Source: a virus
Strand: one strand, 5' to 3'
Length of the DNA stretch: 64,000 nt
IMG/VR virus record: IMGVR_UViG_3300045747_000527
Coordinates: 1-64,000 of that record
Of the stretch, positions 1 to 64,000 are shown piece after piece. The notes below the pieces were generated by a model. It worked only from the letters and a program-made list of their open reading frames with translations. It did no database searches and was not told the origin of the DNA. The translations under genes were made by a program, and so were the position numbers. The stretch's first letter is position 1. Every line of letters begins with the position of its first letter.

Positions 1-2
1 TG

Positions 3-173
3 TGGGCAGACGGTGATGCCAGGACCAACATGCTCAGAGCGGCAGTGCCCTACGTCGGGAGGGCTAAGGCCAGTGAGCACGATGCGATTAAACAGATCGA
101 GCACTATGTAGGAATTCCAGTGGTGATAAAATCCACTGGCCCCACCGCAGAGAACAAAGTCAGTCTTCTGTAG
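3..173 (+). CDS. 3' fragment of adenylosuccinate synthetase-like protein (PurA/PurZ family), truncated by window edge
   Basis: Own translation of frame 3: WADGDARTNMLRAAVPYVGRAKASEHDAIKQIEHYVGIPVVIKSTGPTAENKVSLL* (TAG 171-173). IKQIEHYVGIPVVIKSTGP matches the PurA C-terminal pattern I-x-x-I-E-x3-G-x-P-V-x-I-x-S-x-G-P. Only 56 aa are visible. Confidence 0.6.
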   Translation, partial: WADGDARTNMLRAAVPYVGRAKASEHDAIKQIEHYVGIPVVIKSTGPTAENKVSLL

Positions 174-192
174 AACAGCGCAGAAGTGGGAG

Positions 193-221
193 AGAGGCCA
201 CAGGGCCTCTTTTCTTTAGCC
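193..221 (+). terminator. hairpin terminator with TTTCTTTAGCC tail
   Basis: AGAGGCC-acag-GGCCTCT followed by TTTCTTTAGCC, 20 nt after the stop of the PurA-like gene. Confidence 0.7.
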
Positions 222-242
222 TGCAATATGAGCGGCTACGAG

Positions 243-250
243 GGTATAAG
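243..250 (+). promoter_or_regulatory. GGTATAAG promoter-like motif
   Basis: One of 11 identical intergenic 8-mers, upstream of the RBS (AGGAG) and ATG 270. Confidence 0.7.
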
Positions 251-269
251 ATCTGTAGAGAGGAGACAC

Positions 270-455
270 ATGCCCAACCCATTTGAGATCACCCTAGCCA
301 CCGGAGACGTAGCCAAGATCATAGTGCGCCACGACCGTACCGGCTGCTTCCTGGCTGTATACGACAGTGACAGCCAAGAGGACCCATTGATTCAGGCGAG
401 GCTAAGTCCCGCCGAAATACGAAATCTGCGCCTAGCCATCAACAAGGAGCCCTGA
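270..455 (+). CDS. hypothetical protein (61 aa)
   Basis: ORF 186..455 restarted at ATG 270, which follows an AGGAG RBS and the promoter motif. Confidence 0.65.
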   Translation: MPNPFEITLATGDVAKIIVRHDRTGCFLAVYDSDSQEDPLIQARLSPAEIRNLRLAINKEP

Positions 456-456
456 C

Positions 457-834
457 ATGACCGATAAATTCGAACTGCCCACGTCCGAAGACACCGCAGA
501 AGATTTGACCATCCAGATCCACTTTACTGCTGCTGACGCTAGAGCTTCCTCTCTTCTTGAGAAGAAGAATAAACGCGGCCAGTTTCAGTCACTGCTGAGG
601 AAATACCTGTTGGTCGTACAGGCTGAGCTGAACGGAGCAATGTCTAGCGCGATCAAACTCGGTCAATTTTCTACGGAGTTTGTCATGCCCACCCTCGTCA
701 GTTACCGCGAGTCGGACCAACTAGAGGTGCGTCGCATAGGGCGTGACCGCCTCATCCGCGCACTAAAGGAACTGGGCTTCAAAGTCACCCTTGCCCGAGG
801 CCACGCACTCACCCTCCACATTATGTGGGTATAG
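457..834 (+). CDS. hypothetical protein
   Basis: 125-aa ORF starting 1 nt after the previous stop. Confidence 0.7.
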   Translation: MTDKFELPTSEDTAEDLTIQIHFTAADARASSLLEKKNKRGQFQSLLRKYLLVVQAELNGAMSSAIKLGQFSTEFVMPTLVSYRESDQLEVRRIGRDRLIRALKELGFKVTLARGHALTLHIMWV

Positions 835-853
835 CTGGCAGTTCTACCTAACA

Positions 854-901
854 AGATCATGACACGCCACGGCTACTACCACTGTAGCCGAAGTGCATCA
901 A
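854..901. repeat. 48-bp dispersed direct repeat, copy 1 (stem-loop)
   Basis: AGATCATGACACGCCACGGCTACTACCACTGTAGCCGAAGTGCATCAA; 47/48 identical to 32817-32864; contains the CGGCTAC/GTAGCCG stem. Confidence 0.9.
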
Positions 902-916
902 TAAAGGAGAAACCAA

Positions 917-1354
917 ATGTCTGATCTACTCTACGCAATAGTGATTCTGCTACTGCTAGCCAACATGTGGCTCGTACCTGCTTTGTTCAAGTACAAGAGG
1001 CTGCTGAAGAAGGCCACAGATCTAGCTGTGCCTTTCCCACCGTCAGATATCGAGATAAAAAGCCCTGGGCGCAAATGGGTACCTTTGCGTACCCCCATGA
1101 TTTTGGGGCCCATGGCCAACGAACACGCCACTGCTAACACGTACGTGTACTGCCTGGACATGCGGCTATACCCAGATCGACTCACGTCGGAAGGGCCATG
1201 CCACTTACGTTGGCCAGACAGCAAAGGCAAGTGGTGCTCTGGTTGTGCTGACTTCGTGGAGATGAATACACAGTGCCGAGGCCCCACAGGTCCTAAGTGC
1301 CCACCGGGGCTAGACACAATACTTGGAGGAGGAGACCGTGAAAAAATTCGTTAG
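917..1354 (+). CDS. hypothetical protein with N-terminal hydrophobic (membrane) segment
   Basis: AAAGGAG RBS; N-terminus LLYAIVILLLLANMWLVPALF. Confidence 0.65.
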   Translation: MSDLLYAIVILLLLANMWLVPALFKYKRLLKKATDLAVPFPPSDIEIKSPGRKWVPLRTPMILGPMANEHATANTYVYCLDMRLYPDRLTSEGPCHLRWPDSKGKWCSGCADFVEMNTQCRGPTGPKCPPGLDTILGGGDREKIR

Positions 1355-1922
1355 CATCAACCGAGGTTTACCCGGATCGGGCAAAAGTGTACGAGCACAG
1401 TGGCTAGCTCGGGGGCTATCCGACAGCGTCGTGTGTTCCACGGATGATTACTTCACTGATTCAAACGGGGAATACCACTATGTCCCCGAGAACAGCAAAG
1501 AGGCTCACGCTGCTTGTCTGCGCAAATACGTCGAAGCTCTGCAGAACCCGTTCATCGCCGTGATCGTAGTGGACAACACCAACATTAGCGTGGCAGAGAT
1601 AGCGCCCTACTACGCCCTAGCTGAAGCGTACGGTGTCGCAGTAGATCTGATAACGATAGACTGTAGCCCGACATCCGCCCACGCACGTAACGTCCACGAC
1701 GTGCCCCTAAACACAGTAGTACGCATGTCCATGGAGATGATCTGCGAAGAAGCCAGATTTCCAACGTGGTGGGAACACAGCCACGTCACAGCCCCTGGAG
1801 AACTAGAACAGGTACGCGAGGAATGGGCGCTGGAAGAGATGGCCCGCATCAGGGCTGAGCACCCAATCATGGGACAAGAAGAGAAGGACCTACTGGAGGA
1901 GTGGGCAGGCATCATTCAGTAG
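1338..1922 (+). CDS. AAA_33 / polynucleotide-kinase-like P-loop kinase
   Basis: Walker A RGLPGSGKS, VIVVDNTN, and RNVHDVP motif typical of the N4BP2/AAA_33 kinases; GTG start after GGAGGAGGAG. Confidence 0.8.
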   Translation: MKKFVSINRGLPGSGKSVRAQWLARGLSDSVVCSTDDYFTDSNGEYHYVPENSKEAHAACLRKYVEALQNPFIAVIVVDNTNISVAEIAPYYALAEAYGVAVDLITIDCSPTSAHARNVHDVPLNTVVRMSMEMICEEARFPTWWEHSHVTAPGELEQVREEWALEEMARIRAEHPIMGQEEKDLLEEWAGIIQ

Positions 1923-1928
1923 ATTCCG

Positions 1929-1955
1929 GAGAAGGGCCCTCGCCTTCTCTAGCCC
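1929..1955 (+). terminator. hairpin terminator with TAGCCC tail
   Basis: GAGAAGG-gccctcg-CCTTCTC then TAGCCC, directly after the stop at 1922. Confidence 0.65.
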
Positions 1956-1979
1956 TTTGTGAAATGTTCACCGCAAGAA

Positions 1980-1987
1980 GGTATAAG
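1980..1987 (+). promoter_or_regulatory. GGTATAAG promoter-like motif
   Basis: Intergenic, upstream of ATG 2012; GTGAAA 17 nt before TATAAG. Confidence 0.7.
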
Positions 1988-2011
1988 AGATCTGACGATT
2001 GGAGATAGACC

Positions 2012-2506
2012 ATGCTTGACCCTGCCACACTTACTCAAGAAGAACGCGACATCTATGACACTGAACTTGCACAACTTAGTGGCTACGGCCTGAAAGGTAG
2101 TCGAGACGCGGTAGCCTCTGCTATACGGGCCGTGGAGAGGCACAGGCAACTGCGCTGCGGAAAGATGAAGGTCGGCCAGGGAGGAATAGAGGACCGCCAC
2201 AACGATAGGCGGTTCTCAGATACTACGTTCCCGTCCAATGCTGAGGAGCTACGGCAGCAATGCATAGATAAGATCTGCCTTCTACGGGGCGCTCCTCATG
2301 CTGCCTTCAAAACTCACCGAGGTATACGCAACTGGGTAGTCATTGCCCTGTCAACCTCTGTGGGCGAGCCCAGTGCCCGCAAGATACTCGGCATGAGTAA
2401 GGGCATGGTTACCGTGGCCGCCCGCGGCCTACCAGAGAGCTGGGTAACTGAGGCCAAGGCATTCGGGGCCACACTGAAACCTGTCTACCCAGTAAAGGAA
2501 GTCTAA
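2012..2506 (+). CDS. hypothetical protein
   Basis: 164-aa ORF after the promoter motif; stop overlaps the next ATG. Confidence 0.7.
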   Translation: MLDPATLTQEERDIYDTELAQLSGYGLKGSRDAVASAIRAVERHRQLRCGKMKVGQGGIEDRHNDRRFSDTTFPSNAEELRQQCIDKICLLRGAPHAAFKTHRGIRNWVVIALSTSVGEPSARKILGMSKGMVTVAARGLPESWVTEAKAFGATLKPVYPVKEV

Positions 2507-2868
2507 TGGAGTTCGAAAGCAATGAATTCAAACGAGATCTGTTCTCGGCGATACTACAAAAAGATGTGGTACAGGTCTTCGTCAACAAACATCCTGGTGT
2601 GGTGCTAGCTGATCAAGTTAAGCTGCCATGTATGCTTGAGTACGGTCTGAATATGGCCAATCCCATCACAGAGCTGACCGTAACCAAAGAAGGAATCTTC
2701 GCGACGATGTCCTTCGAAGCAACTCCCTGGGCCACCTTTGTTCCATGGGAGGCAGTCGCAGTTATCCGCTTAGCAGACCGATCTTTCGCAGTAGTGTGGA
2801 ACAAGAGAGATCTGCCGGCCGCACCGCACCGCCCGAGCCAAGACGTGGCCTCAAAGCTGTCTAGCTAG
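2506..2868 (+). CDS. sspB: SspB-like (stringent starvation protein B / ClpXP adaptor) protein
   Basis: PGVVL...LEYGLNMANPITELTVTKEGIFATMSF...TFVPWEAVAVI matches the SspB fold pattern (LSF...VPW). Confidence 0.7.
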   Translation: MEFESNEFKRDLFSAILQKDVVQVFVNKHPGVVLADQVKLPCMLEYGLNMANPITELTVTKEGIFATMSFEATPWATFVPWEAVAVIRLADRSFAVVWNKRDLPAAPHRPSQDVASKLSS

Positions 2869-2902
2869 CAGTCACGAGCAGAGAAAGTCTGATCAAGATA
2901 CG

Positions 2903-2910
2903 GGTATAAG
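2903..2910 (+). promoter_or_regulatory. GGTATAAG promoter-like motif
   Basis: Intergenic, upstream of small ORF 2950; GAGAAA 18 nt before TATAAG. Confidence 0.7.
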
Positions 2911-2949
2911 TATAGTGATCAGGCAGAAACGCCTAGAAAGGAGATTCTC

Positions 2950-3069
2950 ATGCGCGGATTCAGTCATGGATACGTGTCGAGCCTTCTGCTTGTGTGCTTC
3001 CTCTTGCTCGGCATCGCAATGGTCTGTGAGAAGGAAGAGGAAGCTGAGAACGGATTCGAGCCCCGCTAA
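2950..3069 (+). CDS. small single-pass membrane protein (39 aa; not in ORF track)
   Basis: AAAGGAG RBS; MRGFSHGYVSSLLLVCFLLLGIAMVCEKEEEAENGFEPR*. Confidence 0.65.
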   Translation: MRGFSHGYVSSLLLVCFLLLGIAMVCEKEEEAENGFEPR

Positions 3070-3085
3070 ACCAGAAAGGATCAAA

Positions 3086-3436
3086 ATGCCCTACGTATGT
3101 GCGACCTGTCAGAAACCCAGGAAGAGAAACCAAATGCGCATGGCCAGCGGTACTAAGCCGACTAAGTACTGCAAGACCTGCGTGAAGGAGAAGATCAACG
3201 CCGCCCGCGCAAAGGCCCCTGAGCTGCCGAACATGGAAGACGTGAATAGCGCCCTCCAGTTGAGCAACGGCGACTCAGCCCTACTCATGTCCCACGCCAC
3301 CAAGGTCGTGGACTTCTTCGCCGCTCAGGATGAAGTGGTGCGCGAGATCAAATTCGTGTACGAGCCCCATGGGGACGGTTCCCAAATACTCCGCCGCGTG
3401 GAGGCTGTGACGGTCAAGCACAGGCAGTACGCATGA
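3086..3436 (+). CDS. hypothetical protein with N-terminal CxxC...CxxC zinc finger
   Basis: Start MPYVCATC after AAAGGA; CATC...CKTC. Confidence 0.7.
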   Translation: MPYVCATCQKPRKRNQMRMASGTKPTKYCKTCVKEKINAARAKAPELPNMEDVNSALQLSNGDSALLMSHATKVVDFFAAQDEVVREIKFVYEPHGDGSQILRRVEAVTVKHRQYA

Positions 3437-3822
3437 GCGAGCTCACCACAGTCCAGCTCAAGTTCGCAAAGTACGTGGACTTCAGGAAGTGCGAGTACAC
3501 ACACTGGAAGGAGAATGCTGCTCGCACCGCACTCTTGAAAGCAAGTGAATGCGCGCTGTTCATCAGCAATAACGGCCAGCTGCTGCGGTTCGTTTGGAAA
3601 CCCAGAACGCTAGCCAACCTGGCGTTCGAAGGGTCGCAGGATACTGTCGTGTCCTCGCGACTGTTTCGCATCACCAGGAAAGACGGGGACTCTCCGGGTC
3701 ACTGGAGTCCTTACATGCTCCAGAACTACGCAGAAAGCGAAGGCCTGAAACTCGAAGGATACAAGACCTTCGCGGAACACTTCAACCGAATGCAGGAACT
3801 GAAGAAGAAACCAAGAGAGTGA
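3433..3822 (+). CDS. hypothetical protein
   Basis: 129-aa ORF with ATGA overlap to the previous gene. Confidence 0.7.
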   Translation: MSELTTVQLKFAKYVDFRKCEYTHWKENAARTALLKASECALFISNNGQLLRFVWKPRTLANLAFEGSQDTVVSSRLFRITRKDGDSPGHWSPYMLQNYAESEGLKLEGYKTFAEHFNRMQELKKKPRE

Positions 3823-3829
3823 TCTTGGG

Positions 3830-3855
3830 GAGAAAGGCCCTCGCTTTCTCTAGCC
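3830..3855 (+). terminator. hairpin terminator with TAGCC tail
   Basis: GAGAAAG-gccctcg-CTTTCTC then TAGCC; same loop as 1929-1955 with a compensatory base-pair change in the stem. Confidence 0.7.
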
Positions 3856-3875
3856 GTAAAACGATCTCAGATAAC

Positions 3876-3883
3876 GGTATAAG
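3876..3883 (+). promoter_or_regulatory. GGTATAAG promoter-like motif
   Basis: Intergenic, upstream of AAGGAGG RBS and GTG 3914. Confidence 0.7.
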
Positions 3884-3913
3884 TACTCTGTCACCAACCT
3901 AAGGAGGACTACC

Positions 3914-4429
3914 GTGTCTAACAGCTACTACCAGTTCTGCGTAGAGATCGAAAACCTGGGCGTCAGACAAGTGAAGTGGCTCAACAAGCTTCTTACTTTC
4001 GTCACCCCAGAAAAAGAAGAGGAACAAACTTATGACTTCATCTGCAGGGAACTAGGGCTAACCCCACGAGAGGTGGCGGATTGGATCAGCTTCCCCGACT
4101 TTGAGTGGAGGGTTATGCCGGGACATACCCAGCGGAGTCGAGCCAGTATTGTCATGTACTCCAACGAAAACGGCAGCCTGGAACAGGTGGCGCTCGTTGC
4201 CCATGCCTTACTCAAGAAGTTCAACCGCGATGACGTGCTCTGGTTCACCGCAGCCGCTACATCCTCGAAGTCCCGCGTGAACGAATTTGTCGGAGACTCA
4301 GTCTGGGTCACCAAAAGAGGTTGCTACTGGAGTAATCCAGTAGAACGTGCGATACACGACGCCCTCAAATCACAGGAAGATCAAACTGTCGAGTTCGAGG
4401 AAATGACCGTCAGTATCCACATCAAGTAG
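3914..4429 (+). CDS. hypothetical protein
   Basis: 171-aa ORF with strong RBS AAGGAGG. Confidence 0.75.
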   Translation: MSNSYYQFCVEIENLGVRQVKWLNKLLTFVTPEKEEEQTYDFICRELGLTPREVADWISFPDFEWRVMPGHTQRSRASIVMYSNENGSLEQVALVAHALLKKFNRDDVLWFTAAATSSKSRVNEFVGDSVWVTKRGCYWSNPVERAIHDALKSQEDQTVEFEEMTVSIHIK

Positions 4430-4439
4430 GAGTCAGAGA

Positions 4440-4658
4440 ATGCCCCAACAGTACATACTATTCGAAGAAGCAGAAGCAGTGCACGATACCGACGACGGCC
4501 TGAAAGTGAGCATCGGCGGTGGTGAAGCCATCTGGATACCAAAGACCGCTATCCACGAGGATTCTGAAACCTACAAAAAAGGTACCTCGGGAAATCTCAT
4601 CATCGCCAAGTGGCTGGCAGACAAGAACAAGTTGGAAGGGGAGGACTATGGCCTATAA
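4440..4658 (+). CDS. hypothetical protein
   Basis: 72-aa ORF, AGGAG RBS. Confidence 0.7.
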   Translation: MPQQYILFEEAEAVHDTDDGLKVSIGGGEAIWIPKTAIHEDSETYKKGTSGNLIIAKWLADKNKLEGEDYGL

Positions 4659-4917
4659 GAAAGGACAGTACGTCCGCTCCCGCGGCGGCTACCCAGCCCG
4701 TGCCCTGGGCTACAACACTCTCTGCCTGCGTATGACCCAAGACGGCAAATTGCTGCTGGATAGCATACGTCAAAACGACGTGACCGTGCGGCCGAACCAA
4801 GTGCCTACCATGGAACAGGTTGACGAGTTCTTGCGTACCCACGGAGACGCCCACACAGCCTCCCTATCCTTCGCAGAAGCGATGATTGCCCCATCCCGAG
4901 GCATCCGTAAGGCCTAG
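4648..4917 (+). CDS. hypothetical protein
   Basis: Start MAYKKGQY after GGAGG (within track ORF 4519..4917). Confidence 0.65.
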   Translation: MAYKKGQYVRSRGGYPARALGYNTLCLRMTQDGKLLLDSIRQNDVTVRPNQVPTMEQVDEFLRTHGDAHTASLSFAEAMIAPSRGIRKA

Positions 4918-4962
4918 TCACCCCGCCTCGCTAATGCACGCGGAAGAGGGGTAGGATATTTG

Positions 4963-4970
4963 GGTATAAG
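4963..4970 (+). promoter_or_regulatory. GGTATAAG promoter-like motif
   Basis: Intergenic, upstream of ATG 4996. Confidence 0.7.
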
Positions 4971-4995
4971 GTAGGTAGAAAGGAAACGGTGCATT

Positions 4996-5247
4996 ATGTG
5001 TGAACACCAGTGTGCTTGTCCTCTTTGCGTCACTGAACGTGGCATTCAGACTTCAAGGCTGGAGCTTGTGGGGCTGGTTCGAGGATCTTCGGCGTGGCTT
5101 GCTGCTCGGGAAAAGTTGGAGACCTTCACAAAGATCCAAGCGATGCTCCACCAGTACATCGACGCTCGACAGATAGCCTTTCACGAAGCAGTGGAGTGTG
5201 GGGGCGTCCCAAGTGCTGGCGGTGGCCCCTCAGATCGCGCGAACTAA
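4996..5247 (+). CDS. hypothetical protein
   Basis: 83-aa ORF between a promoter motif and a terminator; N-terminal Cys/His cluster. Confidence 0.6.
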   Translation: MCEHQCACPLCVTERGIQTSRLELVGLVRGSSAWLAAREKLETFTKIQAMLHQYIDARQIAFHEAVECGGVPSAGGGPSDRAN

Positions 5248-5253
5248 GAGCCT

Positions 5254-5285
5254 GCACACACGAAAGTGTGTGCTTTCTCTTGCCC
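5254..5285 (+). terminator. hairpin terminator with TTTCTCTTGCCC tail
   Basis: GCACACA-cgaaag-TGTGTGC then TTTCTCTTGCCC. Confidence 0.7.
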
Positions 5286-5312
5286 ATGATCGGCAAAACT
5301 CCAGTAGCACAA

Positions 5313-5320
5313 GGTATAAG
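5313..5320 (+). promoter_or_regulatory. GGTATAAG promoter-like motif
   Basis: Intergenic; GGCAAA 17 nt before TATAAG; upstream of AAGGAGG RBS. Confidence 0.7.
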
Positions 5321-5351
5321 TACCTTGATCTAGTTACGTAAGGAGGATTTC

Positions 5352-5567
5352 TTGCCAACCTACAGAGTCAACCAATTGAACACGAAGACAAAGAGCTGGT
5401 CCACCGCTGGCTCCGTTATCGCGAACTCCTTCCTAGAAGCAGTGTCGCAAGTACTCCAGAGCTTCGCAGGTATGAGAGTGCGGAGATCTAAAACGGGCTT
5501 CACCGTAAAGGAGGCTGGAGTCAAGGTCATTGTGACTGAGGATCAAAGTGCCGTCACAGGAAAGTAG
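5352..5567 (+). CDS. hypothetical protein
   Basis: 71-aa ORF, TTG start after AAGGAGG. Confidence 0.65.
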   Translation: MPTYRVNQLNTKTKSWSTAGSVIANSFLEAVSQVLQSFAGMRVRRSKTGFTVKEAGVKVIVTEDQSAVTGK

Positions 5568-5697
5568 CTGGAGTCATCTGCCCGTCCTCATCCTATTCCT
5601 GTTCAGTCTATTCATGCTGACTTGGCGGGTGGTGTATCCAGAGGACTTTAAGTGCAGCGGCCAAGATTGCCTGATTACTCATCCGAACGAACCCTAG
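5548..5697 (+). CDS. small membrane protein (49 aa; not in ORF track)
   Basis: GTG start after GAGG; MPSQESSWSHLPVLILFLFSLFMLTWRVVYPEDFKCSGQDCLITHPNEP*; fills the gap before 5705. Confidence 0.55.
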   Translation: MPSQESSWSHLPVLILFLFSLFMLTWRVVYPEDFKCSGQDCLITHPNEP

Positions 5698-5704
5698 GAG
5701 ACCC

Positions 5705-5995
5705 ATGGCCTACATCATTGGTGCGCTAACTAGCAAAGAAAAAGCCACCCTCCGTAAACGTGGGTGGGACGTAGAACCGATCACACCGGTCACGCTGGCA
5801 GAGCTCAACAAAAAGTGCCTGAGCTTGGTGTTTGTAGACAGCAGCATGTTCAATGTCATGTCAGGACCAAACTGGGATAAGGGGAATCTCGATGAAAGTA
5901 CTGCTCAAAACCGACCTGGGAGATATCGAGCTCTGCGACTGGAGACGCGAGTTAGTAGACGCCTGCCACGAAATCTTCGGAGAAAAACCAAATGA
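5705..5995 (+). CDS. hypothetical protein
   Basis: AGGAG RBS; ATGA overlap with the next gene; the C-terminal half overlaps an alternative ORF starting at 5892. Confidence 0.55.
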   Translation: MAYIIGALTSKEKATLRKRGWDVEPITPVTLAELNKKCLSLVFVDSSMFNVMSGPNWDKGNLDESTAQNRPGRYRALRLETRVSRRLPRNLRRKTK

Positions 5996-6288
5996 GCCAA
6001 ATCAACCTGCCCAAAGACCCCCTGAACGAGTTCACCCCAAAGCCCGCGACAAGACACCCGCTCCTAGTGTGCCCAAGGTGCCCAAACGACGACGTAACTA
6101 AGTTCTCCGCGAGAGAGAGCAACATCTTCAACGTCATGAAGGTTACTCCGGCGGGTGGTAAGCTACTTCTCGAACTCAAGGAGAACATACTTGACGACGC
6201 GAAGTACACACTATTCTGCGAAAGGTGTACCTGCGAGTTCAAGGTTGACTTCGACGACCTGATTTTCGACGAAGCCCAAGTAGAGTAG
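5992..6288 (+). CDS. zinc-ribbon protein
   Basis: CPRC...CERC pairs. Confidence 0.7.
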   Translation: MSQINLPKDPLNEFTPKPATRHPLLVCPRCPNDDVTKFSARESNIFNVMKVTPAGGKLLLELKENILDDAKYTLFCERCTCEFKVDFDDLIFDEAQVE

Positions 6289-6297
6289 AGTCGGACC

Positions 6298-6519
6298 ATG
6301 AGCATCAAAGATCTGTGGTCCCATGTACGAGGTTACGCACACCTCGTGCGCAGCACAATCAATCGCCTCGTGTTCAAGGGCTGGAGCAGAGACAGAGAGT
6401 ACTACTCCGTCTCCCTGTTCCGCTTTGAGGTGCGCCGATGGAAACAGACCAAGCGGTGGGACATCATCCTGTGGTGGCCCAAACTTCGCGTGATCAAAGG
6501 AAAGGTAGAAAGACCATGA
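6298..6519 (+). CDS. hypothetical basic Trp-rich protein
   Basis: 73-aa ORF with ATGA overlap to the next gene. Confidence 0.6.
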   Translation: MSIKDLWSHVRGYAHLVRSTINRLVFKGWSRDREYYSVSLFRFEVRRWKQTKRWDIILWWPKLRVIKGKVERP

Positions 6520-6899
6520 GAAAGCCTAAGCAACCGCCGGCTCAGACAATCTGCTGCCCGCGATGTAACACATCCAGTACGTGCGAACCGCACCAGTTAG
6601 CAGCCTTCAGCGTAGTGCAGCCACAAGAACTCGTCTGCCCGGTGTACCTAGTCGGTGGCCTACCCATGGTTGACCTGGACGAGGAGACCTTGCAAGAGGG
6701 CGCAAGCCACAAACTGCTCTTGTGTGATCATTGCGGTCACCTATTCCGGCTACCAGACTGGATGAGTGATACTGTGTACCGCACGGACAACGCGTCCATG
6801 AGAGACCACCCAGCAAGAGAAATCGCTGCAGCAAGAGAACACCTACACAACGTACTGAGGGAAAGGAACAAGACCTGTGGGAAAAACAAGAAGGCCTAG
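6516..6899 (+). CDS. zinc-ribbon protein (probable paralogue of 5992..6288)
   Basis: Start MRKPKQ; CPRC...CDHC. Confidence 0.65.
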   Translation: MRKPKQPPAQTICCPRCNTSSTCEPHQLAAFSVVQPQELVCPVYLVGGLPMVDLDEETLQEGASHKLLLCDHCGHLFRLPDWMSDTVYRTDNASMRDHPAREIAAAREHLHNVLRERNKTCGKNKKA

Positions 6900-7170
6900 C
6901 CGAGACGACAGAGAGTACGAGACCTTTGCCGGGTGGAATCCATCCTCGCGAGGATGCTCCGGCCCTCCCCTGCCGACAACACAGCCAGTAGCGCCAGTCA
7001 CCGTCCCTACCGGCATTGATCAGACGCATAAGTGCGCGGATTGCCCTAACACGTTCGTGTTCACTGCCATCGATCAAGTTTTCTTCGCAGAGAAGCAGCT
7101 ATCTCCTCCACGACGCTGCCGCGAATGTCGTGCCAAACGACGCGCAGCCCGAGAAGCATCTCGAACCTGA
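6877..7170 (+). CDS. protein with C-terminal zf-trcl-type zinc ribbon
   Basis: CADCPNTFVFTAIDQVFFAEKQLSPPRRCRECR matches CxxC-x3-FxF-x3-(E/D)Q-x-F-x7-P-x-RCxxCR; start uncertain. Confidence 0.7.
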   Translation: MGKTRRPSRDDREYETFAGWNPSSRGCSGPPLPTTQPVAPVTVPTGIDQTHKCADCPNTFVFTAIDQVFFAEKQLSPPRRCRECRAKRRAAREASRT

Positions 7171-7191
7171 CACAAACACCTTTGATCTGAG

Positions 7192-7199
7192 GGTATAAG
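7192..7199 (+). promoter_or_regulatory. GGTATAAG promoter-like motif
   Basis: Intergenic; CACAAA 17 nt before TATAAG; upstream of ATG 7240. Confidence 0.7.
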
Positions 7200-7208
7200 A
7201 GTCACGGT

Positions 7209-7226
7209 AGGGCATAGCTATGCCCT
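7209..7226. promoter_or_regulatory. perfect 18-bp palindrome (operator or leader hairpin)
   Basis: AGGGCATAGCTATGCCCT is its own reverse complement; lies between the promoter motif and the RBS. Confidence 0.5.
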
Positions 7227-7239
7227 CAGAAAGGAATTC

Positions 7240-7803
7240 ATGCGCGCGCTAGACAGTGATATGATCCGAGACCTCTATCGGGCGTCCGTTCGAGTGGAAG
7301 AGGAACAGGACGAGAAGAGGGACATTGGCTGCTACCTATTCGCAATCAAGTCCACCTGGCAAGATGAGATCATCTTGGTCGCCAACCGTAGCATGATCGT
7401 CGAGTGGCCGATCGCACTGGTGGAGACAGATTGCCCGGAGTTCAAGAAGCTACTGCGGTCAGCGCGGATGGTACCTAAGATCGCAGCAAGCCTGGTCAAG
7501 AACACGTGGAGCTCTATTGTCATCGGCGTAGAGGACAAGAACAATCTGGAGGAGTGTGAGGAGATTGAGCCCGTTGAGGAGGATGTCTTCTCGTACCAGG
7601 CTGCTTCTGGAATCGTGCTCCACTTCAACCGCCACTATCGGGGTATGGTGGACGCTATTTGGCCGGCGCACATCATAGACGGCGAACCCTCAGCAGCAGT
7701 GGACACCAAGCTCTGCATTCGACGGGGCAAGAAGCAAGAGGGCCTACTCATCATCTCAGAGAACGGCCGAAGACGAGGGGCGATAGCCAACGCGAGGGTA
7801 TGA
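7240..7803 (+). CDS. hypothetical protein
   Basis: 187-aa ORF, AAAGGA RBS. Confidence 0.75.
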   Translation: MRALDSDMIRDLYRASVRVEEEQDEKRDIGCYLFAIKSTWQDEIILVANRSMIVEWPIALVETDCPEFKKLLRSARMVPKIAASLVKNTWSSIVIGVEDKNNLEECEEIEPVEEDVFSYQAASGIVLHFNRHYRGMVDAIWPAHIIDGEPSAAVDTKLCIRRGKKQEGLLIISENGRRRGAIANARV

Positions 7804-7804
7804 C

Positions 7805-8059
7805 GTGCCCCGTAGATCACACATAAGAGTAGAGGACGGAGAAGCCGCGGAACAGATAGACCAATACCGCGTCGAACTAGGTATGTCAGGAGAGGACCAC
7901 GACTACCTGATGTACCTGGCTAACATTCAGAACGAACGAAGGAGGGCTCAAGGTATAGCTAGACGCATAACGATCCAGGACGTCGTCAGATCAATGATAG
8001 GCGCCCACCGTAACCGAAGCCGCCTGCTAGGCGGCCAACTAGAACCAGAGGACACCTGA
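7805..8059 (+). CDS. small putative DNA-binding (ribbon-helix-helix-like) protein
   Basis: N-terminal strand SHIRV, then helices ending TIQDVVRSMI; the fold call is weak. Confidence 0.45.
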   Translation: MPRRSHIRVEDGEAAEQIDQYRVELGMSGEDHDYLMYLANIQNERRRAQGIARRITIQDVVRSMIGAHRNRSRLLGGQLEPEDT

Positions 8060-8060
8060 C

Positions 8061-8279
8061 ATGAAGAAGACAGCAGCAGCAGCACCCACGGTCAACAACA
8101 CCATCAGCAAGAAGTTCGTCGTCAAGGCGCTCAAATTGGCCGTGCGCGAAGCAGCCAAGGGTATGAAGGCGAGCAAGAAGAACAGTGACTTCTACATAGC
8201 CGGCGAGCAACAGCTCGTTGGGGCCGTCTACGCTGAGCTTCTCGGCCGCGTAGCAGCCGGAGAATTCGACCTGGAGTAG
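8061..8279 (+). CDS. small Lys/Ala-rich hypothetical protein
   Basis: 72-aa ORF, tightly packed between neighbours. Confidence 0.65.
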   Translation: MKKTAAAAPTVNNTISKKFVVKALKLAVREAAKGMKASKKNSDFYIAGEQQLVGAVYAELLGRVAAGEFDLE

Positions 8280-8352
8280 CACAAATTTGGGATGCGGCGT
8301 CCCCTGTTCTCTCCTTTCTACGGGGGACGCCGCTACCCGTTTCGAGGCCAAC

Positions 8353-8574
8353 ATGAACACCACTACCGTGCTACTTCTAATTTTGGGCAACATAAGCTGC
8401 GCGATCTTGAGCTACCTTGCCGGACGCGAAAAAGAGAAAAGAGACATCGTCAAGTTGATCGAAGAATCCAGCATCATGGGCATCTACGAACTCGTACATC
8501 GAATCGAGCGGCATGACCATCGCGTTCACGGAAAAAGGAGCCACTATGACGCACGAAAAAGACAACACAGCTGA
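8353..8574 (+). CDS. small membrane-anchored protein
   Basis: Start MNTTTVLLLILGNISCAILSYLAG (hydrophobic). Confidence 0.55.
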   Translation: MNTTTVLLLILGNISCAILSYLAGREKEKRDIVKLIEESSIMGIYELVHRIERHDHRVHGKRSHYDARKRQHS

Positions 8575-9094
8575 CTCAGATCTAGTGGGCAAAGCCCGGC
8601 AAGAACTACCAGGCTGGGAACGGGAGATTGCTTTTGCCCAACTCCTCAAGGACTACGTGTACGTGACCGCCGAAGGCCCAGTGTGCGCCAACCGATTCAT
8701 CTACGAAGGCATCGGTCTTCCACGAAGTGGGCACTGTGGCGACTGCCAAACACCTACGGGACTGCTGCACGTCCCTGGTTGCGAAGTCGAGCGTTGTCCT
8801 AACTGCAACAACCAAGTCATCTCCTGTTCGTGCGAGCGAGTAGTGACCTGGCACAAACTTCTTTCGCCGGACAAGAACGTAAAGATGGGTCCTGAAACAG
8901 TGAACCCTGTCGTCTCGTACGCACACGGGCTGTGCCAGCTGGAGCGGTTTCATATTCTGCTAGATGACAACTGCTACTGGGCGATCATGGAAGATCCAGG
9001 CCAATCGCGCAGACCGAAGAACTACGTACTCACCTTTGCCATCACCCCCGAAATCTTGCGGGCCCTCAGAGCCCTGCCACAGCTGGAGGACTAG
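8546..9094 (+). CDS. Cys-rich zinc-binding hypothetical protein
   Basis: AAAGGAG RBS; HCGDC...HVPGCEVERCPNC..QVISCSC. Confidence 0.7.
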   Translation: MTHEKDNTADSDLVGKARQELPGWEREIAFAQLLKDYVYVTAEGPVCANRFIYEGIGLPRSGHCGDCQTPTGLLHVPGCEVERCPNCNNQVISCSCERVVTWHKLLSPDKNVKMGPETVNPVVSYAHGLCQLERFHILLDDNCYWAIMEDPGQSRRPKNYVLTFAITPEILRALRALPQLED

Positions 9095-9343
9095 ATGTAC
9101 AAACCAGAAACGATCAAACTACTGTCTGAGATCAACGTCAGACGGTACACCAATAGGATCAACAGTGGGTCCAAGATGGTGCGCATTGGGGAATGCCAGA
9201 CGTACTTGGGCTTCTGGAATTCCATCGTGGCCAAAGAGTTCCTCTGGGATAGGCTCTCTGCAGCTGAACGACAAGAAGTTCAAGAGGCCGCGATGGATGA
9301 GGAAATCGAGTCCGACCTAGCCAAGCCAGCTACTGAAGCGTGA
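9095..9343 (+). CDS. hypothetical protein
   Basis: 82-aa ORF abutting the previous stop. Confidence 0.7.
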   Translation: MYKPETIKLLSEINVRRYTNRINSGSKMVRIGECQTYLGFWNSIVAKEFLWDRLSAAERQEVQEAAMDEEIESDLAKPATEA

Positions 9344-9352
9344 GGCGGCACC

Positions 9353-9733
9353 ATGTATCACACCTCTATGATCATTCTGTTTGGCTTTGGCTTCGGATGT
9401 CTCTGTTACGCTGTGCTCTCTCTGCTCGTGCATATCTTAGGTTGCCTCAGCCCAAAGGAGAAGACGGGGACACCTGAGCGAGCACCCAAAAGACCAGAGG
9501 TGAGAGTTGACCCGTTCTATCTGGATGCATGCCGCGAGTTAGATCTGATGTTTCCGGAAACTCCCTGTCTGCCGCCCAACGAGCTAACCGGCACGAACAG
9601 TCTCCCTTGGCAGGAACAGCCTCCAAAACCTGGGGCCTTTCGCATAGATGGCAGCTGGTGGGAGACCGTACCTGGGAGTGAGAGGCACTCTGCAGTAGGT
9701 AGCTGCAGCGTCATAAGAAAAATCCTCAACTGA
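9353..9733 (+). CDS. membrane-anchored hypothetical protein
   Basis: N-terminal IILFGFGFGCLCYAVLSLLVHILGCL. Confidence 0.65.
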   Translation: MYHTSMIILFGFGFGCLCYAVLSLLVHILGCLSPKEKTGTPERAPKRPEVRVDPFYLDACRELDLMFPETPCLPPNELTGTNSLPWQEQPPKPGAFRIDGSWWETVPGSERHSAVGSCSVIRKILN

Positions 9734-9747
9734 GGTATACTCCCACC

Positions 9748-10215
9748 ATGGAATGCGCTCTCTGTGCAGGTAAAGGACACCACTGGACGAAATGCCCCCT
9801 TTTCGGCAAACCCGAGGAGTTCATTCAGGCGTTCGCCCCGCAGTCCCTTGTCCCGCCAGAGAGCGGAGTGCCGGCACACAGCCGTCGCTCTTTAGCCCCA
9901 TCCATCGAGGCTATCTTCGGGCAAGACAAAGACCGTGTACTCCAGGAAGTTCTGGATGACCACGGGAGCCCAGAGGAAGAGAAGATGCTGGCTCTGGAGC
10001 TCTTGATCGGCACCAAGCAGCTGAACAAACTAGCCGAGCAAGATCAAGACACCGCCACCAGCATGAGCCACAGGATGCTCTACGGTTCTCCACGAATACC
10101 CGACTTCGTACAGGCACAGCCCGCCCCTAAACCACAGGCTACAAGTACTGACCGTGACCCATACAGCTCGGTCAACTACGACGATGATCGCGACCTGGGA
10201 ACTACCCCAGCCTAA
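9748..10215 (+). CDS. hypothetical protein with N-terminal CxxC-x4-H-x4-C knuckle
   Basis: MECALCAGKGHHWTKC; last gene of the + strand block. Confidence 0.65.
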   Translation: MECALCAGKGHHWTKCPLFGKPEEFIQAFAPQSLVPPESGVPAHSRRSLAPSIEAIFGQDKDRVLQEVLDDHGSPEEEKMLALELLIGTKQLNKLAEQDQDTATSMSHRMLYGSPRIPDFVQAQPAPKPQATSTDRDPYSSVNYDDDRDLGTTPA

Positions 10216-10260
10216 ATAAAATGCCGCCCACCGGAGGGGCCAAGTCCCCCAGTGAGCGGC
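10211..10260 (-). terminator. intrinsic terminator ending the late (tail) operon
   Basis: On the - strand GCCGCTCACTGGGGGACTTGGCCCCTCCGGTGGGCGGC then ATTTTATTTA; G-U pairs favour the - strand. An adjacent perfect 10-bp inverted repeat lies at 10261-10270/10301-10310. Confidence 0.75.
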
Positions 10261-10309
10261 AGCTGCGGTAAGATGATCTTCGAACCCGTAGGAGGTAACC
10301 TACCGCAGC

Positions 10310-11122
10310 TTAGCCAGCTCCCATGTTGGGGGCGCCGTTGCCCCAAGGGGAATAACCGTGGCCGTACGGGACTGGAGACCAGCCTCCGCCGGAAGCCTGA
10401 GGCATGCTGCCCTCTTCTTTAGCCATCTGCAGCGCCTTGGGCACAGCCTTCGCCAAGCCGTACGCTCCAAGGCCCGCAGCTGCCAGAAGGCCTGCCTTGC
10501 CCCACCCGAACCTCTTTGCCCCCGCAACAGCACCAGGGGCACCCTTGACGACTGTCTTGGCTGCGTTGGCACCTGGGCCCATCGCCCCTGCCGGGGACTT
10601 TGCCCGAGCCAGGAGACCTGGAGGAGGCGCACCCACACGAGTCGCCTGCATGGACTTGCCGGGAACCTGCCAGGAGCCCGAAGGCATACCCCTGGTACGC
10701 GCCGCGGGCATCTGTGGCGTGACAGCACCACCAGAGACCGCAGGAGCGGCTGCACCTATGGCACCCCAAAGGCCGGCTTCCTTTGCCATTCTGCGGGCAA
10801 GGAGAACACCGGCTAGCTTGGCAGCACCAATCTTGGCTTGAGCCTCTCCCTCCTCACCTGGGTCGATGAGCTGGAGCTTCTTGTAGTAGTCCGGGTCTTT
10901 GGCGAGATGATCCATGGCAATCTCAGCGGCCACATTCGGGTCCGCCGTATGCTCCAGCTCTTCCTTCACACCGGCAGAGAGCTGCTCGATGTCGAACTGA
11001 TTTGGGTCCATACCTTCAGCTTGGCCGCCGACAATGTGATCGCGCCAAGGGTGGCCGGCGTCAAATCCAGCCACACCCTGAAGTACCTCACCTGTTTTCT
11101 GGAAGGGAACCAGGTAAGCCAT
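10310..11122 (-). CDS. DUF5661-like domain plus Gly/Ala-rich region; putative virion protein
   Basis: GVKEELEHTADPNVAAEIAMDHLAKDPDYYKKL motif; low-complexity C-terminus with hydrophobic GLLAAAGLGAYGL. Confidence 0.6.
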   Translation of the reverse strand: MAYLVPFQKTGEVLQGVAGFDAGHPWRDHIVGGQAEGMDPNQFDIEQLSAGVKEELEHTADPNVAAEIAMDHLAKDPDYYKKLQLIDPGEEGEAQAKIGAAKLAGVLLARRMAKEAGLWGAIGAAAPAVSGGAVTPQMPAARTRGMPSGSWQVPGKSMQATRVGAPPPGLLARAKSPAGAMGPGANAAKTVVKGAPGAVAGAKRFGWGKAGLLAAAGLGAYGLAKAVPKALQMAKEEGSMPQASGGGWSPVPYGHGYSPWGNGAPNMGAG

Positions 11123-11131
11123 GTCGGCCTC

Positions 11132-11872
11132 CTACGCGCCTACGCCCAGGTTCGCAGCATCAGCAGCTGCTGAATCCAGCAAGGTCAGCCCGCTGACCGC
11201 CACCGGCACCGCGCGCTCGAACTGAATGGCTGCTGACTCCTGGATGATGACCCCTTGGGCATCTGTCGCCCAGGTGTGGTTCGGGACGTAGCACCCTTCG
11301 AGGTACACGGCACCGTAGGTCTCCATGTTGGAGTCGCGGTTGTACATCAGGAGGCCGATGGGCTGGTTGAACAAGTCCGAGGCCAGATTGATGTAGAAGT
11401 TCTCGTAGCCGGGCGGAATGACGACGTCGTGGGGATTCGACATCGTATTGATCCCAGTGTTCGGAAACACCGCAGGAATGGTCGGAGGCGAGTTGCCAGG
11501 GACCAGTGCGTCGCTGTAGTACGCGTAGATGAGCCGAAGCAGCGAAGGTCCGTGGTACAGAATGCGTGAGATAGACAGCTGGCCCATCGTACGACCTGAC
11601 ACGAAGTAGGAACGCTCAGAACCGATTTCGAAGATACGGTTGAACGTCCTGTTGTGGCTCAGGTTCACGTTCTGGATAAGACCCAGAGGCATGACAATCT
11701 GGTCCGCCCCTGTTCCTTCCAGAGCCTTACTCACTGCAGCTACTCCTCCCAGAGTCGAGAGGCGAGGAGGGCCAGCCGCGAGAACGGTAAACCCTGCGTT
11801 CAGGAATTGGCCGTCCTTCATGCCAGCTTGTACGTACTTCTGGTAGGGAGCCCAGTTAGACATCGTAGACAT
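11132..11872 (-). CDS. putative tail tube protein
   Basis: Downstream of the sheath; beta-rich pattern LIQNVNLSHNRTFNRIFEIGS...GQLSISRILY...IQESAAIQFE. Confidence 0.65.
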   Translation of the reverse strand: MSTMSNWAPYQKYVQAGMKDGQFLNAGFTVLAAGPPRLSTLGGVAAVSKALEGTGADQIVMPLGLIQNVNLSHNRTFNRIFEIGSERSYFVSGRTMGQLSISRILYHGPSLLRLIYAYYSDALVPGNSPPTIPAVFPNTGINTMSNPHDVVIPPGYENFYINLASDLFNQPIGLLMYNRDSNMETYGAVYLEGCYVPNHTWATDAQGVIIQESAAIQFERAVPVAVSGLTLLDSAAADAANLGVGA

Positions 11873-12596
11873 GCGTCATTTCTCCTGTTCTGATTTGATC
11901 TTTACTGTGCTCCAGTACCAAGGCACACCACTGAAGCATCTCTGGTACCGAGAGGCTGTTCTTCATTTCGTTAACGTGAGCACAACACAAAACGATGTTG
12001 TCGTGCGTATATCCTCTCGCGCTGTCTACACGATCAATGCTTACACATTCCGGCCTGCCTGAGCCGTCATACAGCATGGGAATACCGGTATAGTAGCAGC
12101 GCCCTTCCTGGATATTCCAGAGAAGCACCAGGTCTCCCAAGGTCAGAATATTGGAGATGCCTTTGTGCTTTGCGGAAGTTTTAGCCGTAGCCAGCGCCAC
12201 AGCCAGACGGCGCTCTGGGGACTTGGCACTATTTTCCTTTTTCCAAGCTCGCCTACATGGACGACAGTACGCCGCGCGGCCATCCGAGGTAGACTTCTGC
12301 GGGTCAAACTGATTTAGCGTCTTTGGCAACACACAGCGCGCACAGAGCTTTGAGCCGGCGGGTATCGTCTTCTTTTGTTCCCGGATAGCAGCAAGTCGCT
12401 GTGCTTTCTCCAGACCATACTTATTCACTGTCTCGGCAAAATACCTCTCATTGCGCCTACTACGGGCGCACACCTTACACTCCCGCTGCCTACCGTCAGC
12501 CTCAGTAGAGCTACGATGAAACTCGGTAAGTGCTTTGCGTGCCGAACACGCAAAGCACTTCTTCCAGAGAGGTACTATTTTCTGGTCTGAAGCCAT
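11856..12596 (-). mobile_element. free-standing HNH homing endonuclease gene
   Basis: Two CxxC-x20-CxxC zinc repeats and C-terminal SIDRVDSARGYTHDNIVLCCAHVNEMK; inserted between sheath and tube genes. Confidence 0.8.
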
Positions 12597-12615
12597 AGTA
12601 CGATTTAACCTAACA

Positions 12616-15600
12616 TTAGATCACGAGGGTCAAGCGAAGGTAGTTGCAGGGGTAGGGCGGGTCCAGCGTCACATCGATCAACACGGCGTCAGGTTGATCT
12701 GACGACTGGATGATGTTGTTGAGGTCACCACCCACAATGACCCCCTGCTCGATGGCGAAATTGAGCATACCCTGCACGACCGTGGACAGGGTGTCCAAGA
12801 AGGGCTGGGTGATGTTGAACTTCCCGATGAAGTTTCTCAAACCTCCGCGGAGCATCTTGGCCATGAAGTCCACCACCTTGGTGATAGAGAGCTCACGGGT
12901 CTCGATGCTGGTGAGGTCAGTGGACAGCTGGTGGCGGGTGCTCAGTGGTCCGCCAGCAGTGTTCTGGATGACCCAGTAAGCGCCGCCCGCTGTCGCTGCG
13001 TTCATTTGAAGCCGGCTGAACCTGTCGTTCGAACCGGTTACTCTGGTGAACCCAGTGACAGGGTAGTTTGTGAATCCCTGCTGTGGGGCCAGCTGGCCGG
13101 TCATGCCTGCGAGAGCGGCACAGATGTAGTACCCAGGCAGCTCTTGTTCCGTGCCGTCCACGGTCGCGCCCGTCTTCTCCGGGGCAACCATGTAGACGCG
13201 GCGATTGGCGTAGCTGCGGCCGAGTTCGGCGTAGGCTTTGGCAATGGCCGCGTAGTCTGGTGAGCCATCGGGGGTCACCAGCTGAGCCCCACGCACGTGG
13301 ACACTGAAGCCTGCCTGCAAGAGGTTGGCAGGCAGGGAACTCGTTGAGAAGAACCCATCCGTGTTCAACCCGGAGGAGAATGCCACGCGCAGGGTAATGC
13401 GAGTGCCTGACACGGAAGCAAGGTTCCACTTGTCCGTGTAGCCGGATACCATCAGGTACACGCCGTCCGCAACCGAGAACCCTTGATCTGGTGCCAGGCC
13501 CGCGGCCACCAAATCTGCGGTCAAGCTTGGCAGGTTGGTCTCGAACACGTTGGTGGTGGCAGTGCTTTCGCCGTCCGTTCCGCTGGTAGCCAGGGCTGGA
13601 AGATCTTCCGTGGGCATCCGTGGATTGATGAAGACGATACGCTCACCCTTGGAGTCTGGCTCGCTCATAGCTGTAACGTGAGCGACGCAGCTCTGGTGTA
13701 CTTCCGGGCTCTGCGAAGCAGGTGCCAGGGCGTAGACCTCTTTGGCCTCCAAGAATGCAAGGGCGCGGGAGTAGCCATCCGTGGTGCCGTCTGGTTCGCC
13801 AGCACTCACTTCGTCAACGCCGATACCCGACACTTCAATGCCCGGTGCGTTCACCAACATGAAGTAGAGCATGAGAGCGAGGGGATTCTCCGCATTCACG
13901 GGAGAGAGAACGGTGTCCAGCGTGTCCGTGCTGTCCAACGTGAGCAGGCCAGGGTTAGTAGCCTTCGGGGTCACATCCAACCGCAGGGCTTTGTAGGACA
14001 TGATGAGTTGTCCGCGGCCGGTGGGGAGAGGCGTGCCCGTGATATCACGCAAGAAGTCCTGCTTGATCTTGATGTTGCTGTTGCCGTCGATGTACAAGTC
14101 GGGCAGTGGTCTATCCGCCGGCAAGCTGGCGGGGATGCCCTTGGCCTGGATGTAGTACGAGGAAGCCCCGAAGGTCTTTGCGACCCTCCGGTCCAGCTTG
14201 AGACGGTGAGTGTTGCCCGCGTATGCTGCCGTGACCACAACTCCCAGGAACGCGCCACCAGCGTAGACGTAGTCTCCCGGCTTAGGGGCGTACGGAGCGC
14301 CGTAAGTAGCGCCAGCTGTGAGGCCAAAGTCAGCGTTGGCTGTTCCATTGCCGACCCTCACTTCGCCATCGAAGCCATCCTGAGTAGAGGTAAAGCGGAT
14401 ATGATCTGTGCTGAAGTCACAGAACGCCGTACCCATTGTCGAGTTGACCAGAGCAGCGACAGCCAGCTCACTGTACGACGCCAAGGAGAATACGATCTCC
14501 TGCATTGGTCCGCCGTCCACCGCCAGTTGTAGGGTCTTGCCTTGGCCGGTGTATGGTGGCGTGATGGCGACAGTGCCGGTAACCACGGCAGCTGAGGCAG
14601 CCGCGCTGAAATTCTCTGCTGGCACATCCACCAGCGGAGTAGTCGTGCCCGAGCTTCCGTCATCCACCGCGACAATGACCGCCGCAGCGGGAGAAGTGGC
14701 AGACGTGGGCAAGTGCAGAGTAGCGTTCGCAGTGAGAACATACAGGATGCCGCTCACTGGGGCAGCCGCCAATCTGGCAGACTGGTTGCTCCAGATTGCC
14801 GCAGGCACGTTAGCCTGTCCGTTCAAGAAGCGGAGCAGGTCTGGCATCGTGGCGAAGCTGTTGCCAATCGAGGCTATCGTGGGGGTGACAGCAAACGCTT
14901 GAGCCACGCCCGTGGCGTTGACGTACGTGACCTGTTGGCCGTTGGTGGACACGCTCAGAATGGAGAAGGTGCCGTTGTTGCCAGACGTCGTGGCACTCGT
15001 GATCACCATACTGCGGCCCAGATCGGCCTTGGTGAACGGGGCTGACGTGTCCGTGATAGTCATGACACTGCCTGCTGCGGGACCGGTGAACGAGCACCCA
15101 GCGGCCGGACCAGTCGTGTGCGTACCAGCAAAGTTGATGGTGACAGGGGTCCCGCCCAAGGCGCCGTCAATGTATGACAGCGACGCTGGAGAGCCCACGG
15201 ACGGGTTAATCGGGAACGTCAGATCTGCTGAGCTGACCAACTGAGCGGTCTTTGTGTTACGAAGAAACGCCTCATCTCGCTTGAACTCCAGCAAAGCTTT
15301 GCCCGTGTTCACGAACACACGAACGGAGTCGCTGTTCACGACAAGCTCGTCCATGTTGTTCCGTGGATCTGGCAACTCAGTCTCCATGAGGCTGAGAGCT
15401 TCCTGCTGGTACGAAGACACACCGGCAACCTGGTAGTCTCGCAAGAAACCGAGAATGGTGTTGGCCGTGCCCTCTGCAACCTTGAGGTAGTGGCCGTCAC
15501 CCTTGGCCACCGTCTGCAGAGCAAGGTACTTGGCACTCCCGATAACCTTCACAAACCCAAGGAACCCAGAGGGAGCCGGGAATGTGCTGTTCATCTGATC

Positions 15601-15933
15601 GATGACCTGCTGTGCGCTCAGACCCACGTTGTCGGGGTCCGATAGCGTGAACTCCTGCACAGGACCGTTGTCCACGGAGACCTGTAGGGTCGTGCCGTTC
15701 AGGTTAGAGAAAGGACCCGCCGTTGATCCGACCACGACGGCTGGTGCGGAGGCCACAGCAGAGGGGTTGATGACCTCACTCCCTGCCGCGTTTGGCACCA
15801 TCGCATCCAGCACTTGAAATGCCGGCGCAACCGCGCATGGGACAAGCGTGGGGGCCACGATTGTAGGGCTGACGGTCCGGAACTGTTGAATGACTTGAAC
15901 GCCTGGTTGCGGCAGTCCGCTTGCGATGGCCAT
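12616..15933 (-). CDS. contractile tail sheath protein (1105 aa, with inserted domains)
   Basis: C-terminal sheath signature TRELSITKVVDF...FIGKFNIT...QPDAVLIDVTLDPPYPCNYLRLTL; size and position. Confidence 0.85.
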   Translation of the reverse strand: MAIASGLPQPGVQVIQQFRTVSPTIVAPTLVPCAVAPAFQVLDAMVPNAAGSEVINPSAVASAPAVVVGSTAGPFSNLNGTTLQVSVDNGPVQEFTLSDPDNVGLSAQQVIDQMNSTFPAPSGFLGFVKVIGSAKYLALQTVAKGDGHYLKVAEGTANTILGFLRDYQVAGVSSYQQEALSLMETELPDPRNNMDELVVNSDSVRVFVNTGKALLEFKRDEAFLRNTKTAQLVSSADLTFPINPSVGSPASLSYIDGALGGTPVTINFAGTHTTGPAAGCSFTGPAAGSVMTITDTSAPFTKADLGRSMVITSATTSGNNGTFSILSVSTNGQQVTYVNATGVAQAFAVTPTIASIGNSFATMPDLLRFLNGQANVPAAIWSNQSARLAAAPVSGILYVLTANATLHLPTSATSPAAAVIVAVDDGSSGTTTPLVDVPAENFSAAASAAVVTGTVAITPPYTGQGKTLQLAVDGGPMQEIVFSLASYSELAVAALVNSTMGTAFCDFSTDHIRFTSTQDGFDGEVRVGNGTANADFGLTAGATYGAPYAPKPGDYVYAGGAFLGVVVTAAYAGNTHRLKLDRRVAKTFGASSYYIQAKGIPASLPADRPLPDLYIDGNSNIKIKQDFLRDITGTPLPTGRGQLIMSYKALRLDVTPKATNPGLLTLDSTDTLDTVLSPVNAENPLALMLYFMLVNAPGIEVSGIGVDEVSAGEPDGTTDGYSRALAFLEAKEVYALAPASQSPEVHQSCVAHVTAMSEPDSKGERIVFINPRMPTEDLPALATSGTDGESTATTNVFETNLPSLTADLVAAGLAPDQGFSVADGVYLMVSGYTDKWNLASVSGTRITLRVAFSSGLNTDGFFSTSSLPANLLQAGFSVHVRGAQLVTPDGSPDYAAIAKAYAELGRSYANRRVYMVAPEKTGATVDGTEQELPGYYICAALAGMTGQLAPQQGFTNYPVTGFTRVTGSNDRFSRLQMNAATAGGAYWVIQNTAGGPLSTRHQLSTDLTSIETRELSITKVVDFMAKMLRGGLRNFIGKFNITQPFLDTLSTVVQGMLNFAIEQGVIVGGDLNNIIQSSDQPDAVLIDVTLDPPYPCNYLRLTLVI

Positions 15934-15944
15934 GAAATGCCTCC

Positions 15945-16802
15945 TTAGGTCTTCACTTTCTGATTCAGCCCAGTACCTTCAGGCGCTGGCGCCATGTTTG
16001 ATAGATTGATCGTTCTGCCGCGAATGGTAGGTGCACGAAGTCCGCGACGAACTTCCTTGTTCGCAGGAGAACCCTCCGCAGCGCCTCCCCATGCGGGAGC
16101 GCCTTTAGGCAATCCGCGGGGTGTCTGCAGGTGTGCCGCCTTCGCAGTAAAGCTCAGCTCTACGGTCTTGAGCGGACTGATCGTTCGGCCAGACCAGTCG
16201 TGCGCCAGCGGCGTCACGGTATCATTCCACTGCATGTAGAACGGAACCACCACAGGGAAGTTGTGCCACTCCCCTTCCGTATCTCCCTGAACCAGAGCAC
16301 CGGGAGGCGTAACGGGGCCGAACTGGATACGTCGGCCGATCTCTTGGAAGGTGCCCTCACGAATAAGGGACTTACGGAGATTCCAGATTGTTCTGCCACA
16401 CTGCCAGCCGATGAACCGCGCCGTCTGTGGATACCGAGCCAAACAGTTGAGAACGAAGTTTCCCGGCACCAAGTCAGCGTGATGCTCCGACGCGTCGGTA
16501 GCACTCACGTGCGCCAACTCATCCAGAGTCAAGCCGCTGAAGTTCATTGCACCGAGGGCAATGGCTATGGCGGGCTTGTGCTTTATGGTGTCCAGGTTCA
16601 AGGGGTTCTCTTCCGTGATTACTATTTCAGTTTCCTCTATTTGGGGGGTCCAGTGGAAGAGGCCCGGCTCAGAAGTTTCCCAAATCGTCTGGAGGAAGCA
16701 CGTCATCACCTTGACCACGTAGTTCAACGGGTCGTTCAGATAGGTGTACTCCACCTCCTTGATCGGAAGGATAGCACTTCCTGGGATGGGTACGTTAGGC
16801 AT
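15945..16802 (-). CDS. putative tail completion/terminator protein
   Basis: Start MPNVPIPG (ATG 16802); directly upstream of the sheath; call from position only. Confidence 0.45.
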   Translation of the reverse strand: MPNVPIPGSAILPIKEVEYTYLNDPLNYVVKVMTCFLQTIWETSEPGLFHWTPQIEETEIVITEENPLNLDTIKHKPAIAIALGAMNFSGLTLDELAHVSATDASEHHADLVPGNFVLNCLARYPQTARFIGWQCGRTIWNLRKSLIREGTFQEIGRRIQFGPVTPPGALVQGDTEGEWHNFPVVVPFYMQWNDTVTPLAHDWSGRTISPLKTVELSFTAKAAHLQTPRGLPKGAPAWGGAAEGSPANKEVRRGLRAPTIRGRTINLSNMAPAPEGTGLNQKVKT

Positions 16803-17190
16803 TGGGGGTCTTCGGCTTATCGCCGTAGGCGATGTAGTTATCGGACATCCGCGCCTGTTCCCTCGCCATCCAGCCGAGCGGCAATGCAAGGCCGCCTACT
16901 ATGGCGGGCGCGTAGTGGCGAAGCTTAGACATCTGGGCAGGGTCCATGTGCGTGAGGTATTTGCGCACCAGATGCGCTCCTCCGTGTCCCACGGCACCGC
17001 CGGCACCGGTCAAGCCCGCTACAATGAGGCCGCGCTTGAGTCGGTCCTTGGTGATGAACCTGTCCTCATCGGGTAGCTCCGTTGGCGGGAACTGGTAGCG
17101 GTCAGGCCCCATCGAGCGAACGTCTGCCGGAGAGAGCCCAGGGTCCGCAGCAATCTTTTGGAGTTCGTCGTAGAAGGATGCTGGGATCAT
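16795..17190 (-). CDS. putative head-internal protein with FxDELxKI N-terminus
   Basis: MIPASFYDELQKIAA; two Gly-rich hydrophobic segments. Confidence 0.55.
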   Translation of the reverse strand: MIPASFYDELQKIAADPGLSPADVRSMGPDRYQFPPTELPDEDRFITKDRLKRGLIVAGLTGAGGAVGHGGAHLVRKYLTHMDPAQMSKLRHYAPAIVGGLALPLGWMAREQARMSDNYIAYGDKPKTPNA

Positions 17191-18098
17191 CGTTGCCTCT
17201 GGTAGATGGCGAAAATGTCTGCGATGGGCTGCGTGGTCAGTGAGTCGATATCTTGGGCATTGGCAAAGTTACGGATAGGACTGGGCTCGAAGTCCCGCAG
17301 GTCTCCTAGCCGAATCGGTATCTGGTATTCTACCTCACTGCGGTCTATCTCGTGAAGGGTCAGCTCCTGGTGCACCACCGACCGCAATCGCTCTGTAGGC
17401 GTCGAGGTCACTACTCGCCACCTGCGGTTCTCGGATTCCACCAGCAGGTCCTTGGGCTTCAGCATCGGATAGTTGGGCAGCCGCGCCCTGGTGTCAGCCT
17501 GTAGCCGCTGGAGGTACGCCTGTGTTTGCACACTCTCCGTGTACGGATCGATCTGAACGTACACTTGAATTGGATCGAAATACCCACGAACAAAGCTGGT
17601 GTCATAGCAAGAGGCACAGCCGGACCTCCGCTTGGAGGACGTGAACCCTTTGCCCTTCTCTGGTCCGTCGTAGCAGAACTCACACCGCTTACCGAAGGTC
17701 CTCACCGGGAACAGGAAGCACGCTCTACCCGAGAACTCATTCCAGACAATGCGCTCTGCCCGCTGAATCTCCTGGGCTATGAGGTCAGGGTCTGGGTACT
17801 GGATGATGGACTCGGACTCGACGATGTTCTCCTGGTCCTTCTTCTCCACCGAGCGGATGCGGTAGAAAATCTGCCGCTGCTGGTGCATCGGGTTGACCTG
17901 GTTGTCGATGTACCGGTAGTGGTCCTCGAATGGGCCCGCGATAATGTCCCACGGGCCTTCAGGAGATTCAGAGCGGAGGACGTAGAACTGAAAGTCGTTG
18001 GGGTCAAGGGTAGTAGTTTCGATCTCCCAGAGGACCTCATAGAAGTCCAGGGAGAACGACCGCACCTTGGCGTTGACGATGTTCAGGTTCAGACCCAT
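17187..18098 (-). CDS. putative neck / head-closure protein
   Basis: N-terminal Ig/FN3-like segment, RCEFC...CASCY zinc site, MLKPKDLLVESENRRWRV beta-barrel motif; position in the head-tail region. Confidence 0.5.
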   Translation of the reverse strand: MGLNLNIVNAKVRSFSLDFYEVLWEIETTTLDPNDFQFYVLRSESPEGPWDIIAGPFEDHYRYIDNQVNPMHQQRQIFYRIRSVEKKDQENIVESESIIQYPDPDLIAQEIQRAERIVWNEFSGRACFLFPVRTFGKRCEFCYDGPEKGKGFTSSKRRSGCASCYDTSFVRGYFDPIQVYVQIDPYTESVQTQAYLQRLQADTRARLPNYPMLKPKDLLVESENRRWRVVTSTPTERLRSVVHQELTLHEIDRSEVEYQIPIRLGDLRDFEPSPIRNFANAQDIDSLTTQPIADIFAIYQRQR

Positions 18099-18104
18099 AC
18101 ATCC

Positions 18105-19079
18105 CTAGCAGTTCTCGTGATCGTAGCTGGCCTGCTTGTTCGAGTACTTGGCGCGTACCTTAGCCACCTGGGCTGCAGCCTCTTTCTTTTTGGCCGCCTC
18201 CAGGAACTTGAAATGCTGCTTAGATTCTCGGGTAAGCAGCTTTGGCTCAAGGTCTTTGAACCTTTGCGGGTCGATGTTAGGGAATTTTGCCCCCACAGCC
18301 CTAAGCTTTGCCATGAGGCCTTTATTTGCCGCCTTATCAGCCGCACGACGCAGAAGCTCAGGACTGATCGCTGTCTTCTCTAGCAAAAGCGCGCCACCAG
18401 TCTTCACCACCAGAGGCTGAGGCTCTTTCTTTTTCAGCAGAGCGTGGCCGGCAAGTAGGCCAGCCCCCAGGATACCTGCATGTGGCGCGACCATACGGGC
18501 AGCGCCGCCTACCCGAGCTGCGGTACTGAGGGCAGGGTTCTTGAGCATCTTCATGGCCATCCCTGGGCGCTCCATGAACTTTGCTCCGCCACTGGCGAGA
18601 CTCTTTCCTGCCGCGGCCCAACCGGTGCCCATGCTCTTCCCCATTTGCTTCGCAGAATTCACGACACCCCCACTGGCAGCCGCGGCTGCAGGTGCCGCTG
18701 CAGGAGCAGCACTGTGCACAGCAGCACCCATGCCGGGTATCGTTCCCTCGGCGGCACTCATGGGAGTCAGGGGGGTCAGCTTCGGCCTCAAGGCCCCACC
18801 TGGCATCGTACGACCCGAGGGTATGGGTGCTGCAGGGGCTGGTCCTGGCAGGGTCTTCTGGTGACTTAGGGGCACTGGTGGTGGCGTACCAGTAGGCCGC
18901 GCCGCTACTGACGCCTTAGCGGAGGGCTTCGCGGCCACTGTGGCTCCCGGACCCTGCTGTACAGGAAGCTGGCCTGCCTTCAGTTGTCGGCCAAAGGATG
19001 CCTCTTCCGGGTCGAACTCATCGAACCGACCAGCATCTGCGATCTTGTGCATCTTTCGTGCAAACTGTTCCAGATACAT
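18105..19079 (-). CDS. Ala/Pro/Gly-rich putative virion protein
   Basis: 324 aa; K-x-A motifs (HKIAD, EKTAI, NKQAS). Confidence 0.6.
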   Translation of the reverse strand: MYLEQFARKMHKIADAGRFDEFDPEEASFGRQLKAGQLPVQQGPGATVAAKPSAKASVAARPTGTPPPVPLSHQKTLPGPAPAAPIPSGRTMPGGALRPKLTPLTPMSAAEGTIPGMGAAVHSAAPAAAPAAAAASGGVVNSAKQMGKSMGTGWAAAGKSLASGGAKFMERPGMAMKMLKNPALSTAARVGGAARMVAPHAGILGAGLLAGHALLKKKEPQPLVVKTGGALLLEKTAISPELLRRAADKAANKGLMAKLRAVGAKFPNIDPQRFKDLEPKLLTRESKQHFKFLEAAKKKEAAAQVAKVRAKYSNKQASYDHENC

Positions 19080-19405
19080 TAGGCACCTATTCCATCAGAG
19101 AGAGTTAGTTGCGAGCGCAAGAATCCACGAGACTTGTTGGGGGCAGAGGAGGCCATTGTGGTGGCCGGCTTAGCCGCAGGCTTCAGGGCCTGAAGCCACT
19201 TACCCTGCTCCAGCATGGTGTTGTACTTCTCGCGGTTCGGGGAAATCTTCCCTTGCCGCGCGAGAGAGCCGAAGGCAGTACGGTTTTTGGCCAGGGCCGC
19301 CTCTACTCTACCAGCAGGGGCGCTGCTGATAGCTTTACGAACGACGCTGTCGGAGAGTGCTCCGATCTTAGTGAGCTCGTCAAAGAAGGCGTCCGTACTG
19401 AGCAT
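19079..19405 (-). CDS. putative head-internal protein with FxDELxKI N-terminus
   Basis: MLSTDAFFDELTKIGAL. Confidence 0.6.
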   Translation of the reverse strand: MLSTDAFFDELTKIGALSDSVVRKAISSAPAGRVEAALAKNRTAFGSLARQGKISPNREKYNTMLEQGKWLQALKPAAKPATTMASSAPNKSRGFLRSQLTLSDGIGA

Positions 19406-19407
19406 AG

Positions 19408-19911
19408 CTACAGTCTCGAAGCAGCCAACTTGATGGCCGCATCCCTGATGTGTTCGGGGGCTCCCTCTACAGCCTGCATAGCTGTACAGAGCATCTCAGC
19501 CTGAGCCGTCTTCTCACCAACGCCCAGGGCGTCTCCATAGTCCGCAGACCTCTCCCCTGCTGTGCGCTTGGGGTGGCCGTCTACCTCTTCCATCAACGCT
19601 GGAGAGATAGACGGGCCCTCCATGGCTCCGCGGCCGAGGCGCTTGATGGCTGCAACCATGGTGTTGAGCGGGGCATCAGGAAGCTCTGCCGACTCTGTCT
19701 TCTTGGGCACGGCCTTCTCAGACACCGCGGCTGGAGCTGCTGCAGCCCCGGTAGGAGTCACCGGTTCCGCGGAGCCCTCCACAGCTACCTTCTGCAGGCC
19801 AAGGACTTCCCTCAAATCAGAAACAGAGAGGCCCGCGTAAAGGCGGCGCAAGTCAGCCGAGGACTGCTTGGTCAGGTCTTCCTGGTACAGGTTCTTCAAA
19901 AAGGTATCCAT
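19408..19911 (-). CDS. putative virion/scaffold-like protein
   Basis: TKQSS, QKVAV, EKTAQ, IKLAA motifs. Confidence 0.6.
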   Translation of the reverse strand: MDTFLKNLYQEDLTKQSSADLRRLYAGLSVSDLREVLGLQKVAVEGSAEPVTPTGAAAAPAAVSEKAVPKKTESAELPDAPLNTMVAAIKRLGRGAMEGPSISPALMEEVDGHPKRTAGERSADYGDALGVGEKTAQAEMLCTAMQAVEGAPEHIRDAAIKLAASRL

Positions 19912-19924
19912 GATCTTGTCTCCT

Positions 19925-21022
19925 CTATTTTCCGCTCTTCAAAGCGTCGAGTTGGCTTCCCAAATCTTGTGATGTTTCGAGACCAGCGTTCTCCCGCTGC
20001 TTCATTCTATACTGCCGGACCTTCCTGATGATATAGGGCGCCGCCACAGCAGGTATGCCGAACTTCGAGGCGTAGGCCCCGAGCGCCCTACCACCCTGCA
20101 AAGCCCCGTGCCTGATGGCTTCCGCGGGCAATCCAGCTTTCCGCATGAGCTGGAGACCTTTGATCGAAGCATAGGCTTCCTCACCCAGCATCGGCACCAA
20201 CCCAAGAGCTGCTACTGCTGGTGCGAGCTTGGCCGAAGTACTATCGGGGTCACCCTTGGCGGCCATGTAGCTCGATCCGAGCATTGAGGCAACACCAAGG
20301 GGCATACCCGCACGACGAAATACTTTCGCGTAAGGCTTCTCACTGAACATCGCGTGCCCGAGCTCATGGGCAGCGACCATGGGGTTAGCCTTACCGGGCA
20401 TCGTTGTTACCCCGTGCTGCATCCCGTAGTCGATCACTCCCTCTGGAATACCCCGCCCACGCAAACCCAGTCTCTCTTTATCCTTGCCCAACTTCCCCGC
20501 GTAACCGCCCTTGGGCGTATGCTGCGCCTGCCCTCGGTTCCACTCTGGCGAGAAGACCACCCCACTGCTGTTCGGACGCACTACGCCCATCGTGCCGGTG
20601 CTGGGGTCTATCTCTACTGGGATGTTGTCCTTCGGGAACGCTGCACGGTACAGCTTTGCTGCTTCTTCCGCCGAAGTAGACTTGCCGACATCAGAGTCCT
20701 TGTTCAGCTTCTTGAGTATCTCTTTGCCGCCCCAACCGGCGAGGCTTCCACCAGTGGTGGCCAAGAGGGCTCCAGCACGTTCGTTGTTCTCGACCGCACT
20801 CTCATGCTTCTTCAGAGCCCCAATTTGATCTTCCCGAGATAGCCCCGGCTGCTGTAGGGCCGCCAGAGTTTTCTGCTCCGGGGCCGAACGTCCTCCCTCT
20901 TGTGAGCGATGGCGCAAGTACCCGAGACCACCAAGACCCGCGGTAGCCCCTACCGGGTACCACCACGGATCAATCTTGGCCTGCTTGATCTTAGCCAACT
21001 CGTCGAAGAAAGAAGGACGCAT
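19925..21022 (-). CDS. putative zinc metallopeptidase (HExxH) virion protein with FxDELxKI N-terminus
   Basis: VAAHELGHAMF plus downstream LGEEAYAS; N-terminus MRPSFFDELAKIKQA. Confidence 0.6.
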   Translation of the reverse strand: MRPSFFDELAKIKQAKIDPWWYPVGATAGLGGLGYLRHRSQEGGRSAPEQKTLAALQQPGLSREDQIGALKKHESAVENNERAGALLATTGGSLAGWGGKEILKKLNKDSDVGKSTSAEEAAKLYRAAFPKDNIPVEIDPSTGTMGVVRPNSSGVVFSPEWNRGQAQHTPKGGYAGKLGKDKERLGLRGRGIPEGVIDYGMQHGVTTMPGKANPMVAAHELGHAMFSEKPYAKVFRRAGMPLGVASMLGSSYMAAKGDPDSTSAKLAPAVAALGLVPMLGEEAYASIKGLQLMRKAGLPAEAIRHGALQGGRALGAYASKFGIPAVAAPYIIRKVRQYRMKQRENAGLETSQDLGSQLDALKSGK

Positions 21023-21025
21023 TGG

Positions 21026-21982
21026 TCACTTATCCTCGTCCTTTTTGAGTGCGTGACGGGCGATGAGACCTGCTGTGAGAAGTCCTCCAGCAGCGAGAGC
21101 TGCGTGTGGGGCCAGGAGTCTTCCAGCGCCACCGATGCGGAAAGCGTGGGAGGCCCTCTCTGCCCCCGGCAGATTGTCAGTCAACATCTTCACGCCCAGC
21201 TGCATGCGCGGATTAGCAGTAGCGAACGCCCCTCTGACTACCGCCGAGCCGTCACCACCTCCGAAGATAGTACCTGCAGGGCTCGCCAGAGCTTCACCGG
21301 CGCCATGCCAGCCACCCCTCAAGTCTGAGAGTGCGTTTCGTACCTTCGCCACTACCCCGTGATCGTCTCGCAGTTTGTTGTGTGTTCCATGAAGGCTTTG
21401 GGGTACGAGCCCAGGTTTAGGCTGGGGCGTGGGGGCATAGTCACCGGGGGGCATATACCTCGCCCAACCCTTTGCCGCTGCCTCCTTACTACTACCCACG
21501 GAGAACCTCCTGGCCGCACTCTCGGTAAACCGGCCCCGGCCAAAGCCTCCATAAGTGGGCAGTACGCCTCGATCTTTTAGAAGGGCGTGGGCCTGTTGTA
21601 CCTCCCCGGCCACACTCCCAATTACGCCTCCGGCCACGCCCCCCAGGAGCCCCGCATGTCGCATAGGCGGCACGAAACCCTTTCTGTTTTTGACCGCCAG
21701 TGCTAGCGCGACCATCTCTCCTAGACCTACGCCGGCGCCCGCTCCAGCCAAAGCGCCACCCACCATCCCTTTAGCATACCGAGACATCTGTTGGCCCACC
21801 GGGGCAGTCTGCTGCGCGACAGACGCGGCAAGTTGACCGCGCAGCCAAGATTCCGGAACGACAGGGTACTTCTCCTCATCACTCAGGGCAATTTTCGTGA
21901 ACTCCTGGGTGTGCGCCAGCGCTTCCCCAGCAAGGTGGTCGTCCACAGCTGCCAGCGCGTACGCTGCAAGCTTAGTGGACAT
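21026..21982 (-). CDS. Gly-rich putative virion protein with glycine-zipper-like segments
   Basis: Start MSTKLAAY (ATG 21982); GGALAGAGAGVGLG and GLLGGVAGGVIGSVAG. Confidence 0.6.
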   Translation of the reverse strand: MSTKLAAYALAAVDDHLAGEALAHTQEFTKIALSDEEKYPVVPESWLRGQLAASVAQQTAPVGQQMSRYAKGMVGGALAGAGAGVGLGEMVALALAVKNRKGFVPPMRHAGLLGGVAGGVIGSVAGEVQQAHALLKDRGVLPTYGGFGRGRFTESAARRFSVGSSKEAAAKGWARYMPPGDYAPTPQPKPGLVPQSLHGTHNKLRDDHGVVAKVRNALSDLRGGWHGAGEALASPAGTIFGGGDGSAVVRGAFATANPRMQLGVKMLTDNLPGAERASHAFRIGGAGRLLAPHAALAAGGLLTAGLIARHALKKDEDK

Positions 21983-23552
21983 GGACGACGGTTCCCTTTC
22001 CTCCACCCTTCGCCCCCTCTTCCTTCTTTGCCGCCGGCTTGGCTGCTTCGCCGCCCTCAGACTCGCCCCCGCCTTCAGCGGCAGGAGGAGCGGCCTCAGC
22101 AGGCGCAGCCTCAGCTGGTGCACCCGCTGGTGGCTGTCCCTGAGCCGCGGCTGCGTTGGGGTCACCGCCCATAGCTGCCGCGTTCGGGTCACCGCCAGGA
22201 AGGCCGCCCATTCCGGACGGGTCCTGCATCATCTGGCCGCTACCTGGGGTAGGAGCCATCATTCCAGGAGCTGCCATCTGAGCAGGGTCCTGGGACAGAT
22301 AATCGATCAGACCCTGACGGAACTGATTCATGCCCTGGAGCAGAGAAGTAGCCTGGGCCTGTGCTTCCTGTACCTGCTGCTGGCTGGACATGACCTGCTG
22401 GTGCAGCATCTGCGACTCACCCGAGGCCGCGGTCGCTTCTGTCCGTGCAGCATGGAGCTCTTCAGCTTGCTGCTGTACCGCAACCTCCTGCTCCTTCTGT
22501 ACTTGATCAAGCTGACCCTTCGCCAGCTCCGCAGCGGCCTGAGCCCGCTCAGCCACCTGCTGCGCATCCTCTGCCTTCTGCTGGTAGTGCTCTGCTTCAT
22601 TGCCCTTCTGGAGCATGTCGAGGATGCCCTCTAGTGGGTTGGGCACCAAGTCTTGATCTGGTGACACAAAAGGCTCAGCCGGCATAGGGTCCCCAACAGC
22701 GTCTCTGGTGGACACGGGCTGTGCCTGAGTCTCTGGGGAGTAGTTATCCTTCATCGGTTCGTCCTCTCCCACAGCAGTAGGGGAGTTCAGCTGAGCTGCC
22801 TTCTGCAAAACGCTGAGAACCCGAGCGACCTTAGCTTCAGGCTCACGGCTAGCCAAACCAGCTATCCCCTTGCCCGCGAAGTGGCCCGCTATGATCGAAG
22901 GAATCTTGTACCGACCCGGCATAGCCGAGCCAGCCATCCCACCTGCTGTGCTCAAGGTGTCCGAGAGCGCATCATCCGCACCGCCCTGTACACCACTGGA
23001 GATGGCGGTATCCCGGAGAGAGTCCAGGTCAATAGCCCCGAGGGCCTCACGTAGACGAGCCAGGGCTGCCGGATTGATACCAGCACCTTCCTTCTGAATC
23101 TCCGCGGTCTTAGGAGCAGCAGCCCGGTGGGCGTCTACGCCTTGCCCCGTCGCCTTGCCGAGCGCGTGACCAGCCAAAGCGCCCACACCGGCACGTACCG
23201 CTCGGTCAGCGGCCTGGCCCTTGCCAGCAACCAACCCTGTCACAGCACCCGCGGCGGTACCCAATGCCTTGCCCCACCGCTCACCTTTGGACGCACGCAG
23301 CTTCTCCCCGTGCTGAATCCTTTGGGCCACGGAAGAGCGGACACCCTGAAGGAGCCCTTTGTCTTCTGCGTCCTGCATGTCCTCAACGGATATGCCTCCC
23401 TCCGCCACCTTCTTGAGGAGGTCCACCTCGGTGGCCAATAGGCCGCCGGAAGCTAGCTTGACGCTGACGAAGTACTCAGCCGCCTTGATGAGAGGGATGG
23501 AGGTGTCCCGTCCAGGACGAAGCACGTCGTACAGAAGCTGTTCAGCGTTCAT
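21972..23552 (-). CDS. putative virion protein with coiled-coil and low-complexity C-terminus
   Basis: 526 aa; KAAE, KLAS, KVAE, KTAE, KEGA motifs; Gln/Ala coiled coil. Confidence 0.65.
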   Translation of the reverse strand: MNAEQLLYDVLRPGRDTSIPLIKAAEYFVSVKLASGGLLATEVDLLKKVAEGGISVEDMQDAEDKGLLQGVRSSVAQRIQHGEKLRASKGERWGKALGTAAGAVTGLVAGKGQAADRAVRAGVGALAGHALGKATGQGVDAHRAAAPKTAEIQKEGAGINPAALARLREALGAIDLDSLRDTAISSGVQGGADDALSDTLSTAGGMAGSAMPGRYKIPSIIAGHFAGKGIAGLASREPEAKVARVLSVLQKAAQLNSPTAVGEDEPMKDNYSPETQAQPVSTRDAVGDPMPAEPFVSPDQDLVPNPLEGILDMLQKGNEAEHYQQKAEDAQQVAERAQAAAELAKGQLDQVQKEQEVAVQQQAEELHAARTEATAASGESQMLHQQVMSSQQQVQEAQAQATSLLQGMNQFRQGLIDYLSQDPAQMAAPGMMAPTPGSGQMMQDPSGMGGLPGGDPNAAAMGGDPNAAAAQGQPPAGAPAEAAPAEAAPPAAEGGGESEGGEAAKPAAKKEEGAKGGGKGTVVHVH

Positions 23553-23571
23553 GGTAATCCTTTCAGATTTT

Positions 23572-24015
23572 CTACGTGTGGATCAAAACTGAGTAGCTCG
23601 GTCCCAGTAGCTGCACCTGCTCTGCAACGATGCTGGTCACCACCACTTCGGTCACCGTCTTGTTCGCCGTCGTGGAGAACCCTAGGAGGCTATTCGCCGT
23701 ACCAGTGCTCTTCACCACCTGTGCCGCGGTCATAATCGCCAAGCACGGCTGCTTGCTGTCATACCCGTAGTTCCGCAGAATCGCGGTAGCCAGCGCGGAA
23801 TCAGCGGCTTGTACCTGACCTAATATCTGCCGAGGACTGAGGCCTGCACCCGTGGCGTCCGCGAAAGTAACCGTTCGGTCTCCACCAGCTGTGGTGATGA
23901 TGAGGGTCAGCCCGTGCAGCCCGGAGGTAAGCAACGGCAGTGGCTTGCTTTGAACGACACCGTTCAGGAAGTCCACCAGTGCTTCGGGAGTGTTGAAAGT
24001 TTTGAACGTGTACAT
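23572..24015 (-). CDS. stand-alone copy of the sheath insertion domain; putative virion structural protein
   Basis: Start MYTF after AGGAG; LHGLTL...FADATGAGLSPRQIL...GTANSLLGF aligns by eye with sheath LNGTTL...LSDPDNVGLSAQQVI...GTANTILGF. Confidence 0.6.
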   Translation of the reverse strand: MYTFKTFNTPEALVDFLNGVVQSKPLPLLTSGLHGLTLIITTAGGDRTVTFADATGAGLSPRQILGQVQAADSALATAILRNYGYDSKQPCLAIMTAAQVVKSTGTANSLLGFSTTANKTVTEVVVTSIVAEQVQLLGPSYSVLIHT

Positions 24016-24023
24016 TTGATCTC

Positions 24024-24536
24024 CTAATAGATGCCGTACCAACCGTTGACGAACGCGTACTCGGACCTGACGCCGCTAGTGCCGAACAGCTGTGCGATAT
24101 TCAGAGATACCTTGATCTGAGTCTTCTGCTGCTCGTACTTATTCTGAAAGTCTCGAATCCACTGCATAAGCAACGGGCTCTTGTCTGAGACGCCCACGCT
24201 GATACCGCCGTCTGAGAAGGTCAACTGATTCCGCGTCTGGAGCATGCCCACAGACTGAAGGAGCGTGATGACTGTTCCGCGGATAGCGAAGCTCTGCATG
24301 TGCATCCGGCACAAGTCTTCAATCGAGTAGTAGCCAAGGAACGGAGGAGTACCGGCAAAGTCGGAGAGGAAGTCCATGATCCCAAATGCGATCATACGGT
24401 TGGAGTGTTCCTCTCCCTTGACGATGCGGTTGAGCTCTGAGAAGTCGCGGAGGAAATAGCGGACTGACTGCACGAACGAGTTAAAGACCTCGCTCGTGCC
24501 CGCTACCCCAGCCAGACCCTGAAGCTCTGGGGGCAT
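24024..24536 (-). CDS. putative head-tail adaptor (connector) protein
   Basis: Helical protein VRYFLRDFSELN...LLQSVGMLQTRNQLTFSDGGISV; position downstream of the MCP. Confidence 0.55.
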   Translation of the reverse strand: MPPELQGLAGVAGTSEVFNSFVQSVRYFLRDFSELNRIVKGEEHSNRMIAFGIMDFLSDFAGTPPFLGYYSIEDLCRMHMQSFAIRGTVITLLQSVGMLQTRNQLTFSDGGISVGVSDKSPLLMQWIRDFQNKYEQQKTQIKVSLNIAQLFGTSGVRSEYAFVNGWYGIY

Positions 24537-24537
24537 G

Positions 24538-24822
24538 CTACTCGCCCTTGTCCTTCTTCTGCGTCAGCCGGGCCTTCATAGGCGCTGCTTCGTCCATCAG
24601 TCTTCCCGCGGGTGCTGGAGATGGAGAAACGGCAGGGGCCTCTTCGTCCACCAGCACCTCACGCTGCACAAGGCTCTGCACAATAGGCAGCTTCGCCACC
24701 TGATCAGGCAGTTGGTCTACCACCTGTCCGGTCAGTGCGTGTGTAGCGCGTGAGCTCTTAGCGTCGATGGTCCAGCGTGCGACCAGTACTGGCCTGTCAC
24801 CGGGATTTGAGATCTTACTCAT
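24538..24822 (-). CDS. hypothetical protein
   Basis: 94-aa ORF in the late operon with overlapping ends. Confidence 0.65.
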   Translation of the reverse strand: MSKISNPGDRPVLVARWTIDAKSSRATHALTGQVVDQLPDQVAKLPIVQSLVQREVLVDEEAPAVSPSPAPAGRLMDEAAPMKARLTQKKDKGE

Positions 24823-25535
24823 GACTTCTTTCCCTTCTTCTTCTTGGGTTGCCTATCGCCAACATGCTCGGTCTCCGCGAACTCTTCCGCGGCTGGCTCT
24901 TCAACAGGCGTCTCTTCCTGCGCGGTGGTATCCAAGGAAATCTGCGGAACCTCGTCCGGCTGTGCCCCTCTAGCGGCACAATTCGCACAAAGCGCACTAT
25001 CCTCCGTCGCAGGGAGCTCACGGCACTGGATACAGACCCGTGGGCCCGCCTCGTCTGGGACTGGAAGCTCCGCCGTGACCTTCTCGGAATCCGGAGTCTC
25101 CACTACTCCTTCAAACTCCGGTGTTTCCAGCTGGCGCACCAGCTCATCGAGGCCCGTGACACCTTCAGGTACCACAGACGTAGGTGCCTCGCCCTGGGGC
25201 ACCAAGGGGGAAAGGGTAACTGCCAGAGGGGGCTCTACAGACGTGGGAGGCTTGCCTGGCACAAAATAGAGCAGCTGGCCGGCGTCGTTGGAGTCGATGC
25301 GTACTTGATCTGGACGCACGATTGATATCTCACCAAGTTGAACCTTGGCGAGCAACGAGACCTTGTTGTCTTCGAACTCTTTGGCCGTAATCAGGAGTGG
25401 CACACGCGGGAGCACTCGTTTCCCGAGAACCCAGGCGACAGCCCGGTGTTTCACCACAGCACTTTGGCGCTGCAGGCGTGAGGTAACGGCCCTCACCATG
25501 TTCTCGACTCGGTAGAAATTCCTGGGTTCAAGCAT
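24819..25535 (-). CDS. hypothetical protein with CxxC-x11-CxxC finger and basic tail
   Basis: Start MLEPRNFY after GGAGG; CIQC...CANC; ends KKKKGKKS. Confidence 0.65.
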   Translation of the reverse strand: MLEPRNFYRVENMVRAVTSRLQRQSAVVKHRAVAWVLGKRVLPRVPLLITAKEFEDNKVSLLAKVQLGEISIVRPDQVRIDSNDAGQLLYFVPGKPPTSVEPPLAVTLSPLVPQGEAPTSVVPEGVTGLDELVRQLETPEFEGVVETPDSEKVTAELPVPDEAGPRVCIQCRELPATEDSALCANCAARGAQPDEVPQISLDTTAQEETPVEEPAAEEFAETEHVGDRQPKKKKGKKS

Positions 25536-25551
25536 TGGAACGGACCTCCTC

Positions 25552-25592
25552 ATAAAGCAAAAGCGCCGAGCGCCAAGAATGGCACCCGGCGC
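25552..25592 (-). terminator. intrinsic terminator after the major capsid gene
   Basis: - strand GCGCCGGGTGCCA-ttct-TGGCGCTCGGCGC then TTTTGCTTTAT. Confidence 0.7.
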
Positions 25593-25625
25593 CTCTGCTA
25601 CAGCTTACTACGTTCGGCGCTGCTG

Positions 25626-26747
25626 CTAGTAGATTTCGACGTGCGGGAACGTCAAACCTGCATCAACACGATTGTTGACCGCGCCCAGATCTTCCTCTGC
25701 CTTCGGAGTCACGCTGGCAACGATGCTGTTGCTGTCGTTCAGCGAGCTGTCACCAGAGTAGGTCTCCAGCTTACGGACAGACGCGATGTTGATGATCGCG
25801 CTGCCGATGTCTTCCCATGCCTGCCACGTGATCAAGTTCGCGATCTTGTCGATGTAGAACTTGGTGTTGTTCAGGATGTAGAAGCGACCGAAGAAGTCAG
25901 GCTTCGTGAAGCAGTAGATGTTGCCGGGACGGAGGATGTCCGTCTTGATCGTGCGGCAGTACGCACGGCCCATCAACATGTTGTACTTGAAGCCCTCGAT
26001 CAGGGTCTCAGACTGGATACGGTTACCCTGGTCTTCCACCGTCCACTGGAGCAAATCGTCCCAGTCAACCTCGGTCAGCAAGACCATCTCGGCGCGAAGC
26101 CGATTGCCGTCCAGCATCTTGAAGAGGTTGACGAAGTCCGGCCGCTGCACTGGCAGAGCCACCGCGGAGTCCGCCGAAGCGGTACGAGCGAGCGCACCCT
26201 TGCGGATGGAGAACTCGACCGTGGTTCCGATGGTGGTGGTGTTCAGGACGGTGTTGCCGACGGTGCCACCGTTTGCTTCGAGTTGCAGAGCCTGGACAGC
26301 CGCTTCGATTGCAACCGAGAACTCACGGTCCTCAATCTCCTGGATGTCCTTGACGCTGTTGTCCTCGATGATCTTGGTGATCGGCATTTCATACGCCAAG
26401 AGTTCCTGCTCCGTCTTCTCGAACTTCTCCGAGGAGATGGTGAAGAAGGGGACCTCGGCGCGGGGCGCGCGGATGAAGCGTGCAGTGGGCTGACCACGGA
26501 AGGTCAAGACTTGCGCCTTGCTCTGTGGCTCGACGTCCACGATCTTCACGAGCGTATCGTGGTTGACCGAACGCTGACAATCAGCGCGGGTAATCTGTTG
26601 CGGTGGGACGATCTTCCTGTGGAAAGAGACCTCACGAAGACGGTCACGGATGTACGTTCCACCGTATTCTGCGATCTTGTCTTTGCCCTCTTGGGAGTCC
26701 AGCTTCTGCGAGAAGAGGTCGTTCACGAGCCTGCTTGAAGGATTCAT
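25626..26747 (-). CDS. major capsid protein (probable HK97 fold)
   Basis: 373 aa from MNPSSR (AGGAG RBS); YIRDRLREVSF.RKIVPP...EDREF pattern; follows protease and scaffold genes and is followed by a terminator. Confidence 0.75.
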   Translation of the reverse strand: MNPSSRLVNDLFSQKLDSQEGKDKIAEYGGTYIRDRLREVSFHRKIVPPQQITRADCQRSVNHDTLVKIVDVEPQSKAQVLTFRGQPTARFIRAPRAEVPFFTISSEKFEKTEQELLAYEMPITKIIEDNSVKDIQEIEDREFSVAIEAAVQALQLEANGGTVGNTVLNTTTIGTTVEFSIRKGALARTASADSAVALPVQRPDFVNLFKMLDGNRLRAEMVLLTEVDWDDLLQWTVEDQGNRIQSETLIEGFKYNMLMGRAYCRTIKTDILRPGNIYCFTKPDFFGRFYILNNTKFYIDKIANLITWQAWEDIGSAIINIASVRKLETYSGDSSLNDSNSIVASVTPKAEEDLGAVNNRVDAGLTFPHVEIY

Positions 26748-26796
26748 TGCATTTTCTCCTTGTTGATTTCTGTGTGTGCTTGCTCTGACCCGACCT

Positions 26797-27246
26797 CTAG
26801 AAAAGAGTCTGGATGAAGCGAAGTTTTTGACCGTTGCGAGCCGGGGTACGTGTGCAGTACCCGATGATGACACCCGAACCTGCCTGACGAATCAGGCCGA
26901 TGCGAGATTGACCCTGGTACGTGACCGCACCAATCTTGAGTGCGTCGCCAGTGACGATGCTGGTGGCCGTCATGACCATGGTGTCTGCCTCATAGGTGGG
27001 CCCCATGATGACAGTCATCTTGCCCGAGGCCTGGACGTCCATACGTCCGCGCTCCGAGAAGCCGACCCAACCAACGCCGCCGGCGCTAGCACGGACGAGT
27101 TTGTAGTTGTCATCGACGAAGTAGAACTCTCCGTCCAGGTATGGGTTGACTTGTGTCGGATCGATGTTGGCTTTGGAAGCCACGGTGAAGTCCCTGCGGA
27201 GAAGTCCCTGCAGTTCTGTCACCATTTCGAAATTGACCGTTGACAT
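26797..27246 (-). CDS. putative capsid decoration/cement protein
   Basis: 149-aa beta-rich protein immediately upstream of the MCP. Confidence 0.5.
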   Translation of the reverse strand: MSTVNFEMVTELQGLLRRDFTVASKANIDPTQVNPYLDGEFYFVDDNYKLVRASAGGVGWVGFSERGRMDVQASGKMTVIMGPTYEADTMVMTATSIVTGDALKIGAVTYQGQSRIGLIRQAGSGVIIGYCTRTPARNGQKLRFIQTLF

Positions 27247-27281
27247 TGTTTAGCTCCTTCAGATCTTTTGACGTTTCAGGT

Positions 27282-27683
27282 TTAGTCGGCCAGTCCGCCG
27301 AGCAGGAATGTTTCGAGTTGAGACGCGCCAGTTCCACCGCCGACATCGTCGGCAGCAATCTTGGCGAACGAGCCATCGGGTGCAGTCATCTCAACAGCCT
27401 CTTCGATGGCGTCGAGTGACCTACCCTGAGCAACCGCCTCCTTGATGGTGGCGAAGTGCTCTTCCATGGAGAGACCGCGGTTGACGCCCTTTTCGTGCAT
27501 CTTGCCCGCAACCTTTGCCATGCGCTCGCTGAGGCGGTACTGCCCCAGTTCCAACTCTGCCGCCGCAAGTTTCTCGGAAAGCGTGTCCCTTTCGGAGGCG
27601 AGCTTCCTGAGGACCTTCGGCACTTCGGCGTAGACCTGCGCAGCCTGGGCCGTGCTGATCTTCACTTGTTCTTTGGTCTCCAT
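27282..27683 (-). CDS. coiled-coil scaffold-like protein
   Basis: RKLASERDTLSEKLAAAE heptads; head module. Confidence 0.55.
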   Translation of the reverse strand: METKEQVKISTAQAAQVYAEVPKVLRKLASERDTLSEKLAAAELELGQYRLSERMAKVAGKMHEKGVNRGLSMEEHFATIKEAVAQGRSLDAIEEAVEMTAPDGSFAKIAADDVGGGTGASQLETFLLGGLAD

Positions 27684-27697
27684 GTTCTCTTCTCCTT

Positions 27698-28723
27698 CTA
27701 GAACCCGCCGCCAATTGGCATTGCGGCCTGTTGCCCCACACCCATTCCCGATGTCTTTTCCTGCTTGGCGAGAAGCTCTTTCAGCTTCTCTGCTTTCTCT
27801 TTGGCCTCAGGGGAAGCCCCTTCAGCGCATCCCTCCTCTGCTACCTTGATGAGGAGGGCCCTGGCAGCCGCGGCGGTCTTGACCGAAGAGATCTTCGTTC
27901 CAGCTTGCGCCGTTTCCGACAGGTTGTTTTGAAGAACAGGGTCCGTTGACGTCACCTGAGCTGGTTCTGAAAGAACCTCACCCATCTGTGCTTTTGGCTC
28001 TGCCTTCGCTTGCCGTTTCGTGTAGTTCGTTGCTGCTTCGTTCGAACTCACCAGGGCTGCCTGCGATGCTGCAGGACCTGGAAGAGCTGGAACTCCTTCG
28101 CCGGAGGCCGAAACCGCCGGGGACATATCCTCTGCCACCTTCTTCATGACACTCAAGACCCGACCAACTACGCCGGCTACCTTGGTGCGCTCTTGCAGAG
28201 CTGCAGAGCCCTGCTTGAGAACATCCTTGTCCGCCCAGCTCTCATCACCACCGGGCTTCTTGGCCTCGTTGTTGTCGAGAGAGGTAGCGGGAGCGGTGTT
28301 ACCGGCCTCAGAAGCAGGCGCCGCACCTGGGTTCTTGGGGATGACATTCTGGCTGGTGGCCTGGCCGGTCTCGTAGTTCTGGGTACCTGGCGTGGGTCCA
28401 CCCACGTTGGTCTCCAGAGCGTTGGGGCCGGTGCCTGGGCCCACTTCCTCCGCCAGCTTCACGCGCGTATTGATGAACTCAATGGCGCTCGCGAGTTTGT
28501 TGACGTAGGCAGTGTTGACGGAAGAGGTCTTCTCTCCCTGACTTTGTTCGTTGCGGTCGGGGGTCGTGTTGGGGTTGGGGGAGGCCGGCTTAGGCGATCC
28601 CTTACCCGCTGAAGCGATGTCCGTGTCTTCGCCGTCCGCCGAAGAATCCGCCTCTGCGAGTTTCACCCGCCGTGCAGACTCTTGGAGCGTCCGCTGGACC
28701 ATACTCTGTAGTGAGAAATTCAT
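27698..28723 (-). CDS. scaffold/core-like protein rich in K-x-A/S motifs
   Basis: Start MNFSLQ after GGAGGA; KLAE x2, EKTSS, KQGS, KVAG, KVAE x2, KTAA, EKTSG. Confidence 0.6.
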   Translation of the reverse strand: MNFSLQSMVQRTLQESARRVKLAEADSSADGEDTDIASAGKGSPKPASPNPNTTPDRNEQSQGEKTSSVNTAYVNKLASAIEFINTRVKLAEEVGPGTGPNALETNVGGPTPGTQNYETGQATSQNVIPKNPGAAPASEAGNTAPATSLDNNEAKKPGGDESWADKDVLKQGSAALQERTKVAGVVGRVLSVMKKVAEDMSPAVSASGEGVPALPGPAASQAALVSSNEAATNYTKRQAKAEPKAQMGEVLSEPAQVTSTDPVLQNNLSETAQAGTKISSVKTAAAARALLIKVAEEGCAEGASPEAKEKAEKLKELLAKQEKTSGMGVGQQAAMPIGGGF

Positions 28724-28743
28724 TTGGGAATCCTCCGATTTGA

Positions 28744-29016
28744 TCAAAATGAAGGCGGTTCGGCAGTTTGCGGAGGCACGTCTGAGGTGTCCACAGGTTG
28801 AGCGTAGTTTTGTCGCTGACCGAAGTTGCCCGCCGGCTTTACCAGTTTTGGACTCAAGGAACCAGGGGCAGTCGGCGCCTTCGCGAACTGAGTAGACGGT
28901 AGCTTTGAACGAGGGCTCCCCACGGTCTTTGGAGACCATGGCGAATTTGGATCTCTCGCCTGTGCTGCCATCTTGTCCAGCTCGTCAAAGAACGCCGACC
29001 TGCTGATCCCAGTCAC
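28744..29016 (-). CDS. small protein with FxDELxKM N-terminus
   Basis: GTG start 29016: MTGISRSAFFDELDKMAAQ; Pro-rich remainder. Confidence 0.55.
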   Translation of the reverse strand: MTGISRSAFFDELDKMAAQARDPNSPWSPKTVGSPRSKLPSTQFAKAPTAPGSLSPKLVKPAGNFGQRQNYAQPVDTSDVPPQTAEPPSF

Positions 29017-29020
29017 GTTG

Positions 29021-29839
29021 CTACTTGTTCCAATTGACCGGGTAGCCGTTGGCTTCCAGCAACTTGAGAGCCTGCTCCTCAACCACGAGGTCGAGTGCCG
29101 ACGCCGACTTCTCCTGCGTTTCCGCGGGTGCTTCTTCGGTCTGTGGAGCCGTGACGTTTCCTTCGGCATCCACGTACCCTGCTGTCTTCAGCATGTCGAG
29201 TGCGCGCTGCTCGATGAGGGTCTCCAGAGCCGAGCCCTCCTTCTTCTTGTCCTCCGCCTTGCGCTTGGCTGAGAATCCGCCGGCCAGAGCGCCAGCAGCA
29301 AATCCGCCAGCACCAGCGGCAACGTGCCCTGCGTTAACCTTCTTGGCTGCGCCAGCGATTGCTCCACCAGCCTTCTTGCCTGCTCCCGCAACCGCGGTGC
29401 CGGCCTTGCCAGCCTTCTCGCGAATCATCTTGAGGAAGTCGCCCTTGCCCGCTTGCTTCTCAATGAGGTCCAGCTCCTGAACCATCGCGTGGGCCATGGT
29501 GCGGCCGAGGAAATCAGCCTCAGCGAACTTCGCTTGAGCTTCCTTCGACTCGTCTTTCTTCTCTTCCTTCTTCTCTTCCTTCGACTCATTGGGGGAAGAT
29601 TCGCCCGAGGACTCTTCGCCCTTGGTCTCTTTCTTCTCTCCCGCAGGAGGAGGGGGAAATTCCGCTGTCTTGAACAGCTCACTGACCATCGCAGCGATTT
29701 GGTCATCACTGCACTTGTCCAGGTCGATCCCTTCTTGTGCCGCGAGCTTCACTAGAAGTTCGGCAGCCGCTGTCTTCTGTAGATCTTCACCGGCATCGGT
29801 CTGTCCCGTGCCATAGATCTGCGCGAGTTTTTCGTCCAT
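29021..29839 (-). CDS. putative prohead scaffolding protein
   Basis: Acidic/Lys-rich; directly after the protease; internal repeat SALETLIEQRALDMLKTAGY / SALDLVVEEQALKLLEANGY. Confidence 0.6.
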   Translation of the reverse strand: MDEKLAQIYGTGQTDAGEDLQKTAAAELLVKLAAQEGIDLDKCSDDQIAAMVSELFKTAEFPPPPAGEKKETKGEESSGESSPNESKEEKKEEKKDESKEAQAKFAEADFLGRTMAHAMVQELDLIEKQAGKGDFLKMIREKAGKAGTAVAGAGKKAGGAIAGAAKKVNAGHVAAGAGGFAAGALAGGFSAKRKAEDKKKEGSALETLIEQRALDMLKTAGYVDAEGNVTAPQTEEAPAETQEKSASALDLVVEEQALKLLEANGYPVNWNK

Positions 29840-29922
29840 GATGGCTCTCCTAACGATCCATTGTTGTTGTGATACTGATCAGTGTTTGCATCACCGAGGT
29901 ACGAAGCCTCTCGCGCTCACCG

Positions 29923-31767
29923 TCATGGTTTCTTGTACCCTACTGTAGACGCATGCAGTCCAGAAACCAATCTGGAAGGCAATGTGGACCCCTGCTGATG
30001 CAAAGCCGCCAACGCGGCCAAGAGCATCATGGCCTTCGGGTAATCCGCGGCAGTAGCAGTCAGGGGGCCGACAGGTTCACGAGAGCCCATCATGGCCTGC
30101 TGCCTCTCCCAGTCAGCCATTGCTGAGAGTGCGTACGCACCCCCGACCGCCCCGAGCAGCACTGCTGGGTTGATTTTGGCAACACCGGCGGCTTCCTTCG
30201 TGAGCAGATCTTGCTTGTGTACGGCAGACCAAAGCTCTGCGTCGCTACCGACACATTGCCCTGCGTTCCGTAAACAGTGAGTGGCTCCATCTAGATACCC
30301 ATTGTACGCTGCAGAAATCTTCTGCAGGAAGGGGGTCTCACAATCAAAGTCAGGACGGCTGGCCGCTGTCTTGGGCGCCCCCATGACTGTAATGCGAATA
30401 ACTCGCCTCTGGGCTACTGGTTCCAGTACCGACCGGTCTTCCAGATGAGGCATCAAGAGTTTCTTCAGCAAGCCACTGAAGAACTCAGGACCCATAGGCA
30501 CGGATGAGTCTGTCTCCGCTACCGGTGGGAACACCTTGTTCTCAGCGTCCATCTTGTCCGCCAACTCGGGGCCGTTGCCTTTGCCCATCTGAATGATGGT
30601 GATTCGCTGAAACTCCCGCGGCCGGAGAAGAATGCCCATGGAGGACACGGTGGAAAGCGCCTGGGACAGGTCGCACTTCCCCAGTCGGTCAAGAACATCA
30701 TTCGGCAGGTCATTGGCTTCGTGGTCGATGTTGACTGACTTGCCACCGAACTGAGTGGGGACGATGTCCTTTACGATCTCACTGGCCTTAACCTTTGCAG
30801 CCTGCTTCACCCGCGGGCGCAGAGTACCCACCACACCAGTCTGAAGAGGGTTCACGGCATCCCTGACGTCCGATGCTGACGCGGCCTTTTGCATGCCATC
30901 CTCGCCGTAGGTCTGTTCCGCCACGTACCAGGATGGGACCGTGGTCATCGCCGGGCTCGCCAGCTTGGCCATAACCTTCGCTGTCTTGTCCGCACCTATG
31001 AAAACGAACGAGATATCGAAGAACTTGGGATAGTCGTTGATGGCGCACGCACGCCTGCCGTCTGGCCTGATCTTATTGAGGCCCTTGCGCAGACACTCAC
31101 AGTAGTCGTCGCGAGTGATCGAGATACCGCGGATGGCATTCTTCTTGTGGAACGCCAGAACAGCAGCGCCCACATTCTTATGCTGGCTCGGGTCAAAAGT
31201 CTGCTGAGCCTCCCGGAACTTCGAAAGATCACAGCAGATACTGCACCGGTCGAACGGTACCCGACAACCCATGCTGACATCGCTGAAGATTCCTCGGTCG
31301 ATCTTATCGCAGACACTGGTGGCTCCCACCATGTCCGCCTTCCGCCGGTCAATACAAATGACCAGCTCAACCCGCTTCATGGCATCGTTCCACACCGACA
31401 GAGTCACGGTCCCAAACGCCTTCGCGGGGTCCTTGTTCTGATGGTGGGTAAACGGCAACGCCTGGTAGAAAGTCTCGTAGCCCCAATCCGGGCCCTTATG
31501 GATCAGAGCGATCTCTGGAAAGTCATCACCGTTGATGTTACTACCCCAGTACTCCCCAGCTCCCATGGCGTTCACCAGAACGTGAATCTTGCCTGGGTCC
31601 TGCTTAACGCCTTCGAGGTGATTCTGCACCTCGGACAAGAGCGGAGCTGCCGTCTTGCCCATTCCGAAGAACGCCGCAGCCTGGGCTATCTCACCTGGGC
31701 GAAACACCTGCACGAGGCGCTCCCCTGAGTGGGAGACGGCGTTGAACTGGCAGAGCTTAGTGATCAT
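29923..31767 (-). CDS. putative prohead maturation protease (assemblin/HK97-gp4-like fold)
   Basis: GSNINGDDF, FTHHQNKD (candidate His), VELV, SDVSMGCRVPFDRCSIC (candidate Ser); position upstream of scaffold and MCP. Confidence 0.6.
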   Translation of the reverse strand: MITKLCQFNAVSHSGERLVQVFRPGEIAQAAAFFGMGKTAAPLLSEVQNHLEGVKQDPGKIHVLVNAMGAGEYWGSNINGDDFPEIALIHKGPDWGYETFYQALPFTHHQNKDPAKAFGTVTLSVWNDAMKRVELVICIDRRKADMVGATSVCDKIDRGIFSDVSMGCRVPFDRCSICCDLSKFREAQQTFDPSQHKNVGAAVLAFHKKNAIRGISITRDDYCECLRKGLNKIRPDGRRACAINDYPKFFDISFVFIGADKTAKVMAKLASPAMTTVPSWYVAEQTYGEDGMQKAASASDVRDAVNPLQTGVVGTLRPRVKQAAKVKASEIVKDIVPTQFGGKSVNIDHEANDLPNDVLDRLGKCDLSQALSTVSSMGILLRPREFQRITIIQMGKGNGPELADKMDAENKVFPPVAETDSSVPMGPEFFSGLLKKLLMPHLEDRSVLEPVAQRRVIRITVMGAPKTAASRPDFDCETPFLQKISAAYNGYLDGATHCLRNAGQCVGSDAELWSAVHKQDLLTKEAAGVAKINPAVLLGAVGGAYALSAMADWERQQAMMGSREPVGPLTATAADYPKAMMLLAALAALHQQGSTLPSRLVSGLHASTVGYKKP

Positions 31768-31770
31768 GAA

Positions 31771-32460
31771 CTATCTCTCGTAGTCACGGCGCTCGGAGTC
31801 ACCCTTTGGGTTGCCCTGTTCGTCAAACCACTGATGCGTAGATGCCCTGATGGACGGGTCGAAATTCTGAACAGTGTTGAGCACCTTATTGTTGGTCACG
31901 GGGCCCTCTTTGACGCTGCCCATGCTGGTGCCGAATACATCCAGCAGCGACTTACTGTTGCCTCTCCCAACCATCTTGCTTTGGGTATCTGCAAGCATCT
32001 TTGCCGTATCTGGCGGCATTGTGAGGCCTTGTTCCGTGCGCCCGTACGCCAGGATGTTTCTGACTAAGGAACCGGCAACCAATGGGTCCGAAGACAAGCT
32101 GGGAGAAAGGTGTCGGACGGACTGAAGGACCATCTCCACTTCCCTAGGATCTTCCTCCTTCAGAGAAGGATGAGCCTGCATCATGGCTGAGTGTTCGGCA
32201 CGATGGTGTAGCCCACTGGTCGCAGCGTCGTACAGAGAGTCGCCGCCCTTACCAAGCAGGGAAACGCCGCCCACTATGCCCGCCCCAAGTGCGCCGTTAC
32301 CTGTCATCTTGCCCGCGTTATACGCAAAGCGCTCACCTGTACCCGGCACGGCCTTCTTGAGCGCACCAGGCAGATCTTTCTCCGCCCCCAAAGTCAGCCC
32401 ATGTTTCAAGGCATCCCAGACGCCCGCTTCCTTCAGGAAATCCTCAACTGGATTGCTCAT
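31771..32460 (-). CDS. putative virion protein
   Basis: MSNPVEDFLKEAG; glycine-zipper-like GALGAGIVGGVSLLG. Confidence 0.6.
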   Translation of the reverse strand: MSNPVEDFLKEAGVWDALKHGLTLGAEKDLPGALKKAVPGTGERFAYNAGKMTGNGALGAGIVGGVSLLGKGGDSLYDAATSGLHHRAEHSAMMQAHPSLKEEDPREVEMVLQSVRHLSPSLSSDPLVAGSLVRNILAYGRTEQGLTMPPDTAKMLADTQSKMVGRGNSKSLLDVFGTSMGSVKEGPVTNNKVLNTVQNFDPSIRASTHQWFDEQGNPKGDSERRDYER

Positions 32461-32807
32461 TGGTAATACCCTCCTTGATCTCCTCCACCAGACAGCCGCG
32501 CCCGGACGGCCTGGACTGGGGAAGAGCCTACAACTTTGCCTGCTCCGTACATTGCTCCGGCATAGGGAGCTAGTCGGGCTGCGCCGCCAGCAGCACGCCC
32601 GAGGCGGCTACCAGTGCCCTCCAAGTGTTCCGCGACTGCTGTGGAGCCTTTGCGCCCAGCCTCCCAGAGGTGGCCAGCTCCTTTGGCCGCAGTGCCTGCG
32701 GCGGAGGCCCCATGGCCCAAGATGCTTTTCACAGCCGCGCCAAGACCGGGGGCTTCGGCGATCTTCTCGAACTCACTCAGGAACCCAGCAACTGTTACTC
32801 GATCCAT
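32457..32807 (-). CDS. small Gly/Ala-rich protein with FxxEFxKI N-terminus
   Basis: MDRVTVAGFLSEFEKIAEA; GGAG RBS. Confidence 0.65.
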   Translation of the reverse strand: MDRVTVAGFLSEFEKIAEAPGLGAAVKSILGHGASAAGTAAKGAGHLWEAGRKGSTAVAEHLEGTGSRLGRAAGGAARLAPYAGAMYGAGKVVGSSPVQAVRARLSGGGDQGGYYQ

Positions 32808-32816
32808 TGTGTCTCC

Positions 32817-32864
32817 AGATCATGACACGCTACGGCTACTACCACTGTAGCCGAAGTGCATCAA
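32817..32864. repeat. 48-bp dispersed direct repeat, copy 2
   Basis: AGATCATGACACGCTACGGCTACTACCACTGTAGCCGAAGTGCATCAA; one mismatch to 854-901; lies between the stop of 32861..33799 and the RBS of 32457..32807. Confidence 0.9.
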
Positions 32865-33799
32865 ATTGCGACCCCTGAGATCGCCTTGTTCGTGAGTTTG
32901 ATCTGCTCCTGCACGTCACTGATCGCGAGGTCAACCACGCGCACAGCCTGTGCTGCTTTAGTGAAGGCAGCGAACTTCACGACCAAGGGATGCTGTGGAT
33001 TCGGGATACGCCCAGCATGCGCGCGCTTCTCGATGGGTACACCACGCAGAGACCGGCCGATCTCTTCGGCAGAGTGACCGTGTTTTCCGAGATAGTCCTC
33101 TAGGTGCGCCGCGGCCTGCTTCACGTGTGCCTGGTGCTGGCTAACCGCCCCACAGGCGTACAGCACCTCAGCCAAACCGCAGGTGCCATCCATCATCGCT
33201 TGTTCCGCTGTCTTGGCGAAATCAGTGGAGATATCATCGAACACCAACTGGGCACCGGTCTTCATGGACACCAGCTCATCCCGAACGCCCTCCAAAGAGA
33301 GCTTGGTGTCCAACAAATCATCCAGGGGGTTGGCGTGCTGCTGATGCTGAGGTTGGGCAGAGGCAGTCTTGGATAGCTGCTCAGCCTGATGCTGGAACGC
33401 TTGGGCCAGGACATCCATCTCGCCAGCATGGCGAAAATCAGGGGAAGCCTTCTTGTAGTCCGAGCTCTCGGTGAGCAGGGTGGGGGAAGAGCCATCGTTC
33501 AGGTCCTGCAGTACCCTGGCTGGGTTCGCTGGCCCACCTTCGAACGTGACATTTCGCACGTTCCCGGACTTCTCGAAGGCCGCGAGGTACGCCGTGGTGT
33601 TGGCGAATTCACAAACCCGCTTGACCTGCTCTGGAGCCAAACAAGCGGTCTTGACGACCTCCACGACAGCCTCTGTGAGGGGCGTTCCTGCCCCGGAGTA
33701 CATGTCTGCTGCCTGTTTGCCAAACTTCTCAAGTTGATCTGGGTCTATGGCGCGTGCCTTCTCTTGTTGCGCCAAGCCCAGTGGTAGAGGTTCGCTCAT
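32861..33799 (-). CDS. putative virion/head assembly protein
   Basis: Start MSEPLPL; KTAC, KTAS, KTAE, KQAA, EKRA motifs. Confidence 0.65.
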   Translation of the reverse strand: MSEPLPLGLAQQEKARAIDPDQLEKFGKQAADMYSGAGTPLTEAVVEVVKTACLAPEQVKRVCEFANTTAYLAAFEKSGNVRNVTFEGGPANPARVLQDLNDGSSPTLLTESSDYKKASPDFRHAGEMDVLAQAFQHQAEQLSKTASAQPQHQQHANPLDDLLDTKLSLEGVRDELVSMKTGAQLVFDDISTDFAKTAEQAMMDGTCGLAEVLYACGAVSQHQAHVKQAAAHLEDYLGKHGHSAEEIGRSLRGVPIEKRAHAGRIPNPQHPLVVKFAAFTKAAQAVRVVDLAISDVQEQIKLTNKAISGVAI

Positions 33800-33840
33800 G
33801 TGTGTCCCCTTTGGGTATATGATATCTGGTGAGGCCAAGA

Positions 33841-34350
33841 ATGGGAAGTCATGACGATGAACTAAGGCAGTTGGAAAGCAAGGTGTCTGTTTTGGAGAAG
33901 CAGGTCACCTTCCTACTGAAGGTTAACGGGTTCCACCTCTCTGAGATGAGGAAGATATCAGACGAAGCCCTCCTAAGGCTATACCAGGACTCCGTACACG
34001 TGATTTCTGTCATCCGAAAGGGCGTGGCACTGGAGATAGTGGAGCATTGGGCTGAAATCTTCCTGCAGCTATCCGAGGTCGAGATGGTTCGGCTGCAGCC
34101 CATAGTAGGGTTTGATCACACCTGGGAGCCCTTCTACGTGCTCTGCATCAAGCTGATGACCCAGGTTCGAACCTGTGCGGAAATCAAGACCAGCACTCGG
34201 GTTCAACAGTTGTTCTCCTTGCTGGAGAAGGGCCGGCAGGGGCTACAGGCCTGCGGAGTGATGATGTGCCGCAAGTTCCAGGATACCCTTACCGACACCG
34301 GCCGGGCCCTCATCAAAGACGGCGATTTGATGGCCTTTTTGCCTGCCTAG
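33841..34350 (+). CDS. hypothetical helical protein (+ strand island)
   Basis: 169-aa ORF filling the gap with no competing long - strand ORF. Confidence 0.65.
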   Translation: MGSHDDELRQLESKVSVLEKQVTFLLKVNGFHLSEMRKISDEALLRLYQDSVHVISVIRKGVALEIVEHWAEIFLQLSEVEMVRLQPIVGFDHTWEPFYVLCIKLMTQVRTCAEIKTSTRVQQLFSLLEKGRQGLQACGVMMCRKFQDTLTDTGRALIKDGDLMAFLPA

Positions 34351-34422
34351 GCCGATCTGGTTAAGGACCTCTTTTGGGACCCCCAGAATAGGGCCGTTTG
34401 TGAAAAACGGGGGGCAAACGTG

Positions 34423-34430
34423 GGTATAAG
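34423..34430 (+). promoter_or_regulatory. GGTATAAG promoter-like motif
   Basis: Intergenic, upstream of AAGGAG RBS and ATG 34480. Confidence 0.7.
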
Positions 34431-34479
34431 TATTATGATCCAGAAGAACACTTATCTGGAACCACCACAAGGAGCCCCC

Positions 34480-34686
34480 ATGGAAAACATCGAGATTCAA
34501 CCTGGACACGGATTCTTCTCCCACATCGTCGGCACCAACAACGTCAACGGAACGACCTCGAAGGTCGCCAACGTCGCTGGCCGTGCAGCTCTCGTAGGCG
34601 CCGCGGTCTACGGCGGCATCAAGCTGTTCAGCAAGGACGAGCCGGTGGCCCTGGACGTGACGGTCGGCGGCTTCGAGCCGGCGTAG
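34480..34686 (+). CDS. small protein with one hydrophobic segment (68 aa)
   Basis: MENIEIQPG...AALVGAAVYGGIKLF; has its own promoter motif and terminator. Confidence 0.65.
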   Translation: MENIEIQPGHGFFSHIVGTNNVNGTTSKVANVAGRAALVGAAVYGGIKLFSKDEPVALDVTVGGFEPA

Positions 34687-34692
34687 GAAGAT

Positions 34693-34721
34693 GGGCCCAC
34701 AGGGGCCCTTTCCTTTAGCCC
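34693..34721 (+). terminator. hairpin terminator with TTTCCTTTAGCCC tail
   Basis: GGGCCC-acag-GGGCCC (same acag loop as 193-221) then TTTCCTTTAGCCC; overlaps the convergent terL stop. Confidence 0.7.
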
Positions 34722-36550
34722 AAGTTCTCCGAGAGCCCTGACTCCTGCACAGGCAGGATGATGTCATCCCTGCGGGTAACCAAAATGGACGCCAATACGC
34801 AGAGCAGGATGGCGTGAAAAGCATCGTCCGTCTTACCTGGTGGCTTCTTGAACTCGTTCATCCTCAGCCGGTCATTGTACTCCGTGAAGATGTTGAGAAT
34901 GTCCTGGCCGTGGGGATTCTGAAAGTCTTCCCAGCAGGGCAGATCAATCTTCTTTGCCTTCATGGCGTTGAAGATGTCGCTCATGATTTCTGTGCGGTGG
35001 CACATGTATCTGAGAAGGCTCGCATCCCAATAGATCTTTTTGCGCTGCCTCGGATTGTACTGGTACTTTGCCACGCGCCGCGGACCAAAGGCCTTGATGA
35101 GCTTGTCGTTCTGGTAGTGACCTCCACCGTAGTCGGTGCCGGTTACCTGGACGTTCAGCTGGCTCAGAATCTGGATGATGCTGTCCAGCTGCTTCTCGGG
35201 GTCCAAGTCTCGTCCCATGAACCGGTGAATCCAGAAGATGGTGAAGTTTCCAGTCCCCAAGTACCCGCCAAGCGCGATGGTGGTGTATGACGCCCGCTCT
35301 CCCGGACCCCAGTCGATGCCGGCGAATATTTGCCTGCCTTGGGCGAGCTCTCTGAACGCCTCGATGTCCACCAGCCGCACCGATGGGTTGCAGATGGCCT
35401 GCAGCTGAGCCCGCGTAATAGGACGAACGCCGGAGTCGTAGGACATGCCCAGCTTCTCGTTCATAAACTGGGCGCGCGAGTACTGCTCCTGTGCTTGAAG
35501 AACCTCTCCCCAGTCAACCCAGGGGACCATGATCTGAGGAATGCGGTAGCCCTCAAATGTGATCTTATCCGTGTTAGCTTCCGCGGGATTCATCGAAGCC
35601 CACATCGCCTGCGGATGCCGAGCTGAGATGAGGTTGCCGCACTTGTCACAGATAAGGCCCTCCTTCCCGATGCTCCGCTCCGTGAGCACGTTCCAGTGCC
35701 AAGTACTGGAGTCGTTGGGACCACCGTGCCGCTCGCAGGGGACCACCCACTCGTTTTGGGTCGAGAATTCGGACCAGTAGTGCTGGATGGTGTTGTCTAC
35801 AGACTTGGGCGTACCGGAGTAGAGGAACAGCTTGTAGCTAGAGTGGAAAGCGCACTGCTCGATGACGGGGATGTTGTCCACCATGATATCTTGGATCTCA
35901 TCGATAAGAACCAAGTCAGCCGGGATACCACGGACACGGTCAGCCGTGAGGTACGCGTACCTAAGTCTGATCTGAGAAAAGTTGATGAACTTCTTGAAGA
36001 AGACGGCTTGGTTTGCTGAGGAGGCGGTGTACGCCTTCAACATTGGCGACGCATCGATAACGTCCTTGATACGGTCATTCGAGAAGACCTTCGCCTGTTC
36101 CGCGGAAGGTGCTACGTACAGCGACCGAAAGTTGTTGGTCAAAGCTGAGTAGCACAAAAGCCGGTTGCCTAGCGTAGTTGATTTCTCGATCTGACGTCCG
36201 CACATAAGCAAAAGCTTCTTGGCGTCAGTATCGTAGATTTTCTGGAGGTACTCCCGCCCCTTGAATGAGAAGTCCGTCACGCGGCCAGCCTCAGGGACTC
36301 TGATGGCTGTCTCTGCAAACTGCGAAGGGGAGACTGAGATCAGCGCATCCTCGGTAGACTCATACGCATCGAAGGCCACCTCCTGTTCCGCCAAGAGACT
36401 CTCAGCAAAGTCCGGGTCATACTCCGGGCTGTCTACGTCGAACACAGAGAAGTCAACGTAAGGGGAGGGCTCTCCTGTGTACGAAGATCCTAGTTTCGTG
36501 TAACGCGCACCTGCCTGTGTTCTGACGCTGTCAAGAGGGACGATGGCCAT
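34715..36550 (-). CDS. terL: terminase large subunit (GpA-like)
   Basis: Walker A CGRQIEKSTTL, Walker B LVLIDEIQD, zinc motif VPCERH...CDKCG, nuclease motifs FAGIDWG and DDAFHA. Confidence 0.9.
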   Translation of the reverse strand: MAIVPLDSVRTQAGARYTKLGSSYTGEPSPYVDFSVFDVDSPEYDPDFAESLLAEQEVAFDAYESTEDALISVSPSQFAETAIRVPEAGRVTDFSFKGREYLQKIYDTDAKKLLLMCGRQIEKSTTLGNRLLCYSALTNNFRSLYVAPSAEQAKVFSNDRIKDVIDASPMLKAYTASSANQAVFFKKFINFSQIRLRYAYLTADRVRGIPADLVLIDEIQDIMVDNIPVIEQCAFHSSYKLFLYSGTPKSVDNTIQHYWSEFSTQNEWVVPCERHGGPNDSSTWHWNVLTERSIGKEGLICDKCGNLISARHPQAMWASMNPAEANTDKITFEGYRIPQIMVPWVDWGEVLQAQEQYSRAQFMNEKLGMSYDSGVRPITRAQLQAICNPSVRLVDIEAFRELAQGRQIFAGIDWGPGERASYTTIALGGYLGTGNFTIFWIHRFMGRDLDPEKQLDSIIQILSQLNVQVTGTDYGGGHYQNDKLIKAFGPRRVAKYQYNPRQRKKIYWDASLLRYMCHRTEIMSDIFNAMKAKKIDLPCWEDFQNPHGQDILNIFTEYNDRLRMNEFKKPPGKTDDAFHAILLCVLASILVTRRDDIILPVQESGLSENLG

Positions 36551-36572
36551 GCGAAACTCTTTCGAAAAGTGG

Positions 36573-36580
36573 GGTATAAG
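36573..36580 (+). promoter_or_regulatory. GGTATAAG promoter-like motif
   Basis: 22 nt from the terL start codon, divergent from it; GCGAAA 18 nt before TATAAG. Confidence 0.7.
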
Positions 36581-36586
36581 ATCAAT

Positions 36587-36717
36587 AGCAGGGAGAACTA
36601 CTCCTCTGCATGAACCGCAGGAGATGATGATGGAACACTCTAAGGCCGCTCAACTGAATACGCAGAGTGAAAAACATCATCCCAGCTTGGCCGGCGAAAG
36701 CCGGCTTTCATTAGCCC
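36587..36717 (+). ncRNA. candidate structured small RNA (~130 nt)
   Basis: Bounded by a promoter motif and a terminator; three predicted stems (36588-36609, 36626-36681, 36690-36705); no ORF of meaningful length ends inside it. Confidence 0.5.
36690..36717 (+). terminator. hairpin terminator with TTTCATTAGCCC tail
   Basis: GCCGGC-gaaa-GCCGGC (GNRA loop) then TTTCATTAGCCC. Confidence 0.75.
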
Positions 36718-37217
36718 TATGACAGTTGGCTGAACAAGCGGGACATCAGCATGTCCTGCGCTGTCGCAGTCCAGGCCGTAGGAAGAATGGGCTTGGCCAC
36801 TACCACGGACCAGCTGTCTACCTCAGGATCGAAGACCACCTTCGGTGTCTCTCGAAAGAATGAAGAGAACTCGTGCTGCAACTTTTCCCCTATGCCGCCC
36901 CACCAGGGGTACTTGGATAGGTGCTCCGTCAACTGGTCGTCTAGCTGGGCCAGCCGCCTAGGATTATCCGGAGATTGACTGGCCTCCTGCAGCGCCTCTG
37001 CGACCAGGCGCTTTCTCTCAACATGATAGATGTGGAAGATCAATCTGTTGCCACGCTCGGTGTACTCCACCAGAAGATTCCCCTTCTGCATTGGGGTGAA
37101 CACTGGCACGGAGTTGGCAAGTTTCCGGGCGGACGTTAGATCTTGTGGGGCCGTGGCCAAAGCCGCAGCTCCGCGTACCTCGTGGTGCGTGAGTGGCACC
37201 CTCGATGCATGGGACAT
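36717..37217 (-). CDS. hypothetical protein
   Basis: 166-aa ORF, AGGAGG RBS. Confidence 0.7.
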   Translation of the reverse strand: MSHASRVPLTHHEVRGAAALATAPQDLTSARKLANSVPVFTPMQKGNLLVEYTERGNRLIFHIYHVERKRLVAEALQEASQSPDNPRRLAQLDDQLTEHLSKYPWWGGIGEKLQHEFSSFFRETPKVVFDPEVDSWSVVVAKPILPTAWTATAQDMLMSRLFSQLS

Positions 37218-37226
37218 GTGTACCTC

Positions 37227-38126
37227 CTACGGTTCTTCAAGCAGTCGTGTTGATTGCGTTTCGCCAGTCCCTGCTCCCGACTGACTGTAGTTTAGCTTGG
37301 CCACTTCTTCGATAGACGGCACGGGTTTCGTGTTCTTATTCAGTCTGAATTTCTCGAAAGCTGTGAGTACGTCCTTCAGTGCCACGTCACTCTGGCGCAT
37401 TTCAGCTTCCGCAGAACACACCACCTTCATGTACTGGGACATGGTCCTGGAGTGCAATTCTCCAGCTGGCTGCCGCTCTATCTCCAGCAGCTTCATGAAC
37501 GCCACGTCCCTGATGCGTCTTGAAACAGAACCAGACGTGATGTTCGGGGGCGGGCCAGACAACCCGGTCACCCACGGCACGATCATATTTGCTGTGTCTG
37601 GTGCAGCCCGTACGATGGATTGAGCTGCCCCGTTTGGCTTGCGCTCATCCAGCAGTGACATCCACTCATCATCGGTCAGTAAGATCTTATTCCAGAAGTA
37701 ATGGCCGTACGTAGCCACGCCGTCGGGGGTCAGACTGATCTTAAAGTACTTGTTCAGCTGGATAGTCGCATCCTCCACCCTCATGGGAGAGAGCAGCAGG
37801 TCTTCCGTCAACGCCCGGACTCTTGGCTCCCCAAGGATGCGATATGCCTCCTGCACAGGCTCAGTGGGGTACCACAGGTCATGGATACCCTTGCGCTTCA
37901 TCCATTGGCGCGTGACCAGGTGGGCGTCCTTGTCTTTCTTCTTTGGCACCGCGGCGAACGGCTCGGGGTACGGCTCAAGGCTCAACTGTACCTTCTCAAG
38001 ATACCTGCCTGTTGGGTAGGCTATCTCGTGGTCATCGAGGACTCCCTCGATGGTGTCCACATCATGTTCGCGCCTTGAGAATAAGAAGCGAATAAAGTAT
38101 TCGGCCGGGGACCTGCTGAACGCCAC
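37227..38126 (-). CDS. hypothetical protein (possible small terminase by position only)
   Basis: 299-aa helical ORF two genes upstream of terL; no diagnostic motif recognised. Confidence 0.55.
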   Translation of the reverse strand: MAFSRSPAEYFIRFLFSRREHDVDTIEGVLDDHEIAYPTGRYLEKVQLSLEPYPEPFAAVPKKKDKDAHLVTRQWMKRKGIHDLWYPTEPVQEAYRILGEPRVRALTEDLLLSPMRVEDATIQLNKYFKISLTPDGVATYGHYFWNKILLTDDEWMSLLDERKPNGAAQSIVRAAPDTANMIVPWVTGLSGPPPNITSGSVSRRIRDVAFMKLLEIERQPAGELHSRTMSQYMKVVCSAEAEMRQSDVALKDVLTAFEKFRLNKNTKPVPSIEEVAKLNYSQSGAGTGETQSTRLLEEP

Positions 38127-38135
38127 GGTAGCCCC

Positions 38136-40184
38136 CTACTGTGCGTCGCTGTCTACTGTCTTCAGCCCCGCCACCACTTTGTCTAGGTGAACAAGAGACC
38201 GCTGGATGGCGCCCTCGTCTACAGAGTGGAGCCCAAGTCTGGCCGCGACTAGCAACTCTGCCAGCCGGCGGATGACGGTCTCAATCTCAGGGATGTAGCT
38301 GGCGAACACAGCCACGTTCTCGGGGGTGATGAACCCGAGAGACAGTATCTTGTCCACCGCAATAGGATCGTCGATGGCCGTCGCCTCTTTGAGAAGGATG
38401 TGGTCCGTGCCGCCCCGAACAGCAGACACTTTGTTGACCACCGCTTCGGCTACCTTGGGCATTCCCGTCGGCGCCATCGCCACAGGGCGTGCCTTGAACC
38501 AGCCATCGTAGCTACCCTTCTTCCGCATAGAAGACAGGTCTGCTGCGAACTTCACCGGGTCCTGCCCCAGCACCGCACCCAGGAAGATAGCCTCGTCTTT
38601 GGAGACATCGTTGGTGCGCAGAACACCAGCCAACTTGTCGATGGGCTGGCCGTCAAAGGAGAACCGCCTACCGTCTTGATCGGTGAACACGCGCACAGCC
38701 ATGGGAAGAACACGTGCCTGGGCCACCTTGCTAGCCTCGTCCACGGCCGCCTCTTCCGTAGGCCCGCCCATGATCTCTACGTCCTCACCCCAGGGGGCGA
38801 ACTTAGCCTCAGCAGGGACACCAAACGTGGTGGCATCGATCTGAGAAACCGCCTGCAGACCTGGCACCTTGCGCACCAGAAATTGCTGACCCATGCTGTC
38901 CGTGCAGCGGAAAGCCAGGGCACCGCCCATGACGACGGAACCATCCACAGAGACTGGCGCCAAGGCAATTGGCCCATCAGGTGCCTCAAAGTAGAAGACG
39001 CCCTCACCCACTGGCGGAACGTCCAAGGGCTGCTCCGTAGTCTCCAGGGGGGAGCCAGCCATGCCGCTACCCATCGCGGAGAACTCACCATCCGTGAAGA
39101 GCATGGTGGACAGCTCGCTACCATCCCAGTCCACTACGTGGGGGAATACCCACCCCGTCAGCGCCATGTTATCCGGCTGTGCACTCACCCGGTATTTGCC
39201 GAACTGCTGGATGAGCTGGAAGGGCTCGGCCTGTGCCAGGTCTTGCTGCTGCTCTGGTGGACCCGCGGTGGCCTGGCCGTTTTGGTCTGCTTCGTTGACC
39301 ATCTCCGGGCCCAGGGCCTGGGTAGCCTCTGGCCGTGAGACATCAGCCTGCGCCGGGGGCGCCATAGAATCAGGATTTGCCATCTTGATCCTGTACCCTT
39401 CTGCCAACTTCAGAAGTTGAACGACAGTACGTTCGCCAACTTCCAGTGCACCGGCAGAGGCCACTTTACGTGTCCCCTCACCTGCATGCATGAGGGTCTC
39501 GATAAAGTGCGCCATGGCCCCATTGTGCACAGCCGCGTGTCCTATGGCCGCGTCCTTCTCCAACAAGCCGATCATGGAGGCCACGTCCGCGCGCTGAACG
39601 GACGGCATGAGCGCGTCCATGAGATACTCAGGCTTAGCCGAACCCTCTTTGCTCGCACCTGACGAACCGATGTCCGCCATGAGGGGACCGCGGGCACCAC
39701 CGTACTGACGATGAGGCGGGTAAAGCTGTTCGATCATACTCATATCGCCAGGCCGCTCACGCACAGCCTCGAATAGCTGCGGGCGGAACATGGCACGGCG
39801 CAGACGCTCTTCTGTCAGCGGCTCGGTCTTGCCGTCAGAGAGGAGGAGGTCCAAGGGCTTCATCCTGCCATCCTGTACGATGACTGGGATGCACGCCTTC
39901 TGACTTCCCTTGAGCGCGGCAGGTGTCGAGTCATCCCGCGGGTTGATGGCGAGCTTGTTGCTCAGCTCCACCTGTCCCAGGGCATACCGCCTGTCTGCAT
40001 CCACCGTGGGAAGGACCACCTTGGGGCTAAAGTCGCTGGTATAGGGCACCTGGCGCAACAGTTCGTCGAGAATCTGTGTCGGCCAATCGTTGGGGTCCTC
40101 GCTCAGCATGACTTCCATGCCCAGCTTTTCAAACTTCAATTCCGTATCGAGGTATAGCTCCATGTGATCCCTCTCGTTAGTCAC
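38136..40184 (-). CDS. large putative virion/head assembly protein
   Basis: 682 aa; EKLG, KEGSA, KVAS, KVAQ, KVAE, KEAT motifs. Confidence 0.65.
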   Translation of the reverse strand: MTNERDHMELYLDTELKFEKLGMEVMLSEDPNDWPTQILDELLRQVPYTSDFSPKVVLPTVDADRRYALGQVELSNKLAINPRDDSTPAALKGSQKACIPVIVQDGRMKPLDLLLSDGKTEPLTEERLRRAMFRPQLFEAVRERPGDMSMIEQLYPPHRQYGGARGPLMADIGSSGASKEGSAKPEYLMDALMPSVQRADVASMIGLLEKDAAIGHAAVHNGAMAHFIETLMHAGEGTRKVASAGALEVGERTVVQLLKLAEGYRIKMANPDSMAPPAQADVSRPEATQALGPEMVNEADQNGQATAGPPEQQQDLAQAEPFQLIQQFGKYRVSAQPDNMALTGWVFPHVVDWDGSELSTMLFTDGEFSAMGSGMAGSPLETTEQPLDVPPVGEGVFYFEAPDGPIALAPVSVDGSVVMGGALAFRCTDSMGQQFLVRKVPGLQAVSQIDATTFGVPAEAKFAPWGEDVEIMGGPTEEAAVDEASKVAQARVLPMAVRVFTDQDGRRFSFDGQPIDKLAGVLRTNDVSKDEAIFLGAVLGQDPVKFAADLSSMRKKGSYDGWFKARPVAMAPTGMPKVAEAVVNKVSAVRGGTDHILLKEATAIDDPIAVDKILSLGFITPENVAVFASYIPEIETVIRRLAELLVAARLGLHSVDEGAIQRSLVHLDKVVAGLKTVDSDAQ

Positions 40185-41340
40185 TGATCAGAACTTTTCT
40201 AGATAGCATAGCAGGCGTTGGCGGGTCTACCTTGATTCCCACCGTCGCGAGTGTTGTCACAAGGTTCAGCAGCCATGGCACTACGATATCACCATGCAGG
40301 GCGGGATGAGAAGCGTTTGGGCCGCCAAGAAATAAAGCAGAGGCCCCGATTGTCTTCACCCCTGTCCAACTCTCAGTGCTTCCTCCTCCGCCACTGATCT
40401 TATGTTCGCCAGAGATGTCTGTGCTCTGTGAACCTTTCACCGTCGTGGTGTGGTCCTTTCCAACTGACAGAGAGCAGTTCCCTGAGATGGTATTAGTCTG
40501 ATCGCCGCCTACCTCGACTGTCAGATCTGAGGAGTACTTCGTGTACCCGACGCCGGTATTGAAGACTCGCATGACATAGGCTGGCTTCGCACTGATAGTC
40601 TCGCCGGTCGTGGGGTTTATCCCACCCGCAGCCACTACTACTTCGTAGTCTGCACCAGACTTGGCAACCGTACCTACACTGATACGAACTGACGCCTTCT
40701 CATCCTGAGCAGCTTCTCTCGCGATAAGATCGAACTGTACCGCCTGGTGTTGGTTGTCCGGTCCTGTGTCTGCGACCGCAGCTCGCCAGGTCATTGAGCC
40801 ACCAACTGTGTCAAGTTCCCAGTTCTCGCATACATCCCGGATAAGGTTGTTGAGTGGAATGAAGAGGCGCTGACAGATGTCAGAGGCCCCAATCTGCAGA
40901 ACACCACCACGACGCAGGACTAGGAAGTTGTCATCCCTTCCCTGGATATATAGATCTCCAGGGTTCAGAAGAGGTCGTCCAGCGTTGTACCCGCCCATCG
41001 AAGGCTGGTCTGCCGACTGTGGAGAGCCTGATGCCACTGTCATAGCCGGCTCCGGTGGCTCCAAGAATCCCATAACAAACGGAGCCTCCCCGTCTGCTGG
41101 CCAACATACGGCGCAGATAGCACCAAGGTCTGGTATGACCGTGAACCCTTCACCGTTGTTGTAGTGTAGGTACGGGGAGGATACCTGAATACCGGGAACC
41201 AGACGTCCAGTGTACTGTGCTGCCCAGTCCACGGTCTTGTTGACTGGGTTGACGTTAACGATCAACCCAGTTTCTACCCGCGTCTCTCCCGTTACGGTAG
41301 ACGATGCCCTGGAATTACCGAAGCTATACGCGCCAGCCAT
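40177..41340 (-). CDS. tail spike / baseplate puncturing protein (gpV/gp5/VgrG-like)
   Basis: N-terminal OB-fold-like GLIVNVNPVNKTVD...GEGFTVIPDLGAICAV; C-terminal beta-helix repeats VGGDQTNTISGNCSLSVGKDHTTTVKGSQSTDISG. Confidence 0.7.
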   Translation of the reverse strand: MAGAYSFGNSRASSTVTGETRVETGLIVNVNPVNKTVDWAAQYTGRLVPGIQVSSPYLHYNNGEGFTVIPDLGAICAVCWPADGEAPFVMGFLEPPEPAMTVASGSPQSADQPSMGGYNAGRPLLNPGDLYIQGRDDNFLVLRRGGVLQIGASDICQRLFIPLNNLIRDVCENWELDTVGGSMTWRAAVADTGPDNQHQAVQFDLIAREAAQDEKASVRISVGTVAKSGADYEVVVAAGGINPTTGETISAKPAYVMRVFNTGVGYTKYSSDLTVEVGGDQTNTISGNCSLSVGKDHTTTVKGSQSTDISGEHKISGGGGSTESWTGVKTIGASALFLGGPNASHPALHGDIVVPWLLNLVTTLATVGIKVDPPTPAMLSRKVLISD

Positions 41341-44300
41341 CAGTACTCTCCTGGCTTGCCCCTACCAAACTCTGCGGCATAGGCGATGGCAGGGATCGGG
41401 TGTGGGCCGTGAATGTGGGAAGTCCAGCCACGTTGAGCGGCGTCTATGACGGTATCATGCAGCCGCTCATGGTTGAGTTTCGCCATCCAATCTTCTTGAA
41501 CTTCCAGAGGCATCATGTCCACCCCCTTCAGCAAAGGCTTGTGAAGCACTGGCTTCTGCCCCACGGCAAGGGACCTGTTGTGCGCCACCACCTGAGATGT
41601 CGGAGCATAGTCGCCCCGAATGAAGTGGGTAGAAGACCCTGGGTGCAACACCTCCGTAAGATTGGTGACCGCCTTCACCACCACCTCAGCATTCCGCCGT
41701 CTGATGCCCTCACTCTTGTACCGGTCATACAATGCCCCTGCTAGATGTCCCTGTGTGTGCTCGATGCCGGTGAGCTCCAGCAACTCGTGCGGATTGACGG
41801 GCCCTCCAGAAATGGCACTCCCCTTCTTCACATCCATCCCCTTCTTGAGCGGTGACCCGTCGTACATAGGTACGCCGCGCGAGTTGGGAACGTAGTGGCG
41901 GCGACCATCAACGATCACGTCATGACCACCAGCCGGGTCCTTCCGTATCTCCTCCACCTTTCCAGTGACAGCACTGAGCGTAGCCGAACCAGGCAATACC
42001 TTCGGCAAATTCAGCAGGTCCTGCACCTGCTGGAAATCATCCGTGAGACCAGACTTGGACGCAGCCGATCCGCCCGTATGAAAGGCCTTCATGGCGAGCT
42101 GAACCGACCTCTCACCCAACGCCTGACCTGCGAGGATGCCGATGTTCGTCCCCACTGGCGGCAGATGACCGTCACTGTCCAGCCCGAAACACTTCTGGCA
42201 AATACCGGGGCCGTGCAAGCAGCGCAGCGGTGACCTGACCACTACCTTGCCTACCTTATTGTTGCGAAGAGTACTTTTGATCTCAGGAGTTATCAGTGTT
42301 CCAGCCGGGAGGGTTCGGCTGCCAACCTTGATGGGCGCTGCTGTGTACCGGTCAAGTATGTCCCTCTCGTCCACGTCCAAAGAGATACCCTTGTCAGTGC
42401 CGCAGTCATTGTCCTTCACCAGCGTGTCCATCGTGGTGTTCATGACCATCTTGCTGATGTACCCAGGCTCGCTGACCGATTGCACCTTTTGGATCGCCCC
42501 TTTACGAGCGCCGCTCACCGACGTCCAGTACTCTGATACGTCCAAGCCTTCTGCATATGACTTGCGGATAGGCGTGGGGAGCACACGCCCCTTGGCGTCC
42601 ATGACCAGCATCGGAGACATCTTGATCTGACGGAGAGTATCCATACCGGGCTTGACCCCTGCACGGTGCATGGTCATCAAGTTGCTGCTCTCGTCCGTCA
42701 TCTTATCCAGGGCCGCGTGCATCGTCTCTGTAGCCTTCGTGTACGCAGCGATACTGTGCGCGTCTCGTTTCTCCGCGGAGCCTGTGCCCTTCTTGGCCTC
42801 AATATCTGCAACCGCGAGTATCTTGTCCCGCAGCGCTCGGTCTGGGGTCACATCTGACAACCCAAGGGAGAACGAACTCTGAGTAGACCACGCGTTACCT
42901 AGGTCCTTCAGCTTGTTGACGACAACCCCGTACTCGTTCTTGTGCTCCCGTGCCAGCTTGTCCAGCAGCGCATCCTGTGCCTTGCCGTTCAGTACGGATG
43001 TGCTGGTGAGAACCTCCTTGCGCATAACCTCCGGCAGTGCACCAGCCAATAGGAAACGCCCAACCGAAGCCTTGATACCAGAGATTGTGATCACATCATT
43101 CAGGCGCGCTTCCCCCTTTCGTACGGCAGTCTCCACCTCCTGGATGGTCTTGAACGACTTGCCAGTATCCGTGCCGGCTTTCGATATGCCGTACAGGCCC
43201 AGCTTCATCTCGTGCGTGGGTGAGTACATCACCCTGCCCGTAGACGGGCTAAACAGATTGTGGGAGGGCATCATCCCCCGCGCCTCTGTTACCGCCTGTG
43301 CTGACACAGGAACGAACGCACCCATGGCATCACCGTCGAAGTCTGCGTTGAATCCCGACGTAACCAACGGGTGTATCTGGATGGTACGCCCGCTCACGAT
43401 GCGTGGCTTGAACGCCTGCACACTGTATTTGTGCAAGACCGGGTCTCTTTTCACCAAGATAGGTCGGTCAGAGATGACCCGCTCTAGCGCGCGATCAACC
43501 ATCTCTCCGCCCTTCTCAATCTGCGCACGGGCTGCCAGTGGAGAGATGCCCTGCAAGTTGCGCAACTCCTTGATGATGAACGGTTTGTAGAGCTCGATAG
43601 CCGCGGGCTTAGGGATACCCACCTCGTCCAGACCCAGTGAAGGTTCGGGTACGATGGTGGAGCGCATCGTTAGATCTTGCTTCCGCTGTATCAGCTTGCT
43701 CTGGAAGAAGCCCTGTTTCGGCGCACCAGACTTCTCCCCTGTCTCAGTATCCACCACTCGCTTGCCGGCTATGATGTCCAAGATGCCGCGACGAACCTGC
43801 TTAGGGTACCCGCCAATACCAGTCAGGGCGTGCAGACCATCGTGGATTTCCTCACGCAAAGCAACCTTCGCCTCATCATCGTCCGGGATAAGCGGCGACA
43901 TCTCCTTGTACTTCTGCGAAGACAGGTGAATGTACTTGTACAACCCGTTCAGATCATCCTCGCTGATGCGCTTGCCATCCGAGACAGAAAGCGGCCGCAT
44001 AGCCGGGGGCAAGATGGGCACGTGGCTCATCATGTACGCATCTTGCGGAGTCAGCTTTGCCCTCTGAAGGGCAGTCAAGAACTTGATCGTCTTGTTCGCG
44101 TCGTCCAGCTTGGCCCCCTTCAAAGCGGGCTTCTCAATCTCAAGCCGAGCAGCCGCGAGTGCCTTGTCCACGCTGATGTTACCAAGCAGGTGGTTCACTG
44201 CCTTGCCGCCCACCATTGCCCCTGGAGATTCTACGGGAACTACCTTGCCTGTCTTATCCACAGCGACTCGGCCGGCGACCAAGTCAGTGTACGTGGTCCC

Positions 44301-47300
44301 CTTCATGCCGAGTAACGTACGAGTTGCTCCCGCGAACAGAGGATTGGGGAACGGCTCCGGCAAAGTCATGTGCGACCACATGGTGCCGTCCAAGCCGCCG
44401 GTAATCCGCGGGTCGAAGAGGCCATCCTTTTCGGGCACCATGTTCTTTGCGCGGACCCATTTGGCAGGGTTTTTGATCTCCCCGTTACTCTGCTCTAAAA
44501 CCTGCTTGTCCGTCATCGGCACCATCGTGAGGTTGCTGCCCTCCTTCTTGACGTTGACCCCGACACCCTTCAGGTACGCCATGAACTTGTTGTAGGAGAA
44601 CGTAGGCCGCGGAGCCGGAAGCATCTCACCTGCCTGAAGGGCATGCCAAAACTGGTCGTGCTGACCTGCATCGCTCTTCATCGTGTACATCTCGCGCAGG
44701 TTATGGACCGCGCCATGGGCCAACATGGCGTACAACCCTAGCGCGCCCAGCGACTGGGCTCCGTGTGGGCCACCGCCCTTAGGCACCATACTGCTGTCGT
44801 AGGCGTAGCCGGGGCCGCCGGCGCGAGCAATCATCTTCTTGTCCACCTGGTGAACCAGCTTGACGATGTGTTGTGGGCCCACCAGCACCTGACCCATGAC
44901 CTTCCCGGTCGTAGGGTCTACTATGTCCTCCTTGTCCGGAAGTCCGTGCGCCTTGAGCTCGTCTGTGACTTTTTGGTGCAGGTCTACGCCAGGCTCGAAG
45001 TTCTTAATGAAGTAGGTCTTGCCGGTCTTCTCTGCAATCTTTCCGGCAGAGACCTCCAACAGCTGTCCCAAGTTAGTGCGGCCGGGAACACCTGCAGGGT
45101 TAAGTAAGATCTCCGTGGGCCTGCCATCCAAGGTATGTGGCATCTCGTGATCGGCAAGGATCTTAGTCACGATCCCCTTGTTTCCGTGGCGACCTGCTAA
45201 CTTATCCCCGACCTCCATAGGTTGGAGTGTCTTCACGTGGACCGCCACAGCGTGGCCTGTCTTGGACACCTCCTGGACGATACCTGGGTGGTCTGCCTCC
45301 CACTTCATCGAGACGTCCTTGAACGGCTTAACGATGGACTTGTGCAGCTTGGACAGGTCCGCGTCTTCCCGGCGCTCGTTTTCGTTCTTCTGCTGAAGGG
45401 CAGCGATCAATGTGTCGCCTGGCATGACGATGTGTCCTTCGCGAACAACGCCGTCATCATCCAGCTTATCCGCCTGCTCCTTGTTCAAGGCCGCGGGTGC
45501 ATAGGCACGAAACTTCCTCTTGTCTAGGACATGCCCGGTATCCCGGCTGATCTCATGGCGGTACAAGTGCTCTGAAGACAGCTTCTTCGCCGCGGTCTCG
45601 CTGATGACAACGCCGTCCTCGAAGTTGTATCCCTTGTACGGCATGTAGGCCACGCGCAGATTAGTGCCCAGCGCCAGGTTGCCGCCCTTAGTGTAGTTGG
45701 TGTCCGCTACCACCTGGCCCTTCGTAACCTTGTCGCCTACTCCTACAAGAGGCTCTGAGTGGATGAACACACGGTCCGTGTTCAGTGGGAAGTTATCGTA
45801 GAGCTGGACCTCATGCTTCTTCCCCTTGACGTCCTCAATGATAATCCCGTCCTTCTTGATCTTGGTGACGACACCATCATGCTGGCTGTTGTGACTAGCG
45901 TACGCGCCCACTATCCTCTCGAAGCTGTCCTTACCCGCCAGGCTCTGCACCAGGGGCGCTTCCCTATCCTTCAGAGAGATGGCTTGCTCCATGTGCCGGC
46001 CCGCCATAGTAGTACGGTTAGGGTGGTCTGCTCCCATGAACGGGATCATATTAGTGGACGTAGAAAACAGCTGGATCGGGTCAAGCATAACGTAATCCGC
46101 TTCGTGCAGAGGCGCAGATACGATTTCGTTACCCACGCCACTCATGCGGATGTTCTTGGCTACCGCTACCGGCTTGCCCTTAGCCCACGTAACCTGATCT
46201 GGCAGCACCACCTTGGTGCGCATGACCTGACTAGGTGTGATCTCAGTCTGCTTGCCCGTCTTTGTGTCATAGACCCGCATGGTAATATCGTGGCCGCGCT
46301 TGCTGATACCTACGGGCATTCGCAAACTGATGCCGACATCCTGTCCTTCGGACGTGTGCAGCGGGTCCATGAACCCCATGTGTGACGGGTCTACTAGCTT
46401 AGCGTCGTCCGACACAACGTGAAAATCTGAGATGCCTCCCTTACCCATGATGGTGGTTTTCATCTGGTTAGAGATCATCTCAAGCGGGTTCAGCTGACTG
46501 GGTGTGTTTGCCAAACCGCTGTTGCCCGTGAACAAGGACCTTACGGACTTGTTGAACACGTCGGGGCCAATGATATCGCGGATGCCTCTGTCTGGTCGGT
46601 CGATGGTGTTCTTGACCTTACGTGTGATCTCTCTGGCTCCGTTCTGTACCCGCTCCGCCACAAAGTCCTCCACAGAATGCAGGTCCTTGAACATGAGTGA
46701 GTCGCGCGGGTCAGACTTGGCTGTGCCGCGGGAGATGCCTAACAGCTTATTCGACGCCGCTAAGATCGCTTCCCCACTAGCATTCGCGTATGGATGCCCG
46801 AGGGTGACCTGGTTGACGTCAGGGCGCGATCCAGTGTTCTGGAACACCTCCTGGGTAACAGACTGTGCTGTCTCGGGGTTAGGCGCCTTTTGCCCCGTAG
46901 CTATTTCGTGGAATCTAGACAGAGTCTTGTTCGCGTCAGCTGCGTTCGCGTCTACGATCTCCTTACCCCAGTGTTTCTCAAGTTCATCTGGGTGAATCCC
47001 CAGACCCTGTAGCATCGGAGCCAACGGCAGGTGCTTGCCCTCGTACTCCATCTGGAACTTCTTGCTCTCGGGATCGAAGTGCAGCTTGAACGGGCGCCCC
47101 TTCACTCCGGCAGTGTTGAAGCTGGTCTCCAACGACCCGTCATCCTTGACCATGGAGTATGCACCAGCCTTCAAACGCCACTGGTTGTCTACCTGGTACT
47201 CCTTGCCATCGATAATGTGGCTGAGCCTGCGCGTACTCTTGGGCAGGTCCATCAGCTTGATCTTCTTTTTCTCGATAACGTGGCCAGTAGCGTTATCCTT

Positions 47301-47519
47301 CAGAGCAATCGTAGCCTGCACCGGCACGGTCCAGCTTTTCCCCTGAATCTTGGCTTCCTTCTGCGACCGGATATCATCCAGGTCCAGGTTGTCTGGGATG
47401 CTGATATCGTGAAGCTCAAGAGTTCGCGTGTTCCCTATGATGGGGAAGATGCTCTTGGTTGCCTCAGTTACCTTGTCCTTCAGTACGGTGAAACCAGTTT
47501 CTGGGTTTAGACGCGCCAT
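41340..47519 (-). CDS. rpoBC: DNA-directed RNA polymerase, single-chain beta-beta' fusion (2059 aa)
   Basis: beta motifs PFMGADHPNR..MAGRHMEQA and GDKLAGRHGNKG; beta' motifs KRDPVLH, NADFDGD (43329-43349), GARKG, GERSVQLAMKAFHTGG and a C-terminal 4-Cys zinc site. Confidence 0.95.
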   Translation of the reverse strand: MARLNPETGFTVLKDKVTEATKSIFPIIGNTRTLELHDISIPDNLDLDDIRSQKEAKIQGKSWTVPVQATIALKDNATGHVIEKKKIKLMDLPKSTRRLSHIIDGKEYQVDNQWRLKAGAYSMVKDDGSLETSFNTAGVKGRPFKLHFDPESKKFQMEYEGKHLPLAPMLQGLGIHPDELEKHWGKEIVDANAADANKTLSRFHEIATGQKAPNPETAQSVTQEVFQNTGSRPDVNQVTLGHPYANASGEAILAASNKLLGISRGTAKSDPRDSLMFKDLHSVEDFVAERVQNGAREITRKVKNTIDRPDRGIRDIIGPDVFNKSVRSLFTGNSGLANTPSQLNPLEMISNQMKTTIMGKGGISDFHVVSDDAKLVDPSHMGFMDPLHTSEGQDVGISLRMPVGISKRGHDITMRVYDTKTGKQTEITPSQVMRTKVVLPDQVTWAKGKPVAVAKNIRMSGVGNEIVSAPLHEADYVMLDPIQLFSTSTNMIPFMGADHPNRTTMAGRHMEQAISLKDREAPLVQSLAGKDSFERIVGAYASHNSQHDGVVTKIKKDGIIIEDVKGKKHEVQLYDNFPLNTDRVFIHSEPLVGVGDKVTKGQVVADTNYTKGGNLALGTNLRVAYMPYKGYNFEDGVVISETAAKKLSSEHLYRHEISRDTGHVLDKRKFRAYAPAALNKEQADKLDDDGVVREGHIVMPGDTLIAALQQKNENERREDADLSKLHKSIVKPFKDVSMKWEADHPGIVQEVSKTGHAVAVHVKTLQPMEVGDKLAGRHGNKGIVTKILADHEMPHTLDGRPTEILLNPAGVPGRTNLGQLLEVSAGKIAEKTGKTYFIKNFEPGVDLHQKVTDELKAHGLPDKEDIVDPTTGKVMGQVLVGPQHIVKLVHQVDKKMIARAGGPGYAYDSSMVPKGGGPHGAQSLGALGLYAMLAHGAVHNLREMYTMKSDAGQHDQFWHALQAGEMLPAPRPTFSYNKFMAYLKGVGVNVKKEGSNLTMVPMTDKQVLEQSNGEIKNPAKWVRAKNMVPEKDGLFDPRITGGLDGTMWSHMTLPEPFPNPLFAGATRTLLGMKGTTYTDLVAGRVAVDKTGKVVPVESPGAMVGGKAVNHLLGNISVDKALAAARLEIEKPALKGAKLDDANKTIKFLTALQRAKLTPQDAYMMSHVPILPPAMRPLSVSDGKRISEDDLNGLYKYIHLSSQKYKEMSPLIPDDDEAKVALREEIHDGLHALTGIGGYPKQVRRGILDIIAGKRVVDTETGEKSGAPKQGFFQSKLIQRKQDLTMRSTIVPEPSLGLDEVGIPKPAAIELYKPFIIKELRNLQGISPLAARAQIEKGGEMVDRALERVISDRPILVKRDPVLHKYSVQAFKPRIVSGRTIQIHPLVTSGFNADFDGDAMGAFVPVSAQAVTEARGMMPSHNLFSPSTGRVMYSPTHEMKLGLYGISKAGTDTGKSFKTIQEVETAVRKGEARLNDVITISGIKASVGRFLLAGALPEVMRKEVLTSTSVLNGKAQDALLDKLAREHKNEYGVVVNKLKDLGNAWSTQSSFSLGLSDVTPDRALRDKILAVADIEAKKGTGSAEKRDAHSIAAYTKATETMHAALDKMTDESSNLMTMHRAGVKPGMDTLRQIKMSPMLVMDAKGRVLPTPIRKSYAEGLDVSEYWTSVSGARKGAIQKVQSVSEPGYISKMVMNTTMDTLVKDNDCGTDKGISLDVDERDILDRYTAAPIKVGSRTLPAGTLITPEIKSTLRNNKVGKVVVRSPLRCLHGPGICQKCFGLDSDGHLPPVGTNIGILAGQALGERSVQLAMKAFHTGGSAASKSGLTDDFQQVQDLLNLPKVLPGSATLSAVTGKVEEIRKDPAGGHDVIVDGRRHYVPNSRGVPMYDGSPLKKGMDVKKGSAISGGPVNPHELLELTGIEHTQGHLAGALYDRYKSEGIRRRNAEVVVKAVTNLTEVLHPGSSTHFIRGDYAPTSQVVAHNRSLAVGQKPVLHKPLLKGVDMMPLEVQEDWMAKLNHERLHDTVIDAAQRGWTSHIHGPHPIPAIAYAAEFGRGKPGEY

Positions 47520-47566
47520 GTGCTCCTCGCGGTTGGTCTTCGGAGATTCTGCAAGCTCCTACAACT

Positions 47567-47581
47567 CCTACCAAAATACCA
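47567..47581 (-). promoter_or_regulatory. candidate late-promoter motif TGGTATTTTGGTAGG
   Basis: 12/15 identical to 54576-54590; both lie 48 nt upstream of the first start codon of a - strand operon. Confidence 0.45.
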
Positions 47582-47654
47582 GATTTTGGGGGCGCTAGGG
47601 AATGAAACCCTGCAAGAAGGCCCTCGCAGGCACTGAAAGCGCAGATCATAAGTG

Positions 47655-47662
47655 GGTATAAG
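47655..47662 (+). promoter_or_regulatory. GGTATAAG promoter-like motif
   Basis: Intergenic, divergent from the RNAP gene; CTGAAA 18 nt before TATAAG. Confidence 0.7.
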
Positions 47663-47712
47663 ACAGGTAGAGGACGAGAACAATACTCGTACCCAATCAA
47701 GGAGGCGCCAAC

Positions 47713-47838
47713 ATGTACCCGGAAAATGAAGATGCCAGTGGCCAAGACGATGACGAAATGGACGAGGAGCCGACGAATACAGGAGAGGCGCTAGAGGCGG
47801 ATTTCTTCCAGCAATTCGACAAGGACGACGCTGGATGA
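47713..47838 (+). CDS. very acidic 41-aa peptide (not in ORF track)
   Basis: AAGGAGG RBS; MYPENEDASGQDDDEMDEEPTNTGEALEADFFQQFDKDDAG* (16 D/E, 1 K). Confidence 0.65.
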   Translation: MYPENEDASGQDDDEMDEEPTNTGEALEADFFQQFDKDDAG

Positions 47839-47942
47839 GATTCTTTTGGATCTTCATGTTGTCTGTGCTGACAACAATGATCACAGAAATAATCTGTGAT
47901 CTGAACTGGGCGCGCGCACAGCGCGGTGACTCATGTTCATGA
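47835..47942 (+). CDS. small hydrophobic peptide (35 aa; not in ORF track)
   Basis: ATGA overlap; MRFFWIFMLSVLTTMITEIICDLNWARAQRGDSCS*. Confidence 0.45.
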   Translation: MRFFWIFMLSVLTTMITEIICDLNWARAQRGDSCS

Positions 47943-48421
47943 AGATCCTGTCCACAGAAGCCTTATGTATCTGTGGAAAGCGGCTCGGTGAGGACACACT
48001 CGTTCTCATCGAGTCCGGCCAAATGTTACCGAGCAAGAAAGATAATCGGTTCTTACGCTTTCACCCGGACTGGAGTCTGCCTGCAGACAAATGGAACGAA
48101 CCGGGTGACCCAGAGAGCGTGCTACGCAAGGTAGTGCACTTCGAGTGTCTCAGAGAACGCTTCAACATCACAGACAAGACCTGGAGGGGAGACCCACAGG
48201 TGAACGAGTGCCACATCTGTGACAGAAGCTTTCTCTCCTGTAAATGGGCTCATCGATACACGGTGGGCGAGATCGTAAATGGCATCTTCGAACAAGATCT
48301 AGAGATGCCTAATTGGAAGGGTATCGTGTGCAGCTTTTGCGCTGAGGTAATAGCGCAAGACCCGCCAGCGATACCAGAGATCAAACAACCCACGAGAGGG
48401 CAACTCTCGCTCTTCGAGTGA
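47933..48421 (+). CDS. Cys/His-rich (zinc-binding) hypothetical protein
   Basis: CICG, HFEC, CHIC, CSFC. Confidence 0.65.
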   Translation: MFMKILSTEALCICGKRLGEDTLVLIESGQMLPSKKDNRFLRFHPDWSLPADKWNEPGDPESVLRKVVHFECLRERFNITDKTWRGDPQVNECHICDRSFLSCKWAHRYTVGEIVNGIFEQDLEMPNWKGIVCSFCAEVIAQDPPAIPEIKQPTRGQLSLFE

Positions 48422-48438
48422 CACAGAAAGGAGGCCGC

Positions 48439-48846
48439 ATGTCTAATCAACCGGAACGGAAACCCTTCCCAGCTAGTCCCCCACCAGAGTTACGTTTCTT
48501 CAGGGCAAGTCCGGCGGCCTCCGAGGTCGTCAAACAGAACTTCCTAGACCTAGTACACAAAGAAACAGATCTGACCATAAACGCATTCCTCAGGCTCCAA
48601 AGCCTAGAACAGAGGCTGGTCTACTGGGTAAACGTGGAGGTAGCTCTCGGCAAGTCAGAACACCCGACGTACTACTGGTACCCACGGGACAAAGCCAAAA
48701 AGCTGGTAGAGGAAACGAAGCTATCCCCAGACTACATAACGTACAGGCTGATCAGAGAAGCCATGCAGAACACCAACGAGGCCGGGCATGAGGATTTCCG
48801 CCGGCTCGTCGAGCTGATGTTCAACCCACAGAAGTGTACTCGGTAA
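48439..48846 (+). CDS. hypothetical protein
   Basis: Start MSNQPER after AAAGGAGG; ends tail-to-tail with the portal gene. Confidence 0.65.
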   Translation: MSNQPERKPFPASPPPELRFFRASPAASEVVKQNFLDLVHKETDLTINAFLRLQSLEQRLVYWVNVEVALGKSEHPTYYWYPRDKAKKLVEETKLSPDYITYRLIREAMQNTNEAGHEDFRRLVELMFNPQKCTR

Positions 48847-50862
48847 CTAAACCAGCGCGGCCTCTACACCGCGTCTCGGAGCTCTCTGCTGTGGCAGGGG
48901 TCTCGCTGAGGCGGAAGAGGCTGCGCTGGGGCCGTTACCCCCACTTGCCATTAGCCCTAGTACGGCGCTGTAAAGCTCCGGGCTCGCTGTCTGCAGACGC
49001 CCCAGCACCTCCTGTCGGTTACCCATAGGCACCTGGGCCACTCTGTCCGCCAGCTTACGTGCTGTCACCAAGAGCTGAGCGTCAGCTCCTGACCCGCCGG
49101 AAGGTGCACTCTGGAGTTCGAGCGGAGACTTCACAGCCTTGGGCATATCTAGGACTGTGGGGTCCCGCGGCGTAGGCTGCAGGTCCGGGTTCTCTGGCTG
49201 TGGCTGCCCAGTCTGAGCTGCCATCTGGTGATCCATGATGTCCTTCTGGACCTCAGCCTGGAACGCACCCTGATCTTTGTTGGCCTCATTCTGCAGAGCC
49301 AACTGTTCAGCCATCGCCTTATTCTGCGCCTTGGTCTGCCACTTCGAGGTAACCATCGCAGCCTCGCCTTCGATGTCTGCCTGAAGCAAACGCTGCTTCT
49401 TGGTGACGTTCGCGCGACGAGCCGTTTCCATCTCCAGAATCTTGTCCTCTTTCTGAGAATCAAGATCTGCGTCTGCCAGCAAAGTTTCGTCAGACACCTT
49501 GCCTGCTTGTGCGAGCTGGAAGAGGTACGCCTTGCGCTGAAGATCGTCCGCCATCTTGAAAGGCTTGAACCGGGCACGAACCGGGGCCCACCCCAAGTAG
49601 GAAGATGTGCGCTCAATGATCCAATGGAGCAGCGTCTTGTGGTCTGTCAGATAGCCAAGGTGCATGTTCTCCAACATGCGCATGCTGACGTTGGAGCCGC
49701 TGTACGAGAGACCACCAAAGATCAGCTCTACAGGCACGCCCATGCCCGCGATGATGTGCTCCGACCACACACGAATCTCCTGGCTAAGGAGCATCGCCCG
49801 GCCGTCACCACCGATGGTCTGCTGCCCGATGGGCAGAGACATGATCGGAATATAGTTGTTATCCGCACGCCACTGCCGAATCTCCTGTGCCACCTGATCT
49901 CGCCAGTCAGCCAGGTTCACGCTGGAGTACGGGTCAGACGAGGCAGAGCCAGCCTGCGGGAACAACACGCGCAAAGGAACGATGTGCTCCATCGCGATGC
50001 TCTCCTGTGCCTTGCGAAGAATCTGCAGGTAGAAGGTGTCCTTCAGTACCGGCAAGATCATAGGCGTTCCCCAGCCGCGGTCCTTGCCCGCGAGAGTTGG
50101 ACGCTTGAAGTGGAAGATATTGTCTCGGCTGAAGACGACTGCTTTCTTTAGCCTAAGCGCCTCGATGAACAGCTGTGGCACCGTCTCAACCGCGGACTTC
50201 TTGCCGATAATGACGTCGTTCTTCAGCTGCACCGGGATGGTGTAGTAGTACTCGTACTCGCCGTTGATGTCATTGTACCGAATGTCCACGTCCTCCGGGT
50301 TCCACCGGATAAGCCGGATACCCTTCGCCGCCTTGACGTAGTGGTCCCGCACCTTGCACGGCCCCATCTCGCCGCACTTCGGGCAGTTCCAGTGGAACTC
50401 GAAGTTCATGAACCGGTAATCTGCGTGAGCCGCTTCCTTCTCGTAGTTGCAGTTCTTGCAGATTAAGATCTTAACGAACGGGTAAAAGATGCTGACCAGA
50501 GCGTTGCCGTAGACGTAGTAGTCCAGGCCAACCTCTATCTGAAACGCACGGTAGCGCAGCTGCTCACCCAGGAAGGCAGACCACCGCTCTTTGTGCTCCA
50601 GCCTGTCCGTATCCAGGATGATATCTGTGACTGGGTACTCGGCCATCTTGGAGGCCACTGTGTTGATCAGCGGGTTGACCAAGAAATAGTACCGACACCA
50701 CCGGAACATCTGCTTGACGGTGGCCGGCAGGTACGTCTGACCAATGTCAAAGAATGGACTCGGGTATTGGAGACCCTGGTCGCCCGAGCCCCCGATGCGT
50801 CCGCGAGTACGAGAGAACCTAAGTGCGGAGGACGCGAGGTCCCCAGAACCCATGAGGGCCAT
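48847..50862 (-). CDS. portal protein
   Basis: WCRYYFLVNPLINTVASKMAEYP, YYVYGNA, IFHFKR...WG.PMI, IIAGMGVPVELIFGG.SYSG portal-type motifs; 671 aa. Confidence 0.8.
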   Translation of the reverse strand: MALMGSGDLASSALRFSRTRGRIGGSGDQGLQYPSPFFDIGQTYLPATVKQMFRWCRYYFLVNPLINTVASKMAEYPVTDIILDTDRLEHKERWSAFLGEQLRYRAFQIEVGLDYYVYGNALVSIFYPFVKILICKNCNYEKEAAHADYRFMNFEFHWNCPKCGEMGPCKVRDHYVKAAKGIRLIRWNPEDVDIRYNDINGEYEYYYTIPVQLKNDVIIGKKSAVETVPQLFIEALRLKKAVVFSRDNIFHFKRPTLAGKDRGWGTPMILPVLKDTFYLQILRKAQESIAMEHIVPLRVLFPQAGSASSDPYSSVNLADWRDQVAQEIRQWRADNNYIPIMSLPIGQQTIGGDGRAMLLSQEIRVWSEHIIAGMGVPVELIFGGLSYSGSNVSMRMLENMHLGYLTDHKTLLHWIIERTSSYLGWAPVRARFKPFKMADDLQRKAYLFQLAQAGKVSDETLLADADLDSQKEDKILEMETARRANVTKKQRLLQADIEGEAAMVTSKWQTKAQNKAMAEQLALQNEANKDQGAFQAEVQKDIMDHQMAAQTGQPQPENPDLQPTPRDPTVLDMPKAVKSPLELQSAPSGGSGADAQLLVTARKLADRVAQVPMGNRQEVLGRLQTASPELYSAVLGLMASGGNGPSAASSASARPLPQQRAPRRGVEAALV

Positions 50863-51744
50863 TTACCACGCTCCTGGCTCTGCCGCAGGCGGCGGGGCCA
50901 TCTGTTGTACTGGTTGCTGCGGAGGCTGGAGAGAGGGCTTTGCCCGTGAGAACGTACGGTCTGCCAAGCGGCCTAGTCTATTGCCCGCGACGCCCATAAC
51001 GCCGCTTACTGCCAAGCTTGGGAGCACACCTGACGGGGCGACAAGGTTTCCTACCAAAGAGCCGGCGGAACCCAGAATACGCTCAGCCTTACCTGGGCCG
51101 CCCTCCTCTGTGGGTAGGACGGCCTGATGAACGGTGTCTGCCGCCTGGAGTCCAGTAACCGTTTTGCCGAGCCAGTCCATCCGGTTCCAGGCGTTCCCGA
51201 GCATGCGCTTTGGATCTCGCACCATGCCCTTAGCCACACCAGGGATAGTGTTCCACCCCTCAGCGTGTGCGAGATTATCCGCTGAAGTTGGTGTCTTGCC
51301 GAGCAGACCGACTTGCTTTGCTGACTTCAGGTCCATCCGGCTCACGTTCGGGGCACTGCCGGTAAACTGATAGCGTGTGCGCGTACCAAAATTCTGGAGG
51401 CTGCTCTTGGCCGCTGCACGCCCACCCTTAGTCGCGAGAGCTCCGACACCCACAGCACCTGCTCCCAGCAGAGCACCCTGGGCGATGTTGCCGATGCGGC
51501 TTCGACGATGTAGGCCGCCCTGGTCATCCTCCTCATACCCTGGCTGCCGAAGCCCGCCAAGCACCCCGCCAGCGCCCGCACCCATCAGCATCTGGGTGCC
51601 ATACCGCCCGCGGATGAGAGAGCGCGCAGCACCCAACGACGTGGGTATGCTGTGCTTGCCCGCGAATTCCGCGGCAGCACTTCCCAAGCCGCTGGTCTTC
51701 TCAAGCTCGGCCACCAGCGCGTCCATGCTCTGTATTGTGATCAT
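50863..51744 (-). CDS. Gly-rich putative head-internal protein with AELEKTS N-terminus
   Basis: MITIQSMDALVAELEKTSG; several glycine-zipper-like segments. Confidence 0.6.
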   Translation of the reverse strand: MITIQSMDALVAELEKTSGLGSAAAEFAGKHSIPTSLGAARSLIRGRYGTQMLMGAGAGGVLGGLRQPGYEEDDQGGLHRRSRIGNIAQGALLGAGAVGVGALATKGGRAAAKSSLQNFGTRTRYQFTGSAPNVSRMDLKSAKQVGLLGKTPTSADNLAHAEGWNTIPGVAKGMVRDPKRMLGNAWNRMDWLGKTVTGLQAADTVHQAVLPTEEGGPGKAERILGSAGSLVGNLVAPSGVLPSLAVSGVMGVAGNRLGRLADRTFSRAKPSLQPPQQPVQQMAPPPAAEPGAW

Positions 51745-51752
51745 AGCTACCT

Positions 51753-52514
51753 CTACGTCAGCAGCAGTAGTTGTTCTTTGAGCTGCTCCCGACGCTTAGT
51801 CAGATAGTCCCACGCCACCTTCAATTTTGCTACCTGTACATCCACAGCATTTTCCTGCAGGTCCAGAGAGGCCCCACCACGCAGCTGGAGATACCTGGTC
51901 TGGGTCTCATGTACAATGGACGCGTAATCTTCCACCGGCCTGGAGGCCGCGTACAAATCAATGTCTGGCTGACAGAACTTCAGCTCGTCCGGGGCGTACA
52001 GAACACCTTCATCCAAAATACTGGCTGCGACGTACCCCTGCACCTCGGGGGAGAAGACCTCATCGGCACGGACCAAAGTAGCAACGTCAACGGCGTTCAG
52101 CAGCTGGCCGATAGACGGCTTCTGCATGGTCTGCCAGTCGGGAATGTTGTTGTTCAACGCCTGAGAGATCCAACCGAACACTTCCCACTCTGTCCAGAAA
52201 CTCTCTGAGATGTGCAAGGTCTTGATCGCTTGAATCTTCGTCTTGGCATGGTCAGAGATGGAGGGCACCTTGAAGTCCCGTAAAATCTCAGACCACAGAG
52301 TAGCTGCCTCCCACTCGAACCAATCCACGCCGTACTCTTTGAGCAAGGCCACGTCGTACACCACAGGGTGGGTGTCGTGATGTACGAACAGTGTTTTCCG
52401 CGTGACAGGAGACGCCTTCCACCCTGTTGCAGGCGGAGGCGTGGCCTCCACTATTGGGGCAGGCCGCTGGCCTATACCTTCCAGTACGGTCAGCAGGTCT
52501 GCCCCGTGGTCCAT
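51753..52514 (-). CDS. hypothetical protein of the head module
   Basis: 253-aa ORF in the portal operon. Confidence 0.7.
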   Translation of the reverse strand: MDHGADLLTVLEGIGQRPAPIVEATPPPATGWKASPVTRKTLFVHHDTHPVVYDVALLKEYGVDWFEWEAATLWSEILRDFKVPSISDHAKTKIQAIKTLHISESFWTEWEVFGWISQALNNNIPDWQTMQKPSIGQLLNAVDVATLVRADEVFSPEVQGYVAASILDEGVLYAPDELKFCQPDIDLYAASRPVEDYASIVHETQTRYLQLRGGASLDLQENAVDVQVAKLKVAWDYLTKRREQLKEQLLLLT

Positions 52515-52518
52515 CTGG

Positions 52519-53286
52519 TTAGGCAGCCAGCGTGACGTTGACAGAGGACGTCAGCACACCATTGGACGAAATACGGATCGGCACGGTATCTGCCGCCGCG
52601 CAAGCTGGAGTCTGCCCCGTGAGAGCAGGCACCGTGACCTTGACGCCTGTGTCCGTCCAGGACGCTGCGCCAGCGGTACCTGTCGTGTTGAACGGCAAGC
52701 ACTCGGTGTTGGACGCCGTGACTTTGTTCCCAGCGTAGTAGCCTACGCCACCAGCCAGCGGAGTCTTGGCGACTGCAGCAACGTACTTACCGAGGCTGCC
52801 CGAGGCTGCCCGAATGATTCCGCGACAAGCCGAGGCATCCGCGTTGACTGCCGTGGCAATCGCGTCGTCCGTGCTACCGCCAGTAGCCAACGTGATCGTA
52901 AGGGTGTTGTTCGCAAACGCGATTATGAGCGAGGAGCCCGTCGCGACTACAACCGAAAGACCACTATCACCTGGCTTCAGCGCCGTAAACGTGACGGAGC
53001 CCAACCCAGTAGTGGGCGTAGCGTCCACCAGGGCGAGGCTGTCAAACGTCTGCCCTTGCAGCAAACGCAAACCATTCAGCTGCACTGCTGCGCCAGCCGC
53101 AGAAACAGCAGGTCCCTTGACCTGAATCAGCTCTGGAAATGCCACTCGGCCTTCCGCTGCCTTGAACCCCGCATCTACGTCTTTGCGAAGGTCATCCACA
53201 GCGCCGGGTACTCCTCCATGGCCCGCGGTCAGGTGTTCGTTGGCGGCCTTCTGTGGCCCGAATGAAACAGATTTCAACATTTGCAT
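52519..53286 (-). CDS. beta-rich virion structural protein (decoration/fibre-like)
   Basis: Thr/Ala/Gly/Val-rich; AAGGAG RBS. Confidence 0.6.
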   Translation of the reverse strand: MQMLKSVSFGPQKAANEHLTAGHGGVPGAVDDLRKDVDAGFKAAEGRVAFPELIQVKGPAVSAAGAAVQLNGLRLLQGQTFDSLALVDATPTTGLGSVTFTALKPGDSGLSVVVATGSSLIIAFANNTLTITLATGGSTDDAIATAVNADASACRGIIRAASGSLGKYVAAVAKTPLAGGVGYYAGNKVTASNTECLPFNTTGTAGAASWTDTGVKVTVPALTGQTPACAAADTVPIRISSNGVLTSSVNVTLAA

Positions 53287-53316
53287 CTCCTTGTTTGATC
53301 AGCCAGTGAAGGCCAG

Positions 53317-54528
53317 TTAGGGCTGCGTATCCTGCAGAATGTGGCAGACAATACGCTTGGTATCCAGTGGAAGGGACCCGAATACCTCAATTGGTTTCTT
53401 CGCGAGTTCACTCGCCAGCTCCCCACCAAACCTGGCCTTTATCTGGTGGATCTTCCCGCTGTCATTTACGCCGTTTCTGAGAACGTCTTCCTTCAGGACG
53501 TCGGGCCCCTCCACCCAACTCCATTCCGCTCTCTTCTCGAAACCGAACGTAGACGAGACAGGGTCAACGACCTCACTGTCCCACCGTAGGTTCAGCCCGG
53601 TAGCTTCATCGAACTGCTTCAACGCCTCACAGAAAACCTCTGGAGATACGCTGGCGTACTTGCCCATCAAGCCATCCAGCAAAGTCTTCTCGGGGTCTCC
53701 GTTCGACCAGAACTGCATACGGGTTGCCACAGCAGCGTGAACATCATCCCGCTCCGCGAATTTGGTGCCCGCGTACTTACGGATGTTATCCGTCACGCTG
53801 ATACCAAGCACGTCTGCCCGAGCCGCCAGCTTCGTGCAGTACTCTCGTCTCTCGTCTGGATGAAGTGTACGCTGGTTCTCTTCGAACCACCGGTTAGCCG
53901 TGAGAACGTCACCGTAACTGTCCAGAGGGAACCGGCCATGCCCCTCCTTGACCAGCGCAAAAATCGGAGCCGCCGCTAGCTTCTGACAAAACGCCTCGAC
54001 CACACCTACCGGCTCTGATACTCCCGTGATATCCACGTACCGGCTCGCCAGCTTCTTCGTGTCACTGGATGCGGGCACGGACTCATCCGCAGTACCCGAA
54101 GCATGATCATTACCTGGATGGCTTGCCTGCATCGGCATGACCTCTGTCCCGGTAAGATCTGCTTTCTTTTGCGTCTTGGCTGCGGCCTTGAGCAGAAGAG
54201 GGGGCTCTACCCCGAACGCCTCACAAGCCACGCACAGGTTGGTGGCGGCAACGTACTGTGCTTCCTTCGTCAGCTTGCCCTGGTTGTCCAGAAAATAGAT
54301 CACGGACAACGCCGTGTTCCCCTGATCGACACATGCGTACTTCCGCAGCTTCTTCCCCTGGTCAACCAGAACCAGAGCGAACGCGTCATCTGGCAGAGAC
54401 GCCAGCTTCTCCGGAGTCACGCACTCCGCAGCTCGAACGTAGTCCGGCACCTGAGCCGCAGCCAGCTTCCTCTTCAGCACCAAACCCGTAGGGTCATCGT
54501 AGAAATCAAGGATCTCGCCAGTGTTCAT
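53317..54528 (-). CDS. putative head assembly protein, first gene of the late block
   Basis: 403 aa; KLAA x2, KAAA, KLAS, EKRA motifs. Confidence 0.65.
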   Translation of the reverse strand: MNTGEILDFYDDPTGLVLKRKLAAAQVPDYVRAAECVTPEKLASLPDDAFALVLVDQGKKLRKYACVDQGNTALSVIYFLDNQGKLTKEAQYVAATNLCVACEAFGVEPPLLLKAAAKTQKKADLTGTEVMPMQASHPGNDHASGTADESVPASSDTKKLASRYVDITGVSEPVGVVEAFCQKLAAAPIFALVKEGHGRFPLDSYGDVLTANRWFEENQRTLHPDERREYCTKLAARADVLGISVTDNIRKYAGTKFAERDDVHAAVATRMQFWSNGDPEKTLLDGLMGKYASVSPEVFCEALKQFDEATGLNLRWDSEVVDPVSSTFGFEKRAEWSWVEGPDVLKEDVLRNGVNDSGKIHQIKARFGGELASELAKKPIEVFGSLPLDTKRIVCHILQDTQP

Positions 54529-54575
54529 TGGCTGCTCCGCCTCGTTGTTGCCATGTGTCTAAAGTCGCCCAAACG

Positions 54576-54614
54576 CTTACGAAAATACTACGTGCTTAGG
54601 AACTGCTGTGTCAA
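54576..54614 (-). promoter_or_regulatory. sigma70-like promoter TTGACA-N18-TAGTAT with extended TAGTATTTTCGTAAG motif
   Basis: -35 TTGACA at 54614-54609 and -10 TAGTAT at 54590-54585 on the - strand, pointing into the structural operon. Confidence 0.55.
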
Positions 54615-54646
54615 GCAACCCCTCCGGCAAAAAGCTGTGATTCGTC

Positions 54647-54654
54647 GGTATAAG
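54647..54654 (+). promoter_or_regulatory. GGTATAAG promoter-like motif
   Basis: Upstream of the replication block; GGCAAA 17 nt before TATAAG. Confidence 0.7.
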
Positions 54655-54695
54655 TCCTTTGATCTAGTACCCAACTACTAACGCCAGGAGACCCA

Positions 54696-55073
54696 ATGTC
54701 ATTTGCCGACCGAATCGGAGTATCTGCCCCAGTAGAGAAACCCAGCTGCTGGGGAAACAAGAACGCCTTTGACCCGGAGGATAGCGACTGCTCTGAGTGT
54801 AGGTTCCAGAACAGCTGTCGCCAAGAAGTAGGCGCCAAGCAGCGCGTCTACCAGGTCGGGGTCAACCAAGCACCACGACCATCCATTCCGCAGACGTCCT
54901 ACCGCCCCAACTACCAAGCACACCCAAACGACACGTACCCAACCTGGGCTCCGGGTCCCACGCACGAAAATGACCGACCCCTAGCTCGACTCGCAAAGGA
55001 TGTTGCCGTAGGCGGCCTCCATGGATTAGGCCTACAGTTCGTTCGGTTCTTCTCCGTGTGGAGAATGAAATAG
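54696..55073 (+). CDS. protein with N-terminal 4-Cys zinc finger
   Basis: CWGNKNAFDPEDSDCSECRFQNSC; AGGAG RBS. Confidence 0.7.
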   Translation: MSFADRIGVSAPVEKPSCWGNKNAFDPEDSDCSECRFQNSCRQEVGAKQRVYQVGVNQAPRPSIPQTSYRPNYQAHPNDTYPTWAPGPTHENDRPLARLAKDVAVGGLHGLGLQFVRFFSVWRMK

Positions 55074-55081
55074 GAGACAGT

Positions 55082-57325
55082 ATGAACAGAGATCCAGACC
55101 TCGGCTACTACGGGCGCAACCTGTGGTTGCCTAAGAAACACGTCAACGTCCGCAGTGTCAAAGCCGGCCTGGAGTTCCCCGTCATGGGGGAGAAAGGAAT
55201 CGAGTACCTCCAGCTGTGGACAGATAGGAGCACGCATCTTGTAGTACCAAGGGAGTTCATCCGTCGAACGATGTACCCGTCACTGCCGTTCAAGATCGTT
55301 CCGGTCCTTCCTGCATCATACAGGCAGGTAAAATTCAAAGAGAACATCACTCTGGACATCAAGGACCCCACCCAGGACATCCAGAAGAACGCGTTCAAAG
55401 CGTACATGGCTGCCGACTGCGGCATCCTGAACCTAGCCTGTGTCTCGGGAAGTGCCCTAATCGACCTGAATAGAGCGGGTAAGGGCTTCAGCATAAACCT
55501 GCGAGATGCCTACGAAAGGTTCAACGGATTAGCCGCAAAGCACAACTGGGATCAAACAATACCCACCTTCGTGAGATCAAATAAGGGAAAACAAGTAGGG
55601 CTACAGAGAGTGGCGGCCATGCTCTACAAAGGCAAGCGCCGTACGTACACGCTGCGCCTAAGAAACGGAATGACCTTACGTGCTACTGGAGATCACGAGA
55701 TACAAGTCGAAGAAAATAAGTACGTCCCACTGCGCGAACTCGCTCCTGGAGACTCCGTACTGATAGACTCAGATCGCACAGAGTCCATTCGAAAGCCAAA
55801 AGAGGCGTATCGGAGGCTTAGCTGGTACCCCAGTCACCCCTTCGTACGAGTACAAAAACGAACAAGACCCTCAGGCAAGATAGACCTGTGCTGCCAGATA
55901 GAAGAACACCGCATTGTGGCTGAGTGCGCCCTCAACAAAATAGGAAGCATCAAGGGGTATCGGGCCCTGTTCAAGACAGGCAAGATTGCGGGACTGCAAT
56001 TTATCGATCCTGCCCTTTTCCACGTACATCACATCGACGAGAACAAAAGAAACAACTCCCCGGACAACCTAGAGATACTGCCGGCAGAGGAACACAGAGC
56101 CCACCACTCTATGGGGGCCGAGGCATTTGGATACGGAATACCAACAGCTAGAGAAATAGAGTCCATCACTCCCTTTGGGATGGAAGACGTCTACGACATC
56201 GTGTGTGACGATCCGCACCACAACTTCACGGCTAACAAGATCATAGTACACAATTGTGGCAGGGGCAAAACGGCGCTGACTCTCAAGCGAATAGCAGCAC
56301 GAGGAGTACCCGCCCTCGTGATCATGAATAACACCACACTCATAGGGCAGTGGGGAAAAAGTATTGAACAGTTCTTGGAGGTGGAAGGAGGCGTGGGCAT
56401 AGTCCAAGGCCCGCCCGATACCTGGGACTGGCACGACCGGGGCATCGTGCTGGCCTCCCTCATGTCCGTGGCCATTCGGTACCAGGAGTTACCCGTTGGT
56501 TTCTCCTCCTACTTTGGTGACATCTACTACGACGAAGTCCACCACTTATCTGCTGAAGTGTTCTCCCGTGCCGCGCCCATGTTCTACGGCAAACGGTACG
56601 GGCTGACTGCAACCCCAAAGAGAGAAGACGGGCTAGAGCTGGTGTACCAGTACAACATCGGCCCAGTATTCCATCGATACTTGATCCAGGACCTGACTCC
56701 GAAAATCTTCTTCCACTTGAACCCAGTCAAGCTGAACATGCTCAGTGCGGATGTGAAGTTTGCCATCTCAGACAAGAACGGCAAACCCTGCCTACCTAAG
56801 CTGCGGTCGTACCTGGGCACCATGCCGGAGAACAATAGGTACATCGCCAAAGAAACCAAACGAGCCCTGGCCAAGGGCCGCAAGATACTGGCTCTGAGTC
56901 ACAGCGTAGACCAGCTCGTCACTCTCCACAAAATGTTCAGAGGGTCCGGGCTCTGCATAGGCGACGTAAAGGACATCAACCTTCGTCTGAAGGCCCTGCG
57001 GGAATGCCAATTGACCTTCGGGACACTCGATCTAGTGCGAGAGGGGCTAGACGAAGACACGCTAGACACAATCTTCTTCCTCACACCGTTCGGGAGCAAG
57101 GACATAGTAGACGGGGGCAAGAACACTTTCCAGCAGGGCATGGGGCGTGCTCTTCGCCCACGCAAAGACAAAAGGCAACCTGTGATCACGGTATTCGACT
57201 ACCTGTACATCCCTAAGCTGCACCAGCAGTGCAACAAAATGAAGCAGTTATTGAAGGAGTGGCCTGTCGATGAGGGCGGTCCATTTGAGTTTGAGGTAAT
57301 CAAAGCGTACGAGGAGATCAAATGA
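55082..57325 (+). CDS. superfamily 2 DNA helicase (UvsW/XPB-like), intein-interrupted
   Basis: Spliced motif I LA-CGRGKT, motif II YYDEVHH, motif III GLTATP, motif V EGLDEDTLD, motif VI QQGMGRALR; start MNRD after AGGAG. Confidence 0.85.
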   Translation: MNRDPDLGYYGRNLWLPKKHVNVRSVKAGLEFPVMGEKGIEYLQLWTDRSTHLVVPREFIRRTMYPSLPFKIVPVLPASYRQVKFKENITLDIKDPTQDIQKNAFKAYMAADCGILNLACVSGSALIDLNRAGKGFSINLRDAYERFNGLAAKHNWDQTIPTFVRSNKGKQVGLQRVAAMLYKGKRRTYTLRLRNGMTLRATGDHEIQVEENKYVPLRELAPGDSVLIDSDRTESIRKPKEAYRRLSWYPSHPFVRVQKRTRPSGKIDLCCQIEEHRIVAECALNKIGSIKGYRALFKTGKIAGLQFIDPALFHVHHIDENKRNNSPDNLEILPAEEHRAHHSMGAEAFGYGIPTAREIESITPFGMEDVYDIVCDDPHHNFTANKIIVHNCGRGKTALTLKRIAARGVPALVIMNNTTLIGQWGKSIEQFLEVEGGVGIVQGPPDTWDWHDRGIVLASLMSVAIRYQELPVGFSSYFGDIYYDEVHHLSAEVFSRAAPMFYGKRYGLTATPKREDGLELVYQYNIGPVFHRYLIQDLTPKIFFHLNPVKLNMLSADVKFAISDKNGKPCLPKLRSYLGTMPENNRYIAKETKRALAKGRKILALSHSVDQLVTLHKMFRGSGLCIGDVKDINLRLKALRECQLTFGTLDLVREGLDEDTLDTIFFLTPFGSKDIVDGGKNTFQQGMGRALRPRKDKRQPVITVFDYLYIPKLHQQCNKMKQLLKEWPVDEGGPFEFEVIKAYEEIK
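55439..56254 (+). mobile_element. intein (272 aa) with HNH endonuclease domain
   Basis: Starts CVSG; block B LRATGDHEI; HVHHIDENKRNNSPDNLEIL..EEH..HH; block F VYDIVCDDPHHNF; ends IVHN before +1 Cys. Confidence 0.9.
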
Positions 57326-57798
57326 GTGAAGAGAGCAACAAACCAAACGAGTCCGAAGAATGGATCATGGTCGGCGCCGGCGACCCAATGAACTTCTACG
57401 TTGGCCACCTCCGAGCCTCAGAAGACTGGCCAGCGCAAATTGCGGCACGTGACCTACGTGATCCCGCGGAATTACGCGCAGTAACCGAGCGCTGCATCGC
57501 GTGGGGAGAGCCACTCACCCTTGTAGAAACGCGGCTGTTCATGACGATGTTCCAGCCCTCCCCCAATGGGGGCATGGGGATGGTCTCTCAGCTGGCTCCA
57601 GTTTCTGGTAGCGGAGGGCCAGTCATCCTGCGGATCAAGCCGACAATCGTTGTGTTCCCTGCGGACACACCAGGCATGGCAGAGCGCATCTCTGAGATGT
57701 CCACGCAGGTAGCATCACGAGAGATGGAGGCACGGGCCAAGGCATCCGGCATTCACCTGGGTGGAACTATGCCCCCTGGGATCAACAGGAGGCAGTAG
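57322..57798 (+). CDS. hypothetical protein
   Basis: 158-aa ORF with ATGA overlap. Confidence 0.7.
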   Translation: MSEESNKPNESEEWIMVGAGDPMNFYVGHLRASEDWPAQIAARDLRDPAELRAVTERCIAWGEPLTLVETRLFMTMFQPSPNGGMGMVSQLAPVSGSGGPVILRIKPTIVVFPADTPGMAERISEMSTQVASREMEARAKASGIHLGGTMPPGINRRQ

Positions 57799-58517
57799 TG
57801 AACAAGGGCAAACAGCTTGCCATACTGAGGGATGACTGGCTGGAGTGCGGCCGGTGCGGGCTCTGTGAGAGGAGAAAGCATGTTGTCTTTGGGGAGGGCA
57901 ACCCTTCTGCTAAGATCTTAATTGTGGGAGAAGCCCCAGGTCCGGAGGAGGACAAGTCGGGGCGCCCGTTTATGGGCGAGACAGGGAAGATCTTAGATAC
58001 GTTCCTCCGCGCAGCTAGACTTGACCGAAGGGAGGACGTCTACATCACCAATGTCGTCGGCTGCCGCCCAACGGTGTCCAACCTGAACGACGCCACGGGA
58101 GAGTCCGTGGTAGAGAACCGCACGCCAAGTACTGAAGAGAGGAACGCGTGTAAGCAGCGAGTCTTAGACACGATCTATGCAGTAGATCCGTTACTCATCG
58201 TAGGGCTGGGTAAGACGGCCCTCCAAACTCTGCTGGGCAAAACCAACGTCATAGCCAAGATGCGCGGCAACGTCTACACCATGCACATGCCCGGCAAGCG
58301 GGTCGCAGACCTACGGTACCCAGTGCTCGCCATGTTCCACCCATCCTTCCTAGCCAGGAACTTCGAGTACACAAACCCTGAGGGCGTCTGGTACCAGACT
58401 GGACGCGATTTCAAACTACTAACCGAAGTCATCGACTACATCGATCTGAAATACTACGGAATCGCACGGAGGCGTTATGACCAGCCCGAAGAACAAAACC
58501 CTGACACCGAAGACTGA
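57798..58517 (+). CDS. udg: uracil-DNA glycosylase, family 4 (Fe-S)
   Basis: CGRCGLC, VFGEGN...VGEAPGPEED..GRPF, NVVGCRP, MFHPSF. Confidence 0.88.
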   Translation: MNKGKQLAILRDDWLECGRCGLCERRKHVVFGEGNPSAKILIVGEAPGPEEDKSGRPFMGETGKILDTFLRAARLDRREDVYITNVVGCRPTVSNLNDATGESVVENRTPSTEERNACKQRVLDTIYAVDPLLIVGLGKTALQTLLGKTNVIAKMRGNVYTMHMPGKRVADLRYPVLAMFHPSFLARNFEYTNPEGVWYQTGRDFKLLTEVIDYIDLKYYGIARRRYDQPEEQNPDTED

Positions 58518-58995
58518 AGAGCCCTCGTTCGCCGCGAAGGTTGTTCGCAAATTCAAAGAGGCAGAGGACCGACTAACCCAGTTCATGCGAGACCCCGATG
58601 TGCGTGAACTACTTCAGCAGTACCACGATCTGGTACTTCAGAGAAATGAGCAACTCGGTGAGGCAGTTCGAGCAGTAAAATCCGAACTGTCTCGTTCCGA
58701 CCGCGCCAAACTGCTCATCGAAGGCATCGGCGCACAGAAGAAGTACGGGTACAAGTACGATATCGACCACTTACGTGCCTACCTGCCGCCGGAACAGGTA
58801 GCCATGATCATCACGGAAGAGACTGTCTACAACCTAAACGTGGAAGATCTGACCCGGCTCGTACGGCAAAAGGAAATTGACGAAACCATAGTTCGGCAGG
58901 CGTACAAAGAGGCGCCTGCTGGTGTAGCAAGCATGCCAGGGACCCCAAAGGTGTACGAGATGCCGCCCCTGGCACTGGAGGAAGAAGTTGACTAA
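58477..58995 (+). CDS. hypothetical protein
   Basis: 172-aa ORF with an N-terminal coiled coil. Confidence 0.7.
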   Translation: MTSPKNKTLTPKTEEPSFAAKVVRKFKEAEDRLTQFMRDPDVRELLQQYHDLVLQRNEQLGEAVRAVKSELSRSDRAKLLIEGIGAQKKYGYKYDIDHLRAYLPPEQVAMIITEETVYNLNVEDLTRLVRQKEIDETIVRQAYKEAPAGVASMPGTPKVYEMPPLALEEEVD

Positions 58996-59341
58996 GAACA
59001 TAGCAAAGACCCCCGTAAGAGCAGTGGCAGAAGGCAAAGTCACCGCGACAGACAAACGAGAAGGACGGGTTCTGCGTGAGACACCCATTCATGTAGAGGA
59101 GACCTATGACATCATGAACCTGGGTAACGGAGGAGCCGTAGTCTGCAATACCCGCGGCTTCAAGAAGTGGGCGTCAACCCGAGAAAGCGGCCTGACCGTA
59201 GAAGCCACCGTCTCGGTCACGCTAACCTGTAACCAAGACCAGAACACGATTGACCAGGCCGCCGCACTGGCGGGCGGCATGGCCGAGCACCATGCCCGAG
59301 AGGGCATCACAGAAATGAACCAATACTTCGAGGAGCTATAG
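58988..59341 (+). CDS. hypothetical protein
   Basis: 117-aa ORF, TTG start. Confidence 0.65.
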   Translation: MTKNIAKTPVRAVAEGKVTATDKREGRVLRETPIHVEETYDIMNLGNGGAVVCNTRGFKKWASTRESGLTVEATVSVTLTCNQDQNTIDQAAALAGGMAEHHAREGITEMNQYFEEL

Positions 59342-59344
59342 GCC

Positions 59345-59665
59345 GTGCACGTCACAGAAGAGTGCAAGATCAACGGCATCCGCCTGACCGAGTTCACGTA
59401 CGCGAACATCGCAGGCACTCCAGAGGTTTCCATCACGTACGCACTCACACAGGTAGACCCGAACACAAAAGCCACTACCAACACTCACGGAAAAGTCACT
59501 GCCGTCGGAGGCAACATGTCCGCGTACTCGTGGGAGCTGCTGCTTCGGCTGCTAGCTCACATCGAGAAGGACCTCGCGCCCAGACACTTCACTATCGACC
59601 CCAAGGAGACAGACGATGAACCACGGACTGCTACTTCAGGACCAGAAGAAACTCCTCAAATTTAA
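59345..59665 (+). CDS. hypothetical protein
   Basis: 106-aa ORF, GTG start after GAGGAG. Confidence 0.6.
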   Translation: MHVTEECKINGIRLTEFTYANIAGTPEVSITYALTQVDPNTKATTNTHGKVTAVGGNMSAYSWELLLRLLAHIEKDLAPRHFTIDPKETDDEPRTATSGPEETPQI

Positions 59666-60776
59666 CAGCGTGTATGAGGAGGTTACGCGCAAGGCTGATC
59701 TGAATCTACCTGATGTCACAATCGAGATGACCAAGGTTAAGATCGCAAATACCGGCGCCGCACAGGACGTCGCCCTAGACGTTCCAGGGCAGGGCACCTT
59801 CTGCATGACCCACTGGGCGCGCAGCCAAATGGGCTCCTACCTGGGCATCCAGTGGGACAAGTGGTTCAATCCCAAAGCCGTCAACTCCAGAGACATTCAA
59901 GAGGAAGTGCAGAAGCGCTTCCGCCAAAGCGGAGAAAGTAAAAAGCTGCGCCTCTGCCGGTTCAACGGAGCCGAGGCAGACGCCAAGCTGAAGAAGACCG
60001 GCTACGATGGCTACGTTCGCGCAGTCCTCGGTCCCACGTACGCATCCATTGACGACGTCCGCGTTTTCGACCGCATCGCCAAGTCCTTCAGGAACCAGCT
60101 GGACAGTGTCCACTTCATGAAGAACCACATGAGCAAGACGAGTCACTGGGGTAACGATCACTGCACCTACTACAGCATGATCGGAGAGCCCGTCAACCTC
60201 GGGCCCATCGACCGACTCAACTCCAATGTGGCAGTCCGACGTATCTACGATCTGGCTGAGCGAGAGGGCAAGTTGCCCGATGCTGACTGGGTCTACCCAG
60301 GCTTCCAACTACGAAACAGCGAAGTCGGGTACACCGCGGTCCAAATCAACGAATTCCTGTTCCGCCTGGTTTGCCTGAACGGGGCCATCATCTGCACAGG
60401 TGAGTCCAAACTGATGTACCGGACTCACAGGCCTATCGAAGATGTGATCTTAGACCAGCAACTGCATGCAGTATTCTCCGGCGCTCCAGCTCGATGGAAA
60501 CTCACGGAGAAGAACATCAAGATCTTGTCAGGCATCGTGCTCCAGAACCCAGTCGCAGAACTGGAGCACCAACTACTGAAGATGGACGTCCCCAAGTCCT
60601 TCATCAAGCTGGCCACGGAAGCGTTCGAGAAAGAGCCGCTGCCCACCATGTACGGCGTGCTTCAGGCCATCACCCGAGCCGCACAGCAAGAAGAGGACAT
60701 GGACAAGCGCTTCGACTTGGAGAGCTTGGGCGGTCGCCTCATCAACAGCGCACCCCGTCTGCAAGCTGCGGCGTAA
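59616..60776 (+). CDS. DUF932-like protein
   Basis: RAVLGPTY..IDD, GFQLRNSEVG, LFRLVCLNGAI. Confidence 0.65.
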   Translation: MNHGLLLQDQKKLLKFNSVYEEVTRKADLNLPDVTIEMTKVKIANTGAAQDVALDVPGQGTFCMTHWARSQMGSYLGIQWDKWFNPKAVNSRDIQEEVQKRFRQSGESKKLRLCRFNGAEADAKLKKTGYDGYVRAVLGPTYASIDDVRVFDRIAKSFRNQLDSVHFMKNHMSKTSHWGNDHCTYYSMIGEPVNLGPIDRLNSNVAVRRIYDLAEREGKLPDADWVYPGFQLRNSEVGYTAVQINEFLFRLVCLNGAIICTGESKLMYRTHRPIEDVILDQQLHAVFSGAPARWKLTEKNIKILSGIVLQNPVAELEHQLLKMDVPKSFIKLATEAFEKEPLPTMYGVLQAITRAAQQEEDMDKRFDLESLGGRLINSAPRLQAAA

Positions 60777-60797
60777 ACAGCAACCGATAGTGGGTAT

Positions 60798-60860
60798 ACC
60801 GGGGTGGTGGCCCCGTATCTAGTGCCTTGACCAGGGCTAGGTATGGGGCCACACCCCGGT
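60798..60860 (+). other. long imperfect hairpin (~27 bp) upstream of the helicase RBS
   Basis: ACCGGGGTG(G)TGGCCCCGTATCTAG...CTAGGTATGGGGCCACACCCCGGT; three G-U pairs on the + strand. Confidence 0.75.
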
Positions 60861-60877
60861 TTCCTCAAAGGAGTATC

Positions 60878-62365
60878 ATGGCCGCATCCGTAGACCTAAA
60901 GTTGATCGCCAAGATTGCAGACGTAGGAGAGATCAAGTCGGTCATTGACGCCGGCATCACGGTGGACAAATTCAAAGACCAAGACGCCCGCCTTATGTTT
61001 GGCTTCGTTCTGAACTACTACAAGAACAGAAAGACGATGGGGAACATCCCCACCCGTGCATTGCTGGAGGACCACTACCCAACGGTAGACCTACCTCCAT
61101 CAGATCGGTTGACTCTGAGCTCCGCTATCGATGAGTTTCTGCACACAGACCTGAAAGCTCGTGTAAGCAAGCTCAATGATTACGTCTCTGACTGGGCGGA
61201 TAGCCCGCTGATAATGCTGCCCAAGGCGCAGCAGATGATCAACGACATGCTCAAGGACAAGCGCTCCAGCGTTGACATCGTAGTCGCAGAAGCCGTACTT
61301 GAGGCCCAGCAGCGCTATGAAGAAGCTAAATTCCGTGACGTGCTCAAGGGCATCCCGTACCCCTGGAAGATCTTAAACACAGAGACACAGGGCGCGCAAA
61401 ACGGCGAGTACATCATCTTCTACGGCAGACCCAAGAGCCTCAAGACATTCATAGGGCTCAAGGTATCCGTGCACGCCTACGAGTTCGCTGACAGAAGGAT
61501 ACTCATCTACACCAGAGAGATGAGCCCGCAGCAGATGATGGACCGGGTAATCTGCATGCTCATCCACGCGCCGTACGATGCGTTTAAGAAGGGGTACCTC
61601 CACCAAATACCGAATGAATTTGGGGGCACCAAAGAAGACGAGTTCTACGCGCTGATGGGGGCGATCAAAGAAGACGAGAACATGCTGGCTATCGGCGACA
61701 AGCACAAAACGATAGTGATCACCAGCGATAGGCAAGACAAAGATGGCGGCGGTGTCTCCGGCCTCCGCAGAAAAATAGAGGACCACCGCCCAGACCTGGC
61801 TTTCGTAGACGCCGTGTACTTGATGCGCAATGACCGCAGCGGTGTGCGTTCCGTGAAGTGGTCAGACCAGGCCGGCATTTCACAAGATCTAAAGGAAGTC
61901 GCCCAAGACTTCAACATCCCCCTGGTTGCCACACTCCAGGCAAACCGCGGCAGCGAAAACAACAAAGGCGAGAGCGCAGCAAACATGTCCTTCAGCGACT
62001 CGTACGCACAAGATTGTGACCTCGCCATAGAGATCATAAAGAAGAAAATCGACCCGCTCCACAACGAGTTGGCCCTTGCCATCACGGCGTCTAGGGAGAC
62101 CAACATGTCCGGCTTCGCTATCCACGGTAACCCGTGCGAGAACTTCGACATCCTGGAGAAACCCGTACTAGACAGACACGGCGAAATTGTGATCGGGCAT
62201 AACGGCCAACCCATGCTAGAGCCGGTCATCTTCCACGACACCGCTGACATCTGGAAGATGTTCAAGAAGGATGAGGACAAGTCCTATAGCGCCAAGAACC
62301 ACCTGGACCACCTGTCGAGTTCGGTCACGAATGCGAACGTCAGGGAACACAAAGCAAGGGGGTAG
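60878..62365 (+). CDS. dnaB: DnaB-like (SF4) replicative helicase
   Basis: IFYGRPKSLKT, LIYTREM, LAFVDAVYLM, IPLVATLQANR; start MAASV after AAAGGAG. Confidence 0.85.
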   Translation: MAASVDLKLIAKIADVGEIKSVIDAGITVDKFKDQDARLMFGFVLNYYKNRKTMGNIPTRALLEDHYPTVDLPPSDRLTLSSAIDEFLHTDLKARVSKLNDYVSDWADSPLIMLPKAQQMINDMLKDKRSSVDIVVAEAVLEAQQRYEEAKFRDVLKGIPYPWKILNTETQGAQNGEYIIFYGRPKSLKTFIGLKVSVHAYEFADRRILIYTREMSPQQMMDRVICMLIHAPYDAFKKGYLHQIPNEFGGTKEDEFYALMGAIKEDENMLAIGDKHKTIVITSDRQDKDGGGVSGLRRKIEDHRPDLAFVDAVYLMRNDRSGVRSVKWSDQAGISQDLKEVAQDFNIPLVATLQANRGSENNKGESAANMSFSDSYAQDCDLAIEIIKKKIDPLHNELALAITASRETNMSGFAIHGNPCENFDILEKPVLDRHGEIVIGHNGQPMLEPVIFHDTADIWKMFKKDEDKSYSAKNHLDHLSSSVTNANVREHKARG

Positions 62366-62368
62366 CTT

Positions 62369-63436
62369 ATGCTGAGGGACGTGATCATGCAGGAGCTGCC
62401 CAAGCTCCTGCGTTTCGTCAAGCCATCAGGCACCAACAACATGGGTGGGCCCTGCCCGTTCCACAAAGGCGGTGAAGAGAAGACCCCGTCATTCTACGTC
62501 AACGTGAACAACGGACTCTACTTCTGCCACTCGTGCGGCGTCCGCGGCACCTTCGTACAACTGCTCAAGAACCTCGGAGCCAGGGCAGACAAAATAGAAC
62601 TGCTCACCCAACTCGCAGCAGAAGAACAGGACGCCGAGAAACCAAAGAAAGCCCTGGACCACAGAGCCACCCACACCATCAGCGAGGCAATCCTAGGAGC
62701 GTTGGACTTCTGCCCCGAAGAGCTCCTTCAGGTAGGGTTCGACATGACCTTGCTACACGACCTGGACGTGGGGTTCGACAAAGAACTCAGTCGGATCACA
62801 TTCCCCATCCGGGACGTCTATGGCACCTTGGTAGGTATCTCTGGCCGCACAGTCATCGACGCCTGGCCCAGATACCTGGTGTACCGACCCCAGGACCTAG
62901 CCAAGTTTGCCCCAGCAGACGAGCCAGCAAAGTACGCCGGCCACCAACTGAAAAACCATGACCACGTGTGGAATCTACACAACGTGTACCCAAGCCTCTT
63001 CTACGGCGACCTGGACGCGGTCATCGTGGTGGAGGGGTATAAGGCGTGTATCTGGATGATTCAGCAGGGGTTCACCAACACCGTCGCCCTCATGGGCAGC
63101 CGCATGACGTGGAAACAGGAAGCACTGCTCACGAAATTCAGCGGCTCCGTCTTTCTCTGCCTTGACAACAACGAGGCAGGGTGGAACGGTACCTTTGAAA
63201 CGGGCCGAGCTCTAGCACGGCACGGCCAAGATGTTTGGGTGTTCCGGTATCCATTCGACTCAACCGAGGGCGCCCAGCCAGATAACTTAGACGCGAACGA
63301 AATTAAAGAAGGCCTCGACACATCGTCACCATTTGCAACTTGGAGAAGAAAAAATGCACTACTCATCGGCAGACCGCAAGTCACTATCGACACAGATCGG
63401 AGCGTTCGTCTCAGCAAACAAGAGCGGGGGTCTTAG
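62369..63436 (+). CDS. dnaG: DnaG-like DNA primase
   Basis: CPFH...TPSF...FCHSCG zinc finger; RITFPI...GISGR; TOPRIM VVEGY and CLDNNEAG. Confidence 0.88.
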   Translation: MLRDVIMQELPKLLRFVKPSGTNNMGGPCPFHKGGEEKTPSFYVNVNNGLYFCHSCGVRGTFVQLLKNLGARADKIELLTQLAAEEQDAEKPKKALDHRATHTISEAILGALDFCPEELLQVGFDMTLLHDLDVGFDKELSRITFPIRDVYGTLVGISGRTVIDAWPRYLVYRPQDLAKFAPADEPAKYAGHQLKNHDHVWNLHNVYPSLFYGDLDAVIVVEGYKACIWMIQQGFTNTVALMGSRMTWKQEALLTKFSGSVFLCLDNNEAGWNGTFETGRALARHGQDVWVFRYPFDSTEGAQPDNLDANEIKEGLDTSSPFATWRRKNALLIGRPQVTIDTDRSVRLSKQERGS

Positions 63437-64000
63437 TAGGGGATCGGCCCTCAATATCCGCTGGAGCAGCTGGTTCAAACCGCCGCTAGCCAAGACAACA
63501 AAGGCTCGCTTGATCCCAGGCGAATACGCTTGCCTAGACGGAGAAACCCACGACTTCTACCAGTACGTTGAGGTGTACTGCGCATCCGTGAAGAAGAGCT
63601 ACGTCAGCTCCGCGCAGTTCAAACTCAACCGAGGGATGCTGGAGAAGGTAGCTGGAGAAGACATCGGCTGGGATATCTTCAAGGAAGAGGTGGACAAAGG
63701 AGTCGAACGCGATCACCGCAGCGTGTCTGTGCGGCTGATGAACGTGTTCACCCTCATCCACTTGGTCAACTACCACCTCGTTCCAGTAGAGGACGAAAGT
63801 GGCAACCCCAAGACGTACACCCGTGGCCCCAAGACAGGGGAATTCATGATGTCCCGCGAACTGTGCGTAGGGGCTGGGTGCAGCTACTGCGAGCAGCAGG
63901 ACGAAATGGTCTTCGGCAAGCGCCTGCACTGGAGTCTGGGGCAAGGCCACCTGGAACAACTGGGTGGGTTTGCGCGCACCATTGCGAGCAACTGCGCTTC
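63354..64000 (+). CDS. 5' part of a hypothetical replication-module protein (runs off window; not in ORF track)
   Basis: ATG 63354 after GGAG; reading frame stays open to 64000 (MHYSSADRKSL...CVGAGCSYC...). Confidence 0.65.
   Translation, partial: MHYSSADRKSLSTQIGAFVSANKSGGLSRGSALNIRWSSWFKPPLAKTTKARLIPGEYACLDGETHDFYQYVEVYCASVKKSYVSSAQFKLNRGMLEKVAGEDIGWDIFKEEVDKGVERDHRSVSVRLMNVFTLIHLVNYHLVPVEDESGNPKTYTRGPKTGEFMMSRELCVGAGCSYCEQQDEMVFGKRLHWSLGQGHLEQLGGFARTIASNCA

Follow-up and report, generated by a model that had tools for sequence, protein, structure and literature searches.

The 166-nt spacer between the large terminase gene (terL) and its neighbour, here called gene X, holds a short transcription unit that we propose as a candidate new phage RNA family. 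The spacer lies in a 64,000-nucleotide stretch of viral DNA (positions 1 to 64,000 of IMG/VR record IMGVR_UViG_3300045747_000527; hereafter the window), and sequence features give good support for an independent promoter-to-terminator unit at 36573–36716 on the phage's + strand, with a predicted transcript of ~125 nt. The likeliest product would be a short, stable, folded RNA of about this length that is not usefully translated, one of a positionally conserved, ORF-less set of 120–240 nt in relatives of this RNA polymerase-encoding phage. We put the probability that the unit specifies a cis-acting non-coding RNA at roughly 40%; we infer its transcription, the timing of that transcription and every mechanistic step described below from the sequence. 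Each element that an earlier, sequence-only reading of this DNA had described in the spacer (promoter motif, stems, terminator hairpin, tail and a small ORF) was found in its place on checking against the sequence.

The source virus record is 191,220 bp long, and its 10–54 kb region is a block of − strand late/virion genes, including those for a gp5-like baseplate protein, a head maturation protease and TerL. terL itself (34715–36550, − strand; 611 aa; Pfam GpA_ATPase, E 5e-15) diverges from the unit, whilst gene X (36717–37217, − strand; 166 aa), which has no family in Pfam or PHROG, converges on it, such that the gene X stop codon (36717–36719) directly follows the terminator tail. Elsewhere in the block, a single 2059-aa ORF (41340–47519, − strand) matches Pfam Rpb2 domain 6 (Rpb2_6) followed by Rpb1 domains 1, 2, 3 and 5; its product is a fused beta-beta′ RNA polymerase encoded within the late/virion block.

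The putative promoter begins with A-rich upstream elements at 36553–36569 (GAAAC, 36553–36557; GAAAAG, 36564–36569), which overlap the 5′ flank of terL and, at the motif level, suggest a bipartite promoter. These are followed by a −10-like core, GGTATAAG (36573–36580), located 22 nt from the terL ATG (36550–36548, − strand), as the sequence-only reading had also noted. The unit then extends over 36587–36716. Its 5′ hairpin, P1 (36588–36609), begins ~8 nt downstream of the −10-like motif and pairs 36588–36595 with 36601–36609 (8 bp, one bulged T and a 5-nt loop). The long interrupted hairpin P2 (36623–36681) consists of 7 bp plus 6 bp and a 22-nt apical loop: in its outer helix GATGATG (36626–36632, or one repeat earlier at 36623–36629) pairs with CATCATC (36675–36681), and in its inner helix CACTCT (36636–36641) pairs with AGAGTG (36664–36669). 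The apical loop contains CAACTGAAT (36650–36658), which encodes Q-L-N in the frame of the small ORF. This ORF, together with its Shine–Dalgarno (SD) sequence, spans 36619–36722 and comprises AGGAG (36619–36623), three ATGs, 30–32 codons and a TGA at 36720–36722. The terminator (36690–36716) consists of a GCCGGC-GAAA-GCCGGC hairpin (36690–36705) and the tail TTTCATTAGCC.

The promoter motif belongs to a strongly oriented set. GGTATAAG occurs 12 times in the window, on the + strand in 12 of 12 cases, against 0.43 occurrences expected, and across the whole 191-kb genome it is found 28 times on the + strand and 5 times on the − strand. At most of these 33 copies, and also in relatives, an A-tract lies 13–16 nt 5′ of the motif, and most copies precede an SD and start codon by 25–55 nt; the copy at 54647 lies at the front of a replication operon (helicase, UDG, DnaB, primase). 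A generic sigma-70 scan called no promoter at the site of the unit, so GGTATAAG is a phage-specific motif and not a canonical −35/−10 pair. On these motif-level grounds, GGTATAAG is assigned to the phage's early/middle-type promoter class, distinct from the sigma-70 consensus. At the other end of the unit, a hairpin with a T-rich tract and TAGCC tail is the typical end of + strand units (~10 clear terminators in the genome), and a generic terminator scan flags the unit's hairpin on the + strand.

The phage's own GGTATAAG-to-TAGCC units resemble the candidate in promoter motif and terminator tail. One of these (34423–34721, + strand) is a gene of ~66 aa whose GGTATAAG promoter is followed by a 5′ hairpin and an SD, and whose terminator has a TTAGCC tail that includes the stop codon of the convergent terL gene. 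The unit beside terL differs from such genes in that its transcribed body is only ~105 nt, its ORF, if used, crosses the terminator, and its counterparts in relatives are mostly ORF-less. A second ORF-less GGTATAAG unit is present in the same genome (G000) outside the window, at 172418–172560; it has the same start, GGTATAAGATCAAT, and a 5′ hairpin, after which come ~135 nt of structured body, a GAAA-capped hairpin and then TTTCTTTTGCCC; the unit converges on a − strand terminator at 172560. At G000 152196 (− strand), a GGTATAAG promoter leads directly into a hairpin of 13 bp (−23.8 kcal/mol, z −5.2) and a T-run, which precede the SD and GTG of the next gene in an attenuator-like layout.

The claim that the unit is structured was borne out. 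The + strand of 36573–36717 folds to −49 kcal/mol, compared with −34.7 ± 3.7 for shuffled sequences (z −3.82), with none of 200 shuffles equalling it, and the unit body without the terminator gives z −3.8. In the predicted fold, the SD and the first two ATGs of the small ORF are paired inside P2. The first 40 nt, which contain P1, fold to −11.8 kcal/mol (z −2.3), one of the most stable folds in the 33 GGTATAAG promoter-proximal regions. The median fold of these regions (−5.1 kcal/mol, z 0.07) is no better than that of random 40-mers, and the idea that P1 exemplifies a generic 5′ stabiliser of all GGTATAAG transcripts was rejected.

A search of the entire window against Rfam at gathering thresholds returned no match, and at E ≤ 10 a search of 36400–36900 gave only a chance snoRNA match outside the unit, in keeping with the suggestion that the RNA is novel. 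The same searches bear on the earlier proposal of a prohead/packaging RNA or an RNA polymerase-binding RNA, which they do not favour: neither a pRNA nor a 6S RNA match was obtained at E ≤ 10, including with the 6S covariance model (RF00013). The phi29-family pRNA (RF00044) is likewise a structured phage RNA (~120–170 nt), but the unit is linked to packaging by position only, matches no covariance model and has no conserved intermolecular loop pair, and the phage encodes a canonical TerL. The position beside terL, the phage's own RNA polymerase gene and the recurrence of the palindrome GCCGGC in loops of some relatives are the features that would fit a phi29 pRNA-like packaging RNA or a 6S-like RNA; no loop sequences are conserved across clades, and we regard this assignment as most improbable.

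In order to define the unit comparatively, relatives were collected by TerL searches (16 IMG/VR loci, 10 metagenome loci and 41 IMG/VR loci, with some contigs recovered repeatedly), by targeted fetches and from gene X homologues. Their TerL identities are 56–87%. GGTATAAG is exactly kept, antisense to terL, at 26 relatives' loci, and 25 relatives have the complete unit in the same place and orientation, with the motif 22–40 nt from the terL start and the elements in the order motif, 5′ hairpin, linker, long central hairpin and terminator beside the gene X stop. The terminator is nearly invariant (a CCGGC-GNRA-GCCGG hairpin plus a TTAGCC tail); a 5′ hairpin occupies the P1 position in all 25, with differing sequences; and a long hairpin equivalent to P2 is present in the ORF-less clades. 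Gene X homologues flank the unit in all relatives. The clade carrying such units comprises uncultivated phages of 110–190 kb with a fused beta-beta′ RNA polymerase; GenBank phages yielded no DNA match, and the TerL relatives found there are <30% identical. The slot can also be reduced or empty: L025 (87% TerL identity) keeps the promoter with a body of only ~30 nt ahead of gene X, and in L008 and L047 gene X abuts terL and the unit is missing.

Among 21 non-redundant copies (20 relatives and the window), 18 bodies have z-scores below −2, with a median near −3.8 and values down to −6.8, and no ORF is common to the 21. Neither a comparable ORF nor an SD plus ATG was found in 20 relatives outside the window's subclade, where the unit is best read as noncoding. 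Body sequences are unalignable between clades, and MAFFT/RNAalifold alignments across clades recover P1 and the terminator only; in alignments of close relatives, pairing in both of these helices is maintained by G-U changes on one side and by a few compensatory changes. Several more specific elements were sought and set aside. A pseudoknot joining the linker to the P2 loop, to which GCCAGC/GCTGGC and CCCTCC/GGAGGG complementarity points in some relatives, is significant only in L005 (median z −0.4). CCUCC-like motifs that might act as an anti-SD seed are unpaired in only ~4 relatives, and are fewer than SD-like words (17 vs 32). The best complementary stretches to possible trans targets in the phage genome are 11–13 nt long (E ≥ 0.07), none of them credible, and no conserved single-stranded seed was found in the unit across relatives.

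In a further explanation, selection acts only on the divergent promoter, through competition or occlusion at terL, and on the terminator that shields gene X, the body being a drifting spacer and the RNA functionless. In agreement with this, sequence conservation across clades is confined to the promoter and terminator, body length varies from ~30 nt (L025) to 240 nt, the body has no conserved seed, pseudoknot or anti-SD motif, and a divergent GGTATAAG promoter likewise lies 57–75 bp from each of the other two − strand operon heads in the window, although those promoters drive real genes. A drifting spacer would not, however, be expected to be far more structured than its shuffles in 18 of 21 copies, nor to carry stable GNRA or UUCG caps, as do the bodies of L027, L028 and L074. 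P1 is moreover present in the 25 full-unit relatives, yet most other GGTATAAG units have no comparable 5′ hairpin (median z 0.07). Taken together, the structured bodies, the internal GNRA/UUCG caps and the kept P1 argue for selection on the RNA, and we consider a functionless body unlikely.

The directional features of the unit (promoter motif, T-rich terminator tail and tetraloops) all favour the window's + strand. GNRA or UUCG sequences occupy 18 of 38 four-base loops on the unit's strand compared with 1 of 38 on the other strand; 14 of the 18 are the homologous terminator loop, the GNRA of which is readable on the + strand only, and the other four cap P1 or P2 independently in L027, L028 and L074. 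An alternative is that the other strand, or the DNA itself, is functional, as a processing or stability element of the late mRNA or as a packaging/recognition site. The − strand of the unit also folds (z −2.2), the terL-sense strand has the lower free energy in several relatives, and the element adjoins terL. Internal helix mismatches are equally tolerated as G.U and A.C (10 vs 10; 11 G.U vs 15 A.C in a strand-symmetric fold) and favour neither strand. On the other hand, with composition controlled the sense-strand z-scores are not better, the free energies and z-scores of the two strands being mixed across relatives; read in the terL sense, the hairpin is not followed by a U-tract; and repeats typical of pac or cos sites are lacking. 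Given also the directional features, function of the other strand or of the DNA is very unlikely.

The window's own subclade presents a different picture. Its nearest relatives by gene X (L078, L079, L080 and L082/83; 54–65% identity) have in common with the window the 5′ end GGTATAAGATCAATAGCAGGGAG, the terminator and a 9-nt motif, CAAYTGAAT; the window's version of the latter, CAACTGAAT, is the sole body sequence kept in these relatives, and its mean unpaired probability in the window is 0.84. The bodies of L078, L079, L080 and L082 are not significantly structured (z −2.0, −0.5, −0.4 and −1.4, respectively), and the GATGATG/CATCATC pairing of P2 is absent from all four. Each of the four has a start codon at the window's position, opening a short ORF, with SD-like motifs that are mostly weak or poorly spaced. 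A profile search of IMG/VR with gene X found no further subclade members, and a DNA pattern search with the 5′ end gave only chance matches in AT-rich phages.

These observations raise the possibility that the unit is a small + strand gene of the usual kind, whose product would be a hydrophilic peptide of ~30 residues and in whose mRNA P2 would limit translation or be incidental. In the window, AGGAG and the ATGs at 36624, 36627 and 36630 have canonical SD-to-start spacing (6 nt to the third ATG), a layout as in other GGTATAAG units, and a start codon occurs at the matching position in five of five subclade members, some with an SD-like motif; P2 is, as above, absent from the nearest relatives. 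A weakly conserved in-frame motif, QLN followed by 4–5 residues and [HF]H[PD]S, is common to the window, L078 and L082 (three of the five sequences), with synonymous differences at Ala (GCT/GCA), Leu (CTG/TTG), His (CAT/CAC) and Pro (CCC/CCA), a Ser that switches codon families (AGC/TCT/TCA) and a one-codon indel. L078 and L079 further have MDQ and HEV in common, with third-position changes, and in L082 a stop codon lies ahead of the terminator.

Against a peptide, the L082 stop is the only one so placed. The window ORF (36624–36722) ends, as the sequence-only reading had observed, beyond the terminator, its TGA lying 14 nt past the hairpin, so that a terminated window transcript would have no stop codon; the C-terminal tails of the subclade ORFs cross the terminator in differing frames. 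The L080 frame is restored only by a +1 frameshift, and in L079 the conserved nucleotides fall in a different frame. Three-frame pairwise comparisons favour the ORF frames only weakly, placing them on top in 4 of 10 pairs and by narrow leads (30 vs 28, 20 vs 19 and 23 vs 22). P2 ties up the SD and two of the ATGs, no comparable ORF exists in the 20 relatives outside the subclade, and a profile of the peptide retrieved no small-peptide family from 1.8 billion proteins, its single match being a spurious one to a 963-aa protein with no aligned stretch. A micropeptide gene is a possible reading of the unit, although we are inclined to doubt it. Conservation of the peptide frame in place of the base pairing, which the sequence-only reading had named as counting against a structured RNA, is thus seen in part in the four nearest relatives, whilst most others are structured and ORF-less. 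The window's copy is ambiguous between a regulatory RNA and a ~30-residue peptide. The peptide-like character of the slot in this subclade raises the possibility that the slot alternates between RNA and peptide products over evolutionary time.

The sequence-only reading had further described the unit as antisense to the terminase leader and as complementary to the mRNA segment between gene X and terL. The unit does lie in the spacer, on the strand opposite terL, but leaves the terL start itself uncovered. The predicted RNA start (~36587) lies 37 nt upstream of the terL ATG and the RNA heads away from terL, so it cannot mask the terL start. A cis-antisense RNA is expected to overlap a coding region or ribosome-binding site, whereas the unit overlaps the spacer only. 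As regards the second part, the unit does overlap the spacer, but the spacer would be contained in mRNA only with read-through from gene X, and it is only to such read-through transcripts that the unit RNA would be complementary.

Features of the terL start are also relevant. On the − strand, a tentative late-promoter-like motif of the TTTTCGAAAG type (36558–36568) ends 8 nt before the terL ATG and overlaps the spacer of the + strand promoter. TTTTCGAAAG matches TTTTCGTAAG (54585) at 9 of 10 positions and resembles TTTTGGTAGG (47576), these being motifs at the heads of two other − strand operons, and related motifs (for example CTTGCGGTAGGAT in clade E) lie 6–8 nt before the terL start in relatives. 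From these motifs, terL probably has its own promoter abutting its ATG, in which case there would possibly be no leader for the unit to be antisense to, and two back-to-back promoters would lie within ~5–25 bp of one another. With the RNA running away from the ATG and terL probably having its own promoter, the earlier proposal of an antisense repressor of packaging acting on the terL leader is not upheld. In most relatives terL has no SD (window 36551–36572, − strand, and the 5′ flanks of L001–L082), and the terL 5′ flanks carry a T-tract or a late-promoter-like motif ending 2–8 nt before the start codon; the layout suggests that the terL message is leaderless, or nearly so.

Our preferred reading, a cis-acting non-coding RNA, can be outlined as follows. 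The 36573–36716 (+) segment would be a self-contained mini transcription unit of the early/middle promoter class, made up of an A-tract plus GGTATAAG, P1, a body of ~70 nt (P2) and a GNRA-capped terminator with a T-rich tail ending in TAGCC, placed back-to-back with the terL start and facing the 3′ end of gene X. Its action would most likely be local (in cis), by either or both of two routes. Firstly, with the + strand promoter located 5–25 bp from the terL start or promoter, the two should compete for polymerase. Secondly, the RNA would be perfectly complementary to late transcripts reading through from gene X to terL, and pairing with these could lead to cleavage or to blocked extension. The terminator would stop antisense transcription from entering gene X. 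Extending this outline, the units might constitute an undescribed, positionally fixed family of phage non-coding RNAs, driven by early/middle promoters and timing the entry of transcription into the packaging gene, i.e. an RNA-level timer; we advance this proposal as a speculative one, with odds clearly against it.

Among known kinds, the unit comes closest to the phage cis-antisense small RNAs, which it resembles in outline but from which it differs in lacking the defining overlap. Lambda OOP RNA and the antisense RNAs of PAK_P3 are short RNAs (~80–180 nt) with their own promoter and an intrinsic terminator, which the unit resembles at the motif level, and they are encoded opposite phage genes, as the unit likewise lies opposite the terL strand. 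In the Pseudomonas phage PAK_P3, 15 of 20 antisense RNAs map to the structural region and are produced more strongly at early times (PMC4933390). The unit of the present phage is similarly situated in the late block and has a promoter of the class that also drives replication genes. In contrast to OOP and the PAK_P3 RNAs, it is located in an intergenic spacer and not within a gene, with no overlap of the terL ORF or start; its target, a transcript across the spacer, is assumed; and the window's copy carries an SD-led ORF. The dual-function small RNAs and small-ORF mRNAs of prophages (IsrK type) offer a parallel in concept only, namely that of a short transcript that could work as an RNA and also encode a tiny protein.

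The candidate is defined by position and punctuation, i.e. by a promoter motif, a terminator and a terL-side place common to ~26 metagenomic phages, with most copies strongly folded and ORF-less. To our knowledge, catalogues of small RNAs from lytic phages are poor, and hardly any such RNA has been defined by comparative genomics. Should the RNA prove real, it would provide a seed for a new RNA family model, and a handle on how early/middle and late transcription are split at the packaging gene of a phage that encodes a multisubunit-type RNA polymerase. Caution is warranted for the window's subclade, in which the slot looks more like a micropeptide gene.

Some additional features of these genomes were observed. 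The palindrome GCCGGC, which forms the stem of the unit's terminator, occurs at 45 sites in the whole window compared with 26 ± 5 expected, a count reached by no shuffle, and it recurs in the linkers or loops of the unit in several relatives. At 55058–57325 (+ strand), the window encodes a helicase-like protein (ResIII) that is split by an intein with an HNH endonuclease (Pfam Intein_splicing and HNH_3). In a number of relatives (L042, L045, L046, L052, L066 and L067; L014/L015), the terL frame is open for >800 codons upstream of the TerL match or the match is stretched by ~1 kb of AT-rich DNA, which suggests inteins or homing-endonuclease insertions in the TerL of these phages.

Follow-up and report, generated by a model that had tools for sequence, protein, structure and literature searches.

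Results

An RNA polymerase gene in the structural module

The window analysed here is a 64-kb stretch (positions 1 to 64,000 of IMG/VR record IMGVR_UViG_3300045747_000527) of the complete 191-kb genome of an uncultured tailed phage. Its minus strand carries one intact frame of 2059 aa, with an ATG start and a GAGGAG Shine-Dalgarno sequence 4 nt 5' of it, encoding an RNA polymerase (RNAP). The RNAP gene and its principal neighbours are:

34715..36550, minus strand: large terminase gene of the same structural block (profile match and comparison with phage Arash)
40177..41340, minus strand: gp5-like baseplate hub/spike gene, whose start codon overlaps the RNAP stop
41340..47519, minus strand: single-chain beta-beta' RNAP core gene, 2059 aa (ORF, Pfam, sequence comparison and AF2 model)
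48847..50862, minus strand: portal protein gene, upstream neighbour of the RNAP (33% identical to the Arash portal protein gp204, E 7e-92)

The sequence-only reading of this DNA had placed the polymerase within the virion module, and the annotation bears this out: the portal gene lies upstream, the spike gene downstream with its ATG overlapping the RNAP TGA stop, and beyond the spike are terminase, protease, capsid and sheath genes. Portal and RNAP genes are adjacent in four divergent lineages (this phage, Arash, D69 and L063). For the terminase, PF03237 passes (22.7 bits against a cut-off of 22) and is outscored by GpA_ATPase; the capsid protein has no Pfam match, Gp23 (PF07068) included. A 125-aa ORF just upstream of the RNAP, with a plus-strand promoter inside it, was considered as a conserved accessory subunit and rejected; it matches neither Arash gp205 nor D69 0260, which are related to each other at 30% identity.

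A complete catalytic core in one chain

One chain supplies the entire catalytic core of a bacterial-type multisubunit RNAP, in the order beta, then beta'. Its domains and sites are:

44535..47519, minus strand: beta module, approximately residues 1-995, with Rpb2_3, Rpb2_6 and Rpb2_7 and without the enterobacterial insertions (Pfam and alignment)
41343..44531, minus strand: beta' module, residues 997-2059, whose start corresponds to residue ~19 of enterobacterial beta' (Pfam, alignment and AF2)
44361..44423, minus strand: GLFDPRITGGLDGTMWSHMTL, residues 1033-1053, spanning the point at which the beta' zinc ribbon (RpoC 68-99, 32 residues) is deleted (alignment)
43329..43349, minus strand: catalytic NADFDGD, residues 1391-1397, with D1393, D1395 and D1397 invariant across the family
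42189..42404, minus strand: retained second zinc site, C1706, C1767, C1774 and C1777, corresponding to C814/C888/C895/C898 (alignment)

Along the ORF, Pfam finds Rpb2_3, Rpb2_6 and Rpb2_7 followed by Rpb1_1, 1_2, 1_3 and 1_5. Rpb2_6, Rpb2_3, Rpb1_2, Rpb1_3 and Rpb1_5 pass their cut-offs, while Rpb1_1 (32.6 vs 39.7) and Rpb2_7 (17.4 vs 32.1) fall under theirs. A family-conserved lysine motif of the beta barrel, of the GxKxxGRHGNKG type, is present within Rpb2_6 as GDKLAGRHGNKG at residues 771-782, and both the bridge helix GARKG and the trigger-loop half MKAFHTGG are found. Intact ORF, Pfam and alignment agree with the earlier proposal of a single-chain, bacterial-like enzyme with all catalytic motifs, and the motif positions given there are reproduced (YNKFMAYLKGVGVNVK at 976-991, LTMVPMTDKQ at 997, GLFDPRITGG at 1033 and NADFDGD at 1391).

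Similarity to RpoB and RpoC spans almost the full length of the chain, at ~27% identity to cellular enzymes. The scores miss the cut-offs of the cellular RpoB and RpoC equivalogs TIGR02013 and TIGR02386 (338 vs 801 and 490 vs 964 bits). An AF2 model of residues 880-2059 (pLDDT 89.6, pTM 0.87) matches bacterial beta' chains in Foldseek at E 1e-68 with TM 0.75-0.79, the matches being those of B. subtilis, S. aureus, C. thermocellum, E. coli and Thermus. At none of the six classical rifampicin-pocket positions does the chain keep the enterobacterial residue, so phage transcription is predicted to be rifampicin-insensitive. We found no second beta/beta' set in the genome.

The junction between the two modules has no linker: in an alignment with Salmonella RpoB/RpoC, the end of beta directly abuts beta' residue ~19, and in the AF2 model the beta end and the beta' start together form a beta-hairpin with pLDDT 90-96. 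At 2059 aa the chain is shorter than any of 22 cellular beta+beta' pairs (2276-2781 aa), as the sequence-only reading had expected of a compact enzyme. The compactness results from the absence of enterobacterial insertions (missing segments are beta 215-360, 932-1049 and 1126-1195, and beta' 950-1193), of the zinc ribbon, and of beta' 126-150. Loss of the N-terminal beta' zinc domain and retention of the C-terminal site, both noted previously, are upheld by the alignment and by the cysteine inventory. The ribbon itself, beta' 68-99 with C70/72/85/88, is cleanly missing from 15 of 15 aligned family members; there is no Cys in the first 1705 residues, and the four zinc-site residues are the sole cysteines of the whole protein.

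A large family of fused phage polymerases

The phage is a member of a family that is very large and has hardly been described. The fusion is a common type: all of the top 150 clusters at 50% identity encode a fused beta-beta' chain, on phage-sized contigs. Short family matches are mostly cut at contig ends, and two beta'-only proteins on long contigs (P0276 and P0281) nest within the fused clade in our tree. The same tree, a check proposed with the original reading, places the phage clade on a long branch apart from 22 cellular enzymes, with Arash as sister to the RNAP described here. The enzymes of Salmonella phage Arash (OQ632216) and of Vibrio phages D69, D148 and D181, of which Arash and D69 are cultured, fall in this clade, at 32-34% identity over 70-91% of the length; for the two Arash proteins, identity is 34% to gp206 and 25% to gp216. 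Our literature searches on fused phage beta-beta' enzymes, reviews included, found no description of the fused family, and the Arash paper annotates the genes and gives proteomics while leaving the fusion, the zinc-ribbon loss and the promoters undiscussed (PMC10585845). Given its size, the family also serves as a convenient marker for a sizeable set of phages of ~160-200 kb.

Sigma factors

In agreement with the sequence-only reading, the 64-kb window holds no sigma, alpha or omega gene. The search of the genome for sigma- and alpha-like genes that had been suggested succeeded for sigma only: two genes for sigma70-family proteins lie beyond the window, and no alpha or omega gene was found in the complete 191 kb.

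Genome 118657-119508, minus strand: three-domain sigma70-family protein of 256 aa, ortholog of Arash gp10 (E 6e-23 to gp10)
Genome ~157.9-158.5 kb: second sigma70-family protein, FliA/WhiG-like

The gp10-type sigma matches Pfam Sigma70_r3 above cut-off (35 bits), and its regions 2 and 4 are recognised by fold only. In its AF2 model (pLDDT 87.6), the top PDB matches are all sigma factors (SigA, SigB, SigD, sigmaS and WhiG), over 240-275 columns at probability 1.00. It is present in Arash and in the complete relatives G001 and G002, and we found 118 homologs, in six of which the longest contig equals in size the contig of a fused-RNAP match. The gp10-type sigma is conserved together with the RNAP across the clade. 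Arash, D69, G001 and G002 all lack the FliA/WhiG-like sigma, which makes it a lineage-specific extra rather than a conserved RNAP partner; with no sigma28-type promoters (TAAA-N15-GCCGATAA) found either, we rejected it for that role.

A strand-biased promoter motif

The most over-represented 8-mer of the genome is GGTATAAG, with 33 copies (z 22), 28 of them on the plus strand. The window contains 12 copies against 0.43 expected, including:

243..7199, plus strand: seven GGTATAAG promoters before small plus-strand genes, at 243, 1980, 2903, 3876, 4963, 5313 and 7192 (motif search)
47655..47662, plus strand: GGTATAAG core between the portal and RNAP genes, directed away from the RNAP (motif search)
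54647..54654, plus strand: GGTATAAG promoter at the head of the plus-strand replication-gene block (motif search)

The sites have a -35-like GnAAA upstream and a T-purine 6-7 nt downstream. The proposed promoter is a genuine, strand-biased bipartite motif. Arash has the identical core in 31 copies (30 of 31 on one strand), D69 has the variant GTTATAAG (18 of 19 on one strand), and G001, a 42%-identical phage, has the variant GGCATAA (22 of 24 on one strand). The recurrence of the same or a one-base-variant core in these phages fits reading by a phage sigma-polymerase pair, and we predict that the GGTATAAG promoters are read by the RNAP with the phage sigma.

Two other signals proposed earlier fared less well. 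TAGCCC occurs 95 times on both strands, and we rejected it as a stand-alone terminator; only ~8 extended sites, in which a hairpin is followed by TTTCTCTAGCC, are terminator-like. A sigma70-like late promoter gave six consensus matches vs 5.6 expected. Upstream of genes without GGTATAAG, the only enriched words were of the Shine-Dalgarno type, and neither motif enrichment nor a sigma70 consensus scan found a promoter for the RNAP's own operon.

Discussion

A probably sigma-dependent enzyme that may enter with the particle

The original reading envisaged an N4/crAss-like programme. The two phage-encoded sigma70-family proteins, one of them conserved with the RNAP, point to a transcription programme that is likely sigma-dependent and bacterial-like instead. 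Sigma binding by the core stays a prediction because the clamp helices and flap tip are weakly conserved with bacterial sequence; the AF2 model does contain the clamp-helix coiled coil.

We consider it moderately probable that one scheme, a sigma-dependent single-chain core working with a gp10-type sigma on GGTATAAG-type promoters and delivered by the virion, jointly explains these observations. The beta C-terminus connects straight to the beta' N-terminus, at the place where both ends come together in the cellular enzyme, and the core is pared to a minimum lacking the beta' zinc ribbon. In this scheme, core and gp10-type sigma would recognise GnAAA-N15-GGTATAAG-N5-T(G/A), with transcription starting at the purine. 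The RNAP gene would be expressed along with the structural genes, and the enzyme packaged and injected, after which the non-structural phage genes would be transcribed independently of the host enzyme. More tentative, and somewhat doubtful as it stands, is the idea of a portable two-protein system, in which a single-chain, zinc-ribbon-less core with no need of alpha or omega and one sigma, delivered by the virion, would read a short promoter/terminator cassette (hairpin-T tract-TAGCC, GCAAA, N15-16, GG(T/C)ATAA) whose sequence changes one base at a time from lineage to lineage.

Virion delivery is plausible by analogy with Arash. The RNAP is probably packaged and injected because the homologous Arash enzyme was found by virion proteomics, where gp206 has the top spectral count of all proteins, above the major capsid protein, and gp216 and the sigma gp10 were also detected, the counts being high for enzyme and sigma alike (PMC10585845). 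The same 'virion' proteome comprises 116 proteins, including ribonucleotide reductases and ligases, and its authors raise possible carry-over of abundant intracellular proteins (PMC10585845). These plainly non-structural enzymes mean that the polymerase could likewise be intracellular carry-over, made during infection for use within the cell only, for example in late transcription, with its location among structural genes incidental. No packaging signal or propeptide was identified on the RNAP, and the phage has a single RNAP set, vs the separate virion and non-virion enzymes of phiKZ-type phages. We regard an unpackaged enzyme as distinctly improbable, given the Arash spectral count, the portal gene as a neighbour throughout four divergent lineages, and the translational coupling to the spike gene here.

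Many phages begin infection on the host polymerase, and the GGTATAAG-type sites might be strong extended -10 promoters for the host sigma70 holoenzyme early in infection, with the phage RNAP, helped by a phage sigma or another factor, using other, unrecognised middle or late promoters. A T precedes the core in 24 of 30 Arash sites and in most D69 sites, giving the extended -10 form TG-n-TATAA; TGGTATAAG (Arash) and TGTTATAAG (D69) resemble this element and could be readable by host sigma70, and the RNAP gene itself sits in a late-looking operon. Of the 33 sites in this phage, however, 21 have G as the preceding base and one has T. Sigma70 flips out and binds two promoter bases, T(-7) being one; yet at this position three phages have G at all sites (the searched core includes it), and G001 has T in 1 of 24 sites. 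Changes in the core (GGT, GTT, GGC) also follow phage lineage and have no obvious relation to host, and we found no other enriched upstream motif for a phage enzyme, so host reading appears unlikely. A different dependence, rather unlikely in our view though it weighs more, is that the single chain still depends for folding or function on the host's alpha dimer and perhaps its omega. Cellular-type RNAPs are thought to need the alpha dimer as an assembly platform, and the phage enzyme has the full bacterial beta' fold and RpoB/RpoC similarity over nearly its whole length. The natural Helicobacter and Wolbachia fusions retain alpha, and those of Helicobacter still use both alpha and omega, so the lack of a phage alpha gene is no proof of independence. 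Against this, the complete genome has neither gene, a packaged enzyme acting on arrival in diverse hosts would be ill served by reliance on free host alpha, and the phiKZ/AR9 enzymes function without alpha. Omega wraps around the beta' C-terminal tail, which the alignment shows swapped here for a short family-specific one. We infer that the RNAP may be independent of host alpha and omega. On the sigma-dependent, virion-delivered scheme, the clade's RNAP, its own sigma and the shared promoter probably make up a self-contained transcription machine that enters with the particle.

The cellular-type RNAPs already known from phages are divided among many polypeptides (phiKZ, AR9) or too divergent for easy comparison (crAss, YonO). 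The fused family is the opposite, with a near-minimal single chain alignable to bacterial enzymes, a sigma that can be recognised as such, and a promoter that is both simple and conserved. If the RNAP works alone, it would offer a tractable system for the roles of alpha, omega and the beta' zinc ribbon and for sigma-promoter co-evolution, as well as a candidate orthogonal transcription module. Should the portable two-protein reading be true, no smaller complete cellular-type RNAP holoenzyme would be known, and the system would be a natural test of alpha, omega and zinc-ribbon function.

Comparison with known polymerases

Among metagenomic systems, the mReC tailed phages also encode beta and beta' that resemble cellular subunits closely enough to hit COG models and that form a clade apart from cells (Weinheimer & Aylward 2020, PMC7481178). 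In every table entry examined there, beta (~1000-1400 aa) and beta' (~900-1000 aa) are separate; several mReC contigs carry two RNAP sets vs one here, and the mReC capsid proteins match Pfam Gp23, a match that the capsid protein here does not have (PMC7481178). When metagenome identifiers of 6 of 16 IMG/VR relatives were compared with the mReC tables, one was shared (3300017963), on a different contig.

The rpoB-rpoC fusions of Helicobacter and Wolbachia (NF007172, NF011417) have the same order, beta C-terminus to beta' N-terminus. They are ordinary cellular enzymes of ~2840-2890 aa, with zinc ribbon, alpha, omega and host sigmas, and the phage RNAP misses both cut-offs (543 vs 5372 bits for NF007172 and 466 vs 4632 for NF011417). 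The phiKZ/AR9 enzymes are likewise two-barrel, beta/beta'-related phage polymerases without alpha or omega, with one set packaged and transcribing early genes. In contrast to this phage, which has one chain, one set, ~27% identity to cellular enzymes and two sigma70-family genes, they consist of 4-5 polypeptides, are far more divergent, come in two sets and have no recognisable sigma70-family factor. N4 vRNAP and crAss-like gp66 are functional analogues, being large single-chain virion polymerases for early transcription; however, the former is T7-like and the latter is a two-barrel enzyme of the YonO/RdRP-like kind in which beta/beta' models detect no similarity, and neither uses a sigma70-family factor.

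The closest systems are those of Arash and D69, which share the fused beta/beta' junction, the portal-RNAP synteny and an orthologous sigma. Their chain is split inside beta', at the equivalent of residue ~1480 (1525 + 606 aa), whereas it is unsplit here and in at least 150 other clusters.

The polymerase gene and its surroundings

The parent IMG/VR virus record is 191,220 bp long and rated complete by CheckV, the window being its first 64 kb. Within a minus-strand structural block lies the polymerase gene, a single unbroken ORF of 2059 codons with GAGGAG as its ribosome-binding site and a TGA stop overlapped by the ATG of the following gene. The features discussed in this region are as follows.

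41340-47519, minus strand, fused beta-beta' RNA polymerase
47507-47884, minus strand, 125-aa ORF
47655, plus strand, promoter of a two-ORF cassette
47933-48421 and 48418-48846, plus strand, the two ORFs of that cassette
55058-57325, plus strand, 755-aa ORF

The upstream neighbor is an ortholog of the portal protein gp204 of Salmonella phage Arash (E 7e-92), and downstream come a gp5-like spike and then large terminase, protease, major capsid, and sheath genes, in keeping with the virion-module setting proposed in the sequence-only reading. Pfam domains run in the order Rpb2_3, Rpb2_6, Rpb2_7 (beta), then Rpb1_1, Rpb1_2, Rpb1_3, Rpb1_5 (beta'). Among solved structures the closest matches are to bacterial beta' chains, at E 1e-109 to 1e-88, and the top NCBIfam models are bacterial rpoBC, rpoC, and rpoB, each scoring far under its equivalog cut-off. 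The strings which that reading had quoted from the protein were found at the positions it gave, and its view of a bacterial-like, single-chain enzyme, with beta and then beta' domains in one ORF, is confirmed.

No second beta/beta' set was found in the 191,220-bp genome. The absence of alpha, noted for the window, was upheld on a whole-genome check, with no gene matching PF01000 or PF01193 at E up to 1; the same held for omega (PF01192), and these models gave matches in 14/14 control genomes.

The plus-strand cassette lies between the portal and polymerase genes (window 47507-48846). Its own promoter, a copy of the promoter core 8-mer GGTATAAG, falls inside the 125-aa ORF, which may not be a real gene; no relative of this ORF was detected at the matching position in Arash, Vibrio phage D69, or L063, another locus with the polymerase family. 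Farther along, Intein_splicing, HNH_3, and ResIII matches share one frame of the 755-aa ORF, a ResIII-type SF2 helicase gene split by an intein carrying an HNH endonuclease.

Comparison with cellular RpoB and RpoC

Salmonella RpoB and RpoC, taken from a mislabelled record in a phage collection, served as the reference for an alignment of 15 family members. The beta end (...GVGVNVKKEGS) aligns with the final RpoB residues and the following residues with RpoC from about residue 19, and beta and beta' are therefore joined without a linker. The zinc ribbon at RpoC 68-99 is a clean gap in all 15 family members, the second zinc site (C814/888/895/898) is retained as C1706/1767/1774/1777, and the entire 2059-aa chain has only four cysteines. 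Remaining length differences from Salmonella are enterobacterial insertions and RpoC 126-150. Conserved elements include the catalytic loop, beta lysine motif, bridge helix, and trigger loop. At the rifampicin-pocket positions 513, 516, 526, 529, 531, and 572 (polymerase residues 329-401), all six residues are unlike those of Salmonella, and five of these six classical resistance positions are altered throughout the family; the enzyme is thus predicted to be insensitive to rifampicin.

A confident AlphaFold model of residues 880-2059 (pLDDT 89.6, pTM 0.87) matches bacterial beta' chains at TM 0.75-0.79. It contains a clamp coiled coil, and the junction is modelled as a hairpin built from the end of beta and the first part of beta'.

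Promoters, terminators, and sigma factors

The earlier link to a dedicated promoter was right: the window has 12 copies of GGTATAAG against 0.43 expected, all on the plus strand and none on the strand of the polymerase gene, and with 33 genome copies it is the most over-represented 8-mer. GnAAA lies 15 bases upstream of the sites and T-purine 6-7 bases downstream, and the majority stand 18-60 bases ahead of a start codon. Judged by sequence, this spacing corresponds to that of a -35 element followed by an extended -10 element and a start site. The 8-mer is present 31 times in Arash, with 30 of these sites on a single strand, the D69 core is GTTATAAG, and the promoter of G001, a complete relative with 42% identity, is GCAA-N16-GGCATAA.

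No sigma gene is present in the window, as the sequence-only reading had stated, but the genome search gave two elsewhere, and on the point of a missing sigma that reading was wrong. One encodes a FliA/WhiG-like protein of 192 aa at about 157.9-158.5 kb of the full genome G000:C1 (L003:1165-1743, minus strand). None of Arash, D69, and the complete relatives G001 and G002 has it, and the phage genome contains no sigma28-type promoters. HNH-endonuclease-like ORFs flank this gene. The other (118657-119508, minus strand) adjoins an ortholog of the Arash virion hydrolase gp8, matches the Arash sigma gp10 (E 6e-23), passed Pfam Sigma70_r3, and is present in the complete relatives. Its product has a confident fold, whose top structural matches are sigma factors only, over the full length. 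Of its 118 homologs, six have a longest contig identical in size to contigs of polymerase matches.

On whether the phage or the host sigma reads these promoters, the best available argument is the -7 base. It is a fixed G in three of the compared phages (this phage, Arash, and D69) and T in one of 24 sites in G001, whereas for sigma70 a T at -7 is an important contact, which favors the phage sigma, not host sigma, as the probable reader of GGTATAAG-type sites. The proposal that late genes use a sigma70-like promoter was overstated. One of five minus-strand GGTATAAG sites (G000:C1:130542) lies 83 nt before the opening gene in a series of large minus-strand ORFs (about 99-130.5 kb) that holds the conserved sigma and gp8-like hydrolase genes; the promoter class is therefore not restricted to small early genes.

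The TAGCCC terminator word had also been given too much weight, being uninformative by itself; about eight sites combine a hairpin with TTTCTCTAGCC, each directly ahead of a promoter. Related tails are CTAGCC in G001, TTTTTAGC in Arash, and TTTTTTAG in D69. A conserved intergenic order of GC-rich hairpin, TTTCTCTAGCC, and the next gene's GCAAA and GGTATAAG is seen at the following positions, and in G001 the corresponding cassette carries CTAGCC and GGCATAA.

Window 1948, hairpin-TTTCTCTAGCC-GCAAA-GGTATAAG cassette
Window 3849, same
Genome 90903, same
Genome 182246, same
Genome 183569, same
Genome 184487, same

Distribution and relationship to known polymerases

The rarity of the fusion was overstated. 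In a 50%-identity library, the best 150 representatives all aligned through the beta/beta' junction, with identity down to 37%. A 90%-identity collection gave at least 120 matches. Among the best 120, most measure about 2030-2080 aa, or more where inteins are present, and their contigs are up to 199 kb long. The family gene is found at 16 IMG/VR loci and on three phage-sized contigs placed in bacterial MAGs. The latter (L063, L064, and L065; 162-204 kb) were deposited within MAGs of Leptolyngbyaceae, Bacteroidales, and Thermoguttaceae; they are likely to be phage genomes that were binned together with those of their hosts, or wrongly binned into them.

Across the family, inteins and homing endonucleases recur in the gene, a hot spot for such elements (P0122, P0135, P0031, and other proteins). 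Homologs are up to 4739 aa long and match in as many as four separate stretches, and Vibrio phages D181 and D148 have a homing endonuclease annotated within the polymerase region. The window's copy has neither element.

A tree built from 50 sequences over 1979 columns (LG+G4, short search), with no outgroup, has a long, fully supported branch that separates every phage form from the 22 cellular enzymes, which come from only five phyla. Split phage forms branch first in this outgroup-free tree, and the fused forms cluster in a single supported group.

In the examined portion of the table of multimeric-RNAP-encoding Caudovirales (Weinheimer & Aylward, PMC7481178), beta and beta' genes are separate in every phage. 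The reviews looked up make no mention of a fused phage form, and literature phrase searches returned none. In Arash virion preparations, the polymerase part gp206 had the highest number of spectra among proteins, and the other part, gp216, and sigma gp10 were likewise detected, with the authors' own caution that carry-over is possible in such preparations (PMC10585845). The cultured relatives are Arash and Vibrio phages D69, D148, and D181, and they differ from the single chain described here in being cut inside beta' (1525 + 606 aa), with the beta/beta' junction still fused.
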